From NCBI GenBank assembly GCA_003647065.1, contig QMMC01000002.1, forward strand, positions 1 to 52,371: a stretch of DNA of 52,371 nucleotides, written 5' to 3'. The translations under genes and the position numbers were made by a program. The stretch's first letter is position 1. The number at the start of each line of letters is the position of its first letter. The notes under the pieces were generated by a model. The model saw only the letters and a list, made by a program, of their open reading frames with translations. It was not told the DNA's origin and made no database searches. This DNA comes from Deltaproteobacteria bacterium (GTDB lineage: Bacteria; Myxococcota_A; Polyangia; Polyangiales; B10-G4). Shown one piece after another: positions 1 to 52,371 of this stretch.

Positions 1-436
1 GGCGAAGAAAACCAATGCGAGTGAATAGACCGGCGCAACCGTGAAGCACGTCGACACATCCTTCCCCGCACTCGACCGTCCTCTCATCTCATCTCGTTTC
101 ATCTCATCTCACCTTTCTGCGAGCTCACATGCAGCGAGCGCCTTCTTCGGCCATGACGCATTCGGTATAGCCGTAGGCGGTGCAATCGTAGGTTGACGGA
201 GTGCCGCCCTCACAGACCTCGAGTGTCCTCCCGTTAGCAGGCGGGAAGCGTCGCACAAACGTCGCTACTTCGGCAAAACGCCCGCTCGAATTCCGGAGGA
301 ACTGTCCAACGTGCTCGGCCGTCTTCTGCGCGTGGAGGTGCGGTGGCCCGTTCAGCGACCCCTCCGGACGTGACCGGCGACCGCCGCGGTTCTCCCGCAG
401 TGCCATCCAGATCCGAGTACACTGCCGCCTCCGCCA

Positions 437-3400
437 GTGGCCCCCAGCGCCCCACACTACGAAATCGACACTATCCTCGGCGAAGGCGGGATGGGTCGCG
501 TGTACCGGGCGGTGCATCACCCTTCGAGGCTGCCGGTCGCGATCAAGATGCTGCGCCAGGAGCTCGCCAGCCCCCAGGCTCGCCGGCTGCTGCTTCGCGA
601 GGCCGCCGCGGCGGCGCGCCTCGACCACCCGCGGATTGTGAAGCTCCTCGACCTGACCCACGACGAGGACGGTCGGCCCGTACTGGTAATGGAGCTCGTC
701 ATGGGGCACGACCTGAGCGTCTGGATCGACGATTGGCCTGGCTTCCCCCGCGTCCTCGGGGCGCTGTGTGACACCCTCGAGGGCCTCGCGGTCGCTCACG
801 GCGCCGGCATCGTCCACCGCGACCTCAAGCCCGGGAACCTGCTGGTCGAGGGCGATCGCGTGAAGGTCACAGACTTCGGCGTCGCGGTGGTTCTCGATCC
901 CCTCCGGACGGACAGCACGAAGAAGTTTGTAGTGGGCACGCCGGTCTACATGGCACCGGAGCAGCTCGACCCGCGTCTAGACATCGGGCCGTGGACAGAC
1001 ATCTACGCCTTCGGTGTGCTCCTTTACGAGCTCCTCCACGCGGAGCCGCCGCACATCGCCGAAGGCCTAAGCGACCTGCTCTCCCAGAAGCGCTCACCCT
1101 TCGTCCCGAAGCATCCTCTGCGGCCGGGCCTCCGGGTCCCGCGGGGCATGTTCGCCCTGATCGAAGCGCTCCTCGATCCGGAACCGCGGCGCCGCATGCG
1201 CTTTGCTTCCGAGGTCCGTGACGCCCTCGTGTCTCTCGCCGAAGAGGTGGAAGACGAGCTGACCGCCGAACCGCGGAGCAAACCGTCGTGGCGGACGCCA
1301 CGTGCATCGAACATGGCGGGCACCATCGCCCAACCGCCAGAAGAGACCACGGCGGCGGAGGGTGCGACGCTCTCCGCGGACTTGGCAGACACGATCTTGG
1401 ACTCCGCGCCCGCGCCACCGAGGGCTCGGCCGAGCAACCGCTCCACTCTGCCCGCCCCACTGTCTCCTGGAACTGGGACCCGGGTCATCCAGCTGCGTCG
1501 GCTCCCCCTCGTGGGACGGCTCGCTGAACGCGCAATCATCGAAGAGAACCTCGACCAGGTCGTGGGCCGTGGCGGCGTCCGCCTCGTCGGGATCGTCGGC
1601 GCAAGCGGTGCAGGCAAGAGCGCGCTCGCCCGCTGGGGCCTCGACTTCGTGGAGCGCCACGGCCAAATGGAGGGTGTCGCCGCCGGCTACGACATCACGG
1701 GGACCGCGCCCACCGGTGGGCTCAAACACGCTACGCGACGGCTCCTCGGCCCGCCGGTGCCGGCCAGTGACGAGCCACCGTGGGCATGGCTCCGAGGTCC
1801 AGGCGGTGAGCTACCCTTCGACGAAGCCGAGATGACGGCGTTCGTGTCGAAGGAAGCTGGCGAAGCTCTCGCATCCGATCACACCGCATCCCTCGCCGAA
1901 GCCGCGATCGAAGCCGTGAGCCGCATTCGCCCCGTCTATCTCTGGCTCGACGACGTGGGGTGGTCTCGCGACGGCGCGCTTTCCCTCGTCGAGCGCCTGC
2001 TGGCACGAGGCGACGAGCTCGATGTGGCGATCGTAGTGACGCTCAGGTCTGGAACGGCTGGCCACGGCGCCCTGCGAGAGCGGCTCGCGTCGCTTTTCGC
2101 GAAGCCCGGAGCGACGCTCGTCACGTTGGGAGCGCTTGGAGACACTGAGAAACGGACGCTCCTCGACGAGGTCCTACAACTCGCGCCGGGACTCGCCGAC
2201 GCATTCGCGCCCCAACTCGACGACCTGCCGCTGATGCTCCTGACGCGTGTCTACGCGTGGATCGAGAACGAACACGTCGTCTCCACCGAGGACGGGTACC
2301 GGCCGAACGAGGGCATCTCCTCCGCGGAGCTCTTCTCTGATCGTGCCGTCGAGGACACCCTCACGGAACGCCTCGACGCCTTCTTCACAGCATTCGGAGA
2401 CGACCGGACCATGGCGCGACGCGTCCTGATCGTGGCAGCGCTCCTTGGCGCGTCATTCGAGGAGGACGTCCTCGTCGCCGCATGCAGCGGCGTCGTGGGG
2501 CCAGAGCAGGTCCACGTAGTGGTCGACCGAGCCGTCCTGACCGGCCTCCTCCGGAGCGAGAGCGGGGGCGGCGACCTACGGTTCGACCACGGTCTGTTGA
2601 AAGAGATCCTCGAGTCGATGGCCCAGAGCGATCCGGACCCGCGGCGTCTTCTCCGCGGGGCGGCCGACGCGCTGCGCGTGACCTACGAGATGGCGCATGC
2701 AGCCGTTGGGGAGCGCGTTGCGTCGCTTCTCTGGATGAGTGGGGACGTCGAGGATGCCGTAGAGGCCCTCGTCGCCGTCGCCGAGGTCCACAACCGAACC
2801 GGCGACCTGGATGAATCCGCGAAGGCCCTCGAGTTGGCCCGGCAGTGGCTCGACTCGGCGGAGATCGCCGATGGCACCATTTTGCGTGGCCGGATCGCGC
2901 TCGTGGATGCCGATCGCGCGTACTTCGCCATCGACTACCCGACGGCCGAGCGCGTCCTGGGCGAAGCACGCGCCATCTTCGAAGCGCATGGCGAGACCGA
3001 ACTCCTCGCCGCCGCCATGAATCTCGAGTCGGGCCTCCACTTCTACCAGAACCGCTTTCGCGAAGCGGAGCGCATCGCACGGGAAATGGAGACGGTCACG
3101 GCACCCGGAAGCGTCTGGCGGCATCGCGCGATTCACCGGCAGCTTCAGATCGCATCTCTCGTCGGCGACGACGTGCTCGCGACGCGCCTCGTCCGGGAAG
3201 CGCTACGACACGCGCGCCTCTCCGGCGGCCGATTTCGGTATCGTACGGCCCACATCACGGCGGCGGAGTGCGAGCTCTCGGTCGGCCGTGTCGGTGATGC
3301 GCGCCTCCGGCTCGCCGCGCTCCGCGAGGAAGTGAGCGGAATCGACGACACCTTTTCGGCGGCTGAGGTGGGAGATGTCTGGTTCTGGCTCCTCGCTATC

Positions 3401-3772
3401 GACGGGATGTGGGAGGAGCTCGCGCCGCGCGTCGCGCAGCGACTCGCCTTGCTCGAGAGCAACGCCGACACTTGGCGCATCACGATGGCCCGCACGTATT
3501 GCGCGCTCGCGGCCGCTGGACTGCGCGACGACGAGGCGCGGGTCGCAGCACTGGTCGATGCCCATATCGAGGCCGGATGTCAGGTCCCCAACGACGAGCC
3601 CACCACGCGCTACGCGACCCGGCGACTCGCCGTCGAGCTCCGAGCGGCCGGCCATGAGGCCCTCGCCGCACGTGTCGATGCCGCGTTCGAAGCCCGGATG
3701 TCGACGCTCGAAGCGGCCTTCGGCGACGGCACGACGATCTTCGATCCGGCGAACGTGCTCGACGCGTATTGA
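437..3772 (+). CDS. Ser/Thr protein kinase fused to P-loop (AAA_16/STAND-like) ATPase and helical TPR-like C-terminus
   Basis: Hanks motifs GEGGMG, VAIK, HRDLKPGN, DFG, GTPVYMAPE, DIYAFG; Walker A GASGAGKS; Walker B LWLDD; Ala-rich helical repeats at the C-terminus. Confidence 0.9.
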   Translation: MAPSAPHYEIDTILGEGGMGRVYRAVHHPSRLPVAIKMLRQELASPQARRLLLREAAAAARLDHPRIVKLLDLTHDEDGRPVLVMELVMGHDLSVWIDDWPGFPRVLGALCDTLEGLAVAHGAGIVHRDLKPGNLLVEGDRVKVTDFGVAVVLDPLRTDSTKKFVVGTPVYMAPEQLDPRLDIGPWTDIYAFGVLLYELLHAEPPHIAEGLSDLLSQKRSPFVPKHPLRPGLRVPRGMFALIEALLDPEPRRRMRFASEVRDALVSLAEEVEDELTAEPRSKPSWRTPRASNMAGTIAQPPEETTAAEGATLSADLADTILDSAPAPPRARPSNRSTLPAPLSPGTGTRVIQLRRLPLVGRLAERAIIEENLDQVVGRGGVRLVGIVGASGAGKSALARWGLDFVERHGQMEGVAAGYDITGTAPTGGLKHATRRLLGPPVPASDEPPWAWLRGPGGELPFDEAEMTAFVSKEAGEALASDHTASLAEAAIEAVSRIRPVYLWLDDVGWSRDGALSLVERLLARGDELDVAIVVTLRSGTAGHGALRERLASLFAKPGATLVTLGALGDTEKRTLLDEVLQLAPGLADAFAPQLDDLPLMLLTRVYAWIENEHVVSTEDGYRPNEGISSAELFSDRAVEDTLTERLDAFFTAFGDDRTMARRVLIVAALLGASFEEDVLVAACSGVVGPEQVHVVVDRAVLTGLLRSESGGGDLRFDHGLLKEILESMAQSDPDPRRLLRGAADALRVTYEMAHAAVGERVASLLWMSGDVEDAVEALVAVAEVHNRTGDLDESAKALELARQWLDSAEIADGTILRGRIALVDADRAYFAIDYPTAERVLGEARAIFEAHGETELLAAAMNLESGLHFYQNRFREAERIAREMETVTAPGSVWRHRAIHRQLQIASLVGDDVLATRLVREALRHARLSGGRFRYRTAHITAAECELSVGRVGDARLRLAALREEVSGIDDTFSAAEVGDVWFWLLAIDGMWEELAPRVAQRLALLESNADTWRITMARTYCALAAAGLRDDEARVAALVDAHIEAGCQVPNDEPTTRYATRRLAVELRAAGHEALAARVDAAFEARMSTLEAAFGDGTTIFDPANVLDAY

Positions 3773-3862
3773 GCGCCCCGCACGCCGCTTGTTTGTGGAA
3801 ATTGGGCTCAAAACGGCGCGGGGGCGGGCGAATTTGGGCGCACATCGGCGCGGTTCCTTCCG

Positions 3863-3922
3863 CGGAAACGGCGACGGGAACGGTCACGAGAACGGCTACG
3901 GCTACAGCTCCGGCTACCCGGA
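3863..3922 (+). repeat. Degenerate hexamer array (cggNNa-like, about 10 units)
   Basis: cggaaa cggcga cgggaa cggtca cgagaa cggcta cggcta cagctc cggcta cccgga in an intergenic gap. Confidence 0.65.
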
Positions 3923-4016
3923 CAGCCCACCAGGATTGATCGCGTCGTGACCGGCCGCCTGGACGCGGGTGCACTTGTGCGATGCCGACCGGTTGGCGGT
4001 ATCATCAGCTCGCTCG

Positions 4017-4865
4017 ATGGGAAAGCAGCACCACGGCTGGCGCGCGCCGCTTCTCCTCGTGGTCACCGCTGTGCTGGGGTGTGGTGGACAACCTGCTCCC
4101 CAACGACAAGCGGCCACGTCTCCCGTCGCGCGAGTCCCCACGCCCGGCGGCGCAGCGACGGAAGCCGAACCGACGACGACGACAGCGCCCACTGGGCTCG
4201 AGTCGTTGCTCGACGCCTGCAGATGGTGGGATGCCGCAGAGGCCCGCCGCCAGCCGACGGTGTACTGCACGACCGAAGACGACCCGGTGCCGACCACGAA
4301 CGGAGGATTCCCGGCGCTCGCCCGCGATGGCACCCACGTGGCCGTCATACAGGTCGGGTATGACTGCTGCTCGGATTTCGGAACCGTCAGCGCGGAGGTC
4401 CGAGACCTCTCCAACACGGTCGTGGCCGAGTGGTCGCTCTCCGATCGAGACGCAGACGGCGTGGAAGGCATCTCGGGACAGCAGGCGGAGGCGCGCATCT
4501 CAGAGCTCAACGCGCTGCTCTTCGCCGACGGGTTTCGGCCACTCGCGGTCGTGGCGGAGAGCGAAGAGAACCTGACGCAGCCGCTCTCGCTGGCGAATGG
4601 GCTGAGCGCGCGTCTCGAGAACCTGAGCTTCGAAGTCAGGCGTGGGACCGACGTCGTGGCCAGCCTGGCGTTTTCATCCTACGAACGGGACAGCGATTGC
4701 TGCGATGGCGGTCTCGGGCGAGGCGGCCGTTGTCATCTCCCCCCAGCATTGGTCGGCGTGTGGCAGGGCGAGCGGGCCATCGTCGTGTCTGTCGGCCTCG
4801 TTCATCAGCGCGACGGGTGCGACGCCAGCCCCTCGTTCCACGTGCTGTCGTTGCCCGCGGATTGA
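4017..4865 (+). CDS. Hypothetical lipoprotein
   Basis: ATG 4017 followed by basic, then hydrophobic, signal and lipobox VLG|C; Pro/Thr linker; paired Cys in the mature part. Confidence 0.7.
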   Translation: MGKQHHGWRAPLLLVVTAVLGCGGQPAPQRQAATSPVARVPTPGGAATEAEPTTTTAPTGLESLLDACRWWDAAEARRQPTVYCTTEDDPVPTTNGGFPALARDGTHVAVIQVGYDCCSDFGTVSAEVRDLSNTVVAEWSLSDRDADGVEGISGQQAEARISELNALLFADGFRPLAVVAESEENLTQPLSLANGLSARLENLSFEVRRGTDVVASLAFSSYERDSDCCDGGLGRGGRCHLPPALVGVWQGERAIVVSVGLVHQRDGCDASPSFHVLSLPAD

Positions 4866-4911
4866 GACTCGGCGCACCGGAACTGGCGGCGCACCGCTTC
4901 ACAGCCCCCGT

Positions 4912-6417
4912 TTAGAGAGAGAAGAACGAACGAATCTTGCTCAGGAGCAGGTTGCTCTCGGTGCGCTCTTCGTGAGTCGTGGTGGCGCTCCCGGTTCGCT
5001 GGTCGGCGAGTTGGGCTTTGCGCCGGGCGAGGACCTCGGCCAGGTGTTCGGCGACCTTGGGATCCTCGGCCAGCACTTCCCGCATCGCCGCCGAGCCGAT
5101 CACGAAGAGCTTCGAAGGCTCCCGGGCGACGATGGTCGCGGTGCGCTTCTCGCCCGTCATGAGCGACATCTCTCCGAAGAAGCTGCCCTCGCCCAACCGG
5201 GCTACCTCGGTCTTGCCGACGAGGACCGCCACCCCACCCTCGTAGACGATGAAGAGCTCGTCGCCGTCGGTGCCCTCCTCGATGATGCGTCCGCCCTTCG
5301 CGTAGAGCACCACACGGGTTCGGTCGGCGAGGCGCGCCATCGCGTCATCGGGCAGGCCCGCGAGGATCTCGATGCCCTCGAGGGCGCGCCGCCGGGCGCT
5401 CACGAACTCGGCCTGCTTCGTCGCCTCGACCGCCAGCATGTCCCGGGAGCGCACGTCGCGGATGGGAAACGGGATGGACAGCCCGGCGCGCTGGAACGCG
5501 TACCAGATCCGAGACCGCACCGCCGAGTCGATCTTGGCGCGCCTCGCGAAGTCACGAATATAATAGCGAAGCTGGTACTCGATGCCGCTGTCGGCGTAGG
5601 TCGCGAGGACGACGTCCGGGGCTGGCTTGGCCAAGACGTCGGGGGTCGTTTGCACCGCCTCGTGCAAGGCCTTGACGACCATATGGGGGACCGCCTCGTA
5701 CTCCGCTTGCACGGTGACCGTCCGCCGGCTCACCCGGGTCGGCTGGGTGAAATTTTGGATAGGCGCCTTGGCCAGCGGGCCATTGGGCACGATCACCTCG
5801 ACCTGGTCGTCGGTCATCACCTTCGTGGCGCGCCAGTTGATCTCCGTGACCCTCCCGGTGAGGTTGTCGTCGAAGTCGAACTTGATCCAGTCGCCGACCT
5901 CGAAGGGGCGCTGGGCTTGAATCGCGAGGCCCGCGAAGAGGTTGCCCAAGGTCTCTTGCATCGACAAGCCCACCACCGCCGTGAGCAGGGCAGAGGTCGT
6001 GAGCAGCGAACTCGGCTCGACGCCGATGACGGGCAAGGTGAGGAAGGCGACGCCGAAGTAGACGACGACCTGAATGATGTCGCGGAAGATCTTGGGAAGG
6101 GGCCGGGCGAGGCGCCGCCCGATGAGCCAGTCGACGATCACGAGGAAGCCCGCGCGGCCGATGCAGGCGAGCAGCAGGAGCAGCGCCAGGGCAGCGATGG
6201 CCCGGTCGAAGCCCCGGGGCAGCGCGACGAAGGACCGGAAGATGACCAGCGTCAGATTGCCCACGAGCAGGAAGAACGGCACGCGAACTCGAGCGCGCTC
6301 GCCATCGGACAAGACGAAACGGAGCACGACGATCAGGATCAACGCGACGAGAATCCCGATGCCGCCTAGGGACGCATACGCGCCTTCCTGAACCGCGAGC
6401 CTAAACCAGTCACCCAT
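4912..6417 (-). CDS. MscS-family mechanosensitive channel with C-terminal cyclic-nucleotide-binding domain (bCNG-like)
   Basis: N-terminal TM helices; GLSMQETLGNLFAG and RPFEVGDWI (MscS core); cNMP-binding motif GSFFGEMSLMTGEKRTATI. Confidence 0.92.
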   Translation of the reverse strand: MGDWFRLAVQEGAYASLGGIGILVALILIVVLRFVLSDGERARVRVPFFLLVGNLTLVIFRSFVALPRGFDRAIAALALLLLLACIGRAGFLVIVDWLIGRRLARPLPKIFRDIIQVVVYFGVAFLTLPVIGVEPSSLLTTSALLTAVVGLSMQETLGNLFAGLAIQAQRPFEVGDWIKFDFDDNLTGRVTEINWRATKVMTDDQVEVIVPNGPLAKAPIQNFTQPTRVSRRTVTVQAEYEAVPHMVVKALHEAVQTTPDVLAKPAPDVVLATYADSGIEYQLRYYIRDFARRAKIDSAVRSRIWYAFQRAGLSIPFPIRDVRSRDMLAVEATKQAEFVSARRRALEGIEILAGLPDDAMARLADRTRVVLYAKGGRIIEEGTDGDELFIVYEGGVAVLVGKTEVARLGEGSFFGEMSLMTGEKRTATIVAREPSKLFVIGSAAMREVLAEDPKVAEHLAEVLARRKAQLADQRTGSATTTHEERTESNLLLSKIRSFFSL

Positions 6418-6449
6418 CGCGTCGTCTGGTTATCAGAGTCTCGGCCAGA

Positions 6450-6817
6450 TCAGAAGGAACCGAGGGCGTCTTGGATCACTTTTCGAGCGCCATCGGCGTC
6501 AAAGGGCTTGCGTAGAAACCCGGCTCCAACCGAATTGATCTGCGCTTCTTCGTCCGGGCTCGCGAAACCCGAGACGATGATCACCGCCGTCGGCGGAGAG
6601 AGAGAGAGAGGGCTTGTCGGGCCACGTCGAGACCGCTGGCCCCTGGCATGCGGAGATCCGTGAGCACGAGGTCGTAGCGGCGGTCAGCGAGGGAAGCGAT
6701 CCCTCTGAGACCATCCTCGACGGCGGTGACCTCGAGATCGAGCCAATCGCAAATGCGCACCATGGCAGTGCGCACGAGCGGGTCGTCCTCGACGACGAGA
6801 ACCCGAGGTGACGTCAT
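6450..6817 (-). pseudogene. Single-domain response regulator receiver, frameshifted at an (AG)7 tract
   Basis: Start overlaps the kinase stop (ATGA); VLVVEDD and DLVLTDLRMPG precede the tract, with a premature stop at 6581. The shifted frame continues PPTAVIIVSGF...FLRKPFD to a stop at 6450-6452. Removing one dinucleotide unit gives a 121-aa receiver. Confidence 0.85.
6597..6610. repeat. (AG)7 microsatellite inside the receiver gene
   Basis: agagagagagagag read directly. Confidence 0.95.
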
Positions 6818-7770
6818 CCGAGCCCCTCGGCTATCGGAAGGTTGACGATGAAAGACGCGCCACCGGACTCGGGGGCCTCGTGCGCGAGTTTGCCGCCGTG
6901 GTTTTTCACGATGTCCATGGCGACGCTCAGGCCGAGACCGGTCCCCTGACCCACGGGCTTGGTCGTGATGAAGGGGTCGAAGAGTCGCTCCGAAACATCC
7001 GGCGGAACCCCCGGTCCGGAGTCGGTGACCCGATAGATGATGCGGCCCTCGGCGGTCGAGATGGTCAAGACCACCTCGCGCCCCCGGGCGTCGGGCATCA
7101 TGACGGCGTCGGCGGCGTTTCCGAGCAGATTGATGAATACTTGCCGGAGTTGGTCGACGCTCGCCTGAATGCGCGGAAGGCCGTCTTCGATGTTCCACGT
7201 GAGCTCGATGCCGCGCTCCGCAAAGGAACGGCTCAAGAGGACCGTCGCCCCTTCGAGGGGCAGCAGCGCCGAGGATACCGTCTTCTGCACATCGGCGGCG
7301 CGACCGTAGGTGCGGACCGAATCGACGATCCTGCCCATCTGGCGAGCCGCCTCGACGATCATCGCCAATCCCTCCTCGAGCTTCTGAGGGCTCCGGTCGG
7401 GATCGGCCCGGAGCAGATCGGCGAGGGCCATGATCACGGTGAGGGGCTGATTCATCTCGTGAGCAACACCTGCAGCGAGCAACCCGAGGGCGGCGAGTTT
7501 CTCCGCCTCGACGAGGCGCGCGTGGGCACGGTCGCGCTCGACGCGCTCCGTCTCGAGATCCGCGAGGAGAACCCGTACTTCCTCGGCGGTCGAGTTCACC
7601 AAGAACGACAAGACGTCCCACCGATCGCCAGACCCGTCCCGGGGACTGGGGTCGTCGAAGGTGCCCCGCGCTATCCCGAGGAGGGCGTGAGTCAGAGCGG
7701 CGATGCGCTCGCCATCGTCCTCGGGAAGGTCCTCGGGAGTGTCCTCGCAAGGGTCCGGGGCGTCACTCAT
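6814..7770 (-). CDS. Soluble sensor histidine kinase (HAMP-like segment, HisKA, HATPase)
   Basis: H-box AGVAHEMNQPL, N-box QVFINLLGNA, DSGPG, LFDPFITTK, GTGLGL; no TM helix; start at MSDAPD overlapping the upstream gene end. Confidence 0.9.
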   Translation of the reverse strand: MSDAPDPCEDTPEDLPEDDGERIAALTHALLGIARGTFDDPSPRDGSGDRWDVLSFLVNSTAEEVRVLLADLETERVERDRAHARLVEAEKLAALGLLAAGVAHEMNQPLTVIMALADLLRADPDRSPQKLEEGLAMIVEAARQMGRIVDSVRTYGRAADVQKTVSSALLPLEGATVLLSRSFAERGIELTWNIEDGLPRIQASVDQLRQVFINLLGNAADAVMMPDARGREVVLTISTAEGRIIYRVTDSGPGVPPDVSERLFDPFITTKPVGQGTGLGLSVAMDIVKNHGGKLAHEAPESGGASFIVNLPIAEGLG

Positions 7771-8215
7771 CGGGCGCCTCCCCTCGGGCGGCGAGGAGCC
7801 CATTCCCTCGTACGACCGCTTCGGTGAAGGAGTCCACCATCTTGGCGGGGACCGGCGGACGCGCCACGCCGATGATGAACGATCCGATCGCGCGGCCGAG
7901 CAGGGAGCGGCTGACGATGACGACACCGACGACCAGGTCCGTATCCAACCCCGTCCGCCACACCTCACGAGACTGCCCGTCGTCCGATCCCATGCGGTCG
8001 GCAGCCAGGACCAGGACGATGGGGCGCCCGATCTCCCGAGCGATGCGATGGGCCTCGGCGAGGCTTCGGCGGGCCCCCTCCCCGGTCTGCCGGTACCCCG
8101 GGAGTGGCCGGGCCAGGATCACCCTCTCGGCGAGTTCGTAGAACCCCCCGGCGCCGGTCCCACCGAGATGGGGCAGCACGTCGATGTCGATGTCAGCGTC
8201 GATGTCCGTACCCAC
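7763..8215 (-). CDS. Small alpha/beta protein, STAS/SpoIIAA-like
   Basis: 150 aa; C-terminal VVIVSRSLLGRAIGSFIIGVARPPVPAKMVDSFTEA resembles SpoIIAA-like proteins; overlaps the kinase start; extended -10 just upstream. Confidence 0.6.
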   Translation of the reverse strand: MGTDIDADIDIDVLPHLGGTGAGGFYELAERVILARPLPGYRQTGEGARRSLAEAHRIAREIGRPIVLVLAADRMGSDDGQSREVWRTGLDTDLVVGVVIVSRSLLGRAIGSFIIGVARPPVPAKMVDSFTEAVVRGNGLLAARGEAPDE

Positions 8216-8249
8216 CGACGGCAGACTACCAAATAGTGACGGTCGGTGC

Positions 8250-10259
8250 TCAATCCCCAGGCACGAAACTCTCTTCGAAGAGCCCCTCGAAGGGATCGCG
8301 CGTGGTCCGGGTGCTTCCGTCGAGGCTGTTTGCGTCGGCTTGGGTCAGATCGATCACGGGGGCAAAGGCTGCTTCGTGGAACGCATCACAGAGGCGGGCC
8401 GCAAATGCATCCTCGTCTTCTGCGGTCTCCCGGACCGCTTCGGCGCAGCCGAGGACTCCCCCGCTCGGGCCCTCGAGGCAGACCTCCCCGGTCGTTCCGT
8501 CGGCTTCGACGCGGACCGTGAGCCCCGCGCTCCCCTCGTCGAAGCGCGGCGACCAACCGAGGCCCGCCCGGACCTGGGCACCGACCGGACCGGCGCCCCC
8601 GACGAATCGCACCGGCACGACGAAGCCGAGGCGGCGAAAGACCCCCGGGTCGATGCCGAAGGCCGCCTCGTAGTCCTCGAGGCTCGCGGACAAATCGCCC
8701 TCCAGGCGGGCGGCTTCGGCGGCGACGGCGTGGACCCGGGCGCGCAACAGTGCCTCGGCCGGGTTCAGCTCCGAGAGGGCCCGGGACGCGATCCGTCGCG
8801 CCTCCTCTTCGTCGCCGGCGGCGAGGGCGGCTTCCGCGGCAAAGGCATCGTAGTAGGCGTCGGCCCCGTCGCGCTCGTCCCGACTCCGGGCGCGGCGAAC
8901 CGCTTCGGTCACGATGCCCGGACCCACGACCTCCACGAACTCCCCCACGAGCCACGGCTGAATGATCGCCCCCTGGGCGCTGCCGATGCGGAACGAACCG
9001 ATGAGGCGCTCGTCGTCGGCGATTGCCCGGGCCGCCTTACGCCCGCTCATCCACGACTGACCCCGGAGCCAGAGCGCCTCGGCCCACCGACCGGGGTTTT
9101 CCCAGAAGGGGCGCGCCGCGGCCTCTTCCATGAGGGCCTCGGCGGCGAGGAAGTGGGCTCGGCGGTCGAGGAGGGCTGCGATGGCGAGGTCCTGGTCGGG
9201 GTCCCGGCTGTTGTGGGCCCGGCGGTCCGGGGCGACGAGGGCCTTCCCGGTGATGCGCCGGGCGTCCTCGTCGCGGCCAACGACGAGGAAGAAGCTAGAC
9301 AACGCCCGGCGCCCTTCGTTGCGGTCCGAGTCTCTGACGTGAGGAGGCCGCTTCTGCCGGTAGAGTGGCGCCTGCTTCAGCGCGTTCAGGGCCTCCGGGA
9401 AGCGTGCCTCACGGGTATAGAGTTCGGCGAGTTCGATCCACGGGTTTCCATACCAAGCGACCCCAGCGCGGGTCGCCTCGAGGCCGATTCGCTCGGCCTC
9501 GTCCAGCTTGAAGAGGCTGCGCGCGGCCTCGGAGTAGTTGGTGAGGTCGACCGCGTTGGGCCCCCCCGGCTTCGCCCGGCCGTACTCGAGGGCCTGGCGA
9601 CACGCCTCGTAACTCGCCCCGTCATTGCCTGCTTCGAACTCGACGGCACAGAGAGCGTTCAGGGCGATCTCGACCTGTCGCGGCGATCCTTCGGCGAGGC
9701 CCTCCTGGGCCGCGAGGCGGGCGTCGGCATGGAGGCCCATCTTCATGAGCGGCCACGCGCGGTCGGCGAGCATGTCGGGGTCGTAGAGTTCGTTGTAGCG
9801 CTCGATGTAGACCACCTTTTCGGCGTGGTGCTCGAGGTCGCCGTGGGTGGCTGCGAGCTCGGTGAGCAAACGCGAATGCCAACGCCACGGAGCCGGGGTC
9901 ACGGGCTCCGCTCCGTGAACTGCTTCGAACTCGCGGAGAGCAATCTCGTAGTGAAAGAGCGCCCGGGGGAAGTTCGCCTCGGCGTAGTGTTCGACGGCGC
10001 CGAGGACTAGGTGGCCCACGAAGCTGCGCGGGTCGTCGGCCACGATCTCCGCCGCCAACTCCCGGGCCTTGATGTTCCGGCCCCGCTGCACCATGTGCCA
10101 GGCCCGGAGTTCATCGTCGGCGGCCTCCTCACCAGGGTTCGCCGCGAGCAGAGCCGCGTCGAGCTCGTCGACGCCCGGCTGTGCGTGGACCAGGGCCGCA
10201 AGGGCCGAAAGGACGGCGACGAGGGCGGTGATCGCAGCGGTGCGGCGCAGTCGGGTCAC
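8250..10259 (-). CDS. Exported TPR-like helical repeat protein
   Basis: Sec-type signal MTRLRRTAAITALVAVLSALAALVHA; repeated TPR-like Ala/Leu/Tyr helices; 7 nt downstream of moxR. Confidence 0.75.
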   Translation of the reverse strand: MTRLRRTAAITALVAVLSALAALVHAQPGVDELDAALLAANPGEEAADDELRAWHMVQRGRNIKARELAAEIVADDPRSFVGHLVLGAVEHYAEANFPRALFHYEIALREFEAVHGAEPVTPAPWRWHSRLLTELAATHGDLEHHAEKVVYIERYNELYDPDMLADRAWPLMKMGLHADARLAAQEGLAEGSPRQVEIALNALCAVEFEAGNDGASYEACRQALEYGRAKPGGPNAVDLTNYSEAARSLFKLDEAERIGLEATRAGVAWYGNPWIELAELYTREARFPEALNALKQAPLYRQKRPPHVRDSDRNEGRRALSSFFLVVGRDEDARRITGKALVAPDRRAHNSRDPDQDLAIAALLDRRAHFLAAEALMEEAAARPFWENPGRWAEALWLRGQSWMSGRKAARAIADDERLIGSFRIGSAQGAIIQPWLVGEFVEVVGPGIVTEAVRRARSRDERDGADAYYDAFAAEAALAAGDEEEARRIASRALSELNPAEALLRARVHAVAAEAARLEGDLSASLEDYEAAFGIDPGVFRRLGFVVPVRFVGGAGPVGAQVRAGLGWSPRFDEGSAGLTVRVEADGTTGEVCLEGPSGGVLGCAEAVRETAEDEDAFAARLCDAFHEAAFAPVIDLTQADANSLDGSTRTTRDPFEGLFEESFVPGD

Positions 10260-10266
10260 TTGGATT

Positions 10267-11298
10267 TCACTTCGTAGAGCTCTTCTTCAGGCTGACCTGG
10301 GCGAGGGCTTCAATCGGGCCGCGTGCGCAGTCACGGACCACCGCCGCCGCATCGTCGATGCCCGCAGCGCACTCGATGCGGTGCTCGAAGATGTGGGGGG
10401 CGAGGGCCTCGAGGTCATCCGGGGAGACATAGTCGCGCCCCTCGATCACCGCCCGGGCCTGGAGCGCCGGTAGGCTGAGGACGAGGGAACGGGTGCTCGC
10501 CCCCTGGAGAACCCGCTCATCGCTCCGGAGGGCGTTGGCGAGGTCGACGAGAGCCTGCTTGAAGAGAGGGTCGATGCGCACGTCATGACGAATCGCCCGA
10601 CGCGCCTTGATGACCTCCGACCGGGAGACACCGGGGAGCTCCGCTGCGCGTACGAGGCTCGGCGTCGGATACTGGTCGAGGACCTCGAGCTCCGCCTCGG
10701 GGGCGATGTGCCTCATCACCAGCTTGAAGAGAAAGCGGTCGAGCTGCGGCGTGGGCAGGGGATAGGTGCCGGCGAGGTCGAGGGGGTTCTGGGTCGCGAT
10801 GACGAAGAAGAGGTCATCGAGGGCGTGGGTCGTATCGTCGGCGGTGACCTGCTTTTCCCCCATGGCCTCGAGCATCGCGGCCTGGACCTTCGGCGACGTG
10901 CGGTTGATCTCGTCGGCGAGGACCACGTGAGCGAAGATCGGGCCGCGGCGGAAGGTGAACCCGTTGGTCTCGACATCGAAGACGTTGGTCCCGGTGATGT
11001 CGCTGGGTAAGAGGTCCGGGGTGAACTGAATCCGGCGGAAGGGCGCGATGCCTTCGATGCCCGAGTCCTCCCGGACCGACTCACCGAGGGCTCGGGCCAG
11101 GGTCGTCTTGCCCGACCCCGGGAAGTCCTCGAGGAGGACGTGGCCGTCGGCGAGCATCGCCGTCAGCACCAGGTCGATGGTCTCGTCCCGGCCGCGGATC
11201 GCGGCCCGGAGGCGTGCCCGGAGACGGTCGACCACCCGGCGGGCGACCTCGAGGCCCGTGTCGCCGCCTGCCTCTGCACTCTCATTCGATTCCGTCAT
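10267..11298 (-). CDS. moxR: MoxR-family AAA+ ATPase
   Basis: GHVLLEDFPGSGKT, RIQFTPDLLPSDITG, VLADEINRTSPKVQAAMLEAM, ATQNP, GTYPLPTPQLDRF; GGAG RBS before ATG 11298. Confidence 0.93.
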   Translation of the reverse strand: MTESNESAEAGGDTGLEVARRVVDRLRARLRAAIRGRDETIDLVLTAMLADGHVLLEDFPGSGKTTLARALGESVREDSGIEGIAPFRRIQFTPDLLPSDITGTNVFDVETNGFTFRRGPIFAHVVLADEINRTSPKVQAAMLEAMGEKQVTADDTTHALDDLFFVIATQNPLDLAGTYPLPTPQLDRFLFKLVMRHIAPEAELEVLDQYPTPSLVRAAELPGVSRSEVIKARRAIRHDVRIDPLFKQALVDLANALRSDERVLQGASTRSLVLSLPALQARAVIEGRDYVSPDDLEALAPHIFEHRIECAAGIDDAAAVVRDCARGPIEALAQVSLKKSSTK

Positions 11299-11321
11299 GC
11301 TCACGCTCTCCATGTGGTCTC

Positions 11322-13559
11322 TCATCGCGAAAAGAGCCAGGTCCAAGGGCTCAAGATTGCCAATACTCGTCGGCGCCGGGGCACCGCGGCTCGGAGCTCC
11401 CGTCGCACGTCGCGGAAGAGGGCCCGGGGATCGGCGGCCCCGACTTCTCCCGCATCGGTCGATGCACCAAAGTGGGCGGCGACGTGGCCCCCGGTCAACG
11501 GCCCGAAGCTCGGCACCAGGCCTTCGACGCGACGGGCAAAGGCTTCTCGGGATTCGCCGTAGTCGCGGCGGATGCCCACGGCGCTGAGGCTGTCGAGGGC
11601 CGCCCGGTAGACGACTCGGGACGCCGCGTCCCCCGCGAAGAGGGCGGCACTCCGGCGCCAGAGGCGACCGAGAACGACGAATACGAAAGCAACCAACGCG
11701 AGGACCCCGAGGCCGCGCCCCACCCACAGGAGGGCGTCGCGTACGGCACCCCCGAGGTCGATGGCCGCTTCACCGTCGATGGGCAGCGGCTGCTGGCCCC
11801 GGACGAGCTCTGCGAGGAGCCGCTGGAGGTCCGGGTCCGGCGGGCCCGGCGGCGCCGAGAGCACAGTCTGAGGCGCGACGTCCATCACGACCCAGCCCAC
11901 CCCGTCGACGTACACCTCGGGCCACGCGTGGCTCGCTTGCCCGCTCACCAGGATGGCCGAGCCGCCTTGCCGCGACGCCTCGTCGACCGCGTAGCCGGTC
12001 GCGACCCGGGCGGGGATGCCGAGGGTTCGCATGAGGTAGGTCGCGGCATGCGAGAAGTGCACGCAGTACCCCGTCAGATCTCCGAAGAGAAAGCTACCGG
12101 TGGGGTCATCGGCGTCGGCGTGGCGGCTCCGGAGGCTGTAGGTGCCCTCTTCGCTGAGGTATTGGGTGACGCTGAGGGCTCGGGCCACGGGGTCGTCCCG
12201 GAGGTCTTCAGGGAGGCCTATGATGATGCGCTCGGCGAGCTCTCGGTAGCGGGGGTCCGGCGGGGCTTCGGTGTAGTGGCGGAGCACTTCGTCGCTCCAC
12301 ATGGCGTCTCCGACGGGCAAGCCCAGCATCGAGATGTGGTCGGCGATGAGCACCGCGCTCCTCGCCCGATACAGACGCTTGAAGCGCCGCGGATTGGGGT
12401 TGGGCTCGGGGCGGAGCTCGACCGGGGCCTCGAGGGCGAAGGGCCGGTTGTGGGTCGCGAGGAGGGCGACGGTGGTCTCGATGGAGCCGCGGAAGAAGCT
12501 CTCATCGGGGGCATCGGTGATCGGCGTGGGTGACGTCGGAAAGCCGCGGGCGATGTCGCGATCCACATCTGCCCGGGTTGCCGCGACGAGGCGGCGTCCG
12601 TTGTATTGGCTGAAGGCTCCCTGGCGGAGATAGTAGACGCCGGTCGGCGACGAGTAATCGTCGTGCAGCAAGACGACCCCGACCGGGACGCGATTCTGGG
12701 CGTTGTCGTAGTTGTCTCGAAACTCGAGCTGCTCGTTGTTTCGGCGCCCGGCCTGCTCCTGGCGTCGCTGCTCCTCGGACCCGTCGTCACCGCGTAGACC
12801 GAGACCGCCGCCGGTCTCCGGGACCGTCGCCTCGGGCATCAGACCGACGACGAAGAGGCCGAAGACCAGAAGGAGGGCGACCGCGCCGAGGTGAAAGACG
12901 CCGCGGACGATGTTGCGCTCGCTCAGAAGCAGCAAGATGACGACCGCCGCCGCCACGCCACCGATGATCATCAGGGCGATCGTCGGATCGCTGCCTCCGG
13001 AGATGATCGGGTCGGCGATCTCGAAGGGCCGGTTGATCGCCCCGTCCTGGTGGGCAACGACGAGCTGGCCAAAGGCGAGGGCGATGAAGGCAACCTCGAT
13101 CGCCGACAGAGCCGCTCGGCGCAAGGTCACGGCGCGCAGCGTCGTAGACAATACGAACGCCGCGAGGCTGAACTCGAGGGCATCGCCGACTCGCAGGGCC
13201 TGACCGGGACCGAGGGCCTGGGCCGCGATATCGGTCCGCCCCCAGAGGCCGCCGATGAAGAAGACCGCAAAAAGGCCCGCCACCCCGAAGCCGAGGATAG
13301 CCCCGAGGCGCAGCTTGCTCGCGGCGACGAAGCGCGCCGACAGGGCCCCGAGGGCCGAGCCGACCGCAGCAGCGACCACGGCCTCGGGCACGGTGAGGGG
13401 CCACGAGAACACCGCCGCGGTGACGCCGTGGACGATCATCCGGGCACCGGTCGCGAGCCACGGCTCACGGGCCGCCGCGAAGCCGAGGGCCCGACCGGAC
13501 GGTTGGCCGGGAACTCGACCGGGAGACCGGGTCTTCTTGCTCTCCTTGCGCGCGCTCAC
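11322..13559 (-). CDS. Membrane-bound transglutaminase-like protein (TgpA-like)
   Basis: Multiple N-terminal TM helices; triad motifs GYCVHFS, HAWPEVY, MD; C-terminal TM plus tail; GTG start overlaps the DUF58 stop. Confidence 0.88.
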   Translation of the reverse strand: MSARKESKKTRSPGRVPGQPSGRALGFAAAREPWLATGARMIVHGVTAAVFSWPLTVPEAVVAAAVGSALGALSARFVAASKLRLGAILGFGVAGLFAVFFIGGLWGRTDIAAQALGPGQALRVGDALEFSLAAFVLSTTLRAVTLRRAALSAIEVAFIALAFGQLVVAHQDGAINRPFEIADPIISGGSDPTIALMIIGGVAAAVVILLLLSERNIVRGVFHLGAVALLLVFGLFVVGLMPEATVPETGGGLGLRGDDGSEEQRRQEQAGRRNNEQLEFRDNYDNAQNRVPVGVVLLHDDYSSPTGVYYLRQGAFSQYNGRRLVAATRADVDRDIARGFPTSPTPITDAPDESFFRGSIETTVALLATHNRPFALEAPVELRPEPNPNPRRFKRLYRARSAVLIADHISMLGLPVGDAMWSDEVLRHYTEAPPDPRYRELAERIIIGLPEDLRDDPVARALSVTQYLSEEGTYSLRSRHADADDPTGSFLFGDLTGYCVHFSHAATYLMRTLGIPARVATGYAVDEASRQGGSAILVSGQASHAWPEVYVDGVGWVVMDVAPQTVLSAPPGPPDPDLQRLLAELVRGQQPLPIDGEAAIDLGGAVRDALLWVGRGLGVLALVAFVFVVLGRLWRRSAALFAGDAASRVVYRAALDSLSAVGIRRDYGESREAFARRVEGLVPSFGPLTGGHVAAHFGASTDAGEVGAADPRALFRDVRRELRAAVPRRRRVLAILSPWTWLFSR

Positions 13560-14920
13560 GCCGGAGCCCTCCGGGACTTGCCCGGCATGAGCGAGGGGAC
13601 CGACTTCTTGGCGCGCCGCGACCGGCTCACGTGGGCGCCGCCGAGGCGCCGGCCGGTCGGGCGGTCGTAGACGACGACATCGACGCGCGCATGGCCGAGG
13701 GCCCGAAGGGTGCTGTTGAGGACTTCGGCCGACGAGCCTTCCACCGGTCCGGCCCGGGTGAGCAATCGGGCGAGGGGCCCGCGGTCCGGGGCCGGGACGA
13801 GACCGTCGACGCCGATGACGACGCGCAGCCCTCCGGGACGGCGGGCGGCGAGCTGGTGGACGGCGTCGATCCAAGGGCCTTTGGTCAGCGGCGCGAAGAC
13901 CACCAGAGCCGCGGGCCCCGAGCGCTCGGCACGGGCGACGAAGGCAGCGAGGCCCGCGCCCTGCCCTTCCCCGGAGGCACCCCCGGAACCGTCGACGGCA
14001 GAGCCCACGATGAGAGAGACGGCGTCGGCGACATTGTCGGCGTCAGTCGCCGCTCCATCCGCCCCAAAGACCCAATCCCGACCGAGGGCGCCGCGCTCGA
14101 CGGCCACCCGAGCCGCGCCGGCGCTCGCTTCGTCCTCGGGCCCGGCGACGAAGTACGCGGCGGTCCGACGCGCCGTCGACAGGGCACGCTCGGGGACCCG
14201 GACGACGAGTTTCCGGGTGCGCGCAAAGACCTTCCAATGGATGAAACGAGCCGGGTCCCCCGGAGCGTAGCGGCGGAGGTCCGTGCGGTCACCGTCATCG
14301 ATGCCCATCGGGTGGGGCGCGTCATCGCCCCCGGCGAAGGCGGTCAGGGGTTCCATGCGGCCGAGACGCCCCGGATGCGGGCGCACCTCGATGGCGACCG
14401 GGTCGTCGACGCGAAACGCGACGCGAGCGAGGCGGAAAACATCCTCGACGACGACCCGCCGCCGTACACCACGATGGCGACCCCGGCGCGAAGCCCGGAT
14501 CCGCTCCTCGCGACGGAAGAGCTTCCGGACCGGGTCGACCGTGAACTCCTCGGGGTACTCCCACTCCCAGCGCACGGCCACGAGGGGCAGGTAGCCGAAG
14601 GTCGGCAATACCCACCCGGTCGGGGTGAGGCGCCCCGTCTCCAGGGTGAGCTCGGTCGCCGCGACCAGGCGACGCGCCCGAAAACGCAGGGCGATGGCAA
14701 AAAGCATCACCGAGACGACGGAAATCGCGACCAATCCGAGGCCCGCGGAGCAGGCCACGAGGAGGACCACGTCCATACGCTGCTTGCCGAGGTACTCGAG
14801 CCCGACCCAGAAAACCCCAGCGGCGAGGACCCCGAGGGCCGTCACCGGGATCGGGTCGACGACCCGCCGCGCCCCCCGGCGGACTTTCTGGGCTATGGCT
14901 ATCAGGGCGGAGCGGCGCAT
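13556..14920 (-). CDS. DUF58-domain protein (MoxR partner)
   Basis: Two N-terminal TM segments; DUF58 motif DLRRYAPGDPARFIHWKVFAR; same operon as moxR; start uncertain (14920-14962). Confidence 0.88.
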   Translation of the reverse strand: MRRSALIAIAQKVRRGARRVVDPIPVTALGVLAAGVFWVGLEYLGKQRMDVVLLVACSAGLGLVAISVVSVMLFAIALRFRARRLVAATELTLETGRLTPTGWVLPTFGYLPLVAVRWEWEYPEEFTVDPVRKLFRREERIRASRRGRHRGVRRRVVVEDVFRLARVAFRVDDPVAIEVRPHPGRLGRMEPLTAFAGGDDAPHPMGIDDGDRTDLRRYAPGDPARFIHWKVFARTRKLVVRVPERALSTARRTAAYFVAGPEDEASAGAARVAVERGALGRDWVFGADGAATDADNVADAVSLIVGSAVDGSGGASGEGQGAGLAAFVARAERSGPAALVVFAPLTKGPWIDAVHQLAARRPGGLRVVIGVDGLVPAPDRGPLARLLTRAGPVEGSSAEVLNSTLRALGHARVDVVVYDRPTGRRLGGAHVSRSRRAKKSVPSLMPGKSRRAPA

Positions 14921-15032
14921 GGGGGCGTGAGGGTGACACCCTTTGTAGGCGATTGTTTGCACAACCCGCCGGTTCTCGTAGCATTCCTATAGAGGAGGGA
15001 ACGTGCCCTCCAAATCGCCACTGGGGGGCTCG

Positions 15033-15623
15033 ATGACCTGGAAAACGACCTTGGGGCTTATCGCGGTGGCGCTCGCCACAGCCGCTTGCGGCGGAGGCAC
15101 CGCACAGACCTCATCGACGGGGGCCGGAGCCGGTCCGATCGCCGATCCCGGACCGGTGAATTCGGGCCCGGTGATCCAGTCCGGGGACCGAATGGTGGCC
15201 GCCGAAATCGGCAGCGCCGGCGGGACCCTGTCGCTCACCAACGGCTCCCGCGTCGAGATCCCGAGGGGAGCCCTCAGCGAGACCATCGAAGTGCACCTCT
15301 CGGTCGGCACCCAGACCCAGGCGTTCAACAACCGCGACTACGAGAAGCCCCTCGGCCCGACCATCCACCTGCAGCCGACCATGCAGACCTCCGCGCCGGT
15401 CGTCATCTCGATCCCCGTCGCGAACATCCCTCGGGAGTTCACCGGCGGTGAGCTCACCCTCGCCGTCGAGGTCCCCGCCGCCGGCCAGCGCGCCGGCGTC
15501 ATGGGCGCCACCCAGACCACCTGGTCCCACGTCGAAGCCCGCACCGAGAACGGCCGCTTCGTCGCGGATCTCCCGGACGTCCCGGGCATGCGACTCCAAT
15601 TCCTGGTAGCCGAGCCCGAGTAG
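15033..15623 (+). CDS. Lipoprotein with ZU5-like beta domain
   Basis: Lipobox TAA|C; IGSAGGTLSLTNGSRVEIPRGAL resembles the ZU5-like pattern; alternative GTG start at 15003. Confidence 0.7.
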   Translation: MTWKTTLGLIAVALATAACGGGTAQTSSTGAGAGPIADPGPVNSGPVIQSGDRMVAAEIGSAGGTLSLTNGSRVEIPRGALSETIEVHLSVGTQTQAFNNRDYEKPLGPTIHLQPTMQTSAPVVISIPVANIPREFTGGELTLAVEVPAAGQRAGVMGATQTTWSHVEARTENGRFVADLPDVPGMRLQFLVAEPE

Positions 15624-15624
15624 T

Positions 15625-15657
15625 CGAAGTCTCGGGCGGCGAGACCCGCCGACTTCG
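15625..15657. terminator. Stem-loop between convergent genes
   Basis: cgaagtc...gacttcg outer stem with ggcgg/ccgcc inner stem; no U-tract. Confidence 0.45.
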
Positions 15658-15718
15658 TGGTGACGTCGGCACCGTCGCCGTTCGGTCGACTGGTCCCTCG
15701 AGCAGAAGGCTTCGTCGC

Positions 15719-16009
15719 TCAGGCCGCCGACACGAGGTTCTCGCGCACCATCCTCGGGTGTCGCGCGGCGATGCGCAGCAGAGCGAGGGCGGGGCCCTCA
15801 GGCCACCGTCTTCCCTGCTCCCAATTGCGGAGCGTATGCACGCTTATCCCGAGTGCTTCGGCAAAGCGCATCTGGGTCAGGCCAACAAACTTCCTGAGAG
15901 CGACAACGTCGTCGCCGGACTCGATTTCGCCGCGAATCAGCCGCTTGCGTACGCTCGCCTTGATCGCTCGGCTGAAGTCCACATCGGTCAATTCGGAAAT
16001 ATCGCTCAT
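15719..16009 (-). CDS. XRE/Cro HTH protein, HigA/YiaG-like antitoxin-type regulator
   Basis: LRKFVGLTQMRFAEALGISVHTLRNWEQGRRWPEGPALALLRI. Confidence 0.88.
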   Translation of the reverse strand: MSDISELTDVDFSRAIKASVRKRLIRGEIESGDDVVALRKFVGLTQMRFAEALGISVHTLRNWEQGRRWPEGPALALLRIAARHPRMVRENLVSAA

Positions 16010-16084
16010 CGTTCGTCTTCCATGGTGCGTCAATGGCGGAGTAAGTCAATGGCTTACCACGAGGCGATACGGACCGCCCTCCGC

Positions 16085-17461
16085 TCACCGCCGCCGGCCC
16101 AGTCTCATCCCGGCCACCGCGAGGAGGCCGAGAGTGAACGCGATGGCGTGACGCGGTGACGGGCCCCGGCTGCCGGCGGCGACGGTGCAACAGCCGCCGG
16201 ACTCCGACACGGGTTCCGGCTGGGCGAGGAGGCGGCAAGCGCCGTCCACGCAGGCTTCGCCTGGTTCGCAGAGCGCGCCCTCGTCGGTAGTGCCGTCGCA
16301 GTCGTCGTCCCATCCGTCACAGGTCTCGGTGACCGCCGGGCCGATCGCGCCTTCGCAGGTTCCCCAGAGGCCGTCGACGCAGGCCTGCATTCCCTGGACG
16401 CACACCCCGGCGTAGAGGCCGCAGGTTCGGGTGTCGCCGAGGATGCATGCGCAGCCGGGGTCGACCTCGCCATCGCAGTCGTCGTCGATGCCGTTGCACA
16501 CTTCGGTCGCGCCGGGGTTGACCAAGCCATCACCGTCGTCGCAGTCGACGATGTCGCGGTCGAGGGGCGTGCCGGGGACCGTCGGGTCGCTGCCGCAGGT
16601 GGTGTAGAGGTCGACGTCGAGGTCGAAGTCCTCGTCGACCGCATCGTCGCAGTCGTTGTCGTACCCGTCGCAAGTCTCCTCGGTGACGAAGCGGGCGATG
16701 GCGCCCATGGCGACGCGCAGCCCCGCGAGGTCGTCGGCTTGGTGGTAGCAGCGCGCGGCGCTGGTGGCGTCGTCGCTGTCCACGTCGCAACCGGTGACGG
16801 CCGTGCCCCCCGCCACCGCGGAGCGGTTGAGGGTGAGGGCGTCGACGCCCCGACCGAAGCCGATGACGTGCACGTACACCCCGAGGTCCCGCAGAGCCAT
16901 GATCGACGCGACGGGCCAGAATCGCTGTTCGCGAATGCACAGGCCAGAGGTGATGCAGCACTGCCGGCCGTCGGTGACCAGGATGATGTGGCGATCGCGG
17001 CTGGTATCGGTGAGGGCGCCTTCGGCCACCAGGAGATCGAGGGTCTGGCTGGTCGGCGTCCAGTTGCCACCGTGGGGAGGATCGTCGACGGGGAACGCGT
17101 CCATCACCTCGGCCGCCGAATGGGAGTCGACGTCGAGGACGACGCCGCCGGGATCGCAGGAGTCCGCCCCGTCGACCGCTGGAAAGAGCGCGACGCCGAA
17201 GTCGACCGTGGCGGCGAAGCCCGTCGCCAGCTCGTCGACCGCGCGCCGGGCGGCGCCCCACTTGCTGTGTCCGCTCGGCAGGAGGCCCGTTCGCGACGCC
17301 GACATCGACGACGACCGGTCGACGACCACCAGAATGCGCGGCGCTTCACATCGGGCCTGGGCCGCGGCCTGCGAGGGCGCGCTTGGAAAAGACGCCGTCA
17401 CGCCCAACAAGACCAGAAGATGGAAGAGGGAGGAAAAGGCTGTCGCTGAGGGGGATCGCAT
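16085..17461 (-). CDS. vWA-domain surface protein with Cys/Asp (MopE-like) repeats and MYXO-CTERM anchor
   Basis: Signal peptide; MIDAS DRSSS...TPT...TDG; repeats ExCDGxDNDCDxxxDE; C-terminal GGCC, linker, hydrophobic helix, RRR. Confidence 0.88.
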   Translation of the reverse strand: MRSPSATAFSSLFHLLVLLGVTASFPSAPSQAAAQARCEAPRILVVVDRSSSMSASRTGLLPSGHSKWGAARRAVDELATGFAATVDFGVALFPAVDGADSCDPGGVVLDVDSHSAAEVMDAFPVDDPPHGGNWTPTSQTLDLLVAEGALTDTSRDRHIILVTDGRQCCITSGLCIREQRFWPVASIMALRDLGVYVHVIGFGRGVDALTLNRSAVAGGTAVTGCDVDSDDATSAARCYHQADDLAGLRVAMGAIARFVTEETCDGYDNDCDDAVDEDFDLDVDLYTTCGSDPTVPGTPLDRDIVDCDDGDGLVNPGATEVCNGIDDDCDGEVDPGCACILGDTRTCGLYAGVCVQGMQACVDGLWGTCEGAIGPAVTETCDGWDDDCDGTTDEGALCEPGEACVDGACRLLAQPEPVSESGGCCTVAAGSRGPSPRHAIAFTLGLLAVAGMRLGRRR

Positions 17462-17769
17462 GACGAGACTCCATTCGATGAGCCCGGCGAGGCCCCACTA
17501 CGGGCCCCTTGCCGGTGATGACACCACCGGCCACTGGAACGGAATTCGCGCCAGATCGTGGGGTCGGTGGTCCCGGTATCGGCCGTTCCCGTATCCAGTT
17601 GCGGATTTTCTCGACGGGCCCTCGAGTCCGTATCCACCCGGTTCTGACGGGACCGTTGCTGATTCACCGAGCGGCGGCGAGGCCTCGATGCCGCACCGTG
17701 TGGAAGGCAAAATCGTCCATTGCCACCGGGCACGGCCCTTGCGTTGAGGTATGCTCGATGGAGTTGTCG

Positions 17770-19131
17770 ATGTACCTGGCAAGACACTTACTGGCCGCGC
17801 TCCTGATGCTCACGCCGCTCCTCGGCGGATGCCTGAGCCAGGTCGGTGAAGTCGACGGGGAGGAAGTTGGAGCTACCCGGTCGAACTTGACCGCGACCCA
17901 GCGGCGCACCCGAGCCGGAGACATCCGCGATGCGGCCGCCGCCCGGGGCATGACCGAGGGCTGGCTGCTCGCAGGCATCGCCGACGCCGAAACTCAGATG
18001 AGCCACTGCTGGTCCGAGCTGACCTGGGCCTGCCAGGGCCCGACCTCACCGGACTGTGGCGGCGGGCCGATCGTCGCCGGGGCCGGCGACGGCGCGTGCT
18101 CGCTGATGCAGGGCGGCCTCGGCATGTTTCAGTTCGATGCGGGCACCTTCGACGACACCCTGGCCCGGGAGGGAAGCCGGATCCTGACCATCGCGGGCAA
18201 TGCCGACGCGGCGGTCGACTTCGTCGTCGACATGGTGATTCGTTCGACCTACATCTCCGGGGTATCGACGAACGCCGAGGCCGTCGCCTGGATGAACGGC
18301 GTCGCGACAGACAACTCGCGCCTCGAGCCCTGGGCCCAGACCGTCACCCGCTACTACAACGGCTGCCGCGAAACCTCGTCATGTTGGTCGGAGCGGCTCC
18401 CGCGCTACCGAAGCTACGCGGTGAACGTGCACGACGAGATGGGCACGACCTTCTGGGATGTCGGCGGCACTCCCCCGCCGCCTCCCGACGCGGGCACCGG
18501 CACTGACTCGGGCACGCCGCCGCCCACGACGTCCACCTACGGCGCCGAGTTCGTCGGCCAGTCCTTCCCCCGTGCGGGGTCGCCCTTCGAACTGGCCCCG
18601 GGCGAGGAGCGGCTCGGCTACTTCGAGTTCCGGAACGTCGGCACCACGAGCTGGACCCCGGGCTTCACCTTCCTCGGCACGGTCGATCCCCGGGACGGCG
18701 CGAGCGACTTCTACGGCCCGGACTGGACCGCCCCCCACCGCGCCGCGTCGGTCCCACGCTCGGTAACTCCGGGCAACACGGGGCTCTTCGAGTTCACCCT
18801 CCGGGCCCCCACCGTCGCGGGTCAGTATCGCCAGTCGTTCAACCTGGTCGAGGAGGGACAGGGCTGGTTCGCCGACCTCGGCACCAGCCCCCGAGACGGG
18901 GATCTCACCATCATCGTCGACGTCATCGAAGGCCTGACCCCGGGCACGGGCGCAGGAACGGACGGCGGCACCGACCCCATCATCGACCCACCGGGCGCAG
19001 ACGGGGGCATCGGACACCCCGGTGACGGGCGCCTGAGCAGCGGCTGCAGCACGACCAACGCCCCGCCGCCCACGAGCTACGGCCTTGGTCTACTGGTCAC
19101 AGCTGCGTTGTTCCGCCGTCGGCGCCGCTGA
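17770..19131 (+). CDS. Lipoprotein with lysozyme/SLT-like domain, NBR1-type Ig-like domain and MYXO-CTERM anchor
   Basis: GGAG RBS; lipobox LGG|C; AGIADAET, GLGMFQF, RYYNG; Ig-like FRNVGTTSW...FTLRAPTVAGQY; C-terminal SSGCS, hydrophobic helix, RRRRR. Confidence 0.8.
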   Translation: MYLARHLLAALLMLTPLLGGCLSQVGEVDGEEVGATRSNLTATQRRTRAGDIRDAAAARGMTEGWLLAGIADAETQMSHCWSELTWACQGPTSPDCGGGPIVAGAGDGACSLMQGGLGMFQFDAGTFDDTLAREGSRILTIAGNADAAVDFVVDMVIRSTYISGVSTNAEAVAWMNGVATDNSRLEPWAQTVTRYYNGCRETSSCWSERLPRYRSYAVNVHDEMGTTFWDVGGTPPPPPDAGTGTDSGTPPPTTSTYGAEFVGQSFPRAGSPFELAPGEERLGYFEFRNVGTTSWTPGFTFLGTVDPRDGASDFYGPDWTAPHRAASVPRSVTPGNTGLFEFTLRAPTVAGQYRQSFNLVEEGQGWFADLGTSPRDGDLTIIVDVIEGLTPGTGAGTDGGTDPIIDPPGADGGIGHPGDGRLSSGCSTTNAPPPTSYGLGLLVTAALFRRRRR

Positions 19132-19156
19132 GCCCCCGGGCCCCATTCCTCCCGCC

Positions 19157-19183
19157 TTGACACCCCCCCGGGGGGGGGGGGGG
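19157..19183 (+). promoter_or_regulatory. Perfect TTGACA followed by a C7-G14 homopolymer tract
   Basis: ttgaca 19157-19162, C7 19163-19169, G14 19170-19183; no good -10 at 17-nt spacing at this tract length. Confidence 0.35.
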
Positions 19184-19490
19184 AGCTTGGCCGGAAGGGG
19201 GATGAAATGACGATTAGACTGGAAATCGGCGTACTCGCCGTCTCGGCTTGTCTCAGCGCTGTCGTCCGGCGCTTCTCATCCACGATGATGAATTGTTCGG
19301 GGAGGCCGCCCTTCGAAGAGGGGAGCACGTACATCGCGGCACTGGTGAACTCGGCGGGAACACCAGGCGCCTATGAACTCGCTCAAACCGCCGGTGCTCT
19401 CGTGCCTCAGGTCTCCCCTGGCGTATTCGCCATGCAAGGGCGAAACGAGACTACGTGGCGAGAAGTGCGCCGAGCCGCGGGAGGGATGCC

Positions 19491-21146
19491 ATGAAAGCGA
19501 TACGACTGATTTCGATCGCGCTTATCGTGAGCTTCGTGGGGTGGCCCAGTTCCGTGTTCGCGTACTGCACGCAATACAACGGGTATACGCTCCAGAACTG
19601 GGTTGGCTACAACAGCATTCCGGTCTTCGTCGACAAGAGCCTCGCCGGACGGCTCTCACGCCTCGATGGTTCGTTCTGGACCGACACCGAGCTGAGGAGA
19701 GAGGTCTACTGGGCAACACGTCACATCAGTACCTATTCAGGCGCGGATCTACCCCATCTGTACTACGCGGGCCTCTCGCCTGATTGCGGCGGGACGGGTT
19801 CCCCCAATGTCATTGGTCCATGTAACATTCCGAACGCAATCAACCTCACCTACGGCCTTCGTGGAGCCCCTGCCGCGACGGCCGTGGCCGTGGCCGCCTA
19901 CGACGGAATGGTGATCTCGTTCAATGAGCAGCAGAACTACTGGAATACAGCGACATCTGGAGGCGGGACCTTCCTGGGTGCTCTCACCCACGAGCTCCAT
20001 CATACGCTTGGGTTTTCGCATCCATCGAGTTGCGGTCAGAGCTGTGCCTATGGAGAAGCCCCCTGCTCGGCCGTATCGGGCGGCTACGGCGTAGCCGCCG
20101 AGCTACAGCACCTCTACCTTCAAGATCTCCTGGGTCTCCGATCCATGTACGGACCGGCCACCCGGACATCCGAGGACCACCATGAAGAGTACAACCACAA
20201 TGTCGGTACGAGCTGGTGGGATGTGCCGGATCCGCTTCCGTCCTTCCTTCCTTTGGCGGAGGCCTCGGGCGCACCGAGCGCCGCCGGAATGCTCGTGGGT
20301 GGGAGGAGCCCGACCACGCTCCATCCTGTGGTCCACCACTGGGACTGGGCGAGCTTTCTTTGGACGACCTGGGATCCGGATCCGTTCCTGTGGGGACCTC
20401 ACGTTGGTCGAGTCGGCGCCGCGTGGAACCACGACAGCGGCCATGGCATCGTAGGGTGGCAATATGGCGAAACGGTGTGGGTGGCCACCAAAACGCTGAG
20501 TCAAACGCTGTACAGCAGCCCGAGCGGATTCGCGACGACGACTCTCGGTTCGACGACGAGGCGGCCCGGCGTGTCCGTGACCTACCAAGACATCGATGAC
20601 GTATCCATATTCGCGACTCGCAGCAACAGTGGGCAGATTGAGCTTCACTGGGTACACCCGACGTCGGGATACGCGGGCCCCTTCCCGGTATGGGATAGCG
20701 CGACCGGGGCGCCGATGAATGCCTACGACACGCCCAGCGTCGACTGTGGCGACGAGCCCGGATTCTATTACAATTGCCTGCTGGCATGGGCGGCGGATGA
20801 CAATCTCCATACGCTTCGCTGGATGCATTTTGGTATCCACCCGGACGGCTCCGGCAACCTGCAGATCGAGGCGGACGTGGTTCGGGCGGACAACCTGATG
20901 CTCGAGGCGGCACCGCGGGTCATTTTCCGCGGTCCAGCTTCCGGTCCATCGGCCTGGATGCTCGCGTTCACCCAGAAGGCGGGCAGCCTCGCGTCAGACT
21001 ACGTGTTCACCATGCACAAGGGCATACATTGGACCTCGCTTTGGGATCCTCAGACCCTGATGTCGCACGGGCCCTATAACGATACGCACGTCGCGTCCGC
21101 CCTGGGCTCGGCCAACCTGGATGTCGAACTCCTGGTGACGAACTGA
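19491..21146 (+). CDS. Secreted metzincin-type zinc metalloprotease with C-terminal Trp-rich beta domain
   Basis: RBS GGAGG; signal ending VFA|Y; extended zinc motif HELHHTLGFSH; DLLGLRSMYG resembles the matrixin C-terminal helix. Confidence 0.82.
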   Translation: MKAIRLISIALIVSFVGWPSSVFAYCTQYNGYTLQNWVGYNSIPVFVDKSLAGRLSRLDGSFWTDTELRREVYWATRHISTYSGADLPHLYYAGLSPDCGGTGSPNVIGPCNIPNAINLTYGLRGAPAATAVAVAAYDGMVISFNEQQNYWNTATSGGGTFLGALTHELHHTLGFSHPSSCGQSCAYGEAPCSAVSGGYGVAAELQHLYLQDLLGLRSMYGPATRTSEDHHEEYNHNVGTSWWDVPDPLPSFLPLAEASGAPSAAGMLVGGRSPTTLHPVVHHWDWASFLWTTWDPDPFLWGPHVGRVGAAWNHDSGHGIVGWQYGETVWVATKTLSQTLYSSPSGFATTTLGSTTRRPGVSVTYQDIDDVSIFATRSNSGQIELHWVHPTSGYAGPFPVWDSATGAPMNAYDTPSVDCGDEPGFYYNCLLAWAADDNLHTLRWMHFGIHPDGSGNLQIEADVVRADNLMLEAAPRVIFRGPASGPSAWMLAFTQKAGSLASDYVFTMHKGIHWTSLWDPQTLMSHGPYNDTHVASALGSANLDVELLVTN

Positions 21147-21147
21147 T

Positions 21148-21510
21148 ATGCGTTTGCGCTGGGCATGCTGGGTGTCCGTGGCGAGCCTGGTGACGATCAC
21201 CGCCTGTGCGGACAGCCATGACGGCATCCGCCCGGCGGGGTCCTACGATCCGCCGTGCGGCGAGGGAAGCATCGAGTGGACCGACGAGCAGTGCTTTCGC
21301 AACGATGCGAGTCGAGAGGAACGCTGCATGCCGCGCGGCGACGGGCTCTGCTACGAGCACTGCGAGGAGGATGCGGACTGCACGGATTCGGGGAGGCCTC
21401 ATTGCGCCGAACTCAAGCTCGATCGCGGCGGTGTTGGCGCGTGCATCGACCCGATCGGTGAAATCGTTTGGGTCTGCCGAGACATGCCATATCGCGTATG
21501 TGAACTCTGA
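21148..21510 (+). CDS. Small Cys-rich lipoprotein
   Basis: Starts 1 nt after the protease stop; lipobox ITA|C; about 10 Cys in the mature region. Confidence 0.7.
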   Translation: MRLRWACWVSVASLVTITACADSHDGIRPAGSYDPPCGEGSIEWTDEQCFRNDASREERCMPRGDGLCYEHCEEDADCTDSGRPHCAELKLDRGGVGACIDPIGEIVWVCRDMPYRVCEL

Positions 21511-21847
21511 ATCCCAGCGAACGACAGAACACAGCCGAGCCAGGACTCTTGAACATTGGGGGCCCCGAGTCTCGACTTTGGCGGATTCGAAGAGGGGTTG
21601 AGACCAACGAAGCGTGGGCGGCGAGGCAGCCTTGGGCGAGCGTACGGGGCCGCTTCACCAGCCCCGGCCAACGCTCGCAGCTGAAAAGCCGCGGTATTCC
21701 AGGGTCGGCCCCTCCCGCGCGGCCGGCCAACGCGGTTCGTTCTTCACCAAACTCGAGGTGAGCCGGCGCCCGCGGTAGTGGCTGGCCAAGTCCGCCCAAA
21801 CTGCGCGCCTCGACCCAAGTCGCGACGGAGGGTAGGCTCCCGCCGCG

Positions 21848-22714
21848 ATGGCGATCCGGGATCTCGGCTACCGGCCCTACGAGGGCGAACGCCTACCGGC
21901 GTCACACAACACGGTGGTTCTCCTCCGCCACGGCCTGACCCGGGCGTGGGGGTCCTGGCTGGTGAAGATCGCGGCCTTCACCGCCTGGGCACCTGCCCTC
22001 ATCGCGATGTTCTACCTCGGGACGATGACCTGGATCATGCAGCAGCAGGCGGGGCAGATGCCTGGCCAGGAACTGCCACCCCCCCCCGGGGCCGACTTCG
22101 TGAAGGCGCTCTTCGCGTGGCAGTTCTGGGGCTTCCTCTCGCTGATCGGGGTCGGAGCAGGGGCTGGGGCAATCGCCGAGGACATCACCTTCAAGGCGTT
22201 CTCCTTCTACTTCGCCAAGCCGGTGACGCCTCCGCAGTACCTCGCCGGACGCATCGCCGCCGTCGCCATCTGGTGCTTCGCCCTCACCTTCCTGCCGAGC
22301 TTCCTGGTCGTGGGCATGCTCGCCGGCATCTCGCCCGAAGAGATGCGCGTCGAGCAAGCGGGCCTCATCCTCCCAGCCCTGCTGCACTCGGTCTTGATCA
22401 GCGTGGTCGTCGCGACCGGGTCGGTCGGCATGAGTTCGCTCTCCGGGAGCCGCGCCCTGACCATGAGCGCCTGGCTCATCGTCCTGGTCATCCCGCAGAT
22501 CCTGGCGTTGATCGTCGACACGATCGCGGACTGGCCCTGGCTCTACCTGGTCTCGATCTACGAGCTGCTCTCCATCGTCGGGGACGCGCTCTTCCGCATC
22601 GAACCCGCCAACGACCTCCGTTGGTACTACGCGCTGCCACTGCTCGGGCTCGTCGTCGCCGGGGCGCTGGCCATGGCATGGCGGCGGGTCCGCGGCGTCG
22701 AGGTGATCGCGTGA
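21848..22714 (+). CDS. ABC-2 type transporter permease
   Basis: About six TM helices; AIAEDITFKAFSFYFAKPVTPPQYLAGR motif; N-terminal IRDLGYRPYEG. Confidence 0.88.
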   Translation: MAIRDLGYRPYEGERLPASHNTVVLLRHGLTRAWGSWLVKIAAFTAWAPALIAMFYLGTMTWIMQQQAGQMPGQELPPPPGADFVKALFAWQFWGFLSLIGVGAGAGAIAEDITFKAFSFYFAKPVTPPQYLAGRIAAVAIWCFALTFLPSFLVVGMLAGISPEEMRVEQAGLILPALLHSVLISVVVATGSVGMSSLSGSRALTMSAWLIVLVIPQILALIVDTIADWPWLYLVSIYELLSIVGDALFRIEPANDLRWYYALPLLGLVVAGALAMAWRRVRGVEVIA

Positions 22715-23757
22715 GCGACGAGATCGGCATCCGAGCGATTCGCCTGTCGAAGTGGTACGGCAAGGTCACGGCGCTCCAAGACGTGTCCCTGCACCTCGAG
22801 CCCGGGCTCTGGGGTCTCCTCGGCCCCAATGGCTCGGGTAAGACGACCTTCCTCCGGTGCATCGCCGGGCAATTGAAGCCGAGCCTCGGGGAGGTGCGGG
22901 TCTGCGGGGAGCGGCCCTTTGCCAACCCCCGAGCCCTCCGGCGCATCGGGCTCTGCCCCGAAGCCGACGCTCTCTACGACGACCTGACGGGCCTCGAGTT
23001 CGTGACCTCCCTGGCCCGCCTCTCCGGCTACGACGCCGACGAAGCGCTGAAACGTGCCAAAGAGGCTCTCGAGAGCTTCGGCCTCGAGGACGCGATGAAC
23101 CGCAAGATCGGCGGTTACAGCCGCGGCATGCGGCAGCGGGCGAAGCTCGCCCAGTCGGTCGTGCACGACCCCGACGTGCTGCTCCTCGACGAGCCCCTCA
23201 CCGGGACCGATCCAACGTCACGGGCGGTCATCCTCGAACAGCTCAAGAAGCGCGCCGACGAGGGGGCCGTCGTGCTCTTCTCGACCCACGTCCTCCATGA
23301 GATCGAGGGCCTCACGGACCAAGTCCTGCTCATCGCGCGGGGTCAGGTCGTCGCCCAGGGCAAGGTGCACGAGATTCGGGACCTCCTCGAAGAGCACCCG
23401 CACCACGTCCGGGTGCAAACGGACCAGCCAAGGGCCCTGGCCGCCGCCTTGATGGCCGTCGAGGGGGTCGTCGGGGTGAGCTTCCTCGCGAACAACACGG
23501 TGGAGTTCATGACCCGCGACCCCGACGCGACCTATACGACCCTCGCCAACGAGGCCGTCGCCAAGGGCTTCTCCATCGAGAGCATCACCAGCCCCGACGC
23601 GAGCCTCGAGGCCCTCTTCCACTACCTGGTCGAGCGCAGCAACCGCGGCGCGGGGACCGGTGCCGACGCGGGCAGCGGGAGCGTCATGAGCCCCGACTAC
23701 CAGCCGGGGCTCTCCCCCGGCCAGCAAGCCAAATCGCCGGCGGGAGCTTCGTCGTGA
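22711..23757 (+). CDS. ABC transporter ATP-binding protein
   Basis: GPNGSGKT, YSRGMRQR, LLLDEP, STH; GTG overlaps the permease stop. Confidence 0.95.
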   Translation: MSDEIGIRAIRLSKWYGKVTALQDVSLHLEPGLWGLLGPNGSGKTTFLRCIAGQLKPSLGEVRVCGERPFANPRALRRIGLCPEADALYDDLTGLEFVTSLARLSGYDADEALKRAKEALESFGLEDAMNRKIGGYSRGMRQRAKLAQSVVHDPDVLLLDEPLTGTDPTSRAVILEQLKKRADEGAVVLFSTHVLHEIEGLTDQVLLIARGQVVAQGKVHEIRDLLEEHPHHVRVQTDQPRALAAALMAVEGVVGVSFLANNTVEFMTRDPDATYTTLANEAVAKGFSIESITSPDASLEALFHYLVERSNRGAGTGADAGSGSVMSPDYQPGLSPGQQAKSPAGASS

Positions 23758-24542
23758 GCCCTCCCCCCCTCCCCGGCTTCGGCGCGTCGGTCGCGGCTAT
23801 CTTCCAGCTCTCGGTCCGCCGGATCCTCCGCGGAAAGAAGCTCCGGGTGGGCGGGGCGGCGGTCGGCATGGTCATCTTCGCCATCATCGCGGCGCGCTAC
23901 GCCCAGGGCAGCGACGACCCGTCCGAGCTCGTCGGCCTCGGCATCGGCCTCGGCTTCTTCGATTTTCTCGTCTACCTCCTGCCCTTCCTGCTGACCGCCG
24001 GCGCGATCGCCGAAGAGGTCGAAGGGCGCACCTTCCAATACCTCGCCTCGCGGCCGGTCAGTCGCTTCGCGATGGCCCTCGGCAAGTATCTCGCGGGGAC
24101 CACGCTCAGCGTCGCCCTCCTCGTCGGCGGCCTCCTGCTCCTGCACCTGGGCTGTTACCTGACCACGCCGACGCCGATGATCGACGAGCTCCCCGCGACC
24201 CTCCGGGCCGCCGGAGTGCTCACCATGCTCACCTTCCTCTACGGGGCGATCTGCATGTTCTGGGGCGCCGTGGCGACGGAAGCCGCGGGCATCGTCAGCG
24301 CCCTCTACCTCGCGGTCATGGAGCTGGGCTTCGGCAAGCTGCCCTTCTTCATCCGCTTCATCTCGCTGAACTTCCTCGGGGCCGAGCTCGCGGGCTTGCC
24401 CCGCCGGGGCCTCTTGCCGGACACCGTGCCGGAGCTGGTCGTCTGGGCCGGTGCGGCGGCCATCCCCGTCGTGACGATCACCTTCCTCGCCTTCGTGGCG
24501 ATGGTGGTCAGCTCGAGCGAATATCGCTTCGGGCGCGCGTGA
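23754..24542 (+). CDS. ABC-2 type transporter permease
   Basis: TM helices; AIAEEVEGRTFQYLASRPVSR...LGKY motif. Confidence 0.9.
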   Translation: MSPPPLPGFGASVAAIFQLSVRRILRGKKLRVGGAAVGMVIFAIIAARYAQGSDDPSELVGLGIGLGFFDFLVYLLPFLLTAGAIAEEVEGRTFQYLASRPVSRFAMALGKYLAGTTLSVALLVGGLLLLHLGCYLTTPTPMIDELPATLRAAGVLTMLTFLYGAICMFWGAVATEAAGIVSALYLAVMELGFGKLPFFIRFISLNFLGAELAGLPRRGLLPDTVPELVVWAGAAAIPVVTITFLAFVAMVVSSSEYRFGRA

Positions 24543-25177
24543 AGGTCGACGCTCACATCAGCCGGGTGAGCGCGAAGGTCCGAGACGGCGCCCTCCATCG
24601 CCACGACGGTGGGCGCTACGGCGGGGGCAGCGCCTTCGCCGTAGCCTTCGGCCTCGGCCTCCCACGGACGTGGCGCATCTCGACCGACTCGGTGCTCTCG
24701 GGTTTCGAGCAGGGCCTCGCGGCGAGCCCTCGCCGGGGCGGAGACCGGCTCAAGGATGCCTACACGGCGTGCCGGGAGAGCCTTTCCGCCAGCGCCGAAG
24801 CGCTCATCGAGCGGGCAATCCCCGACGCGGCCTTCGTCGCGGTCCTCGTCGACGCCGGGCAGCTCCATGTCACGGCGACCGGCCCCGTGAGGGTGTACCT
24901 GCACCGTCGGGGAAAAGCACGGCGCCTGACGGATCGCAACGAAGACCCCCGGGGCATGCTCGGCGGCTCTTCGATGACCATCAATCTCGCCCTCGAGCCC
25001 GCCGACATCGTGCTCCTGGGTTCTGCATCCGCCTTCAGCGCGAAGGCCATCGACAAGCTCGCCAGCGTGCTCGAAGCCGACCACGATGCGCCGCCGGCGG
25101 TAATCGCGTCCCTGCTCACCGAGCCCGCGGCCCAGGCCGGGGCCGGGGCTGCGGCCGTCGTGTTCCGCGTGCGCTAA
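24539..25177 (+). CDS. PP2C/PPM-fold protein lacking catalytic aspartates (putative pseudophosphatase)
   Basis: Motif order matches PPM: FAVAFGLG, LHVTATGPVRVYLHRRG, LEPADIVLLGSAS, GAGAAAVVFRV; GTGA-coupled to the permease. Confidence 0.65.
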   Translation: MKVDAHISRVSAKVRDGALHRHDGGRYGGGSAFAVAFGLGLPRTWRISTDSVLSGFEQGLAASPRRGGDRLKDAYTACRESLSASAEALIERAIPDAAFVAVLVDAGQLHVTATGPVRVYLHRRGKARRLTDRNEDPRGMLGGSSMTINLALEPADIVLLGSASAFSAKAIDKLASVLEADHDAPPAVIASLLTEPAAQAGAGAAAVVFRVR

Positions 25178-25265
25178 GTCAAGGCTGGGGTACGGAGTTT
25201 CGAGGGCTCGGGCGGCAAACAAATGCCGGTTGCCCGACCCGGTCCCCGCTCCTAGACTCGGCGCC

Positions 25266-25955
25266 ATGCGAGCCCATTTCGTCCTTTTCCTAACCGTGAT
25301 CGCCGCCCTCTTCACGCTCCCCGCCGCCGAGGCCGCGGCCCAGCGGGTGGTCTACCAGCAGCCCGCCGAACAACCCCAGATGGGCCCGGTCACGGTGAGC
25401 AACGCGCCGCCAAGCCAGCGCGATCCCGACCGCATCCGCACGTGGGGCCAGGTCGACTTCGGCTCGCCGATCTTCTACGACGTAGACTCGGACGTCGTCC
25501 GCCCCGGCTTCAACTTCGACCTCCGCGGCGGCATACTGAAGAACTTCTTCGGCGGCTTCATGCACGCGGGCGCGTCCTGGAACAACATCGACCTCGAGCA
25601 CGTGCCGGGCTGGGCCGGCTACGGCAACGACTCCCTCAAGCGCCTCTACTTCGGCTTCGGCGGACGGCTGATGTACGCCGAGGGCAAGGTCAAGCCGTAC
25701 GTCGACCTGGCCATCGACTTCAACTTCTGGAACTTCCGCGAGACCTCCTACGGCTGCGGCTATTGGTACTGCTCCACCTACGACCACTACCGCTTCGCCC
25801 TCGGTTGGAGCAGCCGGGCGGGGATTCAGATCGCCATCAACGAGATGATCGCCATCGACCTCGGCGTGAGCTTCGAGATGAGCTATGCGGGCGACTTCTT
25901 CGACCGGACGGTCTATTGGATGACGCCGTCGGCCGGCATCTCGATGTTCCGCTGA
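25266..25955 (+). CDS. Outer-membrane beta-barrel protein (OmpA/OmpW-size)
   Basis: Signal peptide ending AAA|Q; alternating aromatic/Gly beta strands; terminal strand PSAGISMFR. Confidence 0.75.
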   Translation: MRAHFVLFLTVIAALFTLPAAEAAAQRVVYQQPAEQPQMGPVTVSNAPPSQRDPDRIRTWGQVDFGSPIFYDVDSDVVRPGFNFDLRGGILKNFFGGFMHAGASWNNIDLEHVPGWAGYGNDSLKRLYFGFGGRLMYAEGKVKPYVDLAIDFNFWNFRETSYGCGYWYCSTYDHYRFALGWSSRAGIQIAINEMIAIDLGVSFEMSYAGDFFDRTVYWMTPSAGISMFR

Positions 25956-26079
25956 AGGCGGGGGCGTCGTGCTCGGGCCCGTGGTGAACGCCAATGGGCA
26001 GCTCTCGAACTGAAGCGCAGCTCACAGTCGCCGGGGTAGCCCTGGAACCGCCCTACCCTCGCTGCTAGCCTTCATTTCG

Positions 26080-27780
26080 ATGTCTTATCAACGCTCGGCC
26101 GCGCCGCTCGCCGCCCTGGCCGCTCTTTCGCTCACCGTCTTGGTCGTCCTGGGCATCACCAGTTGCTCCGAGAGCGGCTTCGAGGTGGTCGTCGAGCTGC
26201 GGACCGATCTGGTCCCCGACATCGAGTTCGACCGGGTGCGCACAGAGCTCGTCACGGGCGTTGGCCTCGGCAGCGATTCGAGCGGCCGCCTGAGCGAGGT
26301 CGCGGCGACCCCGACGGGCGACTACTTCACCGGATTCCGCGTTGCCGAGTTCTCGGGAGTGGCCCCCGGAAGCTACCTCATCCGCGTACAGGTGATCGCC
26401 GGCGCGGGCATCGCGGCGGAGCGCTTCGTCGCGGTCGACCTGACCGCCAACACCGCCGCCCAGGTCGTCGTCACCCGCTCCTGCCGGGGTGTCACCTGCC
26501 CCGAAGAGGGAGACGCAGCCGGCGCGATCTCGTGCGTCGGCGGGCTCTGCGTGCTGCCCGAGTGCACCACGGGGCGTGAAGAGGCGTGCCCTCCCCGCGA
26601 ATGCGCGCGCCCGGGCGACTGCCCGGCGTCGACCACCGCCTGCTCAGAGGCGACCTGCATCGATGGGCTCTGCATCGCGACCCTCGATGACGCCGTGTGC
26701 AGCGCCGAGGAGCGCTGCCACCCCGAACTGGGGTGCGTGGATACGACGGTCTGCGTGCCGCTATCGGAGATCTGCAACGGCGCCGATGACGACTGCGACG
26801 ACTCGGCCGATGAAGACTTCGACCTGTCCTCGGACATCGATCATTGCGGCGCATGTGGCAACGCATGCGGCACCGCCAACGGCGCCGCACGCTGTGACGG
26901 CGGTACCTGCCGGGTCAACTGCAACCCGGGTTTCGCCGATTGCAACGGCATCTCCGGCGACGGCTGCGAGGTCGACATCTCAGCGGCAACCGACTGCGGC
27001 GGCTGCGGCGCAGCCTGTACAGCACCGACGCCGCTCTGCGAGTCGACTGGCGACGACTCCTTCGCCTGCGCTGCGGACTGCGCCGCCGGGACGACGCTCT
27101 GCGGCTCCAGCTGCGTCGACACGTCCGACACCGCGACTCATTGCGGCTCCTGCGGCAACCGCTGCGACAACGTCGCCGGCACCTCGAACGGCGCGACCCC
27201 GGTGTGCACCGCCTCGTCGTGCAGCTTCGCGTGCAACGTCGACCGGGCAGACTGCAACGCGGTATCGGCGGACGGCTGCGAGGTCCGAGTGAACGAGGAC
27301 GCCAACAACTGCGGCGCCTGCGGCACCCGATGCTCCGTGACCAACGGGACAGCGGGGTGCGGCGACCGCACCTGCGTCATCGCCAGCTGCAACGCGGGCT
27401 GGGCGGATTGCGACGGCAACTACGACAATGGTTGCGAGACCAGTACGCGAACCCTCAGCAACTGCGGCTCCTGCGGAACCTCCTGCTCTCTGCCCAACTC
27501 GACCTCGACCTGCGCGAGTGGCACCTGCCGCGTCGCCAGCTGCAACGCCGGCTGGGGCAACTGCGGGCTCGTTAGCGGGGACGGATGCTCGACGCCGCTC
27601 AATACGCTGACCAACTGCGGCAGCTGCGGAACGGCCTGTTCATTCAATCATGCGATGTCGACGTGCGGCGGTGGGACGTGTTCCATGGGGACGTGTGAGA
27701 CGGGGTGGCTCGACTGCAACGACATGGCCTTCGATGGATGCGAAACGGGACGATTCATGCCTTGTCCCGTGGAGATGTGA
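26080..27780 (+). CDS. Cys-rich repeat lipoprotein (CGxCGxxC repeats), paralog 1
   Basis: Lipobox ITS|C; N-domain VVVELRTDLVP; repeats CxxGWADCxG...DGCE...NCGxCG. Confidence 0.85.
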   Translation: MSYQRSAAPLAALAALSLTVLVVLGITSCSESGFEVVVELRTDLVPDIEFDRVRTELVTGVGLGSDSSGRLSEVAATPTGDYFTGFRVAEFSGVAPGSYLIRVQVIAGAGIAAERFVAVDLTANTAAQVVVTRSCRGVTCPEEGDAAGAISCVGGLCVLPECTTGREEACPPRECARPGDCPASTTACSEATCIDGLCIATLDDAVCSAEERCHPELGCVDTTVCVPLSEICNGADDDCDDSADEDFDLSSDIDHCGACGNACGTANGAARCDGGTCRVNCNPGFADCNGISGDGCEVDISAATDCGGCGAACTAPTPLCESTGDDSFACAADCAAGTTLCGSSCVDTSDTATHCGSCGNRCDNVAGTSNGATPVCTASSCSFACNVDRADCNAVSADGCEVRVNEDANNCGACGTRCSVTNGTAGCGDRTCVIASCNAGWADCDGNYDNGCETSTRTLSNCGSCGTSCSLPNSTSTCASGTCRVASCNAGWGNCGLVSGDGCSTPLNTLTNCGSCGTACSFNHAMSTCGGGTCSMGTCETGWLDCNDMAFDGCETGRFMPCPVEM

Positions 27781-27811
27781 GCGCGGGCCGCGAATGATAG
27801 GCTGACGTTCG

Positions 27812-29515
27812 ATGTCTCATTTTCGGGCGCTCCAGACACTGAACACGGCCGCACTCGGCGTGGTGCTCACCCTTTCGACCACGAGCTGCAGCGACAGCGG
27901 ACTCGAAGTGGTCGTGGAGTTGCGGACGGATCTAGTGCCCGAGATCGAGTTCGACAGCATCGAGACCGAATTGGTGCCGGCAGGGGAGATGGCCCCGGGA
28001 CCGGGGAGCAGCGCTCGGAGGACCGAAACTCCAGCAACGCGCTCCGGGGACTATTTTGTCGGATTTCGAATCGCAGAGTTCTCCGATGTCGTCCCGGGCA
28101 CGTACCTCATCGCGGTCACAGCGCTCCTCGAGTCCGAGGCAGTGGCCCAGCGCGTGATTCGCGTCGACATCCTGGCGAACTCGGCCACGCGGGTCATCCT
28201 CACTCGAGGGTGCCGCGGCGCGGCCTGTCCGGGCGCGGGCGACGACTCCGATGCCACCTCGTGCGTGGGCGGACTCTGCGCGAGTCCGGAATGCGTGACC
28301 GGGCGTGAACCCGCTTGCCCCGCCCGGGAATGCGGAAGCGCGGGGGACTGCTCTGCCCCCGCGGCGTGCGCCTCAGCAGCCTGCGTGAACGGTCTCTGCC
28401 TCGTAGACCTCGACGATACGCAGTGCCCCGCCGGGGAGCGGTGCCATCCAGACCCGATGTTGGGCTGCGTGGACGCCACGATGTGCGTTCCCCTCGAGGA
28501 GATCTGCAACCGCGCGGACGACGATTGTGACGGCATCGCCGACGAGGACTTCGACATCCTCACCGACTTCAACCACTGCGGAGCTTGCGGTTCTTCATGT
28601 GATTCAGTTACGGCAGATGGCTGCCGCGGTGGGACGTGCGAGTGCTCCTCCAACCGGGGTTCCCCCTGCCTCGAAGGGCGCTGTTGTTCCACGGGGTGCG
28701 AGCCGCTCGATAGCGTCACTGGCTGTGGAGCCTGCGGATTCGAGTGCAATGCGGACCGCCCCGCGCATCAGCCGTCCGCCGACCGATGCGACGGTGGGGG
28801 GTGCCGGTGTGGCGGCGGCGCGGCCTGTGCCGAGGGCTCGATGTGCTGCGCCGGAACCTGCGTATCGTTCGACGATCCGAGCCATTGCGGCACCTGCGGC
28901 AGCGCTTGCTTCAACGCCCCAGGCAGCCCCGCATCGCAAATTTGCGCCGAGTCCGGCCCCGGAAGCTATGACTGTCTCTGCAGCGCCCCCGGCCGGAGCG
29001 ATTGTGACGGTGTTAGCAGCAATGGCTGCGAAACGGACACGGGGTCATCCGGCAGCGTCAACAACTGCGGCGGCTGCGGCGCCCGCTGCCTCGTGACCAA
29101 CGGCACCCCCGCATGCAACAGCGGAGTTTGTGCTATCGCGTCCTGCAATAGCCGTTACGCCGACTGCCTCGGGGGCTACTCGAATGGCTGCGAAACACGG
29201 CTCGCCTCGCTCACCGACTGCGGCGGCTGTGGCATCACTTGCAGCCTCAACAACGCGACCGCGACGTGCGCGGCCGGCTCCTGCGCCGTCGCCAGCTGTG
29301 ACGCTGGCTGGGCAGACTGCTCGGGTGGTTCCGCGGATGGCTGCGAGACGCCGATCAATACGCTCACCAACTGCGGCGGCTGTGGCATCACTTGCAGCCG
29401 CTACGGCGCGACCGCGACTTGCAGCAGCGGTTCCTGCCGAATCTTGTCGTGCAACAGCGGAAATGGGAACTGCAACGGCCGCGACAGCGACGGCTGCGAG
29501 TGCGCGACCGGTTGA
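27812..29515 (+). CDS. Cys-rich repeat lipoprotein, paralog 2 (tandem duplicate)
   Basis: Same N-domain EVVVELRTDLVPEIEFD...GDYFVGFRIAEFS and same repeat types as the previous gene. Confidence 0.85.
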   Translation: MSHFRALQTLNTAALGVVLTLSTTSCSDSGLEVVVELRTDLVPEIEFDSIETELVPAGEMAPGPGSSARRTETPATRSGDYFVGFRIAEFSDVVPGTYLIAVTALLESEAVAQRVIRVDILANSATRVILTRGCRGAACPGAGDDSDATSCVGGLCASPECVTGREPACPARECGSAGDCSAPAACASAACVNGLCLVDLDDTQCPAGERCHPDPMLGCVDATMCVPLEEICNRADDDCDGIADEDFDILTDFNHCGACGSSCDSVTADGCRGGTCECSSNRGSPCLEGRCCSTGCEPLDSVTGCGACGFECNADRPAHQPSADRCDGGGCRCGGGAACAEGSMCCAGTCVSFDDPSHCGTCGSACFNAPGSPASQICAESGPGSYDCLCSAPGRSDCDGVSSNGCETDTGSSGSVNNCGGCGARCLVTNGTPACNSGVCAIASCNSRYADCLGGYSNGCETRLASLTDCGGCGITCSLNNATATCAAGSCAVASCDAGWADCSGGSADGCETPINTLTNCGGCGITCSRYGATATCSSGSCRILSCNSGNGNCNGRDSDGCECATG

Positions 29516-29573
29516 TCCCGCCGGTGCGAAGACCTGCCGAGTAGCGGGATCGAAGGACCAAGCCCCCTCGTGA

Positions 29574-32500
29574 TCACGGCGCGGGGAGTGACGTAGTCGC
29601 CGGCACGCACTGGCCGGCCAGGGGGCCCGAGGTCACGCAGGTGAGCCCGGGCTGCACCATGTCGCAGAGAGCCTGCCCCCCGAGGAAGTCGCAGCGCGGG
29701 CCGCAGACGCTGTAGAGCTCGGTCCAGCACACCTGCTCGAAGCTACCGACCCCGGCGCAGGTGCTGTTGTCGAAGCAGCGGCAGGTGAAGATGTCGACGA
29801 GGCCGTCGCCGTCATCGTCCCGGCCGTTGCAGCACTCCCCCGTCGGTCCGAAGGGTGAGCAATCGCTGTCGTCGCAGTCGACGGGGCCGTCGCAGTCGTC
29901 ATCGGCCCCGTTGGTGCACGCCGCCACGCCGAGCTCACGGTCGGTGCACATCAGGCAAAGCGGGCTGCTGACGCAGTCCGAGTCGGCGCAATCGGTCGCT
30001 CCGTCACCGTCGTCATCGATACCGTTGCCGCAGTCCTCGGCGCCTCCCGGGCAGAAGGGGGTGCCGCTGCAATCCCGGTCGGCGCAGTCGAAGAGCCCGT
30101 CGCAGTCGTTGTCGGCGCCATCGAAGCACACCTCCGGGGAGGGGAAGCAGCACGAGGGGTCGCCGGCGCAGGAGCTGTCAAGGCAGTCGACGGCGAAGTC
30201 ACAGTCGTTGTCGATGCCGTCGAAGCACACCTCGACCGAAGGCACGCAGCAGGCGGGGTCGCCGAGGCAGTCCGAGTCCCGGCAATCGACGCGTCCATCG
30301 CAATCGTCGTCACCGCCGTCGGAGCAGCGAATCTCGAAGGGCTCGCAGGTCACGCACGAAGGGTCGCCGAGGCACCACGGGTCATCGCAATCGACGAGGC
30401 CGTTGCAATCCTCGTCGAAGCCCGTCGCGCAAACCTCGAAGGGCAGGCAGAAGGAGCAGAGCGGGTCCAAGGCGCAGTCCGGGTCCGCGCAGTCGAGGAT
30501 CCCATCGCAGTCGTCATCGCGCCCGTTGCGGCACTGCTCGGGGGAGCAGTCACCGGTGCAGCTGGGGTCGAAGGAGCAGAACGGGTCGTCACAGTCGGCG
30601 AGGCCGTTGCAGTCGTCGTCGATGCCGTCGTTGCATATCTCGAAGGGCAGGCAGACCGAACAGATTGGGTTGCCGACACAATCGCTGTCGGCGCAGTCCG
30701 TCTGGCCATCGCAGTCGTTGTCGGTCCCGTCCCGGCAGATTTCGATGCTCGAGCACGCCCCGCAGACCGGATTGACGAAACAGTCCGAGTCCATGCAGTC
30801 CACGGCGCCGTCGCAATCGTCGTCGACGCCGTTGGAGCAGGTCTCGGGCCCGCACATCGCGCACGCGGGGTCGAACTGGCAGTCTCGGTCGGAGCAGTCG
30901 GTGCGGGTATCGCAGTCGTCGTCGATGCCATTGCCGCAAACCTCCGGAACACAAATGCGGCAGCTCGGGTCGAGGGAACAATCCGCGTCCGCGCAGTCGA
31001 CCTGTCGGTCGCAGTCGTTGTCGACGCCGTCGAAGCAGACCTCGGGGGTGCAGAACATGCAGCTCGGCGTGCCAAAGCAGTCCGGATCAGAGCAGTCCGG
31101 TTGGCCGTCGCAGTCGTTGTCGACGCCATCGGCGCACCTCTCCGGGATGGGGATGCAGACCCCGCAGGCCGGATGGACAAAGCAGTCCGCGTCGCTGCAA
31201 TCCATCTGGCCATCACAATCATCGTCGAAGCTATTGGTGCAGTCCTCGGGGGAGCATACGACGCAGAGCGGGTCACGGGAGCAGCTGTCCGTATCGCTGC
31301 AATCGATGCGGCCATCGCAGTCGTCATCGACGCCGTTGGCGCAGTTCTCCGGCGAAGGGCGGCAGCAGACGGGGGCGGTGGCGCAGTTGGGGTCGCCGCA
31401 GTCGACGCGCCCGTCACAGTCGTTGTCGAGGCCGTCGGTGCAGACCTCGGCCGAGGGCACGCAGCACGAGGGGTCCGAGCCGCACTCGGGGTCGTCGCAG
31501 TCGGTCAGTCCGTCGCAGTCATCGTCGAAGCCGTTACCGCAGGACGCCTCGAAGGGCAGGCAGGGGACGATGCAGTCCGGGTCCAGGGCGCAGTCCGGGT
31601 CCCTGCAGTCGATGAGCCGATCGCAGTCGTTGTCGAACCCATCGGAGCAGGATTCGGGCAGGCAGAACATGCAGAAGGGGTCCCGGGCGCAGTCCGGGTC
31701 CGAACAATCGACGAGGCCGTCGCAGTCGTCATCACGGCCGCTGCCGCAGAGCTCGGGCACGCAGAGCACGCAGCCGGGGTCGAACCCGCAGTCTGGGTCG
31801 GCGCAGTCGACGAGCCCGTCACAGTCCTCATCGATGCGGTCGTCGCAAGAAAACTCGATGGGCGTACACATCGAACACTCGGGGGACCCGGCGCAGAGGG
31901 GGTCGACGCAGTCCGCGAGGCCATCGCAGTTGTTGTCGATGATGTCGCCGCAGAGCTCTCGGGCCCGGGGATTGACCATGGGGTTGCGATCGTTGCAGTC
32001 GAGGCCGCCGCATTCGGGCGGGCCGAAGCCGTCGCGGTCGCGGTCGAGGGGCGCGGAGATGCAGCTGCGGCTCGTCTCGTCGCAGCGGTCCATCGAACAC
32101 TCGGAGGTGGCCCCACAGAAGAACGGCTCCCCGGGGAAGCAGCCGCGGAGGAGGTCACAGCCCTCGGCGCCGTTGCAGAAGAGCCCATCGTCGCAGCGAA
32201 GGTCTACCGCGGTGATGGAGCAGCCGCCTACGGCCTCGCTGCACTCGTCGACGGTGCAGGTGATGCCGTCGTTGCAGTCGAGGGGCGTCCCGGGCATGCA
32301 GAAGCCGTCGAGGCATTCTTCGGCGCCGTTGCAGACGAAGCGGTCATCGCAGTCGAGGTTGGTACGACACTCGCGGCCCTCGCAGCCGAGGACCGGGTCG
32401 CACATGGTGCCGGGAGGGCAAAGGTCTGGCGCGGGCACGAACTGGCAGGAGCGGTCGGCCTCGACGCAGCGGTCTTCGGTGCAGTCGACGCCGTCGTCGC

Positions 32501-32744
32501 AGAAGGGCGCCATGCCGTCGACGCAGATTCCGTCCCGGCAGGCCTCGACTCCGTCGCAGAAGAGACCGTCGTCGCAGTCGGCGTCGACCGAGCAGCCGCG
32601 CACGATGGCATCCGGGGCGTCGACCCCGGAATCTGTCGGGGGAGCCCCGTCGGAGAAATCATCGAGGGCGCTACGGCCGCAGGCGGCGAGCGTCGCGGCG
32701 GCCGCAAGGAGCACCGCGACGGAGGCATAACGACGTGATTTCAT
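29574..32744 (-). CDS. Large Cys/Asp-rich repeat lipoprotein (about 21 ExCxDGxDxDCDGxxDCxDxDC repeats)
   Basis: Lipobox LAA|CGRSAL; N-terminal CDDGxFCNGxExC repeats, then about 21 units of about 33-35 aa counted by eye. Confidence 0.9.
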   Translation of the reverse strand: MKSRRYASVAVLLAAAATLAACGRSALDDFSDGAPPTDSGVDAPDAIVRGCSVDADCDDGLFCDGVEACRDGICVDGMAPFCDDGVDCTEDRCVEADRSCQFVPAPDLCPPGTMCDPVLGCEGRECRTNLDCDDRFVCNGAEECLDGFCMPGTPLDCNDGITCTVDECSEAVGGCSITAVDLRCDDGLFCNGAEGCDLLRGCFPGEPFFCGATSECSMDRCDETSRSCISAPLDRDRDGFGPPECGGLDCNDRNPMVNPRARELCGDIIDNNCDGLADCVDPLCAGSPECSMCTPIEFSCDDRIDEDCDGLVDCADPDCGFDPGCVLCVPELCGSGRDDDCDGLVDCSDPDCARDPFCMFCLPESCSDGFDNDCDRLIDCRDPDCALDPDCIVPCLPFEASCGNGFDDDCDGLTDCDDPECGSDPSCCVPSAEVCTDGLDNDCDGRVDCGDPNCATAPVCCRPSPENCANGVDDDCDGRIDCSDTDSCSRDPLCVVCSPEDCTNSFDDDCDGQMDCSDADCFVHPACGVCIPIPERCADGVDNDCDGQPDCSDPDCFGTPSCMFCTPEVCFDGVDNDCDRQVDCADADCSLDPSCRICVPEVCGNGIDDDCDTRTDCSDRDCQFDPACAMCGPETCSNGVDDDCDGAVDCMDSDCFVNPVCGACSSIEICRDGTDNDCDGQTDCADSDCVGNPICSVCLPFEICNDGIDDDCNGLADCDDPFCSFDPSCTGDCSPEQCRNGRDDDCDGILDCADPDCALDPLCSFCLPFEVCATGFDEDCNGLVDCDDPWCLGDPSCVTCEPFEIRCSDGGDDDCDGRVDCRDSDCLGDPACCVPSVEVCFDGIDNDCDFAVDCLDSSCAGDPSCCFPSPEVCFDGADNDCDGLFDCADRDCSGTPFCPGGAEDCGNGIDDDGDGATDCADSDCVSSPLCLMCTDRELGVAACTNGADDDCDGPVDCDDSDCSPFGPTGECCNGRDDDGDGLVDIFTCRCFDNSTCAGVGSFEQVCWTELYSVCGPRCDFLGGQALCDMVQPGLTCVTSGPLAGQCVPATTSLPAP

Positions 32745-32964
32745 GGGATTCACCAATTCTAACAGCCGCCTTCGAGGGGATCACGTAGCTGACGTGCGGG
32801 AGTCCCTGGAAGAGTCGTTCCAAGCCTTTGTCGCGCGAAATGTGACGGAAATTCAGCCCCCCACCGTGCCGGGGTGTGCCTTCCTCTCTATGTGAGCGCG
32901 CCGGCTCGTCACACAACCCTCGGAATATCGCGGAACCATGGGGGTTATGGCCCGCGCCCGTCTC

Positions 32965-32993
32965 TTGACGCGGTGGGCGTCCCGACTTACACC
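32965..32993 (+). promoter_or_regulatory. Sigma70-like promoter for the Gld-like ABC operon
   Basis: TTGACG-N17-TACACC about 60 nt upstream of ATG 33054; GC hairpin in the leader (about 33003-33033). Confidence 0.5.
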
Positions 32994-33053
32994 CCGGCCC
33001 TTGCCGGTCCCGGGGGGCCACCCCGGACCCGGCGGAAGCTCGAAAGGCTTTGC

Positions 33054-34388
33054 ATGAGCGATGTGATGATCGAAGCCCGCTCGCTGACGAAGCGCTACGG
33101 CGACTTCAAGGCCCTCGATAACGTGAGTTTCGAGGTCAAGCGGGGTGAAGTCCTTGGATTCCTGGGCCCGAACGGCGCTGGGAAGACAACCACCATGAAG
33201 ATTCTCACCTGCTTCATCGCCCCCACGGAGGGGACGGCGAAGGTCAACGGGTGTGACGTCTTCACGGACTCCCTCGGGGTGCGGTCCTCCCTCGGCTACC
33301 TCGCCGAGGCGAACCCGCTCTACACCGAGATGCTGGTCCTGGAATTCCTCCAGTGGGTCACGCGCATGCGCGGCCTCGAGGGGAACGACGCTCGGAAGCG
33401 CCTCAAGATGGTGGTCGAGCAGACCGACATCGGGGACGTCATCGGTCAGGGCATCGCGACCCTCTCGAAGGGCTTCCGCCAGCGCGTCGGCCTCGCCGCG
33501 ACGCTGATGCACGAGCCGCCGATCCTCATCCTCGACGAGCCGATGAGCGGCCTCGACCCGAACCAGACGGTCGAGATTCGCGAGCTCATCCGGGAAATCG
33601 GCAAGGAGCGCACGGTCATCTTGTCGACGCACTCGATGTCCGAGGCCGAGAAGACCTGCGACCGCCTGCTGATCATCACCAAGGGCAAGATCGTCGCCGA
33701 CGACACCCCCGAGGGCTTGCGCCGGGCTGCCGGAAATACGCGATACTATGCGACCTTCGCCAAGGGCGGCGACATCACCGACACCAAGACGCGCCTCGGC
33801 AACGTGACCGGAGTGGCGCGCATCGAAGAAGTCCCAGCCGCGAACAGCGGTGAAATCCGCCTCGCCATCGTCGCCAAGGACAAGCACGCTGACCTGCGGG
33901 AGGAGCTCATCAAGTCCGCCGTCGACGCCGGCTCGGTGCTCCTAGACCTCTCGGGGGAGGTCAATGCCCTCGAGCGGCGATTCGCCGAGCTGACCCTCGG
34001 TAAGGATGCCGTCGACGACAACGGTAAGGCCAAGAAGCGCGCTCGGGCCTCCGCGAAGAAGGCCGAAGTGAAGAAGGCCGAAGTGAAGAAGGCCGAAGCC
34101 AAGAAGGCCGGAAAAGAAGCGGAAGAGGCCGAACCGGAAGAAGAGGACGAGGAGAACTCCGAAGACTCCGAAGATTCGAAGGGCTCCGAAGATTCGAAGG
34201 GCTCCGGCTCCGAGACGAGCGACGACGCTGACGACAGCGACGACGCTGACGACAGCGAAGACGACTCCGGCGACTCCGACGAAGACGACCGCGAAGACGA
34301 CCGCGAAGACGACCGCGAAGACGACAACGACGCGTCCGACGAGGACGCTGATGAAGACGAAGACAAGAACGAGGACGGCGAGAAGTGA
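33054..34388 (+). CDS. ABC ATP-binding protein (GldA-like) with long basic then acidic low-complexity tail
   Basis: GPNGAGKTT, LSKGFRQR, LILDEP, STH; tail with KKAE repeats and Asp/Glu runs. Confidence 0.93.
   Translation: MSDVMIEARSLTKRYGDFKALDNVSFEVKRGEVLGFLGPNGAGKTTTMKILTCFIAPTEGTAKVNGCDVFTDSLGVRSSLGYLAEANPLYTEMLVLEFLQWVTRMRGLEGNDARKRLKMVVEQTDIGDVIGQGIATLSKGFRQRVGLAATLMHEPPILILDEPMSGLDPNQTVEIRELIREIGKERTVILSTHSMSEAEKTCDRLLIITKGKIVADDTPEGLRRAAGNTRYYATFAKGGDITDTKTRLGNVTGVARIEEVPAANSGEIRLAIVAKDKHADLREELIKSAVDAGSVLLDLSGEVNALERRFAELTLGKDAVDDNGKAKKRARASAKKAEVKKAEVKKAEAKKAGKEAEEAEPEEEDEENSEDSEDSKGSEDSKGSGSETSDDADDSDDADDSEDDSGDSDEDDREDDREDDREDDNDASDEDADEDEDKNEDGEK
34056..34330 (+). repeat. In-frame tandem repeats in the ATPase tail
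   Basis: aagaaggccgaagYS x3, gaagattcgaagggctcc x2, gacgacgctgacgacagc x2, gaagacgaccgc x3. Confidence 0.85.
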
Positions 34389-35101
34389 AAAACACACTCG
34401 GCATCGCCCGCCGGCAGTTCGTGAGCTACTTCAACGGAGCTCCGGCATACATCGTGATTTCTGTGGTCCTTCTGATCACGGGCTTCTTCTTCTGGCAGCA
34501 GTTCTTCCTCGCGAAGGTCAGCAGCGTCCGCGGCATGTGGATGTGGCTCACTTGGTCCATGGTCATCGGCGCTCCGGCGCTGACCATGGGCCTCGTCGCC
34601 GACGACCGACGCACGGGCACCATCGAGCTCTTGCTGACCATGCCGGTCAAAGACGGCGAGGTGATCCTCGGCAAGTTCCTGGGCGTCCTCGGGCTCTACG
34701 CCGTGCTGCTCTTGCTGACGTTCACCTACCCGCTCAGCGTCTCCGCCCTCGGCCCCCTCGACTTCGGCCAGGTCGCCGCAGGCTACGTAGGCATGTTCCT
34801 CCTCGGTGGGGCCCTGCTCGCCCTGGGCCTCTTGACCTCGAGCCTGACCTCGAACCAGATGGTCGCCTTCTTCTCCGGGTTCATTCTATGTTTCATCTTC
34901 GTCATCATGGACAAGGTCCTGCCCCTCATCGGCAGCGAGGGGATGTGGCCGTCGATCATCGAGTGGCTCTCCTTCGACTACCACCGGCAGTCCATGGCCC
35001 GCGGGGTCATCGACATGCGTGACGTGACCTTCTTCCTCGCGGCGACGGGCATCCCCCTCCTCATCGCATTTCGGGCTCTCGAGAGCCGCCGGTGGAGGTG
35101 A
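34385..35101 (+). CDS. ABC-2 permease (GldF-like)
   Basis: PALTMGLVADDRRTGTIELLLTMPV...VILGKF; C-terminal RGVIDMRDVTFF...LESRRW. Confidence 0.92.
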   Translation: MKNTLGIARRQFVSYFNGAPAYIVISVVLLITGFFFWQQFFLAKVSSVRGMWMWLTWSMVIGAPALTMGLVADDRRTGTIELLLTMPVKDGEVILGKFLGVLGLYAVLLLLTFTYPLSVSALGPLDFGQVAAGYVGMFLLGGALLALGLLTSSLTSNQMVAFFSGFILCFIFVIMDKVLPLIGSEGMWPSIIEWLSFDYHRQSMARGVIDMRDVTFFLAATGIPLLIAFRALESRRWR

Positions 35102-35107
35102 GCTGAT

Positions 35108-36904
35108 ATGGCCAACCAACGCACCAAAGCAGCCTCCGAGTCCATCGCGTTCCTGGTGATCAGCGCCGGGGTCCTGATCGGCTTCAACGCCATCTTCGCC
35201 ATCCTGCCGCCCCTGCGCCTCGACTGGACCGAAGACGAACTCTACACGCTCTCCCAGGGCACCAAGCGCCTGGCCTCGAGCATCACCGACCGCCTCGAGA
35301 TCGTCGCCTACTTCAGCGAAGACCTGCCCCCACCGTTCAACGCAACGGAGCGGGACGTCCGGGACATTCTCTCGGAGTATCAGTCCGCCGCCGGCAGCAA
35401 CCTGGTCGTCACCTTCATCAGCCCCGACACCGAGGCCGAAAAGGAAGAAGCTCAGGAAGCGGGCATCAACCCCGTGACCCACCAGCGGGTCACCTCCGAC
35501 GGCGCCCAAGTCGTCGAGGGCTACCGCGGCATCGTCATGCGCTACCTCGACCGCACCGAGGTGATCCCGGTCGTGCAAGATACGTCCGGCCTCGAGTACC
35601 TGCTCACGACGAATCTCAGTCTGCTGCTCAACGAGAAGCACACCATCGCCGTGCTCACGGGCCACGAAGGGGCGACCCTCCAGGAGGGGCTCCAGACGCT
35701 CCAGGCCTGCGCCCCCCTCTACGAGTTCCGCGAGGTTTCGGCCGAGTCGGAGATCGACCCGGAGATCGAGGCCCTCTTGGTGGTCGGTCCGCAGACGCCC
35801 CTCAGCGACGCGGAGCTGCGCAACATCGACAGCTTCGTCATGGCCGGGGGCTCCCTCGGCGTCTTCGGGGGCAGCGTGGCGCTGACCGTCGAGAACCAGC
35901 AGCCCAGCTTCTCGACCGTGGATACGGGCGTCAATACGCTGCTCCGGCCCTACGGCGTGGTGATGGAGTCCGAGATGCTCCTCGATACGCAGTGCCGCCG
36001 GATGCAGACGCCCCAGGGGCCTCGGTCCTCGCCGCCCTTCGTGCTCGTGGACCTCACCCTCCGCCAAAGCACCGACTGCAGCAACAACGACGACTGCCTC
36101 GATACGGCCGGGCCCGGCTTTCAGTGCGATAAGGGCACCTGCCAGCACCCCGTGACCTTCCGCCTCGAGGAGACCTGGGCGCCCTTCGGGGCGGCCCTCG
36201 AAGTCACCGAAGGAGCGAGCGAGCGGGCCGCGGTCATCGCCGTGTCGACCGAAAACTCGTGGACCCAGGAGGTCAGCTCCATCAACGCAGGCGCGGACTT
36301 CACGCCGCGATCCGAGGGCGAGAAGCCCCTCATGGTCGCCATTCAGGGCGAGATCCCCAGTGCCTTCGAAGAGGGCCAAACGAGCAACGACCAGGCGCGA
36401 GTCCTGGTCACCGGGTCGGCCTTGATGGTCCGCGACGAGATCCTCGGCCAGGTCCAGCAGATGGCGCGGCAGCAGTGCCCGATGATCGGGCCCTTCGCCT
36501 CGGCGCTGAACGCCATCGACTGGCTCGCCCAGGACGCCGACCTCATCGCCGTCCGCGCCAAGGACGTCTCGGACCCGTCGCTTCGGGTGCCCGAGAACGT
36601 CGAATCCGCCGAAGAAGAGGCCGAAGAGGCGATCCGACAGGCCCGCGAGGCCGGTCAGGACGCCGTCAACGCCCTCGTCCAGGGCGACCAAGCGGGCCTC
36701 GACAATGCGGTCGGAAGCCAAAACGACGCCATCGGCGCCCGCGAAGCCGCGCTCGAACGAGCCCTCCTCGCCCGCGAGGAGTGGGACGCGAAGATGCAGC
36801 AGTACCGGTGGGGCAACATGCTCGGCGTGCCCTTCCTCTTTGCGCTCTTCGGGGTCGTGCGTTGGCGCATGCGCCTCTCGCGCCGCAAGAACATCAGCAT
36901 CTGA
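35108..36904 (+). CDS. GldG-family ABC auxiliary protein
   Basis: RLDWTEDELYTLSQGT, IAVLTGHEG, LLVVGPQ...IDSFVMAGG, NAIDWL; TM helices at both ends. Confidence 0.9.
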   Translation: MANQRTKAASESIAFLVISAGVLIGFNAIFAILPPLRLDWTEDELYTLSQGTKRLASSITDRLEIVAYFSEDLPPPFNATERDVRDILSEYQSAAGSNLVVTFISPDTEAEKEEAQEAGINPVTHQRVTSDGAQVVEGYRGIVMRYLDRTEVIPVVQDTSGLEYLLTTNLSLLLNEKHTIAVLTGHEGATLQEGLQTLQACAPLYEFREVSAESEIDPEIEALLVVGPQTPLSDAELRNIDSFVMAGGSLGVFGGSVALTVENQQPSFSTVDTGVNTLLRPYGVVMESEMLLDTQCRRMQTPQGPRSSPPFVLVDLTLRQSTDCSNNDDCLDTAGPGFQCDKGTCQHPVTFRLEETWAPFGAALEVTEGASERAAVIAVSTENSWTQEVSSINAGADFTPRSEGEKPLMVAIQGEIPSAFEEGQTSNDQARVLVTGSALMVRDEILGQVQQMARQQCPMIGPFASALNAIDWLAQDADLIAVRAKDVSDPSLRVPENVESAEEEAEEAIRQAREAGQDAVNALVQGDQAGLDNAVGSQNDAIGAREAALERALLAREEWDAKMQQYRWGNMLGVPFLFALFGVVRWRMRLSRRKNISI

Positions 36905-36912
36905 GGTAAGCG

Positions 36913-38154
36913 ATGGATTGGCAGAAGAATCGGGTCGCCATCGGAGCCCTCGTGCTGGTGGGCATCATGGCCGTCGCCGCGTGGGCGATGCAGAAGCAGG
37001 ACGAAAACCGCGGCGGTGGGTCCGTCACCACGGGTGACGGCGACGGCGACGGGGGCGCGGCGGATTCGATCCTCCCGAACCTCGACAAGGCCGAGATCGA
37101 CGAGATCGAGATCCATCGCCCCGACGCGCCGACGGTCCGACTGACCCGGGTGTCCGAGGACGAGTGGCGGGTCGCCGAGCCCGTGGATGCGCCGGCAGAC
37201 ATGACGACCGTCAATACGGCCCTCGACAAGCTCGACGGGATGGTGATGGTGCGCATCGCCGCCTCGAACAGCGCCAACCACGAGCGCCTCGAGGTCACGG
37301 AAGACACCGGCATTCGAGTCATCGCCCGGAGTTCGGGCAACGAGCTCGCGAACTTGCTCTTCGGCTCCTACAGCGGCGGCACGACCATGGTCCGCGCCGA
37401 GGGTGAAGACCGGGTCGCCGCGGCCGAAGGCTCGCTCAAGTTCGCCTTCAACAAGGACGTGAAGGACTGGCGCAATCGCCGCGTCGTCGACGTGTCCCCG
37501 GCCGACGTGGTCGCGGTCGCCTTCCAGAACGGCGAGAGCACGTGGCGCTTCGAACGCGGCGAGGACGCCCAGTGGGTGCAGTCCGAAGGCGAAGACGAGA
37601 TCGAGCGCTTCGGCCCGACCCGCGTCCAGTCCACGGTCTCGAGCCTGGCGCGCATGAGGGCATCGGACTTCGCACCGACCGACACCACCGCCGAGAGCGC
37701 CGGCCTCGGCGAAGACGCCAAGGTCATCACCTTGACGGTCCGTGAGGCGAGCGAAGACGAAGAGGACGGCGAAGACGAAGAAGACGAAGAAGACGGCGAA
37801 GAGCCGGCGGCGCCGGTCCCGACCTACGAGATCGTGCTCAACCTCGGCAGCCAGCACAGTGAAGAAGCGAACGACTTCTACCTGACCCGGGAGGGCGACG
37901 CCGTGGTCTTCCTGGTCTCGAGCTACCTCGCCGAGCGCATGGACGCGAACGTCGAATCCTTCCAGACCCCCGAGGCAGGCGACGAACCCGCCGCCGCCGC
38001 ACACCCCGGCATGCCCCCGGGAATGCCGCCCGGCATGGGCGGCCCCGGCGGCCCTGGTGGCCCTGGTGGCCCTGGAGGCGGACAGCTCCCGCCCGAAATC
38101 ATGCAGCAGATTCAGCGGCAGATTCAGCAGCAGCAGGCCGCCGGCGGGCAGTAA
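36913..38154 (+). CDS. DUF4340-like membrane-anchored periplasmic protein
   Basis: N-terminal TM helix; WRVAEPVDAPAD, DWRNRRVV; typical fourth gene of GldAFG-like operons; Pro/Gly/Gln tail. Confidence 0.8.
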   Translation: MDWQKNRVAIGALVLVGIMAVAAWAMQKQDENRGGGSVTTGDGDGDGGAADSILPNLDKAEIDEIEIHRPDAPTVRLTRVSEDEWRVAEPVDAPADMTTVNTALDKLDGMVMVRIAASNSANHERLEVTEDTGIRVIARSSGNELANLLFGSYSGGTTMVRAEGEDRVAAAEGSLKFAFNKDVKDWRNRRVVDVSPADVVAVAFQNGESTWRFERGEDAQWVQSEGEDEIERFGPTRVQSTVSSLARMRASDFAPTDTTAESAGLGEDAKVITLTVREASEDEEDGEDEEDEEDGEEPAAPVPTYEIVLNLGSQHSEEANDFYLTREGDAVVFLVSSYLAERMDANVESFQTPEAGDEPAAAAHPGMPPGMPPGMGGPGGPGGPGGPGGGQLPPEIMQQIQRQIQQQQAAGGQ

Positions 38155-38195
38155 ACAGTATCGCCTGGCCCGTCAGGGCCCGAACAGCCCTTCCA

Positions 38196-39689
38196 TCAGG
38201 GAGGGCAGGCTCGGTTGCAGACGATGCTCCCGTCGGTGCACGTCGCGTCTCCACCGCCGCATGTCGAGTACTGGCACGTCGCCGACGGCACGTCGCAGCG
38301 TAGGCGGCATTTGGCGTCGGCGTGGCAATTGACGGTGCAGTTCGTCGCGCCGCGACAGTCTACATCACAGCTCGTATTGCGGTCCTTGCACTCGACGGTG
38401 ATGGTCTCACCGGACTGCATGCGGAAGTCGCAGTCGGCGCCGCTCTTGCAAAGCCCCGTGAACACCGCCGGGCTGCTCCCGAGCACGGTGCATTGGGTGT
38501 TGCGTTGCTCGCAGGTGATTAGACAATCCCTCGAGTCCGAGCAGAGGTAGCCGCAGTGGGCCCCGCCCGCGCACCCACAGTCCGCCGTGGACGGGTTACA
38601 GCCGTCGTTGCAGGGCCCGGCGAAGCAATCAATATGACAGAGCCCCCCGTTGCAGACCCCCGCGCAGGACGTCCCGCACGCGCCGCAGTTGTCCTCGTCT
38701 TCGTCTGGTCTTGATTCGCAGCCGTCCGTCGCCGATCCATTGCAATCGTTGAAGCCCGGGTCGCAAGAGTCGACGAGACAAGACGACGTCGAGCACTCCG
38801 GCGTTCCGTTGGGTGCTTCGCACGCGACGCCGCAAGCCCCGCAATCGGTCAGGGTATCGACGGCCATCTCGCAGCCGTTGGCCTCCATGCCATCGCAGTC
38901 ACCGAAGCCGATTTCACACGCGAAGTTGCACTCGCCGGCGCCGCAGCCGGCGACGGCGTGGTCCCGGGAGCAATCCACGCCGCAAGCGCCGCAGTCCGCC
39001 GGTGAATCCAGAGGTGCCTCGCACCCATTTCCGAGCACGCCATCGCAGTCATCGAAGCCCGCGTCGCAGCTCACGGCGCAGGCCCGTTCTACACAGGCCG
39101 GCTCAGCGTTCATCGGCGCCGAACAGGCCATATCGCAATCCCCGCAGTTCGCCGGGTCGTCCTCGGTGTTCACGCAGCGCGTTTCGCCGCAGAGGGTTGT
39201 TCCCGTAGCGCAGGTCGCGACGCACGTCGACGAACCCCCGAGGGTCTGACAGAGAGAACGCGTCACGCCGCACGCGGTGGTGCAGGAGCCGCAGCGCGCC
39301 GGCTCGGTCGTCGACGCTTCGCAGCCGTTCGACCGATCGCCATCGCAGTCGTCGAAGCCGGCATCGCAGTCGAGCCCGCAGACCCCCATGGTGCACATGG
39401 CGGCCGCGTTGGCCGGATCCACGCCGCAAGAAGTGCCGCACCGGCCACAGTTCTCGGGGTCCGCCATGATGTCGAACCCCTCGTCGATCATGCCATCGCA
39501 GTCGTCGTCAGCGGCATTGCAGCTCTCGGCCCTCGGGACGCATGCGTCGGGCCCGCGTACGCCCGTATCGCCCCCGTCGCCCCCGGAGTCCGCGGGCCCA
39601 GCGGCATCGGATCGGGGGAGCAAGGCACCGGTCTCGAGGGAGCACGCGGTGAGGAGCACGGCGATGGGCAGCCAGATGAAGCGAAGCAC
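38196..39689 (-). CDS. Cys-rich repeat lipoprotein
   Basis: GTG start, lipobox LTA|C; repeats CDAGFDDCDG...NGCE...CGxCG; C-terminal CxxxCxxxC-type domain. Confidence 0.85.
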   Translation of the reverse strand: MLRFIWLPIAVLLTACSLETGALLPRSDAAGPADSGGDGGDTGVRGPDACVPRAESCNAADDDCDGMIDEGFDIMADPENCGRCGTSCGVDPANAAAMCTMGVCGLDCDAGFDDCDGDRSNGCEASTTEPARCGSCTTACGVTRSLCQTLGGSSTCVATCATGTTLCGETRCVNTEDDPANCGDCDMACSAPMNAEPACVERACAVSCDAGFDDCDGVLGNGCEAPLDSPADCGACGVDCSRDHAVAGCGAGECNFACEIGFGDCDGMEANGCEMAVDTLTDCGACGVACEAPNGTPECSTSSCLVDSCDPGFNDCNGSATDGCESRPDEDEDNCGACGTSCAGVCNGGLCHIDCFAGPCNDGCNPSTADCGCAGGAHCGYLCSDSRDCLITCEQRNTQCTVLGSSPAVFTGLCKSGADCDFRMQSGETITVECKDRNTSCDVDCRGATNCTVNCHADAKCRLRCDVPSATCQYSTCGGGDATCTDGSIVCNRACPP

Positions 39690-40005
39690 GGTCTCCAAAG
39701 TGTACCCGAATGCCGACACCGGCAGATTCCCGCCGCTCGCCATGGTGTTCGGCCAGGCGACCCAGTGGCTCTCGGGTAGGCTCATGAAATGCGCCGGGGC
39801 CCGGCCGTGGGGTCCTCGGCCCCACCCGTCTGGCGACGGCGCCGCGGCCCAAGGGGGCCCGAAGTCCACCGGATCGGGCCCTCGAACTCCCCATGAGTAC
39901 GGGAAAGAGCCCCAAGTCGGTGATGGCACATCGTTTGCGGTTGAATCCGGTGCCGCCCCCAACCGGGAACCCCCGGCCCCAGCCGCAGTCTCACCAAGGA
40001 AATCC

Positions 40006-41352
40006 ATGTTGCTCGTACGACGCCTCTGCGCCTTCGCGATCACCGCCGCCGCCGCCACCACGTTGTCGGCCTGCGCCGCCCCCGGCGCCGACTACACCGA
40101 CAATGAAGGGGACGACCCTTACAAGTACGAGCAGCTCGAACTCTCGCGGAACGGCCGCTACACCCCCCCGGCCGACATCAAAGCGGCAGGCGAAGCCCAG
40201 CGGGGCACGTACCAATCCGCTGGCTCCTGGAATGGCGGTCGCAACTGCAGCGGGACCTTCACCGCCGGCGCTCGGGAACTCGGGCAGTATCTGGTCGAGA
40301 ATTTCGCGGCCACTTCATTCGAGGGCTACAGCTGCCGGCGCAACACCGCCGACCGTTCGCGCATGTCGATGCACGCCACAGGCCGGGCAATCGACGTCAT
40401 GATCCCCCTCGACGGGGGCCAGGCAGACAACGGCCTCGGGGACCCGATCGCCAACTATCTCATTCGCAACGCGACCGAGATCGGCGTGCAGTTCTTCATC
40501 TGGGACCGCACCAAGTGGAACATCCGGTACAGCGGTCGGAAGGATAAGAGCTACGGCGGCCCCCACCCCCACCACGACCATCTGCACATCGAGTTGAGTG
40601 CGGCTGGCAGTCGGCGGAGCACCCCTTGGTTCAACCGCGACTCGGGCACCAGCGACGTCACGCCGGTCGCTGATTCGCCAGCGGACAGCGGCGACACGCC
40701 GGCGGACAGCGGCGGCACCGCCGAGCCGACGCCGGACTTCGCCAGCGGCTGCACCGAGACGTGCCCCTACAGCGGCGACGGGGACTGCGACGACGGCGGC
40801 GACGGATCGGCCTACTCGGTGTGCGAGCTGGGAACCGACTGCCGCGACTGCGGGACCCGAAGCTCATCAGGCACAGCGACGCCCCCGAGCACCGACCCGG
40901 CCCCCTCGGAGCCCACCACGAGCTGCTCCGATTCATGCACCTACGCCCGAGACGGCGAGTGCGATGACGGTGGCCCCGGGGCGGCCTACACGGACTGCGC
41001 CCTCGGCACGGACTGCTCGGACTGCGGACCCCGAGGTGGCTCGTCGACCGAGCCTGTCGCCGCTTGCGGTGACGGGTGGTGCGACGCCGGCGAGACCTGC
41101 GGCACGTGCCCCGCGGATTGCGGAGTGTGCCCGGCGGAGGGGTGCGCCATCCCTGGTCACGGGACGAACGCCGAAGACGGCGGAAGCTGTTCCACCCTGG
41201 AATCCTGGCGCTGCGTATACAGCGCCCGGTATGGCTCGACCGTCTCTCAGGTGTGCCGGAGCGGCGGGTGGCTCAACTTCCACACGTCGCCCCGGGGCTG
41301 CGACACCTGCTGCGGCAGTTACTCCAGCGACTGTCGCCAAGCCGGGTCCTGA
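40006..41352 (+). CDS. Lipoprotein with LAS/M15-like zinc peptidase domain and Cys-rich repeats
   Basis: AAGGA RBS; lipobox LSA|C; SMHATGRAID (Hx6D) and HHDHLHIE (HxH); two CxYxxDGxCDDGGxG...CxLGTDCxDCG repeats. Confidence 0.82.
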   Translation: MLLVRRLCAFAITAAAATTLSACAAPGADYTDNEGDDPYKYEQLELSRNGRYTPPADIKAAGEAQRGTYQSAGSWNGGRNCSGTFTAGARELGQYLVENFAATSFEGYSCRRNTADRSRMSMHATGRAIDVMIPLDGGQADNGLGDPIANYLIRNATEIGVQFFIWDRTKWNIRYSGRKDKSYGGPHPHHDHLHIELSAAGSRRSTPWFNRDSGTSDVTPVADSPADSGDTPADSGGTAEPTPDFASGCTETCPYSGDGDCDDGGDGSAYSVCELGTDCRDCGTRSSSGTATPPSTDPAPSEPTTSCSDSCTYARDGECDDGGPGAAYTDCALGTDCSDCGPRGGSSTEPVAACGDGWCDAGETCGTCPADCGVCPAEGCAIPGHGTNAEDGGSCSTLESWRCVYSARYGSTVSQVCRSGGWLNFHTSPRGCDTCCGSYSSDCRQAGS

Positions 41353-41368
41353 CGAAGGCCCGGCCCGC

Positions 41369-42319
41369 TCAGTCCAGGATGGCGACGAGCTCTACGTCGA
41401 AGACCAGCATGCCCGCCGGGGCGCCGGGGCGGCCCTGGTAGGCGAGGTTCTCGGGGATCCAGAAGCGGCGCTGCTCGCCGGCGACCATGAGCTGCAGCCC
41501 CTCGGTCCAACCGGCGATGACCCGGTTGAGGGGGAAGACCGCGGGCTCGCCGCGGGTGCGGGAGCTGTCGAACATGTTCCCGTCCGTCGTCCACCCGGTG
41601 TAATGCACGCGCACCCGGCTCGTCTCGGCGGGGTGGGCGTCACCGGTCCCAGCCTCGATGACCTTGGACGCGAGGCCGCTGTCGGTGCGCTCCGCGTCCG
41701 CGGGGGCAGCCGCGACGTCGGTGGGGGCCGTCGGCGACCGGAGGATGCTCACCAACTCGATGTCGAAGACCAGCATGCCCGCGGGTGCGCCGGGGCGACC
41801 CTGGTAGGCGAGGGCCTCGGGGATCCACGCCCGCACCTTCTCGCCTTCGGCCATCAGCTTGAGCACCTCGGTCCAGCCAGCGATGACCCCGGTCACGCCG
41901 AAGGTGGCCGGCTGACCGCGGGCGATGGAACTGTCGAACATGTTTCCGTCGGTCGTCCAGCCGGTGTAGTGCACGCTCACCCGGTCCGCATCTGCGGGCT
42001 TGTTGTCGCTACTGCCGGGGCGGAGGACCTTGTAGGCGAGGCCTGACTCGGTGCGGGTCGCGTCAGCCGGAGCCTCGGCGACGTCGCTCGGTGCGGGGAT
42101 CGCGTTCGGCGCCGGCGGCCGGGCGCCGGCCTTCGTCGGAGTCCGGGCGGCCGCTGCGTTGTCCGCCGTGGGGGTGTCCCTGGACCCTGTCTCTTCATCG
42201 GAAGAGGCCGCCTCGTCCGTATTCGAGAAATCCGGCTCCTGGGCCCGGTCGCAACCGAGGGCCAGAAGGGAGGAGACGAGGATGAGGGCGGCGCTCCGCG
42301 CCAGCGTTTCGGCGGTCAT
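41369..42319 (-). CDS. FKBP-type peptidyl-prolyl isomerase lipoprotein with two FKBP domains
   Basis: VHYTGWTTDGNMFDSS...VIAGWTE...GMLVFD(I/V)ELV twice; lipobox ALG|C. Confidence 0.95.
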   Translation of the reverse strand: MTAETLARSAALILVSSLLALGCDRAQEPDFSNTDEAASSDEETGSRDTPTADNAAAARTPTKAGARPPAPNAIPAPSDVAEAPADATRTESGLAYKVLRPGSSDNKPADADRVSVHYTGWTTDGNMFDSSIARGQPATFGVTGVIAGWTEVLKLMAEGEKVRAWIPEALAYQGRPGAPAGMLVFDIELVSILRSPTAPTDVAAAPADAERTDSGLASKVIEAGTGDAHPAETSRVRVHYTGWTTDGNMFDSSRTRGEPAVFPLNRVIAGWTEGLQLMVAGEQRRFWIPENLAYQGRPGAPAGMLVFDVELVAILD

Positions 42320-43103
42320 GGGAGCGGGTCGTAGTCCAATGTGGGGGCCGTTTCAACCGGCTCGCCGACTGAAATGGAAGCCATGACGCGGTAGGCGTCG
42401 GATGGCCGAGGATCTATCGACCGCCGGTGGTCGTCGTCGGGGCCTCGGCGCCCCCCTGGAGGGGCCCCACGCGCTCATTCGAGTTCCCGTTCGATGCGAA
42501 TATCGGGGGCGCGCACGACATCGCCCGCGGCGTCGGTACCGACCGTGAGTTCGAAAACGGACGTGATTCCATCATCATCGAGGTCTCCGTGGGCTCGGAA
42601 GGTATAGAGCGCCTCGTTCGGCCCGTGGCCGCAGCTGGCCGGAGGGGCAACGATCTCATACCGGAAATAGACGGGACCGGTGACGGGAAAGCCAATCTCG
42701 CGGAAAGGGGCATCAAGGGCACCTAGCGCCTGAAGCTCGGAGCCGGGCACGTTGGTGGTAATGGCAGGGCCAACTGTGCAGTTGCTCTCGTAGGAGCCGC
42801 CTGCTCGCGAGCGTTCTTGCATGTAATATCCGGTCGCACCCACGAAGAGCATCCCAAGGTTCGAGTGGGCCTCGAGAGTCTTCAAGCGCCGCACGTGGTC
42901 AGCCGGCGAGGCTGCGGCCTCCGAGGTCTCGTGACCCGCAGGCTCCGACGACGGCGGGTCGGAGGCCTCATGCTCATCGGCCCGATCGCAGCCGAGAGCC
43001 GATAGAGAGAAAACGAAGAGGAGGGCGGCGCTCCACGCCAGCGTTTCGGCGGTCATGGGAGCGGCTCGTAGTCCAATGTGGGTGCAGTTTCAACCGGCTC
43101 GCC
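42242..43103. repeat. Dispersed 125-bp direct repeat (42242-42366 and 42979-43103) covering upstream region plus signal peptide
   Basis: The last 83 bp match at 79 positions by manual alignment; both copies encode MTAETLAxSAAL...ALGCDRA. Confidence 0.92.
42475..43056 (-). CDS. Lipoprotein carrying a type IV pilin-like head domain (chimeric gene)
   Basis: FKBP-like signal peptide, then HVRRLKTLEAHSNL...AHGDLDDDG...ERELE, clearly paralogous to 45378-46001. Confidence 0.8.
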   Translation of the reverse strand: MTAETLAWSAALLFVFSLSALGCDRADEHEASDPPSSEPAGHETSEAAASPADHVRRLKTLEAHSNLGMLFVGATGYYMQERSRAGGSYESNCTVGPAITTNVPGSELQALGALDAPFREIGFPVTGPVYFRYEIVAPPASCGHGPNEALYTFRAHGDLDDDGITSVFELTVGTDAAGDVVRAPDIRIERELE

Positions 43104-43126
43104 ACGGGGGCCGAGATAGACGCCGC

Positions 43127-44653
43127 CTACCCGCAGAGATTGTCGCGGGGGACGCACTGCTTCGGGATGTAGAACTGGTCCTCGATGTCGGTGAGGCGGG
43201 CGCAGCGCGCGCCCTCGCCGCAGGCGGCGTCGGTGGTGCAGCCGACGCCGCACCTTCCCTCGCCACCGATGCCGAGGCAGAGGTTGCCGCCAGCGCCGCA
43301 GTCGGCGTCCGTGGTGCACGGCTGACAGGCGATGCCTTCGGATGCATGGGGGTTGAGCTGCGGGTCGCCGTCGATGCCGTGCACGCCGTAGTGCACGCTG
43401 CGGAAGGCTTCGGTATTGAGGCCGCGCAGCATGCTCAGCCAGCTGATGGGGTAGTGCCGGCCGGCGTCATCCGTGATGGTCAACCAGGTCACGAACTCGT
43501 GCAGGGTCTGATATCCCACCGAGAACGGGGTGGTGTTCACGGTCGTGACGATGTCGACGTTGTCGAAGGTCTTGTTGGGGTTCGCCATCAAGTCGTCGAC
43601 GTAGCTGCGGTAGGTCTGGCAGCCGTCGAGAACGAAAATCTGATAGCTGTCGCGCATCTCGAGGGTGGCGAAATCACGTGCCGGGATTTCGTGGCGCGGC
43701 TGGTAGTCGAGGATGAAGCCGGCCCCGGGGCCCGCGTGGCCCGAGTAGATCACGACGTCACGGGCCCGGAAGCTCTCACGAATGGCGTCGCTCAGCTTGG
43801 ACTCCTCGTCGGCGGTGACCATGTCCGAGTGGTAGACGTAGACCCGAACCTCGACCTCCCGGCTTTCGACGAAGATCGTCTTGGTGAACGGAGGCGAGTC
43901 GATGGCGAGGGACTCGAAGTCCGACACCGCCTGGTTTTCGAAGCCGCGTTCGTTCAGGAGGTATTCGACGAGCCACTTCGCGGTCTCGAGGTCGAAGCGA
44001 CCTTCGTTGTAGTCGCCGCCGAAGTGAATGCCGATGTCGTAGATGCCATCGGCGAAGAGCTCGTCGTACTTCGGGAAAGCGTCACGGCTCTCGCTGCCCG
44101 CGATCTCGACCTCGACCGTCTCACCGGTGGGCTCGGACCAATCTTGGACGGTCACCGAGAAGGTACGCCGGCTCGCCGTGCCGGGAGCCAGCTGGCTCAT
44201 GAGGTAGTGGCTGCCCACCAGGCCGATTCGAAAGGTGAACCGAGCCTCGGTTCCGACGACTTCGGTCCCCTCGGTCTCGGCGGCGTTCTTCTGGAAGTAG
44301 GTGAACCAGCTGACGTCGTCCCCGGTCTCGCCGCCGTTGGATTCCCCGACGACCGACGTCACGTGAGCCCGAATTGCACGGCTCACGGTGTTGAGGCGTC
44401 CCTGAACGGCCCGGTCGAGGGCTGCGTTCTGCTCATCCTCGGACAGGTCCGCGTAGTCCTCGGGGAGGGCTGCGTGGGCGATGCCGCTGAGTTCGAACTC
44501 CCGGGCGTTGGAGGAGATGTAGTTGTCGGCCTTGCCGTCCTCGGCCGGGATGACTTCGTGGGGGCCCGCTCCCGCTTCGATGGAAGCGTTGGGGCCAGAG
44601 ACCGCGCACCCGGTGAGGGCGAGCAAGAGGGCGTTCATGACGAGGCGAGACAT
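43127..44653 (-). CDS. Lipoprotein with putative caspase/gingipain-like (clan CD) His-Cys domain and C-terminal Cys-rich module
   Basis: Lipobox LTG|C; DGKAD motif; DVVIYSGHAG and YQIFVLDGCQT. Confidence 0.7.
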   Translation of the reverse strand: MSRLVMNALLLALTGCAVSGPNASIEAGAGPHEVIPAEDGKADNYISSNAREFELSGIAHAALPEDYADLSEDEQNAALDRAVQGRLNTVSRAIRAHVTSVVGESNGGETGDDVSWFTYFQKNAAETEGTEVVGTEARFTFRIGLVGSHYLMSQLAPGTASRRTFSVTVQDWSEPTGETVEVEIAGSESRDAFPKYDELFADGIYDIGIHFGGDYNEGRFDLETAKWLVEYLLNERGFENQAVSDFESLAIDSPPFTKTIFVESREVEVRVYVYHSDMVTADEESKLSDAIRESFRARDVVIYSGHAGPGAGFILDYQPRHEIPARDFATLEMRDSYQIFVLDGCQTYRSYVDDLMANPNKTFDNVDIVTTVNTTPFSVGYQTLHEFVTWLTITDDAGRHYPISWLSMLRGLNTEAFRSVHYGVHGIDGDPQLNPHASEGIACQPCTTDADCGAGGNLCLGIGGEGRCGVGCTTDAACGEGARCARLTDIEDQFYIPKQCVPRDNLCG

Positions 44654-44806
44654 GGTGCGCTTGCCTAACGCAACAGACATGCCAGAAAGCGCCCCCAGAA
44701 AGCGCAGCGATTCCTTAGCCTTGCCGGTGGTGGTGGTGGCCACCGGTCTCGCCGCGGCCGCCGCGCGAGCCGGGGAGCCTTGCCGCTGCGCCCTAAGCCT
44801 TCGGCC

Positions 44807-45322
44807 CTACTCGCAGGCGCCGGGGCCGTCCATCAGCGCCCCGTCCGCCCCGCAGCGGTAACGGCAGATGGTCGAGTCACCCTCGCACCCTACGGAGCAG
44901 CTGCCGAGGCAGGTGACGGTGCACTCGCCGCGGTCGATGCACGAGACGCTCGACCCGGCGCCTACCTCGATGGTGCAGTTCGCCGCGCGGCAGAGGACCA
45001 TCGAGTCATCGCCAGCGTAGAGCACGCAGGTGGTGCCCTCGACGCAGGTGAGGTCGCTGTTGTTGCCGCCGGCGGCGCCGCAGTCGGAGTCTTCCTTGCA
45101 CTCGAAGGCGCAGCTGTCGCCGCACTGGAGCGCGCACTGGGAACTCGTGTCACAGGCGCAGTCGTTCGCGTCGACGCAGGGGCAAGCGTCCCCGGGACAG
45201 GTCGGATAGTCCGGCAAGACGGGGCCCGACTCGCTCGAGCATGCGGCAAGCCCAAAGACCACAAGAGACGCAAGGGCGATGGACAGGCCGAGGGCCGGGG
45301 TGAAAGACGTGACCTTGATCAT
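44807..45322 (-). CDS. Small Cys-rich lipoprotein
   Basis: Lipobox LAA|C; regularly spaced Cys similar to the C-terminal domain of 38196-39689. Confidence 0.8.
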   Translation of the reverse strand: MIKVTSFTPALGLSIALASLVVFGLAACSSESGPVLPDYPTCPGDACPCVDANDCACDTSSQCALQCGDSCAFECKEDSDCGAAGGNNSDLTCVEGTTCVLYAGDDSMVLCRAANCTIEVGAGSSVSCIDRGECTVTCLGSCSVGCEGDSTICRYRCGADGALMDGPGACE

Positions 45323-45360
45323 TCGAGTTCCTGTTCGATGTAAAGAGCGGGGGCGGGAGT
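45319..45360 (-). pseudogene. Orphan 3' tail of a third pilin-like gene
   Basis: Reads TPAPALYIEQELE-stop, versus RTPGFYVGQELE-stop and RAPDIRIERELE-stop; DNA repeats 45376-45412; no start codon. Confidence 0.7.
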
Positions 45361-45377
45361 AAGAGACGTACGCTGGA

Positions 45378-46001
45378 TCATTCGAGTTCCTGTCCGACGT
45401 AGAAACCCGGGGTACGGAAGACCTCGCCCATTTCGTTGGTGCCGACGGAGAGTTCGAGGAGCGAGGTCACCCCATCGCCGTCGAGGTCACCATGGGCCCG
45501 GAAGCTATAGAGCGCTTCGTTTGGCCCATGGCCACAGCGGGCCGGGCCGGCGACGATTTCGTATTGGAAGAAGACCGGCTCGAAGGGCGCGAAGCCGAGT
45601 TCGCTGAATGCGGCGTCGAGGGGGCCGAGCACCTGTTTCTGGTCGGTCGGTACGTTCGGGGTGACGGCCGGCCCGACCGTGCAATGGGTCTGGGTCGTCC
45701 CGTCCGGACCCATGCGCTCCTGTTCGTAATAGCTCGCCGCGCCGGCGAAGAGCGTCCTGAGGTTCGAGGTCGCCTCGGCGGTATTGGACCGGCGCACGTA
45801 GTTGATGAACGCGGGGATGGCGATGGCAGCCAGCACGCCGGTGCAGGGCACACAGCCGACGACGAGGACCAGCACCAGGATCAGCAGGCCGACCTTCTTC
45901 TTGGGGGCAGGAGACGGAGGAGACGCCGGAGTCGGCGGAGTCGGCGGAGTCGGCGGAGACGCCGGAGTCGGCGGACCGCCGTAGGCTGGAGCACTGGCCA
46001 T
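45378..46001 (-). CDS. Type IV pilin-like protein with non-canonical Pro-rich N-terminus
   Basis: GVLAAIAIPAFINYVRRSNTAEATSNL is a pilin alpha1 helix; no G|FTLxE prepilin site; (PPT)n leader, KKK, then TM helix. Confidence 0.8.
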   Translation of the reverse strand: MASAPAYGGPPTPASPPTPPTPPTPASPPSPAPKKKVGLLILVLVLVVGCVPCTGVLAAIAIPAFINYVRRSNTAEATSNLRTLFAGAASYYEQERMGPDGTTQTHCTVGPAVTPNVPTDQKQVLGPLDAAFSELGFAPFEPVFFQYEIVAGPARCGHGPNEALYSFRAHGDLDGDGVTSLLELSVGTNEMGEVFRTPGFYVGQELE

Positions 46002-46087
46002 GGCCGAAACGCTCTCACGGTGACTGGCGTCGCGGCAAGTGAATGGCACAGAAGTGGACCCCGCCGGGCTTGCCTCCCTAGCCTGGG

Positions 46088-46759
46088 GTGGTGAAGCACC
46101 AAGCGCCCCGATTCCGGCTGCAGAACCCATTGCTGACAGCCCTCTTGCTGCTCTCGTCCTCGGTGATGCTCGGCGCCTGCGGCGGCGCGACACCGGACGC
46201 CAACGAGCCGCTCCGGGGCGCCGGGGCGCAGCACGAACTCTCCACCGACGATCCCATCGCCCAGGCCCTCGCCGCCCGCCTGACGATCTGGGTCTCCCGG
46301 GACGGTGAGCCGACCTACGCGCGGCATTGTCGCAACGCCCCCGGAGGCTGCGAAGCGCGCATCGCGACGCTCGCCGAGCTGCTCGAAGATGCCGCCGACC
46401 GCCACGGCCTCGACCCCTGGCTCTTCGCCGCCGTCGCCGTGCGCGAGTCGATGTTGAACCCGGCCGCCATCGGCGCCCAGGGCGAGGCGGGCATCGTCCA
46501 GCTGCACCCCCGCGGCGCCGGCCACGACATGCGCTACGTCCAAGACGCGTCCTACCGCGAAGCGTGCCAGAGCCGCGTCGACGCCTGCCAGGGGCCGGTC
46601 GTCGAGCGCGGCGCCCAACACCTCGCCGATGCGATCGAAGGCTGCGGCGGCACCCGCGCCGGCCTCGGCAAGTACGCGTCCGGGCGCTGCGGAGCGGCGG
46701 CGACCTACGTCGAGCGAATGATGGCCGAGCGCGACCGCCTCGAGTCGTCCCAGCGCTGA
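46088..46759 (+). CDS. SLT-domain lytic transglycosylase lipoprotein
   Basis: Lipobox LGA|C; HGLDPWLFAAVAVRES (catalytic Glu), GEAGIVQL, LGKYASG. Confidence 0.85.
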   Translation: MVKHQAPRFRLQNPLLTALLLLSSSVMLGACGGATPDANEPLRGAGAQHELSTDDPIAQALAARLTIWVSRDGEPTYARHCRNAPGGCEARIATLAELLEDAADRHGLDPWLFAAVAVRESMLNPAAIGAQGEAGIVQLHPRGAGHDMRYVQDASYREACQSRVDACQGPVVERGAQHLADAIEGCGGTRAGLGKYASGRCGAAATYVERMMAERDRLESSQR

Positions 46760-46775
46760 GCGCTAAGAGGCCCGT

Positions 46776-47867
46776 TCAGAGGCCCAAGACGCCCTCGACC
46801 CGCTCCATCATCTTCACTCGTCGCTGGGTAATCGGGCTCGAGCCGTCGAGCAGAGCGTCGGTCTCTTCGAGGACCTGCTCGAGGGTGAACCGCGACACGT
46901 GGGGGTCCTTGGTCGCTGTGCCGCCTTCAACCGGTGCCTGCCACGCGACCATCTCGTCGCTCGCCCCCTCGAGGAGGGCGCCGAGGGCCTGCATGGAGAG
47001 GCGCCCGGCCATGGCCCGGTCTTGGTAGCTCGGTGAGCCGCCGCGAACGAGATGGCCGAGGACCGTCGCGCGGATGTCGACCCCGAGGCGCTCCCCGAGG
47101 CGCTCGTCGAGGGTCCGGGCGAGGAGGGTCGCGGGCACCTTCACCCCCTCGCTCTTGATGATGAGCACTCGTTTCTTGTCGCGACCCGGCGCGAAGCCGC
47201 GGACGATCGCGTCCTCGACGCTCTTCATGACGTCTTCTTCGCTGCGCCCCTGCTCCCGAAAGAGCACGGCGTCGGCGCCGACGGCGATGGCGCTCGCCAT
47301 GGCGAGGTACCCGCACTCACGCCCCATGACCTCGACGACGAAGGCGCGCCGGTGGGCTCGGGCGGTATCGCTGATGCGATCGCAGGCCTCGACGATGGTG
47401 TTCAGGGCCGTGTCGACGCCGATGGCCAGGCCCGTGCAGCCGATGTCGTTGTCGATCGACGCCGGCATCCCCATGACCTGAAGCTTGGGGTGCTCCTTCG
47501 ACAGCAGGTGGGCCCCCGTGAGCGAGCCGTTCCCCCCGATCACCACCAACGCACCGACGCCCGCCTCGGCGAGGCGCTTCGCCGCCTCGGCCCTGCCCTC
47601 CTCGGTACGGAACCGCGCGGAGCGGGCCGAGCCGAGGACGGTACCCCCGAGGCTGCCTATGAGGTCGAGGCCCTTCGCCGCCGCGAAGCCGTTCACGTTG
47701 CTGCGGTTCAGATCACGGAACGACCCGTCCATGAGGCCGTCGTAGCCGCGCTCGACGCCGAGGATCTCGACGCCGGCGGCGGCGCCCAACTTGGCGATCG
47801 CTCGAATCGCCATGTTCATGCCCGGGGCATCCCCCCCGGACGTCAGTACCGCTACGCGTTTGCCCAT
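46776..47867 (-). CDS. pfkA: 6-phosphofructokinase (PfkA family)
   Basis: LTSGGDAPGMN, IGGNGS, PASIDND, FVVEVMGR, VLGHLVRGG. Confidence 0.96.
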   Translation of the reverse strand: MGKRVAVLTSGGDAPGMNMAIRAIAKLGAAAGVEILGVERGYDGLMDGSFRDLNRSNVNGFAAAKGLDLIGSLGGTVLGSARSARFRTEEGRAEAAKRLAEAGVGALVVIGGNGSLTGAHLLSKEHPKLQVMGMPASIDNDIGCTGLAIGVDTALNTIVEACDRISDTARAHRRAFVVEVMGRECGYLAMASAIAVGADAVLFREQGRSEEDVMKSVEDAIVRGFAPGRDKKRVLIIKSEGVKVPATLLARTLDERLGERLGVDIRATVLGHLVRGGSPSYQDRAMAGRLSMQALGALLEGASDEMVAWQAPVEGGTATKDPHVSRFTLEQVLEETDALLDGSSPITQRRVKMMERVEGVLGL

Positions 47868-47921
47868 GGCGGGAGGGTAAACCAGCGGGGCACCGCCCGA
47901 CGACCCCCCTTTGCCTAGGCG

Positions 47922-50483
47922 TCAGGGGACCACGGTCGAGCAATCGGCGCTGCAGCGGTCACCGCTGACGTTGTTACCGTCGTCGCAGACCTCGCCGCCG
48001 TCGAGGATGCCGTCCCCGCAGGAAGGCACGGTGCAGTCCGTGCGACACATGGACGGGGTGTTGGCGAAGGTGATTTGCACCTGGGTGCTCATGTCGAGGG
48101 AAGTGAAGATGCTGCCTTCGTTGACCCAACGGAAGTTGGTCATGCCGAAGCGGAAGGTCGGGTCGAGGGTGACCGTGTAGTTGCCCGGGACCGGCACGTC
48201 GCTGACGATGGCACCGTCGGTATTGGCCCGGAACCACCAGTCGCCACGGTATCCCGTGGAACCGACCGGGAAGAACTCCATCGGCGTATCGTCGGCGAGC
48301 GCAACGGACGTGCCCGCCGGAAAGCCAGCGATGTCGAAGACGATCTCGGCGGTGGGCTGGAAGACCCCGGTCGTGTCCTGGTCGATGCCGTGCACGATGA
48401 AGAGACTCATCACGCCGGTATTGAGGTCGCGGTAAAGGAAGATGTTCGAGAGCCCCGCCTCCTCCCAGCCGGTGTGCGCGCTGGCGCTGACGAGCCCATA
48501 GAAGAACGTCGCCGGGGTGAAGCGCTCGACCGGGGCGACAGCGACGCTGACGCCGCCGGCCTGGGTCACGAGGATCGCCGGTCGGTCGTCGTTCGAGGTA
48601 CCGAGGTCACAGACCTCGCCAATGCCCGTCTCGAGGATACCGTTTCCGCAGACGTCGACCTCGACCGCACAGGAAGATGAGCAGCCGTCCCCCGACGTCG
48701 TATTGCCGTCGTCGCAGGCTTCGGAGCACTCCCGGCGCCCGTTGCCGCAGGCCTCGAGCTGGCACATCGCAGAGCATCCGTCGCAGTCCGTGACGCCGCC
48801 GTCATCGCATTGCTCACCCGGGTCCCTGCGGCCGTCACCACAGCGCGGCGGGGGCGGCTCGATGGCGCAGCTCGAGGAACACCCGTCGCCGTTGACCCGG
48901 TTTCCGTCGTCGCACGACTCCAAGCACTCGAGGCGCCCGTTGCCGCATGCCTCACGCAGACAGACCGACGAACACCCGTCGCAGCTGCGGACGTTGCGAT
49001 CGTCGCACTCTTCCCCGGGGTCGAGGCGGCCATCCCCGCACTCGGGCGGCGGGGGCTCGATGGCGCAGGAGGAGGAGCATCCGTCGCCGTTGACGACATT
49101 GCCGTCGTCGCACATTTCCATGCACTCCACCCGGCCGTTGCCGCAGAGCTCGATGAGGCACCGGGTCCCGGAGCAGCCGTCGCAGTCCCGGTTGTTTCCG
49201 TCATCACACTCCTCGCCGGGGTCGGTGAAACCATCACCACACATGGGGATTTCGATGGTGCACATGTCGGAACACCCATCTCGGGGAGTGGTGTTGCCGT
49301 CGTCGCACTGCTCGGCGCATTCGAGCACGGAGTTGCCGCAACCCTCGGTCTGGCAGGTATTGGAGCACCCGTCGCAGCTCGTCGCGTTGCCGTCGTCGCA
49401 GGCCTCGCCGGGGTCCCGGGTCCCATCGCCGCACCGGGGCGTTTCGATGGTGCACATCGGGGAGCACCCGTCTCCGGGGAGGGGGTTGCCGTCGTCGCAC
49501 TCCTCGACGCAGTCGAGGCTGCCGTTGCCGCAGACCTCGGGCATGCACGAGGGTGAGCACCCATCACAGGGCAGGCGATTTCCGTCGTCGCAGCGCTCAC
49601 CGCGGTCCAAGACGCCGTTGCCACAGACGCGGCTCTCGAACTGGCAGCGGTCGGAACAACCGTCGCCGGAGGTGGTGTTGCCGTCGTCGCAGGCCTCCGC
49701 GCAATCGAGGGCGCCGTTGCCGCAGATTTCGATGGTGCAGAATGGCGAGCACCCGTCGCAGGAAACGGCGCCGCCGTCGTCGCACTCTTCACCGGGTTCG
49801 CGGATTCCGTCCCCGCAGCGCCCCGCTTCGACCTCACACGTAGCCGAGCAACCATCGCCGGGGCGATTGTTGCCGTCGTCGCATTCTTCGCCACACTCGT
49901 GGAGGCCGTTGCCGCAGGCCTCGACGGTGCACATCGGAGAGCACCCGTCGCATTCGACGCGGCCGCCGTCGTCGCATCCTTCGCCGGGGTCGAGCCGGCC
50001 GTTGCCGCAGGAGGCGAGCTCTACCTGGCAGCGGGCAGAACACCCGTCGCCGGGGCGTGTATTGCCGTCGTCACATTCTTCACGGCATTCGATCACGCGG
50101 TTCCCGCAGGCCTCCCGGGTGCAGCGCTCCGAGCAACCGTCACAAGAGTTGGCGTTGCCGTCGTCACACTCTTCGCCGAGCTGGATGACCCCGTCGCCGC
50201 AGCCCATGGTGACCACCTCGGCCCGGCAGGTGCTGGAGCACCCATCCCCGTCGATGAGGTTGCCATCGTCGCACTCCTCGCCAACGTCGATGACGCGATT
50301 GCCGCACCGCGGCATGGATGAATCGACCCTGCTGTCGACACCGCTATCCATGCGGCGAGTGATGCCGGTGTCCGTGGACCCGTCGACTCCACCATCGGCA
50401 CCAGGAGTCAGCCGGAGGGTGCTGCGACCGCAGCCAGCCACCAAGAGGAAGGAGGAAATTGCGAGGAGTACGACCGGGCGCAT
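47922..50483 (-). CDS. Myxococcus Cys-rich repeat (DUF4215-like) lipoprotein with inserted beta-rich domain
   Basis: Lipobox VAG|CGRSTL; about 19 CGxG...ExCDDGN...DGCS..C units; start 50483 chosen from the -10 position (50495 is possible). Confidence 0.9.
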   Translation of the reverse strand: MRPVVLLAISSFLLVAGCGRSTLRLTPGADGGVDGSTDTGITRRMDSGVDSRVDSSMPRCGNRVIDVGEECDDGNLIDGDGCSSTCRAEVVTMGCGDGVIQLGEECDDGNANSCDGCSERCTREACGNRVIECREECDDGNTRPGDGCSARCQVELASCGNGRLDPGEGCDDGGRVECDGCSPMCTVEACGNGLHECGEECDDGNNRPGDGCSATCEVEAGRCGDGIREPGEECDDGGAVSCDGCSPFCTIEICGNGALDCAEACDDGNTTSGDGCSDRCQFESRVCGNGVLDRGERCDDGNRLPCDGCSPSCMPEVCGNGSLDCVEECDDGNPLPGDGCSPMCTIETPRCGDGTRDPGEACDDGNATSCDGCSNTCQTEGCGNSVLECAEQCDDGNTTPRDGCSDMCTIEIPMCGDGFTDPGEECDDGNNRDCDGCSGTRCLIELCGNGRVECMEMCDDGNVVNGDGCSSSCAIEPPPPECGDGRLDPGEECDDRNVRSCDGCSSVCLREACGNGRLECLESCDDGNRVNGDGCSSSCAIEPPPPRCGDGRRDPGEQCDDGGVTDCDGCSAMCQLEACGNGRRECSEACDDGNTTSGDGCSSSCAVEVDVCGNGILETGIGEVCDLGTSNDDRPAILVTQAGGVSVAVAPVERFTPATFFYGLVSASAHTGWEEAGLSNIFLYRDLNTGVMSLFIVHGIDQDTTGVFQPTAEIVFDIAGFPAGTSVALADDTPMEFFPVGSTGYRGDWWFRANTDGAIVSDVPVPGNYTVTLDPTFRFGMTNFRWVNEGSIFTSLDMSTQVQITFANTPSMCRTDCTVPSCGDGILDGGEVCDDGNNVSGDRCSADCSTVVP

Positions 50484-50584
50484 GAGGTTCAGCATAGCGG
50501 ATAGAACGAGGCGGGGCGTCTTAGTGGCGATCCAGACGTAGTGAAACGAGGGGCTTTTCGGGGTACACTTCCCCTGCTTTGCAT

Positions 50585-52186
50585 ATGTCGCTATTGGTCT
50601 CCCTCTTTTCCGTAGCCCTCGTTTTTGCGGGGTGCTCATCCCCACGGACGAGCCCAACCCCCGACAGCGGGGTGCCCGTGGACGGCGGAGGTGACGCCGG
50701 AGACAGCGGTACGCCGACCGACGGAGGCATGGATTCCACGACCCCGCCCGGGGACAGCGGCTCCATGACCGGCGACGGAGGCATCGTGCAGCTCGGCGAG
50801 GGCCTCGTGCTCCGGGGCGTCGTCCTGACCCCCTCGGGCCCCCTCGACCCGGGCGAGGTCTACGTCGTCGACAATACGATCCGCTGCGTCGCCGCCGACT
50901 GCTCGGGCGAGACCGGCGCCGCCGACGCCACCATCATCGAGACCGGCGGGGTGATCTCCCCGGGCCTCATCGACGGCCACAACCACCTGCCCTACAACTT
51001 CCTCGACGAGTGGGTCCCGGACCCGCTGACCCTCTACGACAATCGCTACCTATGGTCCGACGTGCCCTCCTACGAGGCCCACGTCGAGCCCTACAGCGCC
51101 CACCGCTCGACGGGCACGCACTACTGCCCCGCCGCCAAGTGGGGCGAGCTCCGCGCTCTGGTCCACGGGACCACGACCATCCAGGGCCAGTCGTTCCAGC
51201 AGAGCTGCGTCAACCGCCTGGTGCGCAACGCCGACCACTTCCATGGCCTCGGCCACGACCACATGCGCACCAGCATCGCGTCCCCGCGGGACATCACGGA
51301 TTCTCAGGCGACGAGCTTCGTCGCCAGCTTCACCGACCCCGACGAGCCCGTCACCCGCCTCGCCGTGCACATGGGTGAGGGCGTCATGGGCTCGAACCTC
51401 GAACTCGAGTTCGGCTCCTTCGCCGGCCGCGATACGCGCACCAACCGCCACGCCGGCACGTCGCTGCTCGAGGCCATGGACGGCAGCTACCGCGGCACGG
51501 GCATGCTCATCCACGCCGTCGCCCTCAACGACACCGAGCTCATCGAGGTCGCCGACACCGACTCCAAGATCGTGTGGTCCCCCTCGAGCAACATGGTGCT
51601 CTACGGCCAGACCGCCGACATCGGGCGCATCCTCGAGCTCGGCATCACCGTCGGCCTCGGCCCCGACTGGACCGTCTCCGGCGAGGACGAAATGCTCAGC
51701 GAGATGCGCTTCGCCTTGGACTGGGCCCGAGCCGAAGGCGTCGCCGCAGTGACCCCCGAGGCCCTGGTGCGCATGGCCACGGGAGACGGCGCCGAGGTCG
51801 TCGGGCTGCCGACCATCGGCACCCTCGAAGTGGGGCAGGTCGCCGACATCACCGTCTTTGCGCGCATCGGCGCCGACCCGTATCTCGCCGTCGTCGAGAG
51901 CCGCGCCCAAGACGTCGCCTTGGTGCTCATCGACGGCCAGGCTTATTACGGCGACCTCGCCTACGAGATGGCGACCTCGGTCAACGGCGAGTGCGACATG
52001 ATCGACGCCTGCGGCACGGCCAAGTTCGTGTGCGTGAAGAACACCCCCGGCGCCGACAGCCGCGCCGACGAGAGCCTCGAAGACATCCGCGTCCAGCTGG
52101 TGAACATCCTCGAAGGCACCGGGTATCCCGCCGACGAGCAGTACGGCCGGGGCGACGAGCTCCTCGAGCTGATCAGCTGCGACTGA
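50585..52186 (+). CDS. Metal-dependent amidohydrolase (deaminase-like) lipoprotein
   Basis: Lipobox FAG|C; PGLIDGHNH, AVHMGEG, LIHAV, VGLGPDW, IGTLEVGQVADI. Confidence 0.9.
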   Translation: MSLLVSLFSVALVFAGCSSPRTSPTPDSGVPVDGGGDAGDSGTPTDGGMDSTTPPGDSGSMTGDGGIVQLGEGLVLRGVVLTPSGPLDPGEVYVVDNTIRCVAADCSGETGAADATIIETGGVISPGLIDGHNHLPYNFLDEWVPDPLTLYDNRYLWSDVPSYEAHVEPYSAHRSTGTHYCPAAKWGELRALVHGTTTIQGQSFQQSCVNRLVRNADHFHGLGHDHMRTSIASPRDITDSQATSFVASFTDPDEPVTRLAVHMGEGVMGSNLELEFGSFAGRDTRTNRHAGTSLLEAMDGSYRGTGMLIHAVALNDTELIEVADTDSKIVWSPSSNMVLYGQTADIGRILELGITVGLGPDWTVSGEDEMLSEMRFALDWARAEGVAAVTPEALVRMATGDGAEVVGLPTIGTLEVGQVADITVFARIGADPYLAVVESRAQDVALVLIDGQAYYGDLAYEMATSVNGECDMIDACGTAKFVCVKNTPGADSRADESLEDIRVQLVNILEGTGYPADEQYGRGDELLELISCD

Positions 52187-52195
52187 GGGGGAGCG

Positions 52196-52251
52196 GCGGA
52201 ATCCCCGCCGCCGCGTCGCCGAGGCGGAATCCCCGCCGCCGCGTCGCCGAG
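52196..52251 (+). repeat. 28-bp perfect tandem duplication overlapping a terminator-like hairpin
   Basis: gcggaatccccgccgccgcgtcgccgag x2; stem gcggcgg/ccgccgc just after the amidohydrolase stop. Confidence 0.85.
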
Positions 52252-52252
52252 G

Positions 52253-52371
52253 CGGGAGCGGGAGCGGGAGCGGGAACGGGAGCGGGAGCGGGAACGGGAA
52301 CGGGAACGGGAACGGGAACGGGAACGGGAACGGGAACGGGAACGGGAACGGGAACGGGAACGGGAACGGGA
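52253..52371 (+). repeat. (CGGGAR)n hexamer array, about 20 units, running to the window end
   Basis: cgggag units grading into pure cgggaa units. Confidence 0.95.

Follow-up and report, generated by a model that had tools for sequence, protein, structure and literature searches.

The window (the whole 52,371-nt stretch of DNA that was analysed) contains an FKBP-type peptidyl-prolyl isomerase (PPIase) gene and, upstream of it, a 193-codon ORF, hereafter the neighbour, followed by a flanking lipoprotein gene and a pilin-like paralogue of the neighbour. The features needed below are these.

41369..42319, minus strand: FKBP-type peptidyl-prolyl isomerase lipoprotein, 316 aa, two FKBP_C domains (Pfam, NCBIfam)
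42242-42319, minus strand: donor signal peptide, FKBP codons 1-26 (cassette repeat)
42320..42366, minus strand: upstream half of the FKBP (donor) copy of the cassette (repeat and alignment)
42475..43056, minus strand: neighbour ORF, 193 codons, stop codon 42475-42477 (ORF translation)
42478..42900, minus strand: second half of helix alpha-1 plus globular head of the neighbour, codons 53-193 (homology to the paralogue head)
42901..42978, minus strand: linker, codons 27-52, acidic, Ser/Pro/Ala-rich and predicted disordered (pLDDT, composition)
42979..43056, minus strand: lipoprotein-type signal peptide, codons 1-26, with lipobox ...SALGC (Cys23) and then D-R-A (translation, lipobox pattern)
43057..43103, minus strand: the 47 non-coding nt that abut the neighbour's ATG, forming the upstream half of its copy of the cassette
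43127..44653, minus strand: upstream flanking gene g538, a conserved Myxococcota/Bradymonadia lipoprotein of no Pfam family, used as a synteny marker
45378..46001, minus strand: paralogue, 207 aa from the ATG at 46001 in an ORF that reaches 46193 (alignment, hydropathy, tree)

A repeat search recovered an ungapped direct repeat of 132 nt that precedes both the FKBP gene and the neighbour, pairing 42235-42366 with 42972-43103 at a spacing of 737 nt (115/132 identical, 87%). By ungapped local alignment each copy extends from -47 to +85 relative to its ATG and thus holds 47 nt of upstream DNA plus codons 1-28. This confirms the preliminary description, which had reported a common segment ahead of the two genes, and the similarity stops abruptly at both ends. 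The copies differ by 13%, their longest identical run is 29 nt, and a 32-nt core pattern of the cassette occurs exactly twice in the window against a mean of 0.00 in 100 shuffles. The upstream 47 nt (44/47 identical, 94%) are more conserved than the synonymous sites of the cassette (Fisher p 0.011); codons 1-28 match at 70/84 nt, with a dS of 0.36 and a dN of 0.13. Because the upstream DNA is 94% identical, co-regulation of the neighbour with the PPIase gene is plausible from the sequence. The neighbour's upstream half begins 23 nt past the stop of the upstream gene, and the 47 nt before its ATG contain no Shine-Dalgarno-like purine run. Rfam returned no match at E <= 1 in 41300-46200, RNA folds of the two 5′ regions were no better than those of shuffles (z -0.17 and 0.00), and a sigma-70 consensus scan found no site in 41200-46300, where the sole terminator-like site was irrelevant. 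A TTGAAA-17 nt-TACGAC arrangement lying 8 nt before each ATG, noticed by eye and implying a leaderless transcript, failed the promoter-scan criteria and is a guess only; a GG-N10-GC spacing resembling that of sigma-54 promoters was discarded as too near the ATG.

The FKBP protein matches Pfam FKBP_C in two stretches (E 2.8e-44) and NCBIfam PRK11570 at 203.6 bits (cutoff 198). The neighbour's product has no FKBP_C domain by Pfam, and only the 5′ cassette is common to the two genes. Three FKBP orthologues (310/316, 284/316 and 265/316 identical, 84-98%), the third found via a cluster listing, keep the same signal peptide and the residues CDRAQEPDFS after it; among the 120 FKBP homologues listed, C-D-R follows the lipobox only in the window's protein and two close orthologues. 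Relatives of the neighbour's head have pilin-type or membrane-helix N-termini: at 17 genomic loci that encode the head, no lipobox form was present, the N-terminus carrying GFTLIE in 12 and a membrane helix without GFTLIE in five. Since the orthologues carry the same signal peptide, the cassette is native to the FKBP gene, and this sequence comparison resolves the direction of copying, left unproven in the preliminary description, as from the FKBP gene to the neighbour.

Both products begin with a lipoprotein-type signal that ends ...ALGC-DRA. In the neighbour the lipobox pattern (PROSITE PS51257) falls on ...LFVFSLSALGC with Cys23, and the same pattern is matched by the FKBP protein, the related protein P0002, g538 and a 171-aa Cys-rich protein. 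Signal residue 8 is Arg in the FKBP protein, its only basic residue, and Trp in the neighbour, whose first 10 residues hold no Lys or Arg; the neighbour lacks the positively charged n-region of lipoprotein signals, and the change of R8 to W could impair export. The residue at +2 after the neighbour's lipobox Cys is Asp. In E. coli, Asp at +2 is an inner-membrane retention signal. In Myxococcus xanthus, 8 of 12 inner-membrane lipoproteins have Lys at +2 and the outer-membrane ones have no conserved residue there (PMC3222651).

Behind the signal, residues 24-52 of the neighbour are acidic and predicted to be disordered, with a pLDDT below 50 for residues 1-46 in the predicted structure. The linker can be aligned in part with that of P0002; the DNA of codons 29-52 resembles neither parent in alignments, and against the paralogue's membrane-helix coding region 567 of 1000 shuffles scored as well. 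An upstream extension of the head homology into the linker, in which Pro51 aligns with the conserved helix proline, was rejected, the DNA similarity being not above chance. The hydrophobic N-terminal half of alpha-1 is missing: the highest hydropathy over any 19 residues past residue 30 is 0.89, compared with 2.86 at residue 39 of the paralogue. The neighbour has no Pfam or NCBIfam match and contains no GFxxxE, no class III signal and no PF07963.

The part of the neighbour that runs from codon 53 (DHVRR...) to its stop aligns without gaps to the head of ORF 45378-46193 (83/141 residues identical, 59%, E 1e-58; 68% at the DNA level). It bears the family's conserved Cys pair, GDLDxDG loop and C-terminal ELE and keeps 15 of 15 nearly invariant head columns in an 83-sequence alignment. 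The head is also homologous to proteins that carry PF07963 and GFTLIE (P0006, E 6.8e-16). A profile search found 113 proteins at E <= 1e-30, and 85 of 155 stored family members are canonical GFTLIE prepilins by motif; a PilR-like sigma-54 regulator lies directly upstream in three of the four canonical loci examined from a set of 12. By this homology the neighbour's globular domain is the head domain of a type IV pilin family from Myxococcota. The profile's match to the M. xanthus PilA head was not significant (second stretch, i-Evalue 36). An AlphaFold model of the head is very confident (pLDDT 96.9, pTM 0.90) and has a helix at 5-33 followed by five strands. Foldseek searches of the PDB with two models gave 204 and 331 matches listed at E <= 10, none reaching E <= 0.001, so the claim of a pilin fold rests on the homology; the weak top matches were pilins (C. 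difficile PilW, E 0.75 and 1.5; D. nodosus FimA, E 2.0; TM 0.33-0.38). A structure search of the ESM Atlas reached Myxococcota clusters at TM 0.65-0.67, one of them named Type IV pilin PilA family, which we take as a lead and not as a test.

The paralogue at 45378-46001 is the closest relative of the neighbour's head within the window. Its N-terminal tail is rich in Pro and leads through KKK into some 30 hydrophobic residues, with ...GVLAAIAIPAF at their end, after which comes the head; it has no GFxxxE motif and no lipobox match, and the NCBIfam Myxococcus PilA model matches its helix only (34 bits, cutoff 400). In a quick-run tree it belongs to a clade without GFxxxE that makes up 29 of 82 rows and includes L001-L005, P0003-P0005 and others. 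The parent of the head was no longer a functional pilin; it came from a Myxococcota clade already without GFxxxE and anchored by an uncleaved membrane helix. No pilus genes were present among 22 ORFs scanned at five loci of this clade, whose neighbourhoods have no common theme beyond a DUF2330 gene upstream in two Sandaracinaceae loci, and none of the 23 ORFs scanned in the window is pilus-related. Closest relatives of the neighbour in the tree, the clade members combine, as it does, the same head with the lack of a prepilin site and a location away from pilus genes; they differ in keeping the roughly 30 hydrophobic residues ending AIAIPAF as an uncleaved anchor, whereas the neighbour has a lipid anchor and a linker instead.

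The preliminary description had suggested searching for other proteins that join a lipobox to a pilin head. Among the 155 stored family proteins one was found, P0002, and it and the window's protein are the only clear lipobox forms, P0073 being ambiguous. P0002 is 54% identical to the neighbour and shares its lipobox, CDRAQ residues, linker and head. The two are sisters in the tree (support 100/96), and the pair groups with the window paralogue (99/93). A single old origin of the fusion, before the split from the P0002 lineage, is largely established. Between the neighbour's head and that of the paralogue, dN is 0.28 and dS 1.12, a ratio of 0.25 that indicates net purifying selection as an average over a long history, in which recent relaxation would be invisible. 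GC3 is 0.72 in the neighbour (0.70 in its head), 0.90 in the FKBP gene and 0.80 in the paralogue; the neighbour's value is lower than that of all neighbouring genes, which fits weak selection or foreign origin.

The locus was compared with those of relatives by means of g538, whose ORF extends to 44743 and whose ATG at 44653 starts a form of 508 aa that is on record for this contig as well; it has a lipobox when read from M31, and its homologues at E <= 1e-20 number 191. The orthologues of g538 and FKBP on a 5127-nt contig have consecutive protein accessions, with no homologue of the head listed there by two gene-calling sources. A 33405-nt contig carries flanking genes that are both 98% identical to those of the window, and the neighbour's protein cluster contains the window's sequence only. 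Two close relatives, with flanking genes 98% and 90-95% identical, therefore appear to have the g538 and FKBP genes adjacent without the neighbour, an absence read from protein tables, contig sizes and accession order and not from DNA, so that a pseudogene would be missed. A 21277-nt contig of a near-identical strain has g538 (537/538) and neither the FKBP gene nor the neighbour in its protein tables; it may end there. A tblastn search of 13 window proteins against 17 related loci gave matches only from the two pilin-like queries. The region has other duplications, among them FKBP domain repeats and a 59-nt tandem repeat. A 37-nt match (86%) between the neighbour's 3′ end and 45319-45355 was considered as a third pilin-like relic and rejected, a 59-nt tandem duplication explaining it better. 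Many long non-coding ORFs are present in the window.

The reading that we favour, and consider probable, is that ORF 42475-43056 encodes a real but dispensable, fast-evolving lipoprotein precursor by which a pilin head unable to polymerise is displayed. The promoter-proximal 47 nt, the signal peptide, the lipobox Cys23 and the D-R-A residues at +2 to +4 are a diverged copy of the FKBP 5′ end; in the mature part, an acidic, disordered linker of about 25-30 residues leads into the second half of alpha-1 and the pilin head. The precursor would be exported through Sec, receive its lipid and be cleaved in front of Cys23; as both proteins have the same residues behind the Cys, it would be sorted to the membrane that holds the FKBP protein. 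Having no Gly/Phe cleavage site, no Glu5 and no hydrophobic first helix half, it would be neither processed by prepilin peptidase nor able to stack into a filament. Its history is largely documented: in the head family, canonical pilin genes lie behind PilR-like regulators; one clade dropped the prepilin motif and is anchored by an uncleaved membrane helix; and a copy of such a membrane-helix gene received the FKBP cassette a single time, before the P0002 lineage branched off. The lipoprotein lineage has since evolved about 2.4 times faster than the membrane-helix paralogue, though under net purifying selection. The pair of direct repeats makes the gene excisable, and close relatives appear to lack it at the site. 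The composition proposed in the preliminary description (FKBP 5′ region, lipoprotein signal, linker and helix-less pilin head, joined by grafting) is thus supported by the repeat and the 59% identity of the heads, and its statement that the product cannot enter a pilus by the missing GFxxxE site and hydrophobic half of alpha-1. Its suggested comparisons of relatives and of dN/dS gave the apparent absences and the ratio reported above.

That earlier account called the gene new, which can be read as recently made in this genome, with a duplicate of the FKBP cassette joined to a copied version of the pilin-like gene nearby. Both parents do lie within 4 kb on the same strand, in a region with other duplications (the FKBP domain repeats and the 59-nt tandem repeat), yet cassettes that are only 87% identical, heads 68% identical in DNA and a dS of 1.12 do not describe a recent event, P0002 carries the same fusion as the neighbour's sister, and the parent was already pilus-incompetent; we regard a new origin here as very improbable. 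The absence of the gene at this site in relatives with flanking genes 98% and 90-95% identical would also follow if the gene and its own cassette copy had been imported recently from a related lineage with the FKBP-adjacent arrangement and recombined through the cassette or the flanks, instead of being a long-standing gene that the relatives have lost. Import would account for the GC3 below that of all neighbouring genes and for cassette copies whose divergence of 13% far exceeds that of the flanking genes from the closest relative. However, deletion between the 132-nt direct repeats accounts for the absence equally well, the first seven signal residues match the window-type FKBP protein and not the 84%-identical orthologue P0259, the ORFs scanned around the neighbour include no mobile-element genes, and there is no known donor. 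Import therefore stands as a possible though not a likely origin.

A decaying by-product, the leftover of an old duplication heading for loss and open by chance in a GC-rich genome, is an unlikely description of the ORF. It would explain the GC3 of 0.72 against 0.90 in the FKBP gene, the R8 to W change in the signal n-region, the 5 of 26 signal residues changed where FKBP orthologues at 90-98% identity have 0-1, and the missing gene in two relatives, and long non-coding ORFs are common in the window. Against decay speak the 193 intact codons, the long-term dN/dS of 0.25 against the paralogue, the retention of all 15 nearly invariant head residues, the same architecture in P0002 at 54% identity and the very confident structure model. 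Finally, assembly might have joined a 737-nt unit of a second population into this metagenome-derived contig: the source is apparently a metagenome bin, the gene is missing from related contigs, and the near-identical strain's 21277-nt contig has g538 and neither of the other two genes, though it may end there. The longest identical run between the copies is only 29 nt, however, neither the left junction (43104-43126) nor the 108-nt spacer (42367-42474) is repeated elsewhere in the window so as to permit a switch, and a passage into and out of another genome needs two such joins. An assembly artefact is accordingly highly doubtful.

Two known systems resemble parts of this arrangement. The 'upstream homology box' of the Borrelia erp/ospE/ospF genes is a promoter-plus-signal cassette common, by recombination, to genes with different mature proteins. 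That is a multicopy plasmid/prophage family, whereas here there are two tandem chromosomal copies in a myxobacterium and no setting of antigenic variation. In Bacteroidota, type V pilins (FimA/Mfa1) are pilus subunits that start out as lipoprotein precursors with the corresponding signal, but their fold and assembly are unrelated, and they polymerise after cleavage, whereas the neighbour's protein has no known assembly route.

The closer comparison is with Myxococcota PilA. The neighbour has the homologous second half of alpha-1 and head, the Cys pair, the GDLDGDG loop and the C-terminal ELE, and the sizes agree with the large pilins that PMC11046646 reports from Myxococcota; the same paper describes PilD as cutting between Gly and Phe in GFxxxE. 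It differs in that a lipobox signal takes the place of the class III signal, Gly-1/Phe1/Glu5 and the hydrophobic N-terminal half of alpha-1 are missing, and pilus genes are not nearby. PilACt, residues 32-208 of M. xanthus PilA, is soluble and binds exopolysaccharide and glucosamine (PMC12691611). Like PilACt, the neighbour is a pilin head without the membrane helix (its homology starts at about mature residue 26, counted from the alignment); unlike PilACt, it is natural, predicted to be lipid-anchored through a tether, and of another head subfamily. By analogy it would in effect be a natural, lipid-tethered version of this laboratory construct. Full-text literature searches, at the level of listings and abstract openings, turned up no account of a type IV pilin head with a lipobox.

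We infer that the protein might act as a monomeric binding module on a flexible tether in the envelope or at the surface; our guess, by analogy with the exopolysaccharide-binding M. xanthus pilin head, is that the ligand is most likely a glycan or matrix component. The preliminary description named phage decoy, adhesin and pilus-assembly modulator as possible roles, all of them conjectural. In a bolder version, which we think unlikely to hold as a whole, the head would have been re-anchored in two steps, from class III signal to membrane helix to lipid anchor, through capture of an expression-and-targeting cassette (promoter-proximal DNA, possibly a leaderless start, signal peptide, lipobox and sorting residues); gene conversion would keep the copies alike, the direct repeats would allow clean loss, and the result would be a strain-variable, lipid-tethered lectin-like module of the surface, descended from a pilus subunit.

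The locus offers an unusually clear route to such a gene, with donor, recipient and junction in one window and a sister sequence that dates the event, and it draws attention to a clade of Myxococcota proteins, sizeable and so far undescribed, that derive from pilins and have lost the prepilin site. What defines pilins is their special signal and their ability to polymerise; here the head would have been reused as a stand-alone, differently anchored envelope protein. If it binds exopolysaccharide as the M. xanthus pilin head does, it would be a ready-made natural probe for pilin-matrix recognition.

Four minus-strand genes lie in series and include the ORF under study (the neighbour) and the adjoining FKBP gene:

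44807-45322 (-), Cys-rich lipoprotein, first of the four-gene row
43127-44743 (-), g538, conserved lipoprotein, family unknown
42475-43056 (-), neighbour ORF, 193 codons
41369-42319 (-), FKBP gene, two FKBP_C domains

The preliminary description had proposed that a segment is duplicated ahead of the FKBP gene and the neighbour, and that the neighbour switches after a linker to a pilin-like domain; both proposals were borne out. A repeat search of the window detected a 132-nt direct repeat (42235-42366 and 42972-43103; 87% identity, spacing 737 nt) that aligns without gaps from -47 to +85 relative to each ATG, with 44/47 bases identical upstream and 70/84 within codons 1-28. The 32-nt core pattern of this cassette occurs exactly twice in the window (shuffle mean 0.00, n=100), and both products start with a lipobox signal ending ALGC-DRA. 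Neither a structured RNA, a known RNA family nor a consensus promoter was found in the shared 5′ region. The 24-codon linker that follows in the neighbour matches neither parent (FKBP gene or pilin-like paralogue), whereas codon 53 to the stop aligns gaplessly with the head of ORF 45378-46193 (83/141 residues identical, E 1e-58; 68% identity at the DNA level). Read from the ATG at 46001, the paralogue has 207 aa; it is one of a group lacking the prepilin motif.

Although the neighbour matched nothing in Pfam or NCBIfam, homology searches place its head in a Myxococcota family. A word-indexed protein search returned six proteins including itself; when a profile was run against 1.84 billion representatives, 5286 matched at E <= 1e-3, 113 of them at E <= 1e-30. 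Canonical prepilins bearing GFTLIE occupy 12 of the 17 genomic loci of the family (all Myxococcota bins), and a PilR-like sigma-54 response regulator precedes the pilin genes in three of the four canonical loci examined, which is the usual arrangement for major pilins. At 5/17 loci the protein combines basic residues with an extended hydrophobic helix that closes with AIAIPAF, and has neither the Gly|Phe site nor Glu5; PilD cleavage occurs within GFxxxE, according to PMC11046646. No pilus genes were found near the motif-less loci or among the 23 ORFs scanned in the window.

The motif-less proteins form a sizeable Myxococcota clade (29 of 82 rows in a quick tree) that includes the paralogue (45378-46001 (-)), five of the loci and many representatives; its members retain a stretch of basic residues at the N-terminus and ~30 residues of hydrophobic helix, and a conserved Pro-Cys often precedes G(V/I)LAAIAIPAF. 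The paralogue's Pro/Thr/Ser-rich N-terminal tail, absent from the family proteins P0003 and P0004, is encoded by a repeat with a period of 9 nt that is present in five overlapping copies (45910-45975; of GGAG(A/T)CGNC type when read on the plus strand). A 59-nt tandem duplication (45277-45394, 76% identical) spans the paralogue stop and the beginning of the gene for the Cys-rich lipoprotein; because one copy retains QELE-stop overlapping a decayed ATG-ATC start and the other has the live start at 45322, it suggests a former ATGA overlap and translational coupling of these genes. At one canonical locus (L010, 6273-8408), a TMEM260-like O-mannosyltransferase homologue between the PilR-like gene and tandem pilin genes hints at pilin glycosylation.

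A model of the head built from 83 aligned sequences was very confident (pLDDT 96.9, pTM 0.90) and shows five strands after a helix of 29 residues, and pilins ranked first among PDB matches. However, these matches were weak (C. difficile PilW and D. nodosus FimA; E 0.75-2, TM 0.33-0.38), and Foldseek searches of the PDB with either model gave nothing at E <= 0.001; it is therefore sequence homology that carries the case for pilin ancestry. Atlas models of Myxococcota pilin-family clusters match the head at TM 0.65-0.67, and structurally the head is a divergent variant. Within it (42478-42900) and across the family alignment, the GDLDGDG loop that separates two strands is almost invariant and resembles a DxDxDG calcium-binding motif. 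Two cysteines are also conserved (Cys93 and Cys142 in the neighbour), at positions unlike those of the usual C-terminal pilin disulfide.

Among 155 family proteins, the combination of lipobox and pilin head was clear only in the window's protein and P0002 (187 aa) and ambiguous in P0073. P0002 is identical to the neighbour at 98/182 residues and has a lipobox followed by DRAQ as in FKBP, the same head and a partly alignable linker. In a tree of head columns only (82 rows, 146 columns; bootstrap not fully settled), the neighbour and P0002 are sisters (support 100/96) and group with the paralogue (99/93); a quick run gave 96 and 94 for these groupings and 97 for the 29-row, mostly motif-less clade. 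Since the sisters share lipobox, DRAQ, linker and head, a single fusion event, in a duplicate of a gene that had already lost the motif, preceded the split of their lineages. The gene is thus older than the newly made one first proposed, given the fusion in P0002 and a dS of 1.12 (dN 0.28) between the neighbour and paralogue heads; measured from the node of the duplication, their path lengths are 0.54 and 0.22, respectively. By comparison, cassette dS is 0.36 and its upstream divergence (3/47) lies below that of synonymous sites (Fisher p 0.011), so that the cassette is, judging from divergence, younger or refreshed. The first seven residues of the neighbour signal agree with the window-type FKBP and not with an 84%-identical orthologue (P0259). 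The simplest interpretation would be that gene conversion followed the initial grafting.

The distribution of the signal shows that the cassette is native to FKBP and was copied from there to the head gene. Cys-Asp-Arg after the lipobox was found only in the window FKBP and two close orthologues among the 120 homologues listed, the signal and the residues after it are retained in those two orthologues (284/316 and 265/316 residues identical) and in a third (310/316), and no lipobox form occurs at the 17 loci of head relatives. The FKBP protein scores 155.6 bits against the NCBIfam BamJ model (cutoff 100), a lead towards a possible role in outer-membrane protein assembly. An internal 300-nt duplication (41376-42041; 76% identical, spacing 366) gives its two FKBP_C domains; homologues elsewhere of 390-553 aa, with scores above that of the window's own protein, suggest extra FKBP domains. 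Two long ORFs overlap on opposite strands at 38196-41352: a Cys-rich, MXAN_6577-like one (38196-40061 (-)) and one with a weak extensin-like C-terminal match (39277-41352 (+)), whose longest reading, 691 aa, overlaps the minus-strand gene and has a start that is probably placed too far upstream. Secreted proteins with Cys repeats (MopE motif, DUF4215) are abundant in the window.

Contigs of two relatives carry both flanking genes, but judged by the protein tables the neighbour seems to be missing between them, or at any rate to be present in no intact form. A 5127-nt contig carries orthologues of g538 (477/503 identical) and FKBP (284/316) with consecutive protein accessions (two annotation sources), and a 33405-nt contig carries both at 98% identity; the neighbour's 90% cluster holds the window's sequence alone, and the word-indexed search found no further close homologue. 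Recombination between the two direct repeats would excise exactly the neighbour gene; alternatively, the gene may have been imported recently. In a near-identical strain, g538 lies on a 21277-nt contig (537/538), and FKBP and the neighbour are missing from the protein tables; that assembly may break at the repeat. g538 is itself widely conserved among Myxococcota and Bradymonadia; its homologues at E <= 1e-20 number 191, most of them of ~505 aa. It matches no Pfam family and has a Cys-rich repeat at its C-terminus.

Evidence on whether the neighbour is a functional gene points both ways. Its ORF is intact, head dN/dS against the paralogue is 0.25, none of the 15 almost invariant head positions has changed and P0002 conserves the architecture; however, GC3 is 0.72 (FKBP 0.90, paralogue 0.80), the donor signal's sole basic residue is lost (R8 to W) and the gene appears dispensable in relatives. 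The product would be exported by Sec and lipidated at Cys23, with an acidic flexible tether (pLDDT below 50) holding a monomeric head that would be neither cut by PilD nor polymerised. As it shares residues +2 to +4 with the FKBP protein, the two should have a common destination; +2 Asp brings about inner-membrane retention in E. coli, whereas in M. xanthus the +2 residue of inner-membrane lipoproteins tends to be Lys (PMC3222651). According to PMC12691611, the pilin head of M. xanthus freed of its helix (PilACt, a laboratory truncation of PilA) is soluble and binds exopolysaccharide and glucosamine, and a tethered glycan- or matrix-binding role is therefore the most concrete guess; the neighbour's head likewise lacks the helix but is tethered. 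The neighbour offers a real, well-resolved example of how a gene was assembled through capture of an adjacent gene's 5′ cassette, and is a new, patchily present anchoring variant of a pilin-derived domain.

Follow-up and report, generated by a model that had tools for sequence, protein, structure and literature searches.

What defines a type IV pilin is its prepilin signal. The antigenic variation of Neisseria pilE/pilS involves many silent copies, the 3′ ends of which carry a short conserved sequence. More generally, gene structures are altered by tandem duplication through unequal exchange and by deletion between direct repeats. In Geobacter, a split pilin consists of a helix (GSU1496) and a head (GSU1497), an arrangement attributed to gene duplication and degeneration (PMC5174107).

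In a DNA stretch of 52,371 nt (the window), an initial annotation had proposed a family of pilin-like proteins that diversifies by recombination and anchor swapping, loosely analogous to silent pilin cassettes. We consider it reasonably probable that the two genes concerned, A and B, are re-anchored pilin relatives, that a short orphan tail next to B is B's former end, and that ordinary local recombination, not programmed shuffling, shaped the locus.

Gene arrangement of the locus

Positions 42320–46087 constitute a four-gene block for envelope proteins, in which genes A and B enclose those of a 507-aa and a Cys-rich lipoprotein (Table 1). The genes flanking this block, FKBP on one side and SLT/PFK on the other, adjoin each other in relatives, in the order PFK-SLT-FKBP in G001, where the SLT gene lies directly next to the FKBP gene, and PFK-FKBP in G005. 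The SLT gene is the far border of the inserted block. An ortholog of the Cys-rich lipoprotein (60% identical) is found in G022, about 60 kb from the B-like gene of that genome, and the 507-aa lipoprotein may be a caspase/gingipain-like peptidase. The GC3 of both A and B is below that of their neighbors (0.72 in A vs 0.88–0.90 in neighboring genes).

Among the window ORFs scanned, i.e., the six locus proteins and 22 other large ORFs, no co-encoded pilus assembly gene was detected by its domains. The 22 large ORFs were also devoid of recombinase, integrase or transposase domains (Pfam, E ≤ 1e-5), in agreement with the initial annotation, in which no recombinase had been seen. Searches beyond the window covered the assembly of 7.1 Mb in 594 contigs, which is 86% complete. 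Two related populations, X3 and X4, are represented by low-depth metagenome contigs (about 4–5x), and the differences from them were taken from tables.

Table 1 Features of the pilin-like locus and its borders.
Feature	Position	Strand	Remarks
FKBP-type peptidyl-prolyl isomerase lipoprotein gene	41369..42319	-	Pfam FKBP_C, E=2.8e-44
Repeat D3a	42235..42366	-	132-nt direct repeat, 87% identical to 42972-43103
737-nt segment (gene A and one D3 copy)	42329..43065	.	Missing from X3 contig
Gene A, 193 aa	42475..43056	-	Pilin-like, lipoprotein form
Repeat D3b, heads gene A	42972..43103	-	Putative copy of FKBP upstream region and signal peptide
507-aa lipoprotein gene	43127..44650	-	Conserved family without Pfam model, Cys-rich C-terminus
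Cys-rich lipoprotein gene, 171 aa	44807..45322	-	ATG overlaps orphan-tail stop
Orphan tail T37	45319..45355	-	(R)APALYIEQELE-stop; X4 contig joint 45355/45415
20-codon mini-ORF	45319..45381	-	MIQRTSLTPAPALYIEQELE-stop; between two ATGA overlaps; read from sequence
59-nt segment	45356..45414	-	In window and X3, not X4
Gene B, 207 aa	45378..46001	-	Pilin-like, non-canonical membrane helix
Tandem 9-nt repeats	45910..45975	-	PTPPTPPTP stretch of B N-terminus; 5 copies, 9-nt spacing
SLT-domain lytic transglycosylase lipoprotein gene	46088..46759	+	Pfam SLT, E=6.3e-09

Genes A and B belong to a type IV pilin family

A and B are old paralogs within a Myxococcota type IV pilin family, 58–59% identical to each other over 142–147 aa. 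We identified 265 homologs (E ≤ 0.001), the distant ones of which carry PF07963 and a G-F-T-L-I-E motif at 40–47% identity. Among the best 120 hits of B, 60 are canonical forms, with 39–47% identity over 68–90% of its length, and this homology extends across helix and head. The AF2 model of B (pLDDT 91) has a helix from residue 36 to 93 followed by a five-stranded beta-sheet, the pilin fold, in which a long N-terminal helix packs against an antiparallel beta-sheet. In a VIA-align comparison with this model, the top 20 rows were all pilins or pseudopilins (Z 5.4–7.5), headed by M. xanthus PilA 8tj2 (Z 7.5, rmsd 3.6, 127 residues); Foldseek alone returned nothing at E ≤ 0.001.

Homologs, fold match and the lack of PF07963 support the previous view that both genes encode pilin-family heads without a prepilin-peptidase site. 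For neither A nor B was a PF07963 (N_methyl) match obtained at E ≤ 0.1, the motif G-[FM]-[ST]-L-I-E was not found in them, and both lack the prepilin leader with its Gly, Phe/Met at +1 and Glu at +5. Both genes would have lost the prepilin (class III) signal, and their heads are probably tethered at the membrane, facing the periplasm, instead of polymerizing into pili.

Gene B encodes, in this order, a Pro-rich cytoplasmic N-terminus, KKK, the membrane helix VVGCVPCTGVLAAIAIPAF and a pilin head ending in GQELE. Its start codon is backed by P0001, P0003 and P0004, which begin with M-x-x-AP-x-YGGPP. KKK sits behind a conserved Pro-rich stretch of 33 residues and is followed by a Gly (KKKVG) that is missing from P0005–P0007; the PTPPTPPTP stretch is shorter in P0001 than in B. 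B is placed in a large clade whose membrane helix is non-canonical and contains a Cys. B keeps a full alpha1 helix, the first half of which appears to be replaced by a generic Cys-containing hydrophobic segment behind the Lys run. Members of this clade possess a lipobox-like VVGC and an A-x-A ahead of a conserved Pro, which makes cleavage possible, and B may be cleaved in this region. By the pattern [LVI][ASTVI][GAS]C alone, a lipobox closing a hydrophobic stretch is present at residues 18–23 of A (LSALGC) and 45–49 of B (LVVGC).

The anchors of 233 family rows comprise 136 canonical forms, 77 non-canonical membrane helices and 3 lipoprotein forms, with 17 unclassed. All but six of the non-canonical rows (71/77) fall into one clade of 76 rows. 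The lipoprotein forms A and P0122 group as sisters (support 96) within the B-type rows, and a further lipoprotein form, P0236, is separate from this pair.

It is unlikely that the non-canonical clade, B included, consists of true filament subunits with an unrecognized route of processing and assembly, in which case the term non-polymerizing would be wrong. This reading draws on the continuous 58-residue helix of B with the near-invariant G55, A58, A59, A61 and P63 of pilin alpha1, and on the Gly behind the Lys run in B and its three nearest relatives; that Gly, however, is missing in P0005–P0007, and Glu at +5 is absent from all non-canonical sequences shown. A further point in its favor is that the genome has three A24 peptidase-like genes and its assembly yielded no canonical member of B's pilin family. 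Against it, the cytoplasmic M-x-x-AP-x-YGGPP start conserved in P0001, P0003 and P0004 suggests retention in the mature protein, and, in the ORF listing, the G035 and G022 genes sit among genes for lipoproteins and secreted proteins and not in pilus clusters; the genomes of these relatives hold canonical pilins too.

A putative copy of the FKBP signal heads gene A

Gene A encodes a lipoprotein signal peptide (LSALGC), a linker, alpha1C (the second half of the pilin helix) and a head ending in ERELE; the whole first half of the pilin helix is missing. The upstream region and signal peptide of A are evidently a copy of those of the adjacent FKBP gene. The two D3 copies share identical runs of 29, 17, 17 and 14 nt, and D3a contains 47 nt upstream of the FKBP gene together with its first 28 codons (signal peptide, lipobox, CDRAQE). 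FKBP orthologs in G001 and G005 end their signal peptide in the same pattern, C-[DN]-R-x-[EQ]-E-P, as the FKBP protein of the window, and the copied signal is therefore regarded as native to FKBP. Hence, the anchor swapping postulated initially has a tangible counterpart in A, which is predicted to be exported by this borrowed lipoprotein signal. A starts with MTAETLAW, without Lys or Arg. Because its signal peptide has lost the only Arg (R8W, compared with R8 in the FKBP copy), A may be poorly exported. P0122 likewise has GCDRAQ behind its lipobox, which suggests that the signal copy of A may be old and its similarity maintained by conversion.

The X3 contig joins 42328 to 43066 and so skips 737 nt; 35 letters at the joint fit either side, and the flanks differ at 19/329 and 10/132 letters (X3 record 17). 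Gene A and one repeat copy would come and go through recombination between the 132-nt repeats, with gain and loss both possible as the direction.

The orphan tail and the 59-nt duplication

At 45319, a 13-codon remnant had been described whose stop overlaps the ATG of the Cys-rich lipoprotein gene. T37 indeed comprises 12 pilin-tail codons plus the stop, its TGA overlaps the lipoprotein ATG as ATGA, and it is a genuine pilin tail matching that of A: among 104,704 window positions, its first 20 nt reach at least 16/20 only against themselves and A's tail. In the X4 contig, 45355 is followed immediately by 45415, in frame, reading ...FR-APALYIEQELE-stop; the joint skips 59 nt (both=0). The X3 contig spans 44909–45851 gap-free, so the 59-nt segment is present there. 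This segment consists of B's current tail T37′ (RTPGFYVGQELE-stop, 45378–45414) and 22 nt (45356–45377). Among 104,700 positions, this 22-mer reaches at least 15/22 only against itself and 45297–45318, which identifies it as homologous to the start of the lipoprotein gene. The whole arrangement, D5, is a 59-nt tandem repeat of 76% identity.

Judged from these sequence comparisons, gene B once ended in the orphan tail, which was then displaced by a 59-nt duplication. A unit of the last 12 codons, the stop and the first 22 nt beyond it would have been duplicated in tandem, probably via unequal exchange between imperfect 20-nt direct repeats 59 nt apart (the first 20 nt of T37 and lipoprotein nt 23–42, alike at 14/20); the exchange may have taken place within a single lineage or involved a diverged allele, and B would now terminate in the upstream copy. 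The AGGA-N7-ATGA start region of the lipoprotein gene still lies in T37, and the old tail presumably survives because it supplies this ribosome-binding stretch together with the overlapping start of that gene. Between the two 59-nt copies, 15/59 positions differ, more than between the indel-differing strains themselves (window vs X4: 23/526 nt or 4.4% in the lipoprotein gene, 26/224 nt or 11.6% in the B body), and a simple recent in-place duplication therefore fits poorly. The initial annotation had named as its possible refutation that 45319 is merely a decayed tandem duplication of the gene end at 45378. This came close, as there is a local 59-nt duplication of the gene end, but 45319 would be B's old end and not a decayed copy. 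It had overlooked that B's own stop also overlaps an ATG, so that a 20-codon mini-ORF (45381..45319) runs from ATGA to ATGA. The RNA of 45290–45420 folds less stably than 200/200 shuffles (z=+2.59).

The earlier suggestion that a further paralog once stood here fails on the X4 population, in which the same tail still ends gene B. We regard a remnant of a third, deleted paralog between B and the lipoprotein gene as distinctly improbable. T37 is well formed, fits the family consensus R-A-P-x-x-Y-x-x-x-E-L-E and, over 37 nt, resembles the end of A (32/37) more than the present end of B (29/37), as such a remnant might. However, T37 is joined to the B body in X4 with no additional gene, and the 22 nt that separate the tail from B's stop show homology to the lipoprotein start, not to the body of a pilin gene. 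When 80 nt of the tail region upstream of the stop are compared with A and B, 38 and 36 positions agree, respectively, indicating that its homology to A and B ends after about 37 nt.

The conserved gene end and the question of programmed variation

The initial report of the 13-mer TCATTCGAGTTCC at 42475, 45319 and 45378 was reproduced: there are exactly these three sites, compared with 0.04 expected, none of 100 shuffles reached three or more, and no further copy was found even at one mismatch. On the minus strand, every copy reads E-L-E-stop. A C-terminal Glu is present in all 120 best homologs of B and ELE in 71 of them, and E207 is invariant in 54/54 aligned sequences. Relatives encode this end with other codons, GAACTCGAATGA being used by 0/6 family ORFs printed. 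The ELE end thus appears to be a family-wide protein C-terminus, not a recombination site, and homology would explain the three 13-mer copies as the ends of A and B and the former end of B.

Programmed pilin-type variation, in which the tail and the two genes are cassettes resembling Neisseria pilE/pilS and heads are swapped by gene conversion at the conserved 3′ sequence, has very little probability in our view. It is suggested by the 13-mer at three gene ends, by two structural polymorphisms among close relatives exactly at A and B, by the B body being more diverged from X4 than the lipoprotein gene, and by the lower GC3 of A and B. Against this, the ELE end is conserved as protein and not as DNA, A and B differ in their anchors with each gene intact, and the window has no recombinase domain. 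A search of the entire assembly gave A, B and the 37-nt tail, with only weak matches elsewhere (E ≥ 0.001), and neither a set of promoterless partial donors nor conversion tracts were found in this 86% complete assembly, which argues against the analogy to silent pilin cassettes. The longest identical run between A and B is 13 nt, no longer than chance gives, and column permutation over 444 aligned nt gave no gene-conversion signal (p=0.62). Recombination and anchor swapping, as proposed for this family, are thus both supported, but cassette-type shuffling is not. The locus is structurally polymorphic among close relatives by presence or absence of the 737-nt and 59-nt segments, and these polymorphisms would be generic recombination events and not the work of a dedicated variation system. 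That the 59-nt duplication and the repeat-flanked gene A are mis-joins of a metagenome-assembled genome, fragmented and with repeats that invite mis-assembly, is hardly credible, as separately built contigs of runs X1 and X2 have 0 differences from the window across both places, X3, from another study, crosses the 59-nt duplication gap-free, and the identical stretches of 18 nt (59-nt unit) and 29 nt (D3) fall below the 31-letter word length of the run index.

Implications and comparison with known systems

Within one pilin family, the prepilin signal appears to have been dropped by a large clade and, separately, by at least two lineages of lipoproteins while the head was conserved. Gene A keeps a trace of its anchor acquisition in the 132-nt copy of its neighbor, which makes domain exaptation and signal capture testable in a concrete case. 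A conserved protein C-terminus and a junction duplication can together give rise to a shared 3′ motif and a gene-end remnant, which calls for caution in inferring cassette systems from such patterns. A keyword search of the literature, with most subscription journals outside its coverage, gave no description of such re-anchored pilin forms. As a tentative proposal, the non-canonical Cys-helix clade, its helix presumed non-cleavable, and its lipoprotein offshoots (A/P0122 and P0236) might represent an undescribed class of pilin heads that left the filament and are tethered in the envelope. They might be movable modules, re-anchored by capturing a neighbor's promoter and export signal, with fast population turnover (A present or absent, the B tail replaced, Pro-rich repeats varying), perhaps selected for by phages or contact with prey.

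Compared with the Myxococcota type IVa major pilins, B matches residues 7–54 of M. xanthus PilA (PDB 8tj2; E=4.2e-06), and the match to NCBIfam NF041775 (E=1.4e-08) has 35 bits, far under the cut-off of 400. Unlike these pilins, A and B lack a prepilin leader, Gly-1/Phe+1/Glu+5 and PF07963, and they lie outside a pilus gene cluster. With Neisseria pilE/pilS, the locus shares a pilin-family gene, a nearby partial promoterless 3′ piece and a short conserved sequence at 3′ ends. In contrast to that system, it has one 37-nt piece instead of many silent copies, a conversion signal is absent, and its conserved 3′ sequence codes for ELE-stop and recurs across the family at the protein level.

As in unequal exchange between short repeats, the unduplicated form flanks the 59-nt unit with 20-mers identical at 14/20 positions, 59 nt apart, whereas the 25% divergence of the two 59-nt copies, higher than between the strains, departs from that expectation. 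The 737-nt indel, which has 132-nt repeats at its borders and shares 35 nt at its joint, resembles deletion between direct repeats. In the Geobacter split pilin, the head domain is parted from its N-terminal helix and has a signal peptide of its own for export (PMC5174107), as would be the case for A. The Geobacter head adjoins and works with a short canonical pilin (PMC5174107), whereas here no helix-only partner gene is adjacent. Also in contrast to the split pilin, the signal of A was apparently copied from an unrelated neighboring gene.

Two pilin-like genes and a third C-terminal tail

The 13-mer TCATTCGAGTTCC, reported in the initial annotation at three sites, occurs in the window at exactly these positions (42475, 45319 and 45378); no other site appears when one mismatch is tolerated. 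Three copies compare with 0.04 expected, and none of 100 shuffles yielded three or more. Every copy reads Glu-Leu-Glu-stop on the minus strand. Two copies end the ORFs of genes A and B. The TGA of the third overlaps the ATG of the Cys-rich lipoprotein gene, and because the stop of gene B overlaps an ATG too, a mini-ORF bridges two ATGA overlaps.

Features of the pilin-like locus and its surroundings
Feature	Position	Strand	Description
Large Cys-rich repeat proteins	16085-17461, 29574-32756, 38196-40061, 47922-50657		MopE-type metal-binding motif, DUF4215
FKBP lipoprotein gene	41369..42319	-	
Internal FKBP duplication	41376-42041		spacing 366 nt (300 nt, 76% identical); two FKBP_C domains
132-nt direct repeat	42235..42366, 42972..43103		87% identical
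Four-gene block	42320-46087		between FKBP and SLT genes
Gene A	42475-43056	-	193 aa; ORF ends in a TCATTCGAGTTCC copy
507-aa lipoprotein	43127-44650	-	well-conserved family, 252 unnamed proteins at E≤1e-10, 50-80% identical
Cys-rich lipoprotein gene	44807-45322		
Orphan tail	45319-45355	-	37 nt
Mini-ORF	45381..45319	-	20 codons, MIQRTSLTPAPALYIEQELE then stop
B stop to tail	45356-45377		22 nt
Gene B	45378-46001	-	207 aa; ORF ends in a TCATTCGAGTTCC copy
9-nt tandem repeats	45910-45975		five units; PTPPTPPTP stretch of B
SLT lytic transglycosylase lipoprotein gene	46088..46759	+	

Genes A and B, 58–59% identical across 142–147 residues, belong to a Myxococcota type IV pilin family, whose fold is seen in the model of B, and have lost the prepilin motif, as had been noticed for both full copies. 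Sequence is the main basis for assigning them to this family. Neither protein matched a Pfam family at E≤0.1; B gave a weak match to the Myxococcota PilA model (E=1.4e-08, 35 bits with a cut-off of 400, residues 38–94) and matched the helix of M. xanthus PilA 8tj2 (E=4.2e-06). A word-indexed search with B returned 265 proteins at E≤0.001. Among the best 120 of these, 60 have the canonical G-F-T-L-I-E prepilin start, 34 combine a run of Lys residues with a hydrophobic stretch and with P-C-x-G ahead of the conserved LAAIAIPAF, and the remaining 26 show other forms, mostly resembling the non-canonical type. Since Glu is the last residue in all 120 and 71 of them finish with ELE, ELE-stop is the conserved C-terminus of this family; the final residue is invariant in an alignment of 54 sequences. 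None of six family ORFs examined uses GAACTCGAATGA for it, the relatives having other codons and stops.

The confident AF2 model of B (pLDDT 91, pTM 0.75) consists of a helix (residues 36–93) and a beta-sheet. Foldseek found no match to it at E≤0.001; with VIA-align against 48,161 chains, the top 20 rows were all pilins or pseudopilins at moderate Z values of 5.4–7.5, the best being 8tj2. A complex prediction of the B head (64–207) with the Cys-rich lipoprotein (28–171) scored 0.00, with a mark of 0.32, and gave no answer either way. A metagenome scan with B yielded 80 loci, all at most 47% identical and mostly canonical pilins, and its 93% ortholog P0001 was not found among them. No canonical member of the ELE-ending family was found in the assembly of the window (594 contigs, 86% complete), which has four N_methyl ORFs and three A24 peptidase-like genes (contigs C443 and C444). 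In G001, a relative of the same genus, several family genes lie in tandem (contig C27, 50–55 kb), at least one of them canonical.

The junction downstream of gene B is duplicated

The orphan tail reads (R)APALYIEQELE-stop, a good fit to the family consensus, and had been taken to imply that a further paralog once stood there. Out of 104,704 window positions, its first 20 nt reached at least 16/20 only with themselves and the tail of A. The 22 nt from the B stop to the tail reached at least 15/22, out of 104,700 positions, only with themselves and the first 22 nt of the lipoprotein gene after ATGA. The junction therefore consists of two 59-nt units in tandem that share 76% identity, each made up of a tail, a stop and the beginning of the following gene.

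We compared contigs from four public runs (X1–X4) with positions 42000–46200. X1, possibly the source, and X2 showed no differences; X3, from another study, covered 44909–45851 without gaps and with 40 differences. In a 751-nt contig of X4, 45355 is joined directly to 45415, skipping 59 nt without ambiguity. In X4, the "orphan" tail therefore forms the in-frame end of gene B, its stop overlapping the lipoprotein start, and the tail is thus a former or alternative 3′ end of B and not the relic of a third gene. X4 also rules out that all 42 nt from the B stop to the ELE tail are lipoprotein-start sequence, as the last 20 are pilin tail. This contig differs from the window at 23 of 526 nt in the part towards the lipoprotein gene and at 26 of 224 nt within B.

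Where the unit is single, the first 20 nt of the tail and nt 23–42 of the lipoprotein gene are alike at 14/20 positions and lie exactly 59 nt apart; unequal exchange between these imperfect direct repeats could have generated the duplication. The two copies differ at 15 of 59 positions, more than the strains do, which would point either to an exchange with a diverged allele, as would fit the higher divergence of B, or to an old polymorphism. The old tail retains AGGA 7 nt ahead of the lipoprotein ATG, and RNA around the two ATGA overlaps is predicted to fold less stably than 200 of 200 shuffles (z=+2.59), both compatible with continued use as a translation start region. For the RNA 3′ of the stop of A, the predicted fold does not surpass that of shuffled sequences (z=-0.18). 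Within 41000–47000, Rfam had no hit at E≤0.1, and a promoter and terminator scan returned no promoter-like site and a single terminator-like site, within a gene.

Gene A is variable and lies in an accessory block

Besides the 59-nt segment, the locus shows a second polymorphism, an indel of gene A read from X3; the X4 contigs neither cover 42423–43127 nor contain a joint there. A 477-nt contig of X3 joins 42328 to 43066, skipping 737 nt with 35 letters fitting both sides, and lacks gene A and one copy of the 132-nt repeat. Either loss by recombination between the repeats or gain by integration at the repeat would give this same product.

Another X3 joint (depth 4.6), not in the main joint table, connects 42535 at the end of A with 45579 in the middle of B, with 17 letters of other sequence in between. 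Such a joint would leave out the conserved core of the head; it may be an artefact of multi-mapping, or this population may hold a third, diverged copy. P0001 is shorter than B in the tandem repeat stretch, and X4 has an extra CTT behind 45893, adding one Lys codon as in P0001.

The gene order is PFK-SLT-FKBP in G001 and PFK-FKBP in the relative G005. Because both lack the four genes between FKBP and SLT at this position, the block is an accessory insertion relative to them. GC3 is 0.72 in A and 0.80 in B versus 0.88–0.90 in all five neighbouring genes. Among the Glu codons of B, 8 of 12 are GAA versus 29% overall in nine window genes. The window is rich in large repeat proteins with many Cys residues, and numerous secreted Cys-rich proteins surround the pilin-like block.

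Two neighbours were considered as conserved partners of the pilin-like genes, a role that found no support. The G022 ortholog of the Cys-rich lipoprotein lies about 60 kb from the B-like gene of that genome. Orthologs of the 507-aa lipoprotein in G005 and G020 are on other contigs than the pilin-like genes of these genomes. The family of the 507-aa lipoprotein has no Pfam match and has invariant S-G-H (303–305) and D-G-C (342–344) motifs. With E values of 2e-3 to 1e-2 and probabilities of at most 0.98, Foldseek matched the AF2 model of this lipoprotein (pLDDT 84) weakly to gingipains, a metacaspase and a C11 protease. The protein may be a cysteine peptidase of the caspase/gingipain type that has escaped annotation.

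Anchor exchange is supported, programmed shuffling is not

The initial annotation had interpreted the locus as a family diversifying by recombination and anchor swapping, loosely comparable to silent pilin cassettes. Its observation stood, and so did part of this interpretation; programmed shuffling was not supported. No further strong copies of A or B were found in the 86% complete assembly, and the longest run identical between them, the terminal 13 nt, is at chance level, being reached in 62% of codon-column permutation trials. As had been stated, no recombinase is visible in the window: none of the 22 large ORFs scanned carries a recombinase domain.

Anchor swapping, on the other hand, was borne out, the signal of A being a copy from the adjacent FKBP gene. 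The 132-nt repeat pairs the start of the FKBP gene with the first 28 codons of A and 47 nt upstream, with longest identical runs of 29, 17, 17 and 14 nt. FKBP orthologs have signal peptides ending in C-N-R-N-E-E-P (G001) and C-D-R-K-E-E-P (G005), so the signal is native to FKBP.

An exhaustive HMMER search with A yielded 337 cluster representatives at E≤0.001. Anchor classes were assigned from 267 proteins, leaving out the two entries of the window itself, proteins below 160 or above 235 aa and those with non-E ends; A and B were then added back. The resulting 233 rows comprised 136 canonical, 77 non-canonical membrane-helix and 3 lipoprotein forms, with 17 truncated or unclear rows left unclassed. 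A FastTree phylogeny was restricted to alignment columns beyond the N-terminal helix half; as its supports are local and many forks open, it was used for coarse points only. One clade of 76 rows contains 71 of the 77 non-canonical forms, and the anchor labels need 8 changes versus 65.5 with shuffled labels. P0122 (187 aa, signal ...LVVGC|DRAQ, 52–55% identical to A) is the sister of A (support 96), the pair being nested among B, P0001, P0003, P0004 and P0005. A further lipoprotein form, P0236, stands apart. Because GCDRAQ is present in P0122 too, the copied signal may be of old origin, with conversion having kept the copies alike, or chance may explain the match.

A is predicted to be a lipoprotein. 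The N-terminus of B is Pro-rich and probably cytoplasmic, and the head probably periplasmic; P0001, P0003 and P0004 share its M-x-x-AP-x-YGGPP start. Neither protein is likely to join a filament. The closest precedent is Geobacter GSU1497, whose pilin head is exported with a signal of its own (PMC5174107).
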